Part shown: positions 1-20,000 of the stretch, piece after piece
How positions within the stretch are numbered: the stretch's first letter is position 1
How the letters are laid out: the number at the start of each line of letters is the position of its first letter
The notes under the pieces: model-generated
What the model was told of the DNA's origin: nothing
The model's database searches: none
The model's input: only the letters and a program-made list of their open reading frames with translations
Virus record (IMG/VR): IMGVR_UViG_3300028887_000006
Length of the DNA stretch: 20,000 nucleotides
Source of the DNA: an uncultured virus (IMG/VR IMGVR_UViG_3300028887_000006)
Lineage: Duplodnaviria; Heunggongvirae; Uroviricota; Caudoviricetes
Strand: one strand, 5' to 3'
Program-made: the position numbers and the translations under genes

Positions 1-66
1 CACGCCAACCTTAACTTGATTGCGGTTATTTGATGCTATGTGGCAGAAATTCTGGCTCTTGAACAT
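1..66 (-). CDS. 5' end of a virion protein gene (runs off the window); N-terminus resembles the decoration-domain paralogs
   Basis: ATG at 66 preceded by AAAAGGATATAAA; reads MFKSQNFCHIASNNRNQVKVGV, similar to MAFKLQNFGSEVANAKSILGGV (13863) and MSFNLDNFGSDASNVKSIFGGV (13543). Confidence 0.6.
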   Translation of the reverse strand, partial: MFKSQNFCHIASNNRNQVKVGV

Positions 67-89
67 TTTATATCCTTTTCTTCGTTGTT

Positions 90-119
90 ATAATAACACG
101 ACCTTTATTTTGTTTTCAA
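90..119 (-). promoter_or_regulatory. putative sigma70-type promoter
   Basis: TTGAAA-18 nt-TATTAT with TG extended -10, in the intergenic gap upstream of the gene starting at 66. Confidence 0.45.
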
Positions 120-1928
120 TCACTTTTTTTCATAAGTATTGGCACCAACTCCAATAAAGTCAGCAACAATACCAATAGTCATACCCCAGTAACCTGTGTC
201 CATTTCTTCTTTCGGTGTGGTAACTGCTTCAACCAATCCACCGGTCAAAGAAATAGGCAATAACCATTCAGCAAGGTTCTCTCTCCAATCTGCACCTGTT
301 TCCCATTTCAACGGTTTGCCACGATAATCTACAAATTCCCCACCTGTGCGTAATGCATGTTGAAGATTTGCAGCAAACTGTATGCCCGGGGAAGATTTGC
401 CAGATAAGAAATAGAATAACGTATCAGCGGTTTTCATTGGTCTTGTACGACCTTGTGCTGATGTGCTTTCTTGTGTCCATAATCTTGCACCAAGCGTAAT
501 CAAACTTGCTGTGCCTGCGGTTAAATCGAACCTTGTGCGACCAATAATAACCTTTCCAAAATCACTACTGCGTGGGTCTAATGCTGTGCCAATGTCTGTA
601 TCTTCTTCCACTTCATCGCCCCACAGATATTTACGACCTGCCGCAATCAACGCTATCAAAAGCACATTGAATACTGCTGCTCTTGCTCTCAACCCTTGTG
701 GTGTCAGCACTGTTTTACCGTCAACTGTTATCTTATTACCAGATGCAAACACCAATCTTGTGTCAAGCAATAATTGAACACGAGATGCAAGCCATTTAGG
801 TGCAAAGAAAAGGTTGTTAATGATTCTTTGTGTTTCTGGGTCTTTTACACTCCAACCACGACCTGTTAATTGGTTAATAACCCTTCCAACCTGTTGGTCT
901 TTTAATAATTTAATATCGCCATTGGTCGCTTCCCACATAGAATCAAACATATCAGCACGAGCTGTCTGTAATGCAACATTGAATGCTTCTTCTGACCGTC
1001 TGAACAGGTTTAAATCTGTTTCGCCAATCGCTTGTGAAACCCAAGATTCAGGAAAAGCTTCTTCTTTTATACCAACTTCAACACCGAATTGGGAATATTT
1101 ACCAGACAATGCGTTTGGTCGTGTCAATATTTCTGCCATCAGTGTATCTGCCCAACCAATTTTCTTTCCAAAGAACACTTGATAACCAGATTTCATAGCA
1201 TCATAAAATGATTTTGTCTGTCCTGCCAGTGCTGTTGTCTGTAATTGGCGTAAGAACGACACGTCAAAAGATGCCTTGATTGACTTTAAATTACCTGCAA
1301 CTTCCAATACACGTTCAAACACCTTCCCTTTCAGATTCTTGTTAGCATAATCAAGCATGCGTGCTTTCAGGGCAATCGTTTCGTATTCCTTTTGGAATTC
1401 TACCATTTTTTCGCCCAACGCCATACGTGCTTGTTTTACATTTTCTGGTAAATCGTTTAATTCAGAGTATTTACGATTGAAATATTCTGGGTCTAACGAT
1501 AATAGGTTCTTCTTCAACTGGTTTATTGTGTTCGATAAATCATATAACTTTTTCGCATCTTCACGGCTTGTTTCAAACCCCAATGCTTGTTTTGCCAAAC
1601 CATCGGCATAGAACCCCTTCGGGTTGAATACTTCTTTCTTGTTCATAACACGGTCAAGAACAGCGGTTTTGTTGCTGATTTTAACCCCTTTCTTTTCCAG
1701 TTTCTGCATCCATTCCTTAACAGCAGCCGTCTGATTGTTTTTCAATATACGTCTTTCAACTTCACGATTTAACCATTCTGCTGTACTGGTTGACCCCGGT
1801 GTATCAACATACTGCGCAAAGAAATTAACCCTTTCTTGTGCTGTTTTACCACGCAGACCAGCAAAACCACCTTGTGATTGTATTGCTCTACGTAAATCTT
1901 TAATGTTTTCAGGAAGTATGCAGCTCAT
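120..1928 (-). CDS. putative internal virion / DNA ejection protein with C-terminal hydrophobic segments
   Basis: 602-aa helical ORF starting 1 nt after the stop of the 1380-aa gene; hydrophobic stretches AAVFNVLLIALIAAG and YWGMTIGIVADFIGVG; lies after the tail nozzle genes. Confidence 0.6.
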   Translation of the reverse strand: MSCILPENIKDLRRAIQSQGGFAGLRGKTAQERVNFFAQYVDTPGSTSTAEWLNREVERRILKNNQTAAVKEWMQKLEKKGVKISNKTAVLDRVMNKKEVFNPKGFYADGLAKQALGFETSREDAKKLYDLSNTINQLKKNLLSLDPEYFNRKYSELNDLPENVKQARMALGEKMVEFQKEYETIALKARMLDYANKNLKGKVFERVLEVAGNLKSIKASFDVSFLRQLQTTALAGQTKSFYDAMKSGYQVFFGKKIGWADTLMAEILTRPNALSGKYSQFGVEVGIKEEAFPESWVSQAIGETDLNLFRRSEEAFNVALQTARADMFDSMWEATNGDIKLLKDQQVGRVINQLTGRGWSVKDPETQRIINNLFFAPKWLASRVQLLLDTRLVFASGNKITVDGKTVLTPQGLRARAAVFNVLLIALIAAGRKYLWGDEVEEDTDIGTALDPRSSDFGKVIIGRTRFDLTAGTASLITLGARLWTQESTSAQGRTRPMKTADTLFYFLSGKSSPGIQFAANLQHALRTGGEFVDYRGKPLKWETGADWRENLAEWLLPISLTGGLVEAVTTPKEEMDTGYWGMTIGIVADFIGVGANTYEKK

Positions 1929-1929
1929 A

Positions 1930-4900
1930 TCATTTACACTCCAAGTCTTTTAAGAAGTTATCTAAATCTTTATCTGCAATCTTATCTTGGTGTTTGAGAG
2001 ATTCATCCAACAGTTTAAGTGCAGAATCGTATTCTTGTTTAGCTTTCTTATTATCTAACGCCTTATTGAACTTCATATCAAGTGATTTCAATGCAGACAC
2101 AACGTCAATATCGGTTGATTGCTTGAAATTACGGAATCCTGCGACACGTTGACCTAACTCTTTTGCCAAACGATTCGCTACTTCGCTGTTTTTCAATTCG
2201 TCAATCAAGCCCAAATCGCCATTTTCAACAGCCAAACGTTCCAGAGCAGTGTATAAATCTTCCTTATACAACCCTTCAACTTCTGCCATTTGACCGTTAA
2301 TTATCGCCAAAGCATCATCAAGACGTGTTTTTACAAAGTTGTCTGCCACTTCTGCCACTTGCATCATATCACGATGTGAATCGTATTTATCGCCCTTTAA
2401 TGCCATACCGTTTCCGTCTATTTCCTTAGCCAATGCTGACAATCTGCGTTGGATACTGTTTTGGTTTCCACCTTCAACTTCATAACGTGCTGTATCATTT
2501 AAGGTCTTTGCTTCTTCGAGTGCCAGTTTTGTTTCTTCGTCTGTTGTGTTTTCAATAACAGTATCTATTGCACGGTTTAACTTTTCGTTCGCCGCTTGTG
2601 ATTCTGTCATTTCGCCACGTTCAACCATAACATCAAGGTCTGTGATATTAACTACACGGTCAAACCATGCTTTCAGTTCTGGTTTTAGTTCGCCTAACCT
2701 ACCCCATGTCTGTTTGAAATATGGGTTGCTGATGTCGTTATAAATATCACGCAGTTCGCCCTGATAATCTTTCATCAGTTTTTCAACGGCATCTCTGTCT
2801 TTGTTGTCAACACTGATAAACTTTGTCCAATCTTCGTTTTGAACAATCCATGCTTCGTAAGCACGAGCAAATGCTTCACTTGCCTTACGTGGTACAGACG
2901 TTGCATTTTCTGGTATTCCAAGAGCTTTTTCCAACGCACCCCATGCTTTCATGAAATCTTTGCTTTGTTTCCCAGAACGATAGCGGTCAAAGTTTGCTTC
3001 CATCCAGTCATGAGCCAATTCGTGAGATAATGTGGAAGCATCCATCTTGTTTGCACGCAAGATAAATCTGTATTCTGGTATGTATGCACCACGATATGTT
3101 GATGGTGCGGCACCAGATGGGCGGTTTTGCCAGTAAATATTCCCAGTATCCGCGCTGAACGTGCCACGGTTGTCTACAGATTTGATTTGACTTGGTTCAA
3201 AAACAATATGTTCGTCCCCTGCAATAGTCCCATCATAACCACGTGATTTTATGATGTTTGATAATTCTTCGGCAAGACCATTTGTTCTGATGTAATCTGT
3301 GAAAGATAAATCTTGAATCAAGAAATTCAAATCGTTGAAATGTGCATATTCGCCCCAAGCATTATTCAACGCATTTTCTTTGGTATCTTCTTTTTCGTTA
3401 TAGCCGACTTCTTCCCAAGGTCTATATGAATTTGATTCATAACTTCTGCCGTTTTTCTCAAAACTTGCCCGCCAAACTTGAACTTCGTTGTGTTTTGCAT
3501 CGTAAGTATAGATTTTTTCCACCTTGGCATTTTTCAAAAATTCTTTTTTCAATCTTTCGTATTTATTAAAATCTTTCAAGTCGTTTTCTGCCAACAACCC
3601 CAAATCTTTTAATAATTGTCCGCCGCCTTCAAACAAATTATCATACAACCCAGAATAATAACCACCGGTTGATACAATAAATGGTTTTTCTATTTTAAGA
3701 TACACCGGCATTACAATTCTTCCATAGTATCGTGCTTCTGATTCTATTGGTGTAAAGTAAAATCCCGAACCGAAGAAACCACTGTCTGTTGCATAACCAA
3801 ATGTTGTTGGATCAAAACTATCAAATGTATTGCTTGTGCCGTGATACATAACAATAGGTCTGCCTTCTTCGTCAACCACCTTTGAATCGCCAAACCATTT
3901 ATAGAAATTACGCAGGGCAGGTTCTGATTGTGCGATGCGTTCGCCGTTTGAATTATAAACTGTGCGTTCTTTTCCGTCTATGTTGATTGTTTCGCCCTTG
4001 TATTCAGGGTAAATATCGTCAAGACGTGCGTTTTCATCAGCGATGTCAAACTGTTCTTGGAACATTGGTTGTTCGCCAAACCCGATATTAACACCACCTT
4101 TTGCCTTTTTGTTGGTCTGTGGGTATTTGTTTTCTATCAAGTTGCGAATACGCGCCAATATCTGCTCTGGTGTCATCGTTGCTACGTTGAAATTGGCAAC
4201 AACAGATTTATGCAATGTGCCTATTGGCGTAACACCCAAGCGAATCTTAAAGCCTTTCCCACCTTGTGGGTTTATCTGTAAATATACAGCACCGTGTTTC
4301 GTTGGCTTCAATTCATCTATTTTTTGTACATTTACACCTTCGTTAGACAATGTATTGAACACGAGAGATGCCGAACTATTAGCCAATTCTTTTTGTTCTT
4401 GTGTAGCTTCAAACGCATCTAACGCTTTCTGTTTTTCTTTTTCAACGTATCTATCTTCAAGTTTCTTAAACTCTGTTGCAAGGTCTGATACTCTTTCCAA
4501 CACATACTGGCTTGCTTGTGCCAATTTATTTTCGGTTTCTTCAATTTTCGCCCAATCTTTCTTTTCGGCTTTGTTCAATTCTTCCAGTTGGGATTTTAAT
4601 TCAACAATATTATCGTTGATAGATTTGATTTCGGCACGTTGTGCTTCTGGTATGCCTTCTCTAAACCAACCAAGTTCATTTACTTCGCCTTGAAATATCT
4701 CATGGTCTGTGATTTCAATACCACGGTCTATCGCATCCATAGCAATCAGGGAATATTCCAAATCTGTGGTAGCGTCTATTATTGTGTCTTTGTTGTCCAC
4801 ATCAACATCACGATACATTAACGCTACTTTATTGCGTAGATTGTTACGCAAAATTGGGTCTTGTGAAGACATTTCAGCTGTGTTATCTATCATAGCATCT

Positions 4901-6072
4901 GCGACTAATTGTGCTTCTGTATCGCTAATATTTGGTAGCGTAGTTTTAATACCTTTCACAAGATTGCGTCTGTTTACATAAAAGGCAGTTGTTCCCATTG
5001 TGCCACCGATAAACAAACCCCACGCAGCACCCTTTAAGGAATCTTCAAAACCTTCTTTCCAAGTTTTATCGGTTGTTCCTTCTATTTTACGGAACAAGGT
5101 TTCAGTTAATCCTTGCAATAATTCTTCGGTTGCTTCGCCAACACCAATCTTAGCCGCTGCCTTTAATCCAGCAGAGCGCAAGCCAACCTTTGTCAACGCA
5201 CCTGCCATAATAGGTTCAACACCGCCCATAAATTCGATTTGCGCACCAATCGCACCATATGCAGCAGCAGACAAACCGCTTGCATCTTTTGCTGTAAAGT
5301 TTTCAAAATTCTTGTCGCCAGTGCGTTGTAAATACTGTGCAGCCGTTTCTTCTGCGTATTGTCCAGCCATTTCGGCACCAATATACCCTTTTGCTACGTT
5401 GGTTGCTATTTTAGTTGCGGCGGCTCTTCCGGCACCAAATGCGCGACTTGTAGCAAATGCGGTATTTCCAACAGCCATAGTAGGGACCATAGCACCAATT
5501 ATAGCACCAGCTTCGTTATACCATTTGCTTGAATCTATCCCTTGTGCTTGATTATACAATTCTCTAACCAACTTTCTGTTTTCCACATTAGCAGTGGTGT
5601 TAGCAATAACTCTTCTTGCCCATTTGTCCACAGAATAATCACGTCCAGAAAGCAATTTAATCGTTTCATCTAATGATTCTTGGTCTTCTTCAAACGCCTT
5701 TCTTAATTTTTCTCTTTTGTTTTTATCTGCAAGAATAGAAACAACGTCTACTGCTGGTTCATATCTTCCTGTGCTTTCCAAAACACCCTGAGCAACTAAA
5801 TTAGCAATATTTGATGGCAAATTCACTAAAGAATCTACCATAGAACGCCCAGCCGATAACACGGGTTGAGATGCTTTAGCTACAGGTGTATACGCTTGTG
5901 TTCTGATAGCTATAGGGTCTTTCCAATCTGCTGAAATCTTTGCACTGCGAACCAAATCTGCACCTGTCATAAATTTAGGTTCGGCAGTATCTGATTCGCT
6001 CAAACTAAATGGCTGTCTTGCCGCTAATGATTCATCATAATTATCTAAATCTTTCCCAAGTATCTCAGCCAT
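1930..6072 (-). CDS. large internal virion (ejection) polyvalent protein with ADP-ribosyltransferase (ART-PolyVal-like) and zincin-like HExxH domains
   Basis: 1380 aa. N-terminal Gly/Ala-rich helical region typical of ejection proteins; motifs FYKWFGDSKVVD..GRP..MYHGT, GFYFT, PVYLKIEKPF, GYDG..DEHIVFEPSQIKS; then STLSHELAHDW...SEAFARAYE. Confidence 0.8.
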   Translation of the reverse strand: MAEILGKDLDNYDESLAARQPFSLSESDTAEPKFMTGADLVRSAKISADWKDPIAIRTQAYTPVAKASQPVLSAGRSMVDSLVNLPSNIANLVAQGVLESTGRYEPAVDVVSILADKNKREKLRKAFEEDQESLDETIKLLSGRDYSVDKWARRVIANTTANVENRKLVRELYNQAQGIDSSKWYNEAGAIIGAMVPTMAVGNTAFATSRAFGAGRAAATKIATNVAKGYIGAEMAGQYAEETAAQYLQRTGDKNFENFTAKDASGLSAAAYGAIGAQIEFMGGVEPIMAGALTKVGLRSAGLKAAAKIGVGEATEELLQGLTETLFRKIEGTTDKTWKEGFEDSLKGAAWGLFIGGTMGTTAFYVNRRNLVKGIKTTLPNISDTEAQLVADAMIDNTAEMSSQDPILRNNLRNKVALMYRDVDVDNKDTIIDATTDLEYSLIAMDAIDRGIEITDHEIFQGEVNELGWFREGIPEAQRAEIKSINDNIVELKSQLEELNKAEKKDWAKIEETENKLAQASQYVLERVSDLATEFKKLEDRYVEKEKQKALDAFEATQEQKELANSSASLVFNTLSNEGVNVQKIDELKPTKHGAVYLQINPQGGKGFKIRLGVTPIGTLHKSVVANFNVATMTPEQILARIRNLIENKYPQTNKKAKGGVNIGFGEQPMFQEQFDIADENARLDDIYPEYKGETINIDGKERTVYNSNGERIAQSEPALRNFYKWFGDSKVVDEEGRPIVMYHGTSNTFDSFDPTTFGYATDSGFFGSGFYFTPIESEARYYGRIVMPVYLKIEKPFIVSTGGYYSGLYDNLFEGGGQLLKDLGLLAENDLKDFNKYERLKKEFLKNAKVEKIYTYDAKHNEVQVWRASFEKNGRSYESNSYRPWEEVGYNEKEDTKENALNNAWGEYAHFNDLNFLIQDLSFTDYIRTNGLAEELSNIIKSRGYDGTIAGDEHIVFEPSQIKSVDNRGTFSADTGNIYWQNRPSGAAPSTYRGAYIPEYRFILRANKMDASTLSHELAHDWMEANFDRYRSGKQSKDFMKAWGALEKALGIPENATSVPRKASEAFARAYEAWIVQNEDWTKFISVDNKDRDAVEKLMKDYQGELRDIYNDISNPYFKQTWGRLGELKPELKAWFDRVVNITDLDVMVERGEMTESQAANEKLNRAIDTVIENTTDEETKLALEEAKTLNDTARYEVEGGNQNSIQRRLSALAKEIDGNGMALKGDKYDSHRDMMQVAEVADNFVKTRLDDALAIINGQMAEVEGLYKEDLYTALERLAVENGDLGLIDELKNSEVANRLAKELGQRVAGFRNFKQSTDIDVVSALKSLDMKFNKALDNKKAKQEYDSALKLLDESLKHQDKIADKDLDNFLKDLECK

Positions 6073-6102
6073 TTCTCATCCTTTGGGTTAATGGTAACAC
6101 AA

Positions 6103-7698
6103 TTATTCAACAATTTCAAATATAACGTCGCCATCAAAAGTAAAATCTTTCGGTCTAACAACACGACCATTTCGATTTACGCGATACTCTGGGTTTTTCG
6201 ATGCTTCTTCCCAATCAACCCAGTCATACTTGATTTGAGCAGCGTTTTTCTGGACTTCTCTTTGAGTTTGTTTTACGCCCGCCCAATCTCCTTGGCGAAT
6301 TTGTTGGTTTATTGTATCGGTTGCGGTAGACAATAAATTATTTAAGCGAATAAGTTTTACAGATTCGTCATAGCTCATTTTATCCAGCAAAGTAAGTCCT
6401 TGCCACGCTGTTTTCAACCCACCTTTGCCTGTACTGATATTGCGAACCGTTGTCATTTTAGATTCAAAATTGTCAATAATATCGCTAAAATTCTGCATAA
6501 TTGGCGCAAAAGCAGTATTTGTTTCCCAGTTTACTACGGTTTCACGCATTCTCTGTACATTTTTAGGGTTCAACCCGTATGTTTGGGCGTATTCTGCAAT
6601 CGAATCAAGTGTTGCTGTTCCTTGTTCCAAAATCTTTTGTTGTTCTGCATCGTTTGTTGGTGCCGGATTCTTTTCTGCGCTGTTAATCATACGCAACAAA
6701 TCAAGCATAGCAACAGGGCTTTCTGTCTTACTTGGGTCGATTTCGTTGAATTTAACGTTGACCTTTTCCATCTGGTTTATCATTTCTTTCGGCAATAAGC
6801 CAGATTCTCTCAATGATTCTACTGTTCCGGGCAAATCCTGCAGTTGCAAAGACGTATATTCTTTTACGCTTTGGTTAAATCTTGCTTTTTTAATATCTGC
6901 ACCTGCACGTTTTAATTCTTTTTGTGCGTATGCTTTTGCTTTTTCATATACTGTTCTGCTCATACCATTGTCTGCCATATAACGTTCTGGTGCAAGCATA
7001 AACTTTGTATAATAATCTGTTGAATTCTTTAAATCATCGTCATCATTAAGCAACATGCCATCAAAAAACTGTTTAAACCCTTCCAACATAGCATTTTCTG
7101 GATTTTTCATTTTCTTACGTTGAGTTTCTGTAAAATAGAAACTACCATCATCGTCTGTTAAATCTGCAAGTTTTGCTAAATCAGAACGCTGTTTAACGTA
7201 TGTTTCGACATCCATTGGGCGTTTTTCTGCTGGTTCTACAGCATTATACGTCAACACATTAAAATAACTTGTAGCAAGGTCGTCTGATAACCCTTCTGCA
7301 TATGCGGTGGCGTTTATTTTAGTTTGCTTTCTTTGGCGTTTTTTCTGTTCTGTAATAGTCTTATTTAATATAGATGCAGAATCATAGTATGTGTCTTTCA
7401 TAAACTGATTACGGATAGCCGGTGGCGTATCACTAGGCAACATTTCTGTACGAATCTTTTCCAGTGCTTGTTGCAACTGCGCAGGATTGTTGCCAAATTC
7501 TTGAACAGCTTCATCACATTGCTTTTTCCATTCGTTTTTAACAGCAAAATCCCAGTTGGTAATAGAGTCCTTGTATGCCTTGGCAGATGCTTTTTCAAAC
7601 TTAGATGTATCAACACCCGGTTCTTTTATGTTTAAGACATTCACATCGCCCGGAATTCCAGGTGTTTGTGTTTGTTTTATTTCTGCTACGTCTGCCAT
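6103..7698 (-). CDS. putative internal virion protein (T7 gp15-like position)
   Basis: 531-aa helical, charged ORF with RBS AAAAGGATAAAT; lies between the nozzle and the large ejection protein. Confidence 0.55.
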   Translation of the reverse strand: MADVAEIKQTQTPGIPGDVNVLNIKEPGVDTSKFEKASAKAYKDSITNWDFAVKNEWKKQCDEAVQEFGNNPAQLQQALEKIRTEMLPSDTPPAIRNQFMKDTYYDSASILNKTITEQKKRQRKQTKINATAYAEGLSDDLATSYFNVLTYNAVEPAEKRPMDVETYVKQRSDLAKLADLTDDDGSFYFTETQRKKMKNPENAMLEGFKQFFDGMLLNDDDDLKNSTDYYTKFMLAPERYMADNGMSRTVYEKAKAYAQKELKRAGADIKKARFNQSVKEYTSLQLQDLPGTVESLRESGLLPKEMINQMEKVNVKFNEIDPSKTESPVAMLDLLRMINSAEKNPAPTNDAEQQKILEQGTATLDSIAEYAQTYGLNPKNVQRMRETVVNWETNTAFAPIMQNFSDIIDNFESKMTTVRNISTGKGGLKTAWQGLTLLDKMSYDESVKLIRLNNLLSTATDTINQQIRQGDWAGVKQTQREVQKNAAQIKYDWVDWEEASKNPEYRVNRNGRVVRPKDFTFDGDVIFEIVE

Positions 7699-7709
7699 AT
7701 TTTATCCTT

Positions 7710-8354
7710 TTAACTTAAAATAAAATCTGCTGCTAATTTCCCATAAGAACTCTTGTACCCTTGTGCCTTGGTTGCACCTTCAAATCCTGCCCATAAATCG
7801 CCAAACGAACCGGCATCTCCACCTTTAAGAATACTGTCAAGACCTGTTTCTCCGCCTATGCTAAGCAAAACTGCGTCTTCTGCCGCTTTAATGCCTGATT
7901 CTACCAACTGGCCCGTCAACTGATATTTAGCTAGTTTCTGACCTATCTTTGCTTGTTCCTGATAAGATTTATATGCGGCTTTGTCCATATTTACATTACT
8001 TGTGGCTATTGCTATATCCTGTGTAATATTATACGCAGATTCTTTATGTTTTTCAAGTATATTACTCATAGAAACACGAATACCATGAGAAGCCGTTTGC
8101 ACAATATCATTAGCAACCGCAGTATTAAACTTATCTTGCAACTTGTTTTTGATAGTCAACAACTTATTATCCAAAGCATCCATTTTATTTTGATATGCTT
8201 GAATAGTGTTTTCTGTTTGCAAGTTGAGATTTTTATTACGCATACCGAAGAAAGCTAGATTGTCGAAGAATTGTAACAAATCTCCAGCAGAACCAAATAT
8301 TTGGCTTTCAAAATCGCTTATGCGTGCCTGTGATAATGCGTTTGTATCTTCCAT
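7710..8354 (-). CDS. putative internal virion protein (T7 gp14-like position)
   Basis: 214 aa with a coiled-coil middle and Gly/Ala-rich C-terminus, directly after the nozzle gene. Confidence 0.55.
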   Translation of the reverse strand: MEDTNALSQARISDFESQIFGSAGDLLQFFDNLAFFGMRNKNLNLQTENTIQAYQNKMDALDNKLLTIKNKLQDKFNTAVANDIVQTASHGIRVSMSNILEKHKESAYNITQDIAIATSNVNMDKAAYKSYQEQAKIGQKLAKYQLTGQLVESGIKAAEDAVLLSIGGETGLDSILKGGDAGSFGDLWAGFEGATKAQGYKSSYGKLAADFILS

Positions 8355-8355
8355 C

Positions 8356-10617
8356 TTAGCTATCCAATGTTCCGTACTCTATGTTCATCAGTAATGATTC
8401 TAGATGGAACATTGCCCCATTTTTGTTGGTTATTGTGTATTTAATCTCGTCTTTCATCCCTGTTACGCCATAAAAGCATATATGGTCTGTGCGTGGATTC
8501 ATATACCCAGTCTTTCCATTTATAGTTATAGCACCTGCTGGGGTGTCATGTACAGACATTTGTGCCTTTCCAATGCGTTTCATAACAGATTTGGTCTTTC
8601 CGCCCACGTCAATCGGGTGTGAACGAACTATTGCATCAATAGAAAGCCCAACAGTAACATTTGTCAAACTAGAAATATCTGATTGTATTTCCCCGTATTC
8701 GTCTGTTGTGCTTGAGAACTTAAATTCGCCATTTGCATATATATTTATTGGCGCATTGGCTATTGTCTTAAATTCGGGTGTAGTTTCTGGGTTTTTTATT
8801 CCATCTATAACGTAATAATTCTTAGAACCAAACGAGAACACTTCGCCAGTCATATCCATTTGCCCATCAAAGTCTAATACTGCAGGCAATACAACATTAT
8901 TATTATTCCCAGAATAGTTATTTGGGGATGCCTGGCTTAATGTAACCATGAACAAAACACCGTCTTTCAAGTTAACGCTACTATGAATCATTGGTGTATT
9001 GTCGTTATGTACAACAACATAAGTACTATCAGGATTATATTGTTTATATTCGGATTGAACCGTTGTTTTTATTTTCCATCTATTCCAAATCATAGCCTGA
9101 TTTTCAGGAACGAAGTTGCAAACACTTACTCTTGGATAGTTTGCATCGTCTTTATTTATCAAGAATAAATACTTTCCTGTGCTGTTTATTTTATCTTCAT
9201 AACCAGCAAGGCAATATGGATACCATACCAAATCATGCGGTGCTGCAGTATTGATATTCGAAGATTGGAAGATATTGCTTTGGAATTCATACTGCATAGC
9301 TTTTATTTGATTCCCTGTAGCATCACAATATAAACACAAAGATTCAAAAACAATAGGTTTGCAATCTCTAAAAGAGCCGTTACCCGACTGTTTTACAACA
9401 GAACCACTTTCATAGGCATATTCATAGGAATCTGTCATAATCTTTAGTCCGTTATAATCAACTAAATGCAATATTTTTTCTTTATATTGCGTAAGAATAT
9501 CAAGAGTAATTGCTTCGTTTTCTTGATTATAGTCGTTCTTAAAGTCGTTATATTTGGCTATTTGTGAGCCAATAGTAAGTGCGTATGATTCCCCACTTGC
9601 TTCAGCAGAACCTTCTGCCCAATCGCCAGCCCACAATCTTTGTTCTATAAACAATAATTGCGTTGGGTGCGGAAATGTTTCTTGAAGATGATAGTTTGGT
9701 GTTAATGAAGTGAATCCATACTCTATTGTTACTTCAGAATCAGCAGCCTGTTCGTCTGCAACTGGTGTTAATAAGCTACCCCATGCAATAATTTCATTGT
9801 TTTTAGGGCTATAGCCTTCCACTCTCATATATGCGCCATTTTTTGGGAACTGTATAATTGTTCCTGTTGGTATTTTTTCAATTATCAGCGACATATTTTG
9901 CAAAGTATTAGAAAGATTTGTTGTAATAGAACTAAATACTGTTGAAGATATTACTGCGCCACCAAAGCCCGATGTATCTGTTGCAATATACGGTTGAAAA
10001 CCACTACTGTCATGGTTAAAGTTAAGGCTTGGAATATCTGTTGTGGTTATCTTTTTAGTTTTTGTTCCGTCTGGTGCATACCAACCACCAACAAAATAAA
10101 ATACTTCTTTTGTAAGAGAATAGGTTGTATCTGTGTAAGAAGCAATTTTTATCTTAAATATCTGTGGATCACATGCTATCAACAAGTAGTTATTCTGTTG
10201 CGCATAAGAAAGCGGATGATATTCTTTTACTGTGTCTTTTCTAAACTGTGTTGATAATCTTATAGCATCGTCAGTAAAATCAAATTTATATACGATTTTT
10301 CCGTCTTTGACACGCATACTTTCGGCAGGTGTTAGATTTCCATGAATACAAAGCAAAATATAATCGTCTTCGCTGATATAAAATGGAATTACCTGCATGT
10401 GTGGGTCATATCTGAAATAACAATCCATTACGCTAGGGTCTGTAATAGATTCCAAAATCTTAATTGCGGGTCTACGAGATACATTGCCGTAAATATCAGG
10501 CATGCAGTTTTCCATGAGTTCAACGGAAGCCATGGTTATACCAGTGTCGGTTCTTTCTTCCAGTGCTTCTGCTGTTTCCCCCCTAGACCACTTAACTCGT
10601 TTCTGTTGGCTTTGCAT
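8356..10617 (-). CDS. tail tubular protein B / nozzle (T7 gp12-like)
   Basis: 753 aa, beta-rich; N-terminal WSRGE..L..RTD...ENCMPDIYGNVSRRP matches the podovirus nozzle N-terminal pattern; start overlaps the adaptor stop. Confidence 0.8.
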   Translation of the reverse strand: MQSQQKRVKWSRGETAEALEERTDTGITMASVELMENCMPDIYGNVSRRPAIKILESITDPSVMDCYFRYDPHMQVIPFYISEDDYILLCIHGNLTPAESMRVKDGKIVYKFDFTDDAIRLSTQFRKDTVKEYHPLSYAQQNNYLLIACDPQIFKIKIASYTDTTYSLTKEVFYFVGGWYAPDGTKTKKITTTDIPSLNFNHDSSGFQPYIATDTSGFGGAVISSTVFSSITTNLSNTLQNMSLIIEKIPTGTIIQFPKNGAYMRVEGYSPKNNEIIAWGSLLTPVADEQAADSEVTIEYGFTSLTPNYHLQETFPHPTQLLFIEQRLWAGDWAEGSAEASGESYALTIGSQIAKYNDFKNDYNQENEAITLDILTQYKEKILHLVDYNGLKIMTDSYEYAYESGSVVKQSGNGSFRDCKPIVFESLCLYCDATGNQIKAMQYEFQSNIFQSSNINTAAPHDLVWYPYCLAGYEDKINSTGKYLFLINKDDANYPRVSVCNFVPENQAMIWNRWKIKTTVQSEYKQYNPDSTYVVVHNDNTPMIHSSVNLKDGVLFMVTLSQASPNNYSGNNNNVVLPAVLDFDGQMDMTGEVFSFGSKNYYVIDGIKNPETTPEFKTIANAPINIYANGEFKFSSTTDEYGEIQSDISSLTNVTVGLSIDAIVRSHPIDVGGKTKSVMKRIGKAQMSVHDTPAGAITINGKTGYMNPRTDHICFYGVTGMKDEIKYTITNKNGAMFHLESLLMNIEYGTLDS

Positions 10618-11405
10618 TACATTCCCCCACCCATTTTACCACGAATCCACAACAACGGATTACCGTCAAGTGAATCGTGTTTGTTGCGTTTAGAGTCGAT
10701 GTTCTTTGCTTTACGGAAGAAGAAGGGTTCTTCCCCTGTCAGCAACTGTTGTCTTTGCATATCTCCATTCAGATATCCGTTTAATCTCTGTGCCAAAAAT
10801 ACCTTAAACCAGTCCACGAATTCCACTGGGAATACTGCTTCGTCAACATCTGCCACATATTTTATACGCAATCTCTTATTGTTAGCATATATAACAGTAC
10901 CGATTGTTGTATAATCAGCAAGTATGTTTATTTGTTCAGCAGGGAAAGCGGCAATATAACCAAGCAAATCTGTTGGCAATAATGTTGCTCTTGTGTAATT
11001 CCCTACTGTTTTGGCTTCGTTTATGCCCGTAAGAGAGATTTCTTGAGCCGTATCTGTGTTATCTATGTATTCCAAGTATATCGTCTGTGTGTCGATATAA
11101 ATCTTGTTTTCATCGTTTACGTATTCTGTTATCTGTTCGGTCTTTGTGTCGTCTGTGTATATTGTAAAAGCAGATGAAGGCTTTCTGTCCGCAGGGAACG
11201 CAACCACGTATTCAAATGTCGGAACTACAGTGTATTTAAACGCCCAAGACCACTGATACATTGTCAATGCAACTTTCTTTGCCAACGCATACTGGGTATT
11301 TATGATTTCAATATCTGTGTTACTAGTATCTGTCCAGTCAGTGATGGTTTCATGGTTTAATTCCATGAGAGCAAGATTTTTGATTTCATTGGCTGTAAAT
11401 GCCAT
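10617..11405 (-). CDS. tail tubular protein A / adaptor (T7 gp11-like)
   Basis: N-terminal EIKNLALMEL...I, YQWSWAFK, LPTD and C-terminal FP..F......LA.RL patterns typical of gp11-like adaptors. Confidence 0.8.
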   Translation of the reverse strand: MAFTANEIKNLALMELNHETITDWTDTSNTDIEIINTQYALAKKVALTMYQWSWAFKYTVVPTFEYVVAFPADRKPSSAFTIYTDDTKTEQITEYVNDENKIYIDTQTIYLEYIDNTDTAQEISLTGINEAKTVGNYTRATLLPTDLLGYIAAFPAEQINILADYTTIGTVIYANNKRLRIKYVADVDEAVFPVEFVDWFKVFLAQRLNGYLNGDMQRQQLLTGEEPFFFRKAKNIDSKRNKHDSLDGNPLLWIRGKMGGGM

Positions 11406-11415
11406 GGCTTACTCC

Positions 11416-11655
11416 TTATTCAAACTCTTCTGGTTGTGGTCTTGGGTCTTTTATTTCTGTATAATCTTCAATCTTTACACTCACATCATGAATATATACA
11501 GAATCAAATAATTCGCCGTCTTTTGTAAAGACCATACCTTCATCTGGCGTATAAAATGTATTTTCTTGCACAACTTCCATTCCTTGTGGTATTTTATCAC
11601 AATATACAACGGATATACCATTTAATTTGCCTAAGTACGCTTTATGTTCTTTCAT
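11416..11655 (-). CDS. small hypothetical protein, possibly fibre/adhesin-associated
   Basis: 79 aa, RBS AAGGAATATAACG, tightly packed after the LRR gene. Confidence 0.6.
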   Translation of the reverse strand: MKEHKAYLGKLNGISVVYCDKIPQGMEVVQENTFYTPDEGMVFTKDGELFDSVYIHDVSVKIEDYTEIKDPRPQPEEFE

Positions 11656-11666
11656 CGTTATATTCC

Positions 11667-12521
11667 TTATTCTGTTGCAGGTAAGTCAAAAGCCAAGTGT
11701 ATATAACTAGCATCACCACCAAATGTCGGATAACCAGTTAAGGTCGAAGCATCGAATGTATGATTCGGGTCTGATGGGTCAAAGTTCGATGGAAAATGAA
11801 TAGTACATCCGCCTGTTGCTTGTGAACCTGTGGAGGTATCACACAAATATCGGAGTTGTGTTTGTGAAGAAGCAAATGTAGATGCTTTAACTGCTCTAAA
11901 ATAAATATTTTGCAAAGTTTTACAACCATAAAAAATACTTAAATAAACATTTTGACCAAAACAAGATGTCCCAGATATTGTAGTTAATTTTGGAAAGTCT
12001 GCCGTAGTCAAACCACTACAACCCGAAAAAGCAGCAGCAAGGCAATAGTTACCTGTTAACTCTTCTAAATCATCCATATCTATTGTTGTTAAACCATAAC
12101 AATTATAAAAACAATAATTCAATGCGTACATGCCGCTTATAGTTTTAACATTATTCAAACCAGTAGAAGTTAAGTTTGTTTGACCATAAAAACAATATTG
12201 AAGTGCATATATACCAGATATCGTTGTTAAAGAATTAGCGTTCTTTAGTGCTGTTCCTGTTAAAGTTCCTCCAGTTATGTAAGAATAATAAGCGTATGCT
12301 AAAACATATGGAGATAAATCTGTTATACCAGTTAAATCGATAGTTTGATTACCATTTGTCAAAATATTATTTTGTTTACTTTTCACAACATAATAATCTG
12401 GTGCTGTTGTTGGAACTTGGACATCAGCAGAAGCATACCCTGCAACATCATGTGTGCCGTTGGTTGTAATCTGTTTTGTTCCGCTTGGTTTCTTTCCGCC
12501 TAATTGTGAATTTATAATCAT
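11667..12521 (-). CDS. BspA-like (TpLRR) leucine-rich-repeat protein, putative adhesin/receptor-binding protein
   Basis: Repeats of about 26 aa, L.TISG.YAL.YCFY.C..LT, four to five copies; N-terminal ITTNGTHDVAGYASADVQV linker. Confidence 0.75.
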   Translation of the reverse strand: MIINSQLGGKKPSGTKQITTNGTHDVAGYASADVQVPTTAPDYYVVKSKQNNILTNGNQTIDLTGITDLSPYVLAYAYYSYITGGTLTGTALKNANSLTTISGIYALQYCFYGQTNLTSTGLNNVKTISGMYALNYCFYNCYGLTTIDMDDLEELTGNYCLAAAFSGCSGLTTADFPKLTTISGTSCFGQNVYLSIFYGCKTLQNIYFRAVKASTFASSQTQLRYLCDTSTGSQATGGCTIHFPSNFDPSDPNHTFDASTLTGYPTFGGDASYIHLAFDLPATE

Positions 12522-12532
12522 AACTCAACCCC

Positions 12533-13543
12533 TTAGTTCAAGATTACAACATTAACAGATATGTTATTTGTTGGGTCTGTCGTGCAAGTAAATGTCAAAC
12601 TATTTGCGCCCTGTGCTATGCAAAGTATTTCTGCATCTGCATAATCTGATGCACTTGCCGATGCTGGCGATACGATAACAGTATTATCTGCCGTTACACC
12701 ACTCACAGTTTTTGTTTGACTATGAGATACCCAATCTGTTGAAACTAACGATATTGTACTTGTTTGCTGTGTTACTGCACCTATTTCTTGCGCTGTTGGT
12801 ACAGGTTGAGCATTTGTTCTTACCCAAGAATATGTAACAGTATCTTCCTCAACAGAACAAGTAAATGCAATCACATCTGCATCAACAGGTGTTCCTGTGA
12901 ATGTAAAGCCATGATCTACATAATCTTCGTTGTATTCAAAGAAAGTTGTTATAGTGTTATCTTCTGCATCTTTACCAACCAATGTCCAACCACCGCCAGC
13001 GGCATCGTATGTCATTGTTCCACTTACGATTGGCGTTGGGTCTGCACCTGCTTCTGTCAAGAAACTTGCAAAGTCATCGCCTGAGCAAGCAACCGTTGTG
13101 CTTGATAATGTTGCCGCTTCGAACGACACTGTGCCAGTGTATGTTGCACTTTTTTGGCATTCATAGATATATCCATGCGTATAACTAGCATCTGTTGCGC
13201 CTGTGAACAGATAAAAATATCCAAGATTATCAGCACTAGCTGTTGGCAAAACGTCTGCATTAACAACTTTAGACAAATCAACACTTCCACCTGCTTCAAC
13301 TTTTGTTACGGTTACAACACGGTTTGTTATATCAGTAACGATATATTCTTCGTCAGGATTTGTTTTTGTTTGTGGGATAACTGTAATTCTATCGCCTAAT
13401 TGTAAACCCAAAGATGCAGGGAAGAAACCAGGGTTGGTTACCGTGCTATTGTCCTTGTTGAAATATCTGTAATAGCAAACACCGCCAAAGATAGATTTTA
13501 CATTACTAGCATCTGAGCCAAAGTTATCAAGGTTGAAAGACAT
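12533..13543 (-). CDS. putative capsid fibre / extended decoration protein
   Basis: First 83 aa match the upstream 83-aa protein at 46/83 positions (hand alignment); followed by Thr-rich beta modules (LPTASADNLG..., C-terminal Ig-like segment); RBS AAAGGAG. Confidence 0.65.
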   Translation of the reverse strand: MSFNLDNFGSDASNVKSIFGGVCYYRYFNKDNSTVTNPGFFPASLGLQLGDRITVIPQTKTNPDEEYIVTDITNRVVTVTKVEAGGSVDLSKVVNADVLPTASADNLGYFYLFTGATDASYTHGYIYECQKSATYTGTVSFEAATLSSTTVACSGDDFASFLTEAGADPTPIVSGTMTYDAAGGGWTLVGKDAEDNTITTFFEYNEDYVDHGFTFTGTPVDADVIAFTCSVEEDTVTYSWVRTNAQPVPTAQEIGAVTQQTSTISLVSTDWVSHSQTKTVSGVTADNTVIVSPASASASDYADAEILCIAQGANSLTFTCTTDPTNNISVNVVILN

Positions 13544-13560
13544 GTTTTCTCCTTTATTGT

Positions 13561-13598
13561 TTTATCGAATCCCAACTAATTAGCCAGGATTCGACAAA
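13561..13598 (-). terminator. long RNA hairpin (stabiliser, processing site or weak terminator) after the capsid/decoration genes
   Basis: 17-bp stem with 4 G-U pairs that work only on the minus-strand RNA; loop AAUU; no U-tract follows. Confidence 0.55.
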
Positions 13599-13611
13599 GC
13601 AACAACGTACT

Positions 13612-13863
13612 TTAAGCAAACGCTGTTACGGTTACTGTACTGCCAGAAACAGCAGATACATAGTACCACGCATCAGCATTTGATAAAGTTGCTGGAATAA
13701 CACATATTCTGTCGCCTACTTTCAATCCCAAGTTGCCTGGGAAGTAGCCGGCTGTTGTTATTGTGTCGCCATCAGCGTTGAAATAACGATAGTAACATAC
13801 GCCACCCAAAATGGATTTTGCATTTGCTACTTCAGAACCAAAGTTTTGTAATTTAAAAGCCAT
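13612..13863 (-). CDS. putative capsid decoration protein
   Basis: 83 aa directly downstream of the MCP; D.ITTAGYF...L.VGD.I pattern seen in small post-capsid proteins of podoviruses; RBS AAAGGGGG. Confidence 0.65.
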   Translation of the reverse strand: MAFKLQNFGSEVANAKSILGGVCYYRYFNADGDTITTAGYFPGNLGLKVGDRICVIPATLSNADAWYYVSAVSGSTVTVTAFA

Positions 13864-13881
13864 TGTATCCCCCTTTCGTTA

Positions 13882-14724
13882 TTAAGCCGCTGCCAATTCG
13901 ATACCAACGATACCTTTATCATCGATAACTACAGAACCTGCTGAACACCAGAAGGAGTGATAGTAACCATGATATTGTGGTGTATCTGCTACGTGGACAT
14001 CACGGATTTTACCGATAAATGTACCGATAGCTTTCTTGTCGAACAAGAACGCCATTACACCACCGTTAGGGCCGGCTGGCAATTTGTAGTCTGGGTCTGC
14101 ACTTGCAACGAATTCCCAGTTGACACCCATCCATTTTTTAACTTCAGAGCCGGAAACCAATGGGCGATAGTCGTTGGTTAAGAAGTTTGTCCAAGTTGTA
14201 TCGTCTTCCATGTCCTGTTGCATTTTGGTTGGACCAACGATAGTCAATTCATCCATCGATACAGCGTTATCACGCAACAAACCTTTCGCTTCAGAGATAA
14301 TATCTGTGGACATTGGGTCTGTGTGATGGTCTAACAACATGTTAGTATCGTCAAAACCTGCGTTCAAAGCATCGATAACGATTTGACCGATACCACGGTT
14401 CAAAGCATAGACAGCATTGTCTGTGTTGACACGTGCTTCGTCAATATTCAATTTTGGTGCATTGCGATATTCGATAACGAAATCAACATACAAATCTTGT
14501 ACAGTAGCTGTAACAGGTGCGTATGTCATTTGTTGCGGAACACCGATTGCGCCTGGAACTAAACGTTGTGCGACAAATTTGCCAGACACAGCGAAACGAG
14601 CATCTTCCCCTTTTTCGCCTGAGCGGATTGTTGTACCAGCAATCAAGTTAGAAGATTTTTGTTGATAAGCTTCTTTGACTAAAGGGTCAAAGTAGGTAAT
14701 GTACATATCAAGGATTGAAGCCAT
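13882..14724 (-). CDS. major capsid protein
   Basis: 280 aa from MASILD (RBS AAAGGAGAATAAA); FD..VKEAYQQK.S.L, ARF..SGK, KWMGVNW and G.VVIDDKGIV motifs of podovirus HK97-fold capsids. Confidence 0.85.
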   Translation of the reverse strand: MASILDMYITYFDPLVKEAYQQKSSNLIAGTTIRSGEKGEDARFAVSGKFVAQRLVPGAIGVPQQMTYAPVTATVQDLYVDFVIEYRNAPKLNIDEARVNTDNAVYALNRGIGQIVIDALNAGFDDTNMLLDHHTDPMSTDIISEAKGLLRDNAVSMDELTIVGPTKMQQDMEDDTTWTNFLTNDYRPLVSGSEVKKWMGVNWEFVASADPDYKLPAGPNGGVMAFLFDKKAIGTFIGKIRDVHVADTPQYHGYYHSFWCSAGSVVIDDKGIVGIELAAA

Positions 14725-14771
14725 TTTATTCTCCTTTGTTTGGCTTGTTAAAGTTTTACAAAGGATATAAT

Positions 14772-14847
14772 GTCGGGCCAATTTAATTGTTTTGTGGGTC
14801 GTTTCCTTTCTTTAAAGAACCGTCGGGCCACTGATTTAAATCGGGTC
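14772..14847 (-). repeat. tandem GACCC-N12/15-TGGCCCGAC motif in the MCP 5' leader
   Basis: GTCGGGCCA at 14772-14780 and 14822-14830, each accompanied by GGGTC; GC-rich motifs in an AT-rich leader. Confidence 0.6.
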
Positions 14848-14865
14848 TTTATACCTTTCAAGTAG

Positions 14866-14895
14866 ATTATACGCACGATTTTTTATTAAAAGCAA
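14866..14895 (-). promoter_or_regulatory. putative promoter of the structural operon
   Basis: TTGCTT-18 nt-TATAAT about 140 nt upstream of the MCP start. Confidence 0.55.
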
Positions 14896-15019
14896 GTATT
14901 TTTTTGTTTTAATCCCTAAATAGTACGTATTATTCTTTCTTTTATATAATATATAATGTAAATGGTTGAAAGATACTTAAAAAAGAATCAAGTAAAAACA
15001 GATAGTTATACGAAAAAAC

Positions 15020-15063
15020 TTGCCTAAAAAAAGGCAAAAAAAAGGCAAAAAAAAGGCAAAAAA
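15020..15063. repeat. phased A-tract tandem repeat (A7-8 GGC)x3
   Basis: A7-GGC-A8-GGC-A8-GGC-A6, 11-bp period; overlaps the inverted repeat TTGCCT-A6-AGGCAA. Confidence 0.8.
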
Positions 15064-15081
15064 TAAATTTTAGGATGGATA

Positions 15082-15110
15082 TTGACAAGGAGAGAAGACG
15101 ATGATAATAT
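15082..15110 (+). promoter_or_regulatory. sigma70-type early promoter
   Basis: TTGACA-17 nt-TAATAT. Confidence 0.7.
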
Positions 15111-15165
15111 ATGTTTTGAAAGGATGATTGCGGCGCCAAAAGAGTTTCGGAAAAACCGAAAAGAT

Positions 15166-15204
15166 TACCCAGGAATACCGCAATTGTTTCTGGGTATTTT
15201 TTTT
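15166..15204 (+). terminator. intrinsic terminator/attenuator in the early leader
   Basis: Stem TACCCAGGAATA/TGTTTCTGGGTA, loop CCGCAAT, followed by T8, immediately before the RBS of the gene at 15219. Confidence 0.75.
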
Positions 15205-15218
15205 AAAGGAGAAAAAAG

Positions 15219-15809
15219 ATGGTAAACAAGACCACTAATTATCATTTTCTAACAGTTGGTATAGAACAACCAACAGAAACATCAAGTTACGCAGAAAAAT
15301 TAAAATACTTGGTAAAAATAGTAAATCCTGAATTTCCCAGTTATGATTTTATTTTGAGATTAGCATCATTTGCATCCTGTTCTGAACTATCAGCAACGCA
15401 GAAAGAAAAAGCGGATGAATTTATAAACTATTTCAAACGCTTAGGCTATTTTAATGAAATATTATATACAGAAGATAACGAATCCCACAAAAAAGTTTAT
15501 GATTTTTGCAAAGAAAACAATTTAAAACGTGTAAATATTCAGCAATTTATTGCAAATTTATATATTATTAAATTTAATGATTATGACTGGATATGGGGTT
15601 TTGATCCTGAGGGGCAAGAAGGAATTATTGACTGGAAAAAAGAGATAATTAAATACAACGAAAAACAAATAAAAGAAGGTATTAAATATTTAAAAACGTT
15701 TGGTTTAAAAGAATGGAACAAACCAATATTAAAAGGCGAAAAAGAAAGGTTTAAAGACCGATATATAGGCGATATTATTACTAAAAATGAATATTGTGAA
15801 GAACTGTAA
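15219..15809 (+). CDS. hypothetical early protein
   Basis: 196 aa, RBS AAAGGAG. Confidence 0.7.
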   Translation: MVNKTTNYHFLTVGIEQPTETSSYAEKLKYLVKIVNPEFPSYDFILRLASFASCSELSATQKEKADEFINYFKRLGYFNEILYTEDNESHKKVYDFCKENNLKRVNIQQFIANLYIIKFNDYDWIWGFDPEGQEGIIDWKKEIIKYNEKQIKEGIKYLKTFGLKEWNKPILKGEKERFKDRYIGDIITKNEYCEEL

Positions 15810-15830
15810 CAAATCAAGAAAGGATTTGTT

Positions 15831-16400
15831 ATGGAAGAAAAAACAGTATTTAAAAACAAATTAACAATAGATATTCGTGTTCTAACAGAATGTCAAAAGA
15901 AAATAGATAAAACGCGCTTTTATAAACTGATAAAGATGCTCAATTTGTCTATTTCTGCAGACAGTTTACACCCAGAACTAATGCAAGAACACGATAGTTA
16001 CTTTGAACCACGCACAGATGCGGAAAGGGATTTTTGGATATCGTGTAGAAATTTAGCAAAAAAAGACATGGAAGGGCTTATCAAAAAGGCTCATGGTGGA
16101 ATAAATAGCGCAGAAGTTCGTAGACAAAAGAAGCTCACAGAAGAAGAAAAACAAAAAGCATTAGATAAAGCGGTAAAATCTGTCGGTGCTGTCGGTAAAA
16201 ACGAAGTGATAATAACACCAGATTTCGAGTTGCCTAATAGTGAATACTTTGATTCTTACCGTAAAACATATACTGCTGACGAGTTAAAAAGAGTGGTTGA
16301 CTGGCTAAAAAAGACTAAATTGAACGAAAAAGTAGATTATATGTGGATAGGAAAACAGATACAAAACTTTAAAAAAAGAAATACTGGAAAAATATTTTAA
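15831..16400 (+). CDS. putative replication initiator-like protein (DUF1376/DUF6291-like organisation)
   Basis: 189 aa; helical N-domain ending KAHGGINSAEVRRQKK, a pattern common in phage replication proteins; small C-terminal helical domain. Confidence 0.4.
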   Translation: MEEKTVFKNKLTIDIRVLTECQKKIDKTRFYKLIKMLNLSISADSLHPELMQEHDSYFEPRTDAERDFWISCRNLAKKDMEGLIKKAHGGINSAEVRRQKKLTEEEKQKALDKAVKSVGAVGKNEVIITPDFELPNSEYFDSYRKTYTADELKRVVDWLKKTKLNEKVDYMWIGKQIQNFKKRNTGKIF

Positions 16401-16404
16401 AAAA

Positions 16405-16435
16405 CACTTGACTTTCTAAATCAAGTGATTATAAT
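16405..16435 (+). promoter_or_regulatory. promoter overlapped by a palindromic operator-like site
   Basis: TTGACT-16 nt-TATAAT; perfect inverted repeat CACTTGA-N9-TCAAGTG at 16405-16427. Confidence 0.65.
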
Positions 16436-16467
16436 AAGTGGTGTAGAAACAAAAAAAGGATGTTAAG

Positions 16468-16656
16468 ATGTTCGAGATCGTAAGAGAATACGAAAAACTA
16501 GGCTATGAGTTTTTAGGTTCTGTGCTTTTTAATCAGAAAGCATTGGAAGCTTATAGAAAATCAAACAAGCACGAAGCCATTAAGGTTGGTCGCTGTTTGG
16601 AAATCGTGGTATTGCACGATATTAAAAAAATCGTTGAATATGATTTTGGCGATTAA
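16468..16656 (+). CDS. hypothetical protein
   Basis: 62 aa, RBS AAAGGA. Confidence 0.7.
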   Translation: MFEIVREYEKLGYEFLGSVLFNQKALEAYRKSNKHEAIKVGRCLEIVVLHDIKKIVEYDFGD

Positions 16657-16682
16657 GTGTAAAAACAAAAAAGGATGTTAAG

Positions 16683-16952
16683 ATGAAAAGTACAAATCTT
16701 GAATATATGCAAAATGAATTAAAATACGCTTTCAAATGGATGGCTCGTGCCACAGATTTAGCAAAACAAGGAGAATTCTCTGGTGCAACTTACGCTATGA
16801 CAGTAGCTCAGCAACATTGGAATAACTGCCAGCATTGTCAAGACAAATATATAAACGATGACGATGCAAAACAAATACATTGGGATTTCTTCGCAACCAA
16901 AGCTATGGCTATGGCAAAAGAAGAATTAGCTAAAGAAAAAAAAGGAAAATAA
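16683..16952 (+). CDS. hypothetical protein
   Basis: 89 aa; near-identical leader/RBS to the preceding gene. Confidence 0.7.
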   Translation: MKSTNLEYMQNELKYAFKWMARATDLAKQGEFSGATYAMTVAQQHWNNCQHCQDKYINDDDAKQIHWDFFATKAMAMAKEELAKEKKGK

Positions 16953-16953
16953 T

Positions 16954-17475
16954 ATGTCAACATTATATGAAATGGATGAACAAATGAAGGCAATCGAAGC
17001 TATTTTGATTGCCAACGAAGACCCAAACACAGAAGAAATCTTGGAAAATGCAAAGATTGCGCTGGAACAGGACATCGAAAACAAGATGGAATCAATTTTG
17101 AAATACAAGGCCGATTGCGATGCTAAGGTTATAGCTATCAAGTCCGAAATAGAAAGATTGACTAAGAAAATCAAATCTCTGAATAATAAAAGCGACTTTT
17201 TGAAATCTTTGTGTTATTCGCATATGATTACCACAGGTAAGCAGAAAGCAGATTATGGCACATGGACATTATCAATAGCTAAAAAGCCTGCTAGCGTTAA
17301 ATTAACAGACGATGCAAGTGCATTGTTGCCGGATTGTTATTGCACAATTACTCGTACACCGAATAAAACAGCTATTAAAGAAGCTATGACCGATGGTGAA
17401 TTGTTTGTACAGGTTGGTGATAAGAAAATTGTCTTAGCAACACTGGAACAAGGCGATACAATAAGGATTAAGTAA
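16954..17475 (+). CDS. Siphovirus Gp157-family protein
   Basis: MSTLYEM start, long coiled coil (AIKSEIERL..K...NK...LK), TLSIAKKPASV and PNKTAIKEA motifs; next to the annealase. Confidence 0.8.
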   Translation: MSTLYEMDEQMKAIEAILIANEDPNTEEILENAKIALEQDIENKMESILKYKADCDAKVIAIKSEIERLTKKIKSLNNKSDFLKSLCYSHMITTGKQKADYGTWTLSIAKKPASVKLTDDASALLPDCYCTITRTPNKTAIKEAMTDGELFVQVGDKKIVLATLEQGDTIRIK

Positions 17476-17606
17476 TGAATAAGAGAACACACAGAGAAGA
17501 AGTTGTGCGCATCTTACAAGACATCCTTGCTATGCCAAATGCTCGTAGTGCTGCACAACACCAGTTATATATTTACAAAGCATCCTTGTTAACCAAAAGG
17601 AAATAA
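17475..17606 (+). CDS. small hypothetical protein (43 aa)
   Basis: TAATG overlap with the Gp157 stop; fills the gap to 17608 exactly (MNKRTHREEVVRILQDILAMPNARS...). Confidence 0.6.
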   Translation: MNKRTHREEVVRILQDILAMPNARSAAQHQLYIYKASLLTKRK

Positions 17607-17607
17607 T

Positions 17608-18219
17608 ATGGAAAAAACAAAAATAAATACAATTAACATTAAAGGGAAAGAATATGCAACCGTAGATTCTCGTGTTCAATTCTTCCGTGAAAAATATACA
17701 AATTGGTCTATTGAAACAGATTTTGTTGTACTTGATTTAGATAAAGGTGTTTGTGTATGTCGTGCTGTTGTAAAAGATGAAAACGGTAAAATTATGTCTG
17801 ATGGTTATGCTCATGAATGGCAAAGCAAACCAGGTTCTATGGTTAACAAAACATCTTACATAGAAAACGCACAAACTTCTGCTGTTGGTCGTGCGCTGGG
17901 ATTTATTGGTATTGGTATCAATGGTATTGGGATAGCAAGTGCAGAAGAAGTGTCAATAGCTATCGAACACCAACAAAATAATGACTTTCAAGTAACTGAC
18001 CAAACAATTAACGATGTTGTTGGAGATGAAATACCAGAAAAACGTTCACTGGTTAATGGTGTATCAAAAGAATGTCAAGAAGCTATTAACGATGCAGATA
18101 CTATGGTGGCATTACGTGCTGTCTATGATAAATATGCAACACTTGAACCGCTGCAAGATTTGAAAGATGCATGTGCAGCAAAAAAAGAATTGTTGCAAGT
18201 AATGCTGACTATGGGCTAA
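17608..18219 (+). CDS. Rad52/Sak-like single-strand annealing protein
   Basis: IKGKEYATVDSRV...G.AHE...VNKTSYIENAQTSAVGRALGFIGIG signature. Confidence 0.75.
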   Translation: MEKTKINTINIKGKEYATVDSRVQFFREKYTNWSIETDFVVLDLDKGVCVCRAVVKDENGKIMSDGYAHEWQSKPGSMVNKTSYIENAQTSAVGRALGFIGIGINGIGIASAEEVSIAIEHQQNNDFQVTDQTINDVVGDEIPEKRSLVNGVSKECQEAINDADTMVALRAVYDKYATLEPLQDLKDACAAKKELLQVMLTMG

Positions 18220-18321
18220 GATTCTAACGGTGGCTGTGGATTTATTTCATTGATTTTCCTTTCTCTCGACATCCCCACAGCCATACACAAGTGAGTGCGG
18301 CACTTCCGTTAGAATCCGCAC
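18220..18321 (+). ncRNA. candidate structured RNA (three-way junction with anti-RBS loop and pseudoknot)
   Basis: Perfect pairings 18220-18230/18306-18316, 18231-18239/18275-18283 and 18289-18293/18301-18305; loop GTGCGG complementary to CCGCAC 18316-18321. Confidence 0.55.
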
Positions 18322-18342
18322 ACTAACACAAAAGGACACGCT

Positions 18343-18567
18343 ATGAACAAAGATTTATTATTATCACTTGTACAAAGAATTGAAAAGTTAAACTCTGATG
18401 CAGAAGCTATTGCTGCTGATATCAAAGAAATCTATCACGAAGCAAAGATGCAAGGGTTTGATGCAAAGGCTATCAAAAAATGTATTGCTTTGCGTAAAAA
18501 AGATAAAGATGAACTTGAAGAAGAAGACGAAGTTTTGAAACTTTATCGTTCTGCTTTAGGTTTATAA
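18343..18567 (+). CDS. gapR: GapR / DUF2312 nucleoid-associated DNA-binding protein
   Basis: L.S.VQRIEKL...IAADIKEIYHEAK..GFDAKAIKK.I.LRKKD..E..EE..VL.LY..ALG matches the DUF2312 consensus. Confidence 0.9.
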   Translation: MNKDLLLSLVQRIEKLNSDAEAIAADIKEIYHEAKMQGFDAKAIKKCIALRKKDKDELEEEDEVLKLYRSALGL

Positions 18568-18571
18568 TCAG

Positions 18572-18626
18572 TTTGGGGTGGTCTGCTTCATGATAAATCT
18601 CTTCTCTCTTTCTTCCCCACCCCAAA
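18572..18626 (+). ncRNA. candidate hairpin sRNA with anti-RBS/anti-AUG loop
   Basis: Perfect 10-bp stem TTTGGGGTGG/CCACCCCAAA around a 35-nt pyrimidine-rich loop. Confidence 0.5.
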
Positions 18627-18640
18627 AGAGAGATATATTT

Positions 18641-18726
18641 GGGTAGGTAGCGAAGCGGTCAAACGCATCAGACTGTAAATCTGACACCTTCGGGTTTCGA
18701 TGGTTCGAATCCATCCCTGCCCACCA
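18641..18726 (+). tRNA. tRNA-Tyr (GTA)
   Basis: Acceptor GGGTAGG/CCTGCCC, anticodon arm TCAGA-CTGTAAA-TCTGA, long variable arm, T arm GATGG-TTCGAAT-CCATC, encoded ACCA end. Confidence 0.95.
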
Positions 18727-18744
18727 AGAATAAAGGAGTTGAGC

Positions 18745-18807
18745 ATGATTTGGGTGTTAATAGGAATTTTAATTTTTACTTGGTTTGTAATAAAGGATGA
18801 ACAATGA
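18745..18807 (+). CDS. 20-aa hydrophobic micro-protein
   Basis: RBS AAAGGAG; MIWVLIGILIFTWFVIKDEQ; ATGA overlap with the next ORF. Confidence 0.5.
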   Translation: MIWVLIGILIFTWFVIKDEQ

Positions 18808-18968
18808 AGAAACACTTAATAGTTAGAATACTCTTGTGTATAGCAAGTTTTGCTTGCGGTATATATTGGGAACGCAGTGCAAGTTGGCACGACCAAGAAG
18901 AATGGATGCAGTATGCACAAGAAGCGTGCGACCTGCGGATTAAAACACTGAAAGCAACTTGTAAATAA
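18804..18968 (+). CDS. small membrane-anchored/secreted protein (54 aa)
   Basis: RBS AAAGGA; MKKHLIVRILLCIASFACGIYW... has a basic N-terminus and a hydrophobic helix. Confidence 0.6.
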   Translation: MKKHLIVRILLCIASFACGIYWERSASWHDQEEWMQYAQEACDLRIKTLKATCK

Positions 18969-18978
18969 GGAGAGCAAA

Positions 18979-19566
18979 ATGAAAAAGAAAGAAATTACAT
19001 TACAAGACATTTTTGATAAAATGGAAGAATTAAACTCTAACTTTACAAACCGCATAAATCATTTGTCGGATTGCGTAAGGTCGTTCTGTGAAATTGATAA
19101 TACCGAAGTCAAATCGGTTGAAAGTCACGACGGTGTTATAATAACAGACAAAGATTATATCACAATCACTGCTGACGATGTATATGTTGGCGGTGCGCCA
19201 GCAAGAGAATATCACGGTCAAGAGATTTATAGTCGATATTTTTGCCCTGCTTATTTCAAAGAAGCCAGAGATACGATTCGAGAAGAATATGGTTATGAGT
19301 TGCTTGAAATACATTGTTTACAATCTTCAACAGATGGCGAATATGCAAAATCTGGGAACCCAGTGCCAGACGAAAAAGGTAAATATTGCTGGGTAAGAGT
19401 GAAATATAAAGATAAATATGGAGCGCCTGCGGCTTCGCTTTGGGTGTTCGGCCTCACGTACAGTTCGGCTTCCGATTGCGCGAGCGGCTGTGCGAACAAC
19501 TGCGGTGGCAGCGTCCGTTACAACTCCGATATGCGTTCGGGCTTGTTCGGGTCTGTGCGTAATTGA
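18979..19566 (+). CDS. hypothetical protein with a C-terminal putative DGR variable region
   Basis: 195 aa, RBS AAGGAG; C-terminus YCW...SLWVF...Y.SASDCASGCANNCG.SVRYNSDMRSGLFGSV encoded by a GC-rich, NNC-rich block. Confidence 0.75.
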   Translation: MKKKEITLQDIFDKMEELNSNFTNRINHLSDCVRSFCEIDNTEVKSVESHDGVIITDKDYITITADDVYVGGAPAREYHGQEIYSRYFCPAYFKEARDTIREEYGYELLEIHCLQSSTDGEYAKSGNPVPDEKGKYCWVRVKYKDKYGAPAASLWVFGLTYSSASDCASGCANNCGGSVRYNSDMRSGLFGSVRN

Positions 19567-19613
19567 TGTGCCGGAATGCGAAGGTGGGGTTTGGGGCGGA
19601 ACATCTGCCCCAA
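19423..19613 (+). other. putative DGR variable repeat plus 3' hairpin
   Basis: 47 consecutive codons with no third-position A; about 62% GC over 19421-19560 (hand count); hairpin TTGGGGCGGA-ACA-TCTGCCCCAA at 19591-19613. Confidence 0.65.
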
Positions 19614-19639
19614 CAACGAAAAACAAAAGGAGAACGACA

Positions 19640-20000
19640 ATGAGTAAAGATATTTGGCATAAAGCAGATGAGGCACCAAAAGCAGAAAGATATTTTATTG
19701 AACATTATAAAGTAGTAGTTGGTGACAAAGTTTATTGGAAATATGGTCTTTTTAAGGGAGTTAGTAATTACGATTATCCGTTTGACCAAGACACAGCAAG
19801 ATGGTGTTATCTTGATGACCTGCTTGCACTTGAAACCGAATTGGAACGCACACGCAAGGCATTGGATGTCACAACAGGGTTTATTAAAGGAATATCACAA
19901 ACAGTAATAAATGATTGTGATAATCAGTATGTTGTGTTGGGCAATTTTAAGAAATTCGCAGAAGACACTTTAAACCAAATCAAAACAGCACTAGAACAAA
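19640..20000 (+). CDS. hypothetical protein (partial, runs off the window)
   Basis: RBS AAAAGGAG, ATG at 19640, open to the end: MSKDIWHKADEAPKAERYF...WCYLDDLLALETELERTRKALD. Confidence 0.7.
   Translation, partial: MSKDIWHKADEAPKAERYFIEHYKVVVGDKVYWKYGLFKGVSNYDYPFDQDTARWCYLDDLLALETELERTRKALDVTTGFIKGISQTVINDCDNQYVVLGNFKKFAEDTLNQIKTALEQ

Follow-up and report, generated by a model that had tools for sequence, protein, structure and literature searches.

Two hairpins bracketing gapR in a rumen phage are candidate accessory structures of an early operon mRNA

We propose that two hairpins on either side of a phage gapR gene, H1 and H2, are accessory cis-acting structures of an early rightward polycistronic mRNA, bracketing an acquired and variably present gene. 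We give this reading a probability of roughly one in three (0.35). The hairpins look like parts of such a message and not like independent sRNA genes. We arrived at a cis-acting role because both lie within what appears to be one transcription unit, abut stop codons and are present or absent between genomes that are about 91% identical, and because one of them precedes a tRNA processing site. The argument draws on their anatomy, on chance statistics, on their position in the operon, on missing gene signals and on their distribution among relatives. A preliminary description of the same DNA had seen in them an sRNA system that silences mRNAs through antisense loops. Of that interpretation the mirror of a translation start stands for H1, whereas the guide system, the targets in the phage, an anti-start in H2 and a swappable scaffold do not.

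The hairpins lie in a rightward gene block of a rumen phage

The window, that is the whole stretch of 20,000 nucleotides that was analysed (IMG/VR record IMGVR_UViG_3300028887_000006), overlaps another virus record, G001, without mismatch across 10,542 bases, and the tail of G001 matches the first 9,458 bases of the window at 100%. Joined through this overlap, the two give a closed genome of 35,475 bp that is circularly permuted and has 38% G+C. The phage is podovirus-like and comes from the rumen; the sequencing runs listed as containing the stretch, none of them an RNA run, carry labels of gut metagenomes from ruminants and other animals. Its leftward genes are structural and encode tail proteins, a major head protein and a T7-type portal. 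A rightward block begins at 15219, and from there all neighbours are on the + strand and use a common start signal. The 57 proteins scanned include no integrase, transposase or recombinase.

Within the rightward block, a Gp157/Gam-like gene (16954-17475, + strand) is followed by the gene for a 203-aa protein (17608-18219, + strand; TAA stop at 18217-18219). This protein belongs to a very large uncharacterised family, and its 5777 homologues speak for many close relatives in rumen metagenomes, among them contigs of Logan/ENA assemblies in which the protein is 65-99% identical. Next comes gapR (18343-18567, + strand), encoding a 74-aa GapR-like DNA-binding protein (PF10073, E 2.1e-25) whose start region (18330-18347, + strand) consists of AAAAGGA, a 6-nt spacer and ATGAA. 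Behind gapR are a tRNA-Tyr gene with anticodon GTA (18641-18726, + strand; detected by ARAGORN and by the Rfam tRNA model at 62.9 bits) and a gene for a 20-aa hydrophobic peptide (18745-18807, + strand), the genes after the tRNA including small ones.

H1 and H2 share an architecture that chance rarely produces

H1 (18231-18283, + strand) consists of nine perfect pairs between TGGCTGTGG (18231-18239) and CCACAGCCA (18275-18283) that close a 35-nt loop (18240-18274); as RNA, the stem gains a G-U pair at 18230/18284. H2 (18572-18626, + strand) has ten perfect pairs between TTTGGGGTGG (18572-18581) and CCACCCCAAA (18617-18626) and also closes a loop of 35 nt (18582-18616). These two GC-rich stems bracketing gapR, with their loops of equal length, can be read directly from the DNA as previously described. 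We also confirmed that TTCAT sits near the same loop position (7-11 in H1, 6-10 in H2) and is followed by a C/T-rich tract. The likeness extends to the closing sequence of both stems (GTGG...CCAC), to half-sites of the form TnGnnGTGG, to the TCC that ends both loops and to the base composition of the loops, which each hold 2 G in 35 nt and have a C+T share of 77% in H1 (nine C) and 80% in H2 (11 C). The hairpins are 288 nt apart with gapR in between, and a MAFFT alignment finds them about 53% alike.

The complete 35,475-bp genome was searched for perfect stems of at least 9 bp with at least six G/C and a loop of 20-60 nt, and H1 and H2 are the only hairpins of this kind that it contains. Among 300 first-order Markov genomes the mean number of such hairpins was 0.123, with two or more in 0.7% of the genomes and two within 500 nt in none of the 300. 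H1 and H2 are real and non-random.

H1 is the middle arm of a stable three-way fold

The H1 fold has an energy of -17.3 kcal/mol (z -3.10), equalled by 2 of 200 shuffles. It forms the middle arm of a 98-nt three-way junction (18220-18316, + strand) made of an outer stem, H1 and a small arm, AAGTG(AGTGCGG)CACTT. The outer stem pairs GATTCTAACGG (18220-18230) with CCGTTAGAATC (18306-18316) over 11 perfect base pairs (100% complementary) and begins 0 nt past the TAA of the 203-aa gene. The three-way fold reaches -32.0 kcal/mol (z -2.90), a value equalled by 1 of 200 shuffles. An alternative hairpin, GTGCGG(15 nt)CCGCAC (18295-18322, + strand), would compete for the 3' arm of that outer stem and was predicted, in a fold of -21.5 kcal/mol, when 18205-18232 were blocked, which mimics a terminating ribosome. 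Structure prediction leaves the start region of gapR mostly unpaired, with its Shine-Dalgarno (SD) sequence 84% open, and gives the C/U tract of the H1 loop an unpaired probability of 0.85.

H2 begins 4 nt past the TAA stop of gapR and ends 14 nt upstream of the tRNA-Tyr gene, the latter distance being the one given in the preliminary description. Its fold (-15.2 kcal/mol, z -0.56) was equalled by 56 of 200 shuffles. A second pairing at this site (18603-18633, + strand) joins TCTCTCTTT (18603-18611) to AAAGAGAGA (18625-18633) over 9 bp with a 13-nt loop and excludes the H2 stem. It is predicted when the bases after the gapR stop are held open, as they would be under a terminating ribosome, and with the 5' arm of H2 blocked its minimum free energy is -10.0 kcal/mol. 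The earlier claim that the H2 loop can pair with its 3' flank is right as far as the pairing itself goes; as a signal, it scores below matches that arise by chance.

The H1 loop mirrors the translation start signal of the phage

Nearly all genes of the phage start with the same pattern: an A-rich tract, AAAGGA, 6-7 nt and ATG. Counting both strands, the genome contains AAGGA-N5-8-ATG at 38 sites, of which 36 open an ORF of at least 53 aa. Starts in a crude gene list account for 26 of the 38; ten further sites open ORFs of 53-669 aa and represent alternative starts, an overlap duplicate of one start or small rightward ORFs missing from the list. Only two sites open anything shorter: one starts an ORF of 12 aa, and the other, on the minus strand of the H1 loop, has the sequence AAAGGA-AAATCA-ATG-AAA-TAA (MK-stop). 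On the RNA, UUCAU (18246-18250) and UCCUUU (18257-18262) in the H1 loop are together the reverse complement of AAAGGA-N6-ATGAA. Because this signature is otherwise almost confined to gene starts, we take the H1 loop to be a genuine mirror of a start site; outside genes, the rate of such mirrors is roughly a few per 100,000 positions.

The loop reverse complements quoted in the preliminary description are correct, and its statement that they read like translation starts agrees with the 38-site statistic for H1 but not with H2, whose likeness to a start is loose and whose loop has no AAGGA core. Duplex predictions point the same way. With RNAduplex, the H1 loop paired with 47 start regions at a mean of -10.88 kcal/mol against -9.36 +/- 0.77 kcal/mol for shuffled loops, 2 of 100 being as good, and its best single partner did not stand out (equalled by 25 of 100 shuffles). 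For the H2 loop there was no enrichment against these start regions: 71 of 100 shuffles did equally well.

Complementarity to the phage genome is at chance level

The loops had also been proposed to have specific targets in the phage, and the complete genome offers none above background. In an ungapped complementarity scan of both strands, with 200 shuffled loops as control, the best non-self scores were 27 for H1 and 31 for H2, compared with 30.9 +/- 3.0 and 30.5 +/- 3.0 for the shuffles. Within 600 nt on the same strand, cis complementarity was likewise at chance level, equalled by 149 (H1) and 89 (H2) of 1000 shuffles. As a loop partner, the gapR start region ranked 36th of 47 for H1 and 44th for H2.

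We considered two local pairings and rejected both. The H1 loop is complementary in register to the gapR start at 13 of 17 positions, but the predicted energy of -9.0 kcal/mol gives the low rank just mentioned and complementarity nearby is at chance level. The H2 loop is complementary at 17 of 20 positions to gapR codons at 18425-18444, but the 89 of 1000 shuffles that do as well make this match unexceptional.

Neither hairpin carries the signals of a gene of its own

No sigma-70-like promoter was detected upstream of H1 or H2 and no terminator-like site downstream. Promoter-like sites on the + strand are found at 15082, 15750, 16408, 17158, 17200, 17434, 18333 and 18994, none of them placed as an upstream promoter of either hairpin. 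Nearby promoter matches on the minus strand are at chance level (9/12 matches), and the total of sites equals the shuffle expectation. The sole possible processing site is the 5' end of the tRNA, 14 nt past H2. A search with Rfam cmscan over the whole window (E <= 1) and over 18200-18645 (E <= 10) matched neither hairpin and yielded the tRNA and irrelevant weak matches inside gapR only. With promoter, terminator and Rfam match all missing at both hairpins, the idea of a guide-RNA system is not borne out.

The proposal of a common scaffold with swappable loops fared no better. We scanned IMG/VR for the exact stems, holding the stems fixed and leaving a gap of 25-45 nt free, and obtained 26 and 17 loci, about the number expected by chance on a rough estimate. 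Their loops are unrelated, and the loci have no protein or DNA in common with the window. In close relatives the H1 loop differs by a base change and by small indels, not by a swap, and H2 is simply missing from one of them.

Several other identities were tried and set aside. An intrinsic terminator is contradicted by the 35-nt loops and by the absence of a T-run after either stem. The tRNA-Tyr gene was the only tRNA-like gene detected by ARAGORN and the Rfam tRNA model; a resemblance between GTTAGAATCC and GTTCGAATCC is one 10-nt near-match among many of that size. A MITE or REP-like mobile palindrome would be expected in dispersed copies, of which there are none beyond the two hairpins. The outer inverted repeat of H1, searched for in IMG/VR with a 60-90-nt gap, gave 0 matches, as did a 43-nt stretch of the tRNA searched for a mobile element. 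For a degenerate tRNA, an integron attC site, IS200/IS605 ends, an invertible switch, a ribosomal bypass, a type III antitoxin or a CRISPR-repeat mimic, the defining partner genes or motifs are absent.

Relatives gain and lose gapR, H1 and H2

We aligned contigs of four sequencing runs on 16900-19600 and compared only the best-supported differences, leaving 336 others aside. A contig of 1,460 nt (X5), about 91% identical, keeps H1 and gapR. In it, 18568-18639, which comprises H2 and the spacer, is replaced by 8 other letters, after which an identical tRNA-Tyr follows. A second contig (X9; 5,256 nt, about 91% identical) also keeps H1 beside gapR, and there 18579-18744 is replaced by 96 other letters. 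Its H1 loop carries T>C at 18241, one base less at 18244, an additional C after 18254 and three bases less at 18266. X5, too, is without one loop base at 18244, and the exact loop length of 35 nt varies in both relatives. Among the best-supported differences, X9 also carries an added T in the start region of gapR, after 18337, which together with the loop C after 18254 might be a matched lengthening of both spacers by one base; further insertions at 18332 and 18333 disturb the SD sequence. A third contig (X10) aligns only from the gapR ATG onwards, the region upstream of gapR being different.

More distant relatives occupy the same slot otherwise. In G002, a complete record of 37.6 kb, and in G003, the 203-aa protein is 57-74% identical, gapR and both hairpins are absent, and a tRNA-Met or tRNA-Trp stands directly behind the upstream gene. 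In G003 a homologue of the 20-aa peptide follows the tRNA slot. Alignment scans of public collections returned only G002, G003 and a 1.3-kb fragment, none of them with gapR or the hairpins, together with one unrelated weak genome match; scans of the same kind of collections with single proteins found no close relatives. Of 547 phage gapR loci, 80 were inspected, with identities of at most 58%, and comparable hairpins occurred in none of these 80. Neither a further copy nor anything similar turned up in the rest of the genome, in two to three related genomes (including G002 and G003) or in IMG/VR. GapR proteins that are 96% identical exist with a conserved N-terminal extension of 26 aa in place of the H1 interval, and in other relatives the extension is of two further types.

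Both hairpins occur within a narrow lineage only. The pattern of presence and absence, along with the extensions, suggests that gapR is a shuffled module, that H1 is one of several upstream neighbours it can have and that H2 is dispensable.

Interpretation of H1 and H2 as structures of the operon mRNA

Under the reading we prefer, the hairpins would have arrived with the gapR insertion or formed around it. H1 would most likely be a structured leader or insulator of the gapR cassette that travels with gapR and sets its translation or the cutting or stabilising of its message. A weak contact between the H1 loop and the gapR start, damping gapR translation, is possible as well, since the open loop mirrors SD-N6-AUGAA, the signal used by gapR itself. 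H2 may be a dispensable insertion that came later, into the short gap that separates gapR from the tRNA. Operon RNAs of phages are known substrates of RNase P, the precursor of the C4 antisense RNA being one example (PMC11143913), and a cut at the 5' end of the tRNA would leave H2 as the 3'-terminal hairpin of the gapR message. The arrangement leads us to infer a single transcript and its processing, as well as whatever influence the structures may have on stability or translation.

This reading is favoured by the significantly stable and self-contained fold of H1 (z -2.9 to -3.1), which leaves the gapR SD sequence accessible, by the + strand neighbours with the same start signal and by the absence of a promoter or terminator at the hairpins. 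It is also favoured by the relatives: H1 is found beside gapR in X5 and X9, H2 is missing in X5, and G002 and G003 have neither gapR nor the hairpins. Against it, a protective or processing hairpin needs no loop of 35 nt, and the precise start mirror of H1 is unexplained by such a role alone. Shuffled versions of H2 fold just as stably, the gapR start is predicted to pair poorly with the H1 loop, and complementarity within 600 nt stays at chance level. An accessory role in the mRNA only half explains the H1 mirror together with the common 35-nt architecture.

We consider it possible, if rather unlikely, that the hairpins are functionless: neutral or selfish palindromic insertions into post-stop spacers, made by template switching or derived from a minor mobile palindrome family. 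H2 as an indel between genomes about 91% identical and the outright replacement of the region upstream of gapR in others would agree with this, as would GC-rich stems in a 38% GC genome, which fit a foreign or non-templated origin, and the failure to detect a target, a promoter, a terminator or an RNA family. However, just two copies exist, about 53% alike, without any other in the genome, its relatives, the 80 gapR loci or IMG/VR. Two independent insertions would hardly agree in stem length, in the 35-nt loop, in the placement of TTCAT and in the GTGG/CCAC closure, and the start-site sequence mirrored in H1 hardly occurs anywhere but at real gene starts. That mirror also speaks for a quite different and improbable alternative, in which the hairpins are set free from the early transcript (H2 through RNase P cleavage) and their loops act in trans as anti-SD and anti-AUG decoys or guides against host or phage mRNAs. 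Read in reverse complement, the H1 loop gives the start signature that the phage itself uses, its mean pairing with the 47 start regions is better than that of 98 of 100 shuffles, an RNase P site lies 14 nt from H2, and operon-embedded antisense RNAs processed by RNase P are known in phages P1 and P7 (PMC11143913). What makes us doubt it is that neither the complete phage genome nor the cis neighbourhood holds a target above chance, that the H2 loop is not enriched for start regions, that promoter and terminator signals are absent, that a close relative dispenses with H2 and that the elements belong to a narrow lineage; a generic decoy, moreover, would be effective only at very high abundance.

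Other roles would involve proteins, translation of the opposite strand or the DNA itself. The C/U-rich loops could load Rho, with polarity on gapR and the genes downstream, or serve as S1/30S standby sites that enhance downstream initiation; both loops are G-poor and predicted to be unpaired, and both lie in untranslated gaps right after stop codons. A primary Rho binding site is typically longer than 35 nt, no data tie either factor to these sequences, and the closing stems and the anti-AUG block would go unexplained, so that we hold this to be quite unlikely. We give still less credence to the loops being minus-strand translation starts of tiny ORFs on an antisense transcript (MK-stop in H1, MKQTTPN-stop in H2), for which the two-codon bar minigenes of phage lambda are an analogue. 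Here the perfect AAAGGA-N6-ATG of H1, of a type that opens ORFs of at least 53 aa at 36 of 38 sites, and the exposure of both starts in a loop have to be set against ORFs of merely 2 and 7 codons, an operon that is rightward throughout with only chance-level minus-strand promoter matches nearby, and an SD-like tract in H2 that has no AAGGA core. The spurious frames over the hairpins also have no protein database entry, all six exact look-ups being empty. Equally improbable in our view are sites that function as DNA, either inverted repeats 35 bp apart that bind a phage or host protein or recombination sites bounding gapR in the manner of attC or IS200/IS605. The two hairpins do stand in direct orientation around a variably present gene, their TnGnnGTGG half-sites are similar, and the outer H1 stem contains TCTAAC/GTTAGA, which we take to be close to the attC core consensus. 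Yet no recombination enzyme is among the 57 proteins, the two hairpins come and go separately, X5 having H1 and gapR but no H2, and neither a target-site duplication nor a further copy was seen.

The significance of the locus depends on which of these readings is right. If the hairpins only shape the mRNA, as we prefer to think, they would be an ordinary case of accessory genes that enter phage operons with RNA structures of their own. If the H1 loop is truly an anti-start element, it would be a compact, portable brake on translation, pairing with the start codon as well as with the SD sequence. A bolder proposal, which we regard as a long shot, is that H1 and more loosely H2 represent a new phage riboregulator: a stem-closed 35-nt mirror of the whole start signal (anti-SD, spacer and anti-AUG), carried in the early mRNA, freed by tRNA processing, damping AAAGGA-N6-AUGAA starts on phage and host mRNAs including that of gapR, and gained or lost as a module with accessory genes.

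Comparison with known RNA elements

In working principle, the nearest known systems are the C4 antisense RNA of P1 and P7 and the cuckoo/CcsR RNAs; in genomic behaviour, the nearest are the PeSL cassettes. Membership in any of the three fails on the features tested. The loops of C4 pair with a ribosome-binding region and have defined targets within the same transcript, whereas the cis complementarity of H1 and H2 is at chance; immunity depends on C4, which is conserved, whereas both hairpins are lineage-specific and a close relative does without H2. In likeness, C4 is phage-encoded, embedded in an operon, without a gene of its own and released by RNase P (PMC11143913), and a release of H2 would follow the same route. 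No covariance-model match to C4 was obtained in the window at E <= 1 or in 18200-18645 at E <= 10.

GapR is typical of the phylum that has the cuckoo/CcsR RNAs. These RNAs (RSs0680, alpha-r14; RF02344) are sRNAs of Alphaproteobacteria with two to four adjacent hairpins of 24-50 nt and loops of 9-27 nt, each carrying CCUCCUCCC (PMC4615179). They resemble H1 and H2 in having variable stems and loops with a pyrimidine-rich motif like an anti-SD sequence (PMC4615179). H1 and H2 differ in their length of 53-55 nt, in their 35-nt loops, in being 288 nt and a gene apart, in the absence of the CCUCC motif from their loops, in the added anti-AUG block and in having no Rfam match. RNAIII of S. aureus, a regulator with C-rich loops containing UCCC, offers a similar likeness in its loop-exposed pyrimidine motifs, which are proposed as seeds for pairing with ribosome-binding sites (PMC4615179). 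RNAs of this type have been demonstrated by experiment as discrete sRNAs, with short loops and with targets that are known, whereas H1 and H2 are candidate structures read from the sequence. Among the publications listed in literature searches on phage GapR and on phage anti-SD hairpin sRNAs, none appears to describe such elements.

The PeSL cassettes of T4-type phages (described in PMC2839356; see also PMC4122927) combine a strong sigma-70 early promoter with a terminator stem-loop in conserved, recombining repeats. H1 and H2, in contrast, have neither promoter nor terminator, are only about 53% alike and are gained and lost separately. They share with PeSL stem-loops that these flank small, non-essential, variable genes and mark the borders of indels between close relatives (PMC2839356). 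The genes and elements at the present locus vary in just this way: gapR is absent from G002 and G003, H2 is absent from X5, and X10 has a different sequence upstream of gapR.

Variable sequence on either side of gapR

Many GapR homologues that are 85-96% identical to the protein of this phage (proteins P0123-P0146 and others) are 97-103 amino acids long and share a conserved N-terminal extension, MSDWYDESF..LTPNN.KTGVEH, whose position corresponds to nucleotides 18265-18342 of the window. Other relatives carry a second kind of N-terminal extension (MYKYNKYQWYSQEL...) or a third, consisting of the five amino acids MENTT. These differing extensions indicate that the interval 5' of the gapR ATG is hypervariable among close relatives.

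The slot behind the recombination genes (window 18641-18807; L047 3652-3729 and L048 3655-3790 at the loci of relatives) is common across relatives and holds a tRNA whose identity differs: Tyr in the window, and Met and Trp in the more distant relatives G002 and G003, respectively. On X9, a metagenome contig about 91% identical to this phage, the slot is occupied by 96 unrelated letters. The 20-amino-acid hydrophobic peptide of this phage (MIWVLIGILIFTWFVIKDEQ) has a homologue in G003, where it likewise comes after the tRNA of the slot. From its content across these genomes, the slot looks like a tRNA exchange hotspot.

Translation start signals presented in loops or opening short frames

Two unrelated IMG/VR phage contigs, L124 and L113, carry a GC-rich stem of 10-12 bp about 90 nt 3' of gapR (1808-1861 and 534-587, respectively). 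The stem closes a 30-nt loop in which the sense strand carries the Shine-Dalgarno sequence GAGGGGGG together with the start codon (ATG) of the ORF that follows. These loops present the start site itself, in the orientation opposite to that of the hairpins H1 and H2 flanking gapR in the window.

Where the rightward block ends, a perfect AAAGGAG-N7-ATG start signal at about 22103 of G001, the overlapping record of the same phage (position 31561 of the 35,475-bp unit), opens an ORF of just 12 amino acids. The encoded sequence, MPCGKKRKGGKK, is rich in lysine and glycine, and the signal either begins a micro-protein or is a further orphan start.

Sequence upstream of the rightward block, and genome ends

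Upstream of the first rightward gene (window 15082-15221), a scan for promoter-like sites found a strong sigma-70-like promoter (TTGACA, 17 nt, TAATAT, with TG). It is followed by two hairpins immediately 5' of the ATG at 15219, the second of which (15166-15196) carries a run of eight T. In a search of Rfam this region weakly matched a cis-regulatory motif, freshwater-2, at 29.2 bits (E 0.59; gathering score 49.9). A promoter-proximal attenuator is one possibility for the region, a short leader RNA another.

The head of the window is identical to the tail of G001 (9,458/9,458 bases). This identity means that the genome has either circular permutation or terminal redundancy, its unit being 35,475 bp long. 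The ends of G001 overlap each other over 253 bases with one mismatch; its recorded completeness of 49% is probably an underestimate.

Follow-up and report, generated by a model that had tools for sequence, protein, structure and literature searches.

A variable repeat on an RT-less phage as a probable target of a chromosomal diversity-generating retroelement in gut Alphaproteobacteria

Introduction

A diversity-generating retroelement (DGR) is usually viewed as a self-contained cassette whose benefit goes to the genome that encodes it. Among the described systems closest to the one reported here is the DGR of Bordetella phage BPP-1, in which the target gene mtd, with its variable repeat (VR), is adjoined by the phage's own avd, template repeat (TR) and reverse transcriptase (RT) gene, brt. 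Mtd belongs to the tail fibre and adopts a C-type lectin fold. A hairpin requirement has been described for DGRs of the BPP-1 type (PMC3240598). The other relevant group consists of chromosomal DGRs, such as those of the Treponema denticola type, where one TR and RT serve several targets lying far from the cassette. Parts of PMC5758913 and PMC4891356 describe remote targets, orphan targets in genomes that carry no DGR, and an avd-TR-brt unit acting in trans from a plasmid; the remote targets in these descriptions lie in the same cellular genome as the DGR. For phage-borne DGRs, a comment in Wu et al. 2018 is that remote targets make no sense. Surveys that require a VR beside the RT cannot see distant VRs, as is acknowledged in a passage of Roux et al. 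2021 (PMC8144416), and by virtue of this requirement they miss the VRs of RT-less phages by design.

This study focused on a gene near the end of a 20,000-nt stretch of DNA (hereafter the window) from an uncultured virus. As with mtd of BPP-1, a phage gene here ends in a VR built on AAC-type codons, and the VR of a homolog on a second phage shows adenine-specific differences from a TR; the 3' end of the window VR is GC-rich and free of A, and a hairpin of unexceptional folding energy lies nearby. Unlike the BPP-1 arrangement, TRs and RTs of matching type are found in chromosomes of the likely hosts and not beside the target, and unlike Mtd, the gene product (P0001) falls into no Pfam family and its VR is predicted to form the end of a strand followed by two helices. 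The host DGRs resemble those of the T. denticola type in having VR-like sites far from the cassette, but here a target would lie on a phage replicon. The system would be a variant of a known DGR arrangement, new in that a cellular DGR would act on a gene of a phage lacking an RT. In the main texts covered by a literature search no such combination was described, nor was anything reported on DGRs in bacteria of the order Rs-D84, to which the hosts belong.

Results

The target gene and its variable repeat

The features of the locus that bear on this interpretation are the following.

18979..19566, plus strand: target gene encoding P0001, 195 aa (open reading frame and translation; no signal peptide)
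19426..19560, plus strand: GC-rich VR unit, corresponding to the part of host VRs that is homologous to TRs (from DNA similarity to both)
19450..19524, plus strand: TR-adenine span, with 24 of the 25 TR-A sites (map of TR-A sites; the 25th is at 19529)
19532..19560, plus strand: A-free, GC-rich 3' end of the VR, 29 nt, IMH-like (read from the sequence; matches the invariant 3' part of host TR/VR pairs)
19591..19613, plus strand: hairpin TTGGGGCGGA-ACA-TCTGCCCCAA (10-bp stem that includes one G-T pair, 3-nt loop), starting 25 nt past the stop codon

The 3' part of the gene stands apart in composition. Its GC content is 62.1% at 19421-19560 compared with 35.3% in the remainder of the ORF, and the maximum over 140 nt (62.9%) is the strongest outlier of the whole 35.7 kb phage record (mean 37.9%, SD 5.2%, next 52%). 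Adenine is absent from codon position 3 in the last 47 sense codons but occupies it in 37% of the first 148, a difference expected by chance with a probability of about 3e-10, and 19 of the final 41 codons are NNC. The first-pass annotation, which was made from the letters of the window alone, had given the GC content of this stretch as about 62%, the last 47 sense codons as free of A at the third position, the NNC count as 19 of 41, and a GC hairpin with a 3-nt loop at 25 nt past the stop; all of these agree with the present measurements.

Similarity to host VRs and TRs starts at 19426 (CCTGCGG...) and stops near 19556-19570, just past the stop codon, and blastn found no similarity to host VR/TR loci 5' of 19426. 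With a TR-A site defined as a position carrying A in at least half of 22 host TRs (n=25), those within the TR-adenine span are 19450-51, 53-54, 59-60, 74-75, 83-84, 86-87, 95-96, 98-99, 19507-08, 10-11, 19-20 and 22-23, and every site is at codon position 1 or 2. Host TR/VR pairs are identical to each other over the stretch equivalent to 19532-19560. The hairpin may serve in target recognition by a DGR, or it may be a terminator. Within 80 nt after the stop, stems of 7 bp or more follow 18 of 30 host VRs and three of five phage VRs, against 35 of 840 shuffled sequences; the folding energy of this one is unexceptional (74-nt stretch, z = -0.97, with 28 of 200 shuffles folding equally well).

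Protein family and hypervariable positions

A search at E<=1e-3 gave 132 homologs of P0001, which falls into no Pfam (0 matches at E<=1), PHROG or NCBIfam family. The family shares the C-terminus WVF xx x x (S/G)SA x x CA xx CA xx C(G/A) xx V(R/Q) xx ... R..(L/V)FG, in which the W, F, three Cys and R are invariant scaffold residues and pairs of hypervariable positions lie between them. Of 120 homologs, 114 can be aligned in a single frame of fixed length. Eleven columns of this alignment have an entropy of at least 2.5 bits, and K, E, Q, M or W occupy just six of the 1254 cells of these columns compared with 25.6% upstream. The residues that do occur (Y, N, D, S, G, R, F, A, H, L, I, V, T, P and C) make up the repertoire expected from randomising both adenines of AAC codons.

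The variation is concentrated in the VR even among close relatives. Within ten clusters at 90% identity, 96 of 3237 upstream residues differ (3.0%) as against 128 of 636 in the VR (20.1%), and two pairs show this in the extreme: between P0002 and P0122 there are no differences over 155 upstream residues but 12 over 32 VR residues, and between P0071 and P0128 none over 151 but 14 over 32. Nine of the 20 pairs with a comparable VR have identical VRs, so that change in the VR looks all-or-none. As judged from these sequences, the variation of the VR is recent and block-wise, and the 3' end of the gene 18979-19566 is a genuine DGR-type variable repeat. The initial identification of a DGR-type VR, made from codon pattern and GC content, is thus upheld by the family as a whole: in its scaffold interrupted by hypervariable columns, its AAC-type repertoire and the confinement of differences to the VR in otherwise near-identical proteins.

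Two further features recur in the family, an LQS(S/L)T motif (114 of 120 homologs) and an N-terminal extension of at least 40 residues, present in all 112 homologs in which a DYITI-type motif was located. This extended architecture is that of the proteins placed on phage genomes. The homologs so placed, on phage records or contigs, number only five (G001, G002, G003, G007:C4 and G263:C9), and a phage origin would apply to the remainder by inference. Binning labels of the contigs bearing homologs conflict with one another, naming Alphaproteobacteria, Clostridia and Methanobrevibacter.

Phage genomes carrying the target gene

The window maps to a 35,728-bp virus record (G001) as two blocks that span the ends of the record, and these ends share a repeat of 253 nt with one mismatch. 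Because of this terminal overlap, and because the window runs across the record ends, the phage genome appears to be complete, most likely with a length of about 35.5 kb, although a completeness estimate of 49% for the same record is at odds with the terminal evidence. Its genes are those of a podovirus-like phage and include a T7-type head-tail connector, capsid protein, tail proteins, holin and endolysin, along with a 1380-aa protein with an ART-PolyVal domain, a Gam-like/Gp157 protein, a methylase, HNH nucleases and a resolvase. An integrase was not found by PHROGs and Pfam scans. Two relatives are known, G002, which is complete with direct terminal repeats, and G003.

No RT was detected among the 45-46 ORFs of the phage by PHROGs and Pfam scans, and a six-frame search of the whole record gave no match to RVT_1, which was likewise missing from the relatives, that is, from all three phage records. 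Searches with blastn-short at sensitive settings found no TR or other second copy of the GC-rich stretch in the 35.7 kb record, the VR itself being the sole match; neither relative holds a second VR copy, and a repeat search of the window gave nothing relevant to the VR. The earlier statement that the window has neither RT nor TR therefore extends to the entire phage record. Of the two origins that the first-pass annotation had offered for the VR, a remote target of a DGR on the phage itself is not supported, given a phage genome that is apparently complete and has neither RVT_1 nor TR.

Two neighbours of the target gene give context.

18343..18567, plus strand: gene for a GapR-like DNA-binding protein (PF10073, E 2e-25)
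18641..18726, plus strand: tRNA-Tyr (GTA) (ARAGORN; Rfam tRNA 62.9 bits)

GapR is typical of Alphaproteobacteria. Some part of window positions 1-19400 was matched in 152 of 328 Rs-D84 genomes, and among the order-wide matches listed most fall on 18353-18570, with about 68-84% nucleotide identity to a chromosomal gene. The GapR-like gene thus links the phage to these hosts independently of the VR. Apart from the tRNA, Rfam found nothing over 18300-20000.

Host DGRs and their templates

A 25-nt degenerate motif for the predicted TR was written from the VR codons. It had no match in the viral contig collection and 11 in the species-genome collection, all of them in gut or rumen Alphaproteobacteria, with MAG titles of Alphaproteobacteria, Candidatus Enterousia, Rickettsiales and uncultured proteobacterium (rumen/gut). 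A link to uncultured gut Alphaproteobacteria, which the first-pass annotation had proposed, is in this way borne out by every one of the loci. One of the templates reads TGG GTC TTC AAC AAC ACG AAC AGT TCG GCC GCC AAT TGT GCG AAC AAC TGT GCG AAC AAC TGC GCG AAC AAC GTC CGT, and a conserved element lies 3' of the template matches. Four of the 11 loci were annotated, and all four have an RVT_1 RT about 1 kb downstream of the TR, with housekeeping genes as neighbours of the cassette (trigger factor, FtsH, Rho, RpoC, DUF1015) on contigs of 39-445 kb. RTs of DGRs are marked by the motif IGxxxSQ; three of the four RT sequences have IGNLTSQ and all have YCDD. An Avd-like four-helix-bundle protein (TIGR02436) is encoded at one locus. 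Ten of the 11 loci have a VR in cis, at 86-92% identity, and in nine TR-VR alignments nearly all mismatches inside the homology are at TR adenines.

The RT family was found in 89 of the 328 genomes of Rs-D84, and order-wide BLAST detected VR- or TR-like DNA in 70. A six-frame census of the loci retrieved gave 22 TRs, 38 host VRs and six phage-type VRs, one of which (L045) may be a host paralog. The host genomes have sizes of 0.5-1.3 Mb, and the order, with Ca. Enterousia, is described as a reduced-genome lineage in part of PMC12306168. A single host genome has 11 VR-like sites on seven contigs, which shows that a host DGR already serves remote targets.

Host target proteins are of more than one kind. 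Some carry signal peptides, are 227-677 aa long and have in common with P0001 only the last 60-90 residues (E 1e-9 to 1e-6), while others, of 138-206 aa, are homologous over the whole domain and have no evident signal peptide when their N-termini are read by eye. Genes for the small targets occur in tandem arrays of up to seven copies on large contigs. Given the whole-domain homologs, P0001 can be seen as a phage-borne member of a host multigene family to which a long N-terminal helix has been added. The central domain taken without the VR has matches in 65 of the 328 genomes, with more than 50% identity only for two phage contigs.

The proposed search for a TR thus succeeded as regards AAC-rich TRs next to RTs in host chromosomes, but did not yield the exact TR of the window VR, which was not found by order-wide BLAST among the 328 genomes, including the 70 with matches. 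The nearest TRs (L033, L034 and L039) share the scaffold of the window VR (T, SSASDCAS, CG, VR) and differ from it at 12-14 adenines and 15-22 other positions. The two best order-wide DNA matches, in G082 and G272, are host VRs at 81-84% identity, and neither RT nor TR was recovered in those MAGs. Phage and host VRs stay similar for some 10 nt past the TR boundary (AATTGATG), for which a cDNA copy alone is an insufficient explanation.

Related contigs in a bovine gut sample

One bovine gut run, possibly the source of the window, contains another 14 short contigs. They align with 19424-19558 alone, where their likeness is 80-95%, and raise the depth over this stretch from 24 to 55-75. The loose ends listed for these contigs differ from the phage, and one reads as a host-type ..CWCKMTH. 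In this comparison, which used assembled contigs, where minor variants drop out, and set aside the low-coverage runs X2, X6 and X9, the short contigs vary from the phage at 21 positions, 18 of which are among the 25 TR-A sites of the 131 positions compared (Fisher p 9e-14). The variants on TR-A sites and the host-type end indicate that cellular VRs are present in this sample and derive from a template with the same scaffold.

A template and a phage variable repeat on separate contigs of one MAG

The clearest relationship between a host TR and a phage VR is seen in MAG G007. Its contig C42 (3.8 kb) carries a TR, an RT and a host VR, and its contig C4 is the complete genome of a myovirus-type phage of 41,403 bp with a 99-bp DTR, coding for tail sheath, tube, baseplate, tape measure, portal, terminase, major head protein, a serine integrase and a GapR-like protein. 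The phage homolog of P0001 has 218 aa and is encoded outside the tail module. Over 114 nt, the VR on C4 mismatches the TR on C42 at 15 of 27 adenines and at none of 87 other positions (Fisher p 8e-12), and in its variable codons it differs from the sole host VR recovered in this MAG. The only match to the RT family in G007 is on C42, none being found on C4. These observations lend indirect support to the second origin suggested in the first-pass annotation, a host DGR acting in trans, since TR and RT are present in host chromosomes and the phage VR of G007 is an adenine-only derivative.

Only one other MAG, G263, has both a phage-type gene and a DGR. Its TR and phage VR have the same rare scaffold (..EAxRVGLFG), but the TR was rejected as cognate of the VR on account of 19 non-A mismatches, which leaves one exact pair (G007) in the two MAGs where a phage VR and a TR were co-binned. 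The phage of G007 has just four of 51 ORFs in common with the window phage, and the target gene therefore appears to travel between unrelated phages of Rs-D84 hosts. In both phage types it lies outside the recognisable head and tail genes, and for this reason a tail-fibre reading was dropped. The original description of the target as a non-structural early gene can be retained only as far as this position is concerned.

Predicted structure of the variable domain

With the family alignment, AF2 modelled full-length P0001 at a pLDDT of 90.1, and the C-terminal 151 residues alone at a pLDDT of 91.5 and pTM of 0.88. The model has a long N-terminal helix (residues 8-41), followed by a beta-rich domain with one helix, and in the VR a strand end leads into two helices (164-181 and 183-191). 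The variable residues are 158, 159, 161, 166, 170, 173, 174, 177, 178, 181 and 182, with a spacing of 3-4 residues along the first of these helices. Judging from this spacing rather than from coordinates, Cys167, Cys171 and Cys175 would be on the opposite side of the helix from the variable residues, and the variation would then be presented on a single face of the protein, made up of the strand end and one side of the alpha-helix.

A fold comparison that had been recommended at the outset gave a confident model, as just described, but Foldseek did not match it to any known fold: against the PDB there was nothing at E<=1e-3 for either the full-length or the C-terminal model (best E for the latter 0.13). 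For the C-terminal domain, the top results were Z 4.2 with VIA-align wide and E 0.05 with BFVD, with no DGR variable protein listed, and the ESM Atlas had no usable match. The full-length model matches only coiled coils, by way of its N-terminal helix, and a sequence-profile search of the PDB reached a best E of 0.55, to unrelated proteins. By sequence, an FGE-sulfatase/CLec domain was recognisable neither in P0001 (Pfam and NCBIfam) nor in three host target proteins (Pfam), in keeping with the earlier view that the protein lacks a C-lectin ending. The VR domain is thus not recognisably of the C-type lectin type, though it may be distantly related to a known fold.

Discussion

The explanation favoured here, with a probability of roughly 0.7 on comparative sequence evidence, is that a DGR of the host chromosome diversifies the phage gene in trans. 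The RT and TR would be supplied by the chromosome of a reduced-genome gut alphaproteobacterium of the order Rs-D84 (Ca. Enterousia and relatives), whose DGR, comprising a TR, an RT with IGNLTSQ and, at one or more loci, an Avd-like protein, would normally rewrite the many host genes that end in the same domain. With phage DNA in the cell, TR RNA would be reverse-transcribed by the host RT with errors opposite adenines, and the cDNA would replace the phage VR over the interval bounded by a short homology on the 5' side and the GC-rich, A-free end on the 3' side; the downstream hairpin may assist in this. The outcome would be a diversity of the phage protein that is both generated by, and matched to, the host's own mutator. 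The 5' limit of similarity coinciding with the limit of the TR, an A-free 3' end like that of host VRs, and the hairpin are all consistent with retrohoming on phage DNA. For the temperate phage of G007, the VR would simply be a remote target on a prophage. The window phage has no detected integrase, so retrohoming would have to reach its DNA during replication or in some carrier state.

Of the other explanations, the one that survives best, while still unlikely, is that the phage VR is renewed by homologous recombination or gene conversion with host VR paralogs, the host DGR being only the ultimate source of diversity. Partners for such exchange abound, as host paralogs are many and the arrays of up to seven small genes are homologous over the whole C-terminal 140 residues; the window phage also encodes a Gam-like/Gp157 protein and a resolvase, and the extra 10 nt or so of similarity past the TR boundary would be accounted for. 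Recombination fits less well with the 5' limit of similarity, which coincides with that of the TR and upstream of which blastn found nothing, or with near-identical genes that bear wholly different VRs between unchanged flanks. It also fits poorly with the phage VR of G007, which is unlike the sole host VR recovered there in its variable codons and yet equals the TR at all 87 non-A positions.

It is less probable still that the VR is a fossil of ancestral DGR ownership or use, in which diversification has ended. Orphan targets in bacteria have been interpreted as such remnants in part of PMC4891356, and a phage with no detected RT or TR, for whose VR the exact template was not found, could be read in the same way. 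A fossil would not be expected, however, to show 12-14 differences over 32 VR residues alongside none over 151-155 residues upstream, nor would it fully retain its NNC-only repertoire and foreign GC content, and the G007 pair is free of non-A decay. Least likely of all is a source outside the host chromosome, with the RT and TR on another mobile element (a helper phage, plasmid or integrative element) that co-infects the same cells. Although the TR and RT of G007 are on a 3.8 kb contig of unknown context and MAG bins can mix replicons, all four of the longer loci have the cassette flanked by housekeeping genes, and ten phage-like contigs gave no match to the RT family.

Diversification in trans by the host DGR, if true, would mean that targeted hypermutation can be shared or exploited across replicons, that the evolvability of a virus depends on its current host, and that matching the scaffolds of VRs and TRs gives a host assignment readable from sequence for uncultured phages. 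At somewhat better than even odds, this can be put more broadly: phages of Rs-D84, of at least two unrelated morphotypes, would carry a portable target gene that plugs into the chromosomal DGR of the host and so obtain targeted hypermutation of a binding protein without machinery of their own. The module would represent a previously undescribed DGR scaffold, a small beta domain and a helix that varies on one face and has a Cys-x3-Cys-x3-Cys spine; the hosts also have this module in tandem arrays. Such a module would add a non-lectin, partly helical variable-protein scaffold to the targets of DGRs. As a guess, the phage protein may be a ligand-binding accessory, with a specificity that follows that of the host family, and perhaps be oligomerised or anchored via its N-terminal helix.

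DGR richness has been reported for other small-genome lineages, and this is echoed by the reduced-genome hosts of Rs-D84, some of which carry many targets.

Replicon Completeness and Host Labels

The phage record (G001, 35,728 bp) is rated as 49% complete and 'linear'. Its two ends share a 253-nt repeat with one mismatch, and the window spans both of them, placing the junction repeat at 9459–9711. Because the window crosses the record ends, and these carry the repeat, the sequence argues that the phage genome is probably complete at about 35.5 kb despite its rating. The homologs P0064, P0079 and P0133 lie on contigs of about 15–36 kb, the source MAGs of which are labelled Alphaproteobacteria, Clostridia and Methanobrevibacter. 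These labels conflict, and the bins of homolog-bearing phage contigs are therefore unreliable evidence for host assignment.

P0001-Like Genes in Phages and Hosts

A short motif, CGG(A/T)ATGCG or GCGTAATGCG, occurs 5–25 nt past the stop codon of phage-type P0001-like genes, on differing phage backbones, and was not seen downstream of the host VRs inspected. On host chromosomes, the whole P0001 domain recurs in tandem arrays of up to seven small paralogs (138–206 aa), many of which carry a VR; a signal peptide was not evident when their N-termini were inspected by reading. A larger host target of 677 aa has an internal VR copy as well as one at its C-terminus, and a single TR matches both; this target may be one protein with two target domains in tandem, or the product of read-through across two genes.

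Post-stop motif and host loci:
Window 19571–19580: post-stop motif; also just past the stop in loci L004, L005, L006 and L009 and in the complete myovirus-type phage contig G007:C4
L106 (G049:C6), L109 (G257:C3) and L110 (G259:C1): paralog arrays
L024, 3174–5207: 677-aa host target

Other Phage Genes and Sites

Among the order-wide matches listed for window positions 1–19400, most are to a GapR-like gene, which shares about 68–84% nucleotide identity with a chromosomal gene of Rs-D84 genomes. G007:C4, a phage unrelated to that of the window, has a GapR-like gene as well.

Window 18343–18567, + strand: GapR-like DNA-binding protein, 74 aa (PF10073, E 2e-25)
Window 1930–6072, − strand: ART-PolyVal ADP-ribosyltransferase domain protein, 1380 aa (PF18760, E 4e-19)
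Window 11667–12521, − strand: BspA-type leucine-rich repeat protein, 284 aa (PF13306, E 5e-8)
Window 15014–15068: three head-to-tail copies of A8GGC with 11-nt spacing

ART-PolyVal domains of this kind occur in large polyvalent phage proteins. The BspA-type repeat protein, encoded amid the tail genes, is a candidate receptor-binding protein other than P0001. The A8GGC copies fall between divergent gene blocks (14942–15139 on the minus strand; 15219 onward on the plus strand), a gap that may contain a promoter or an origin.
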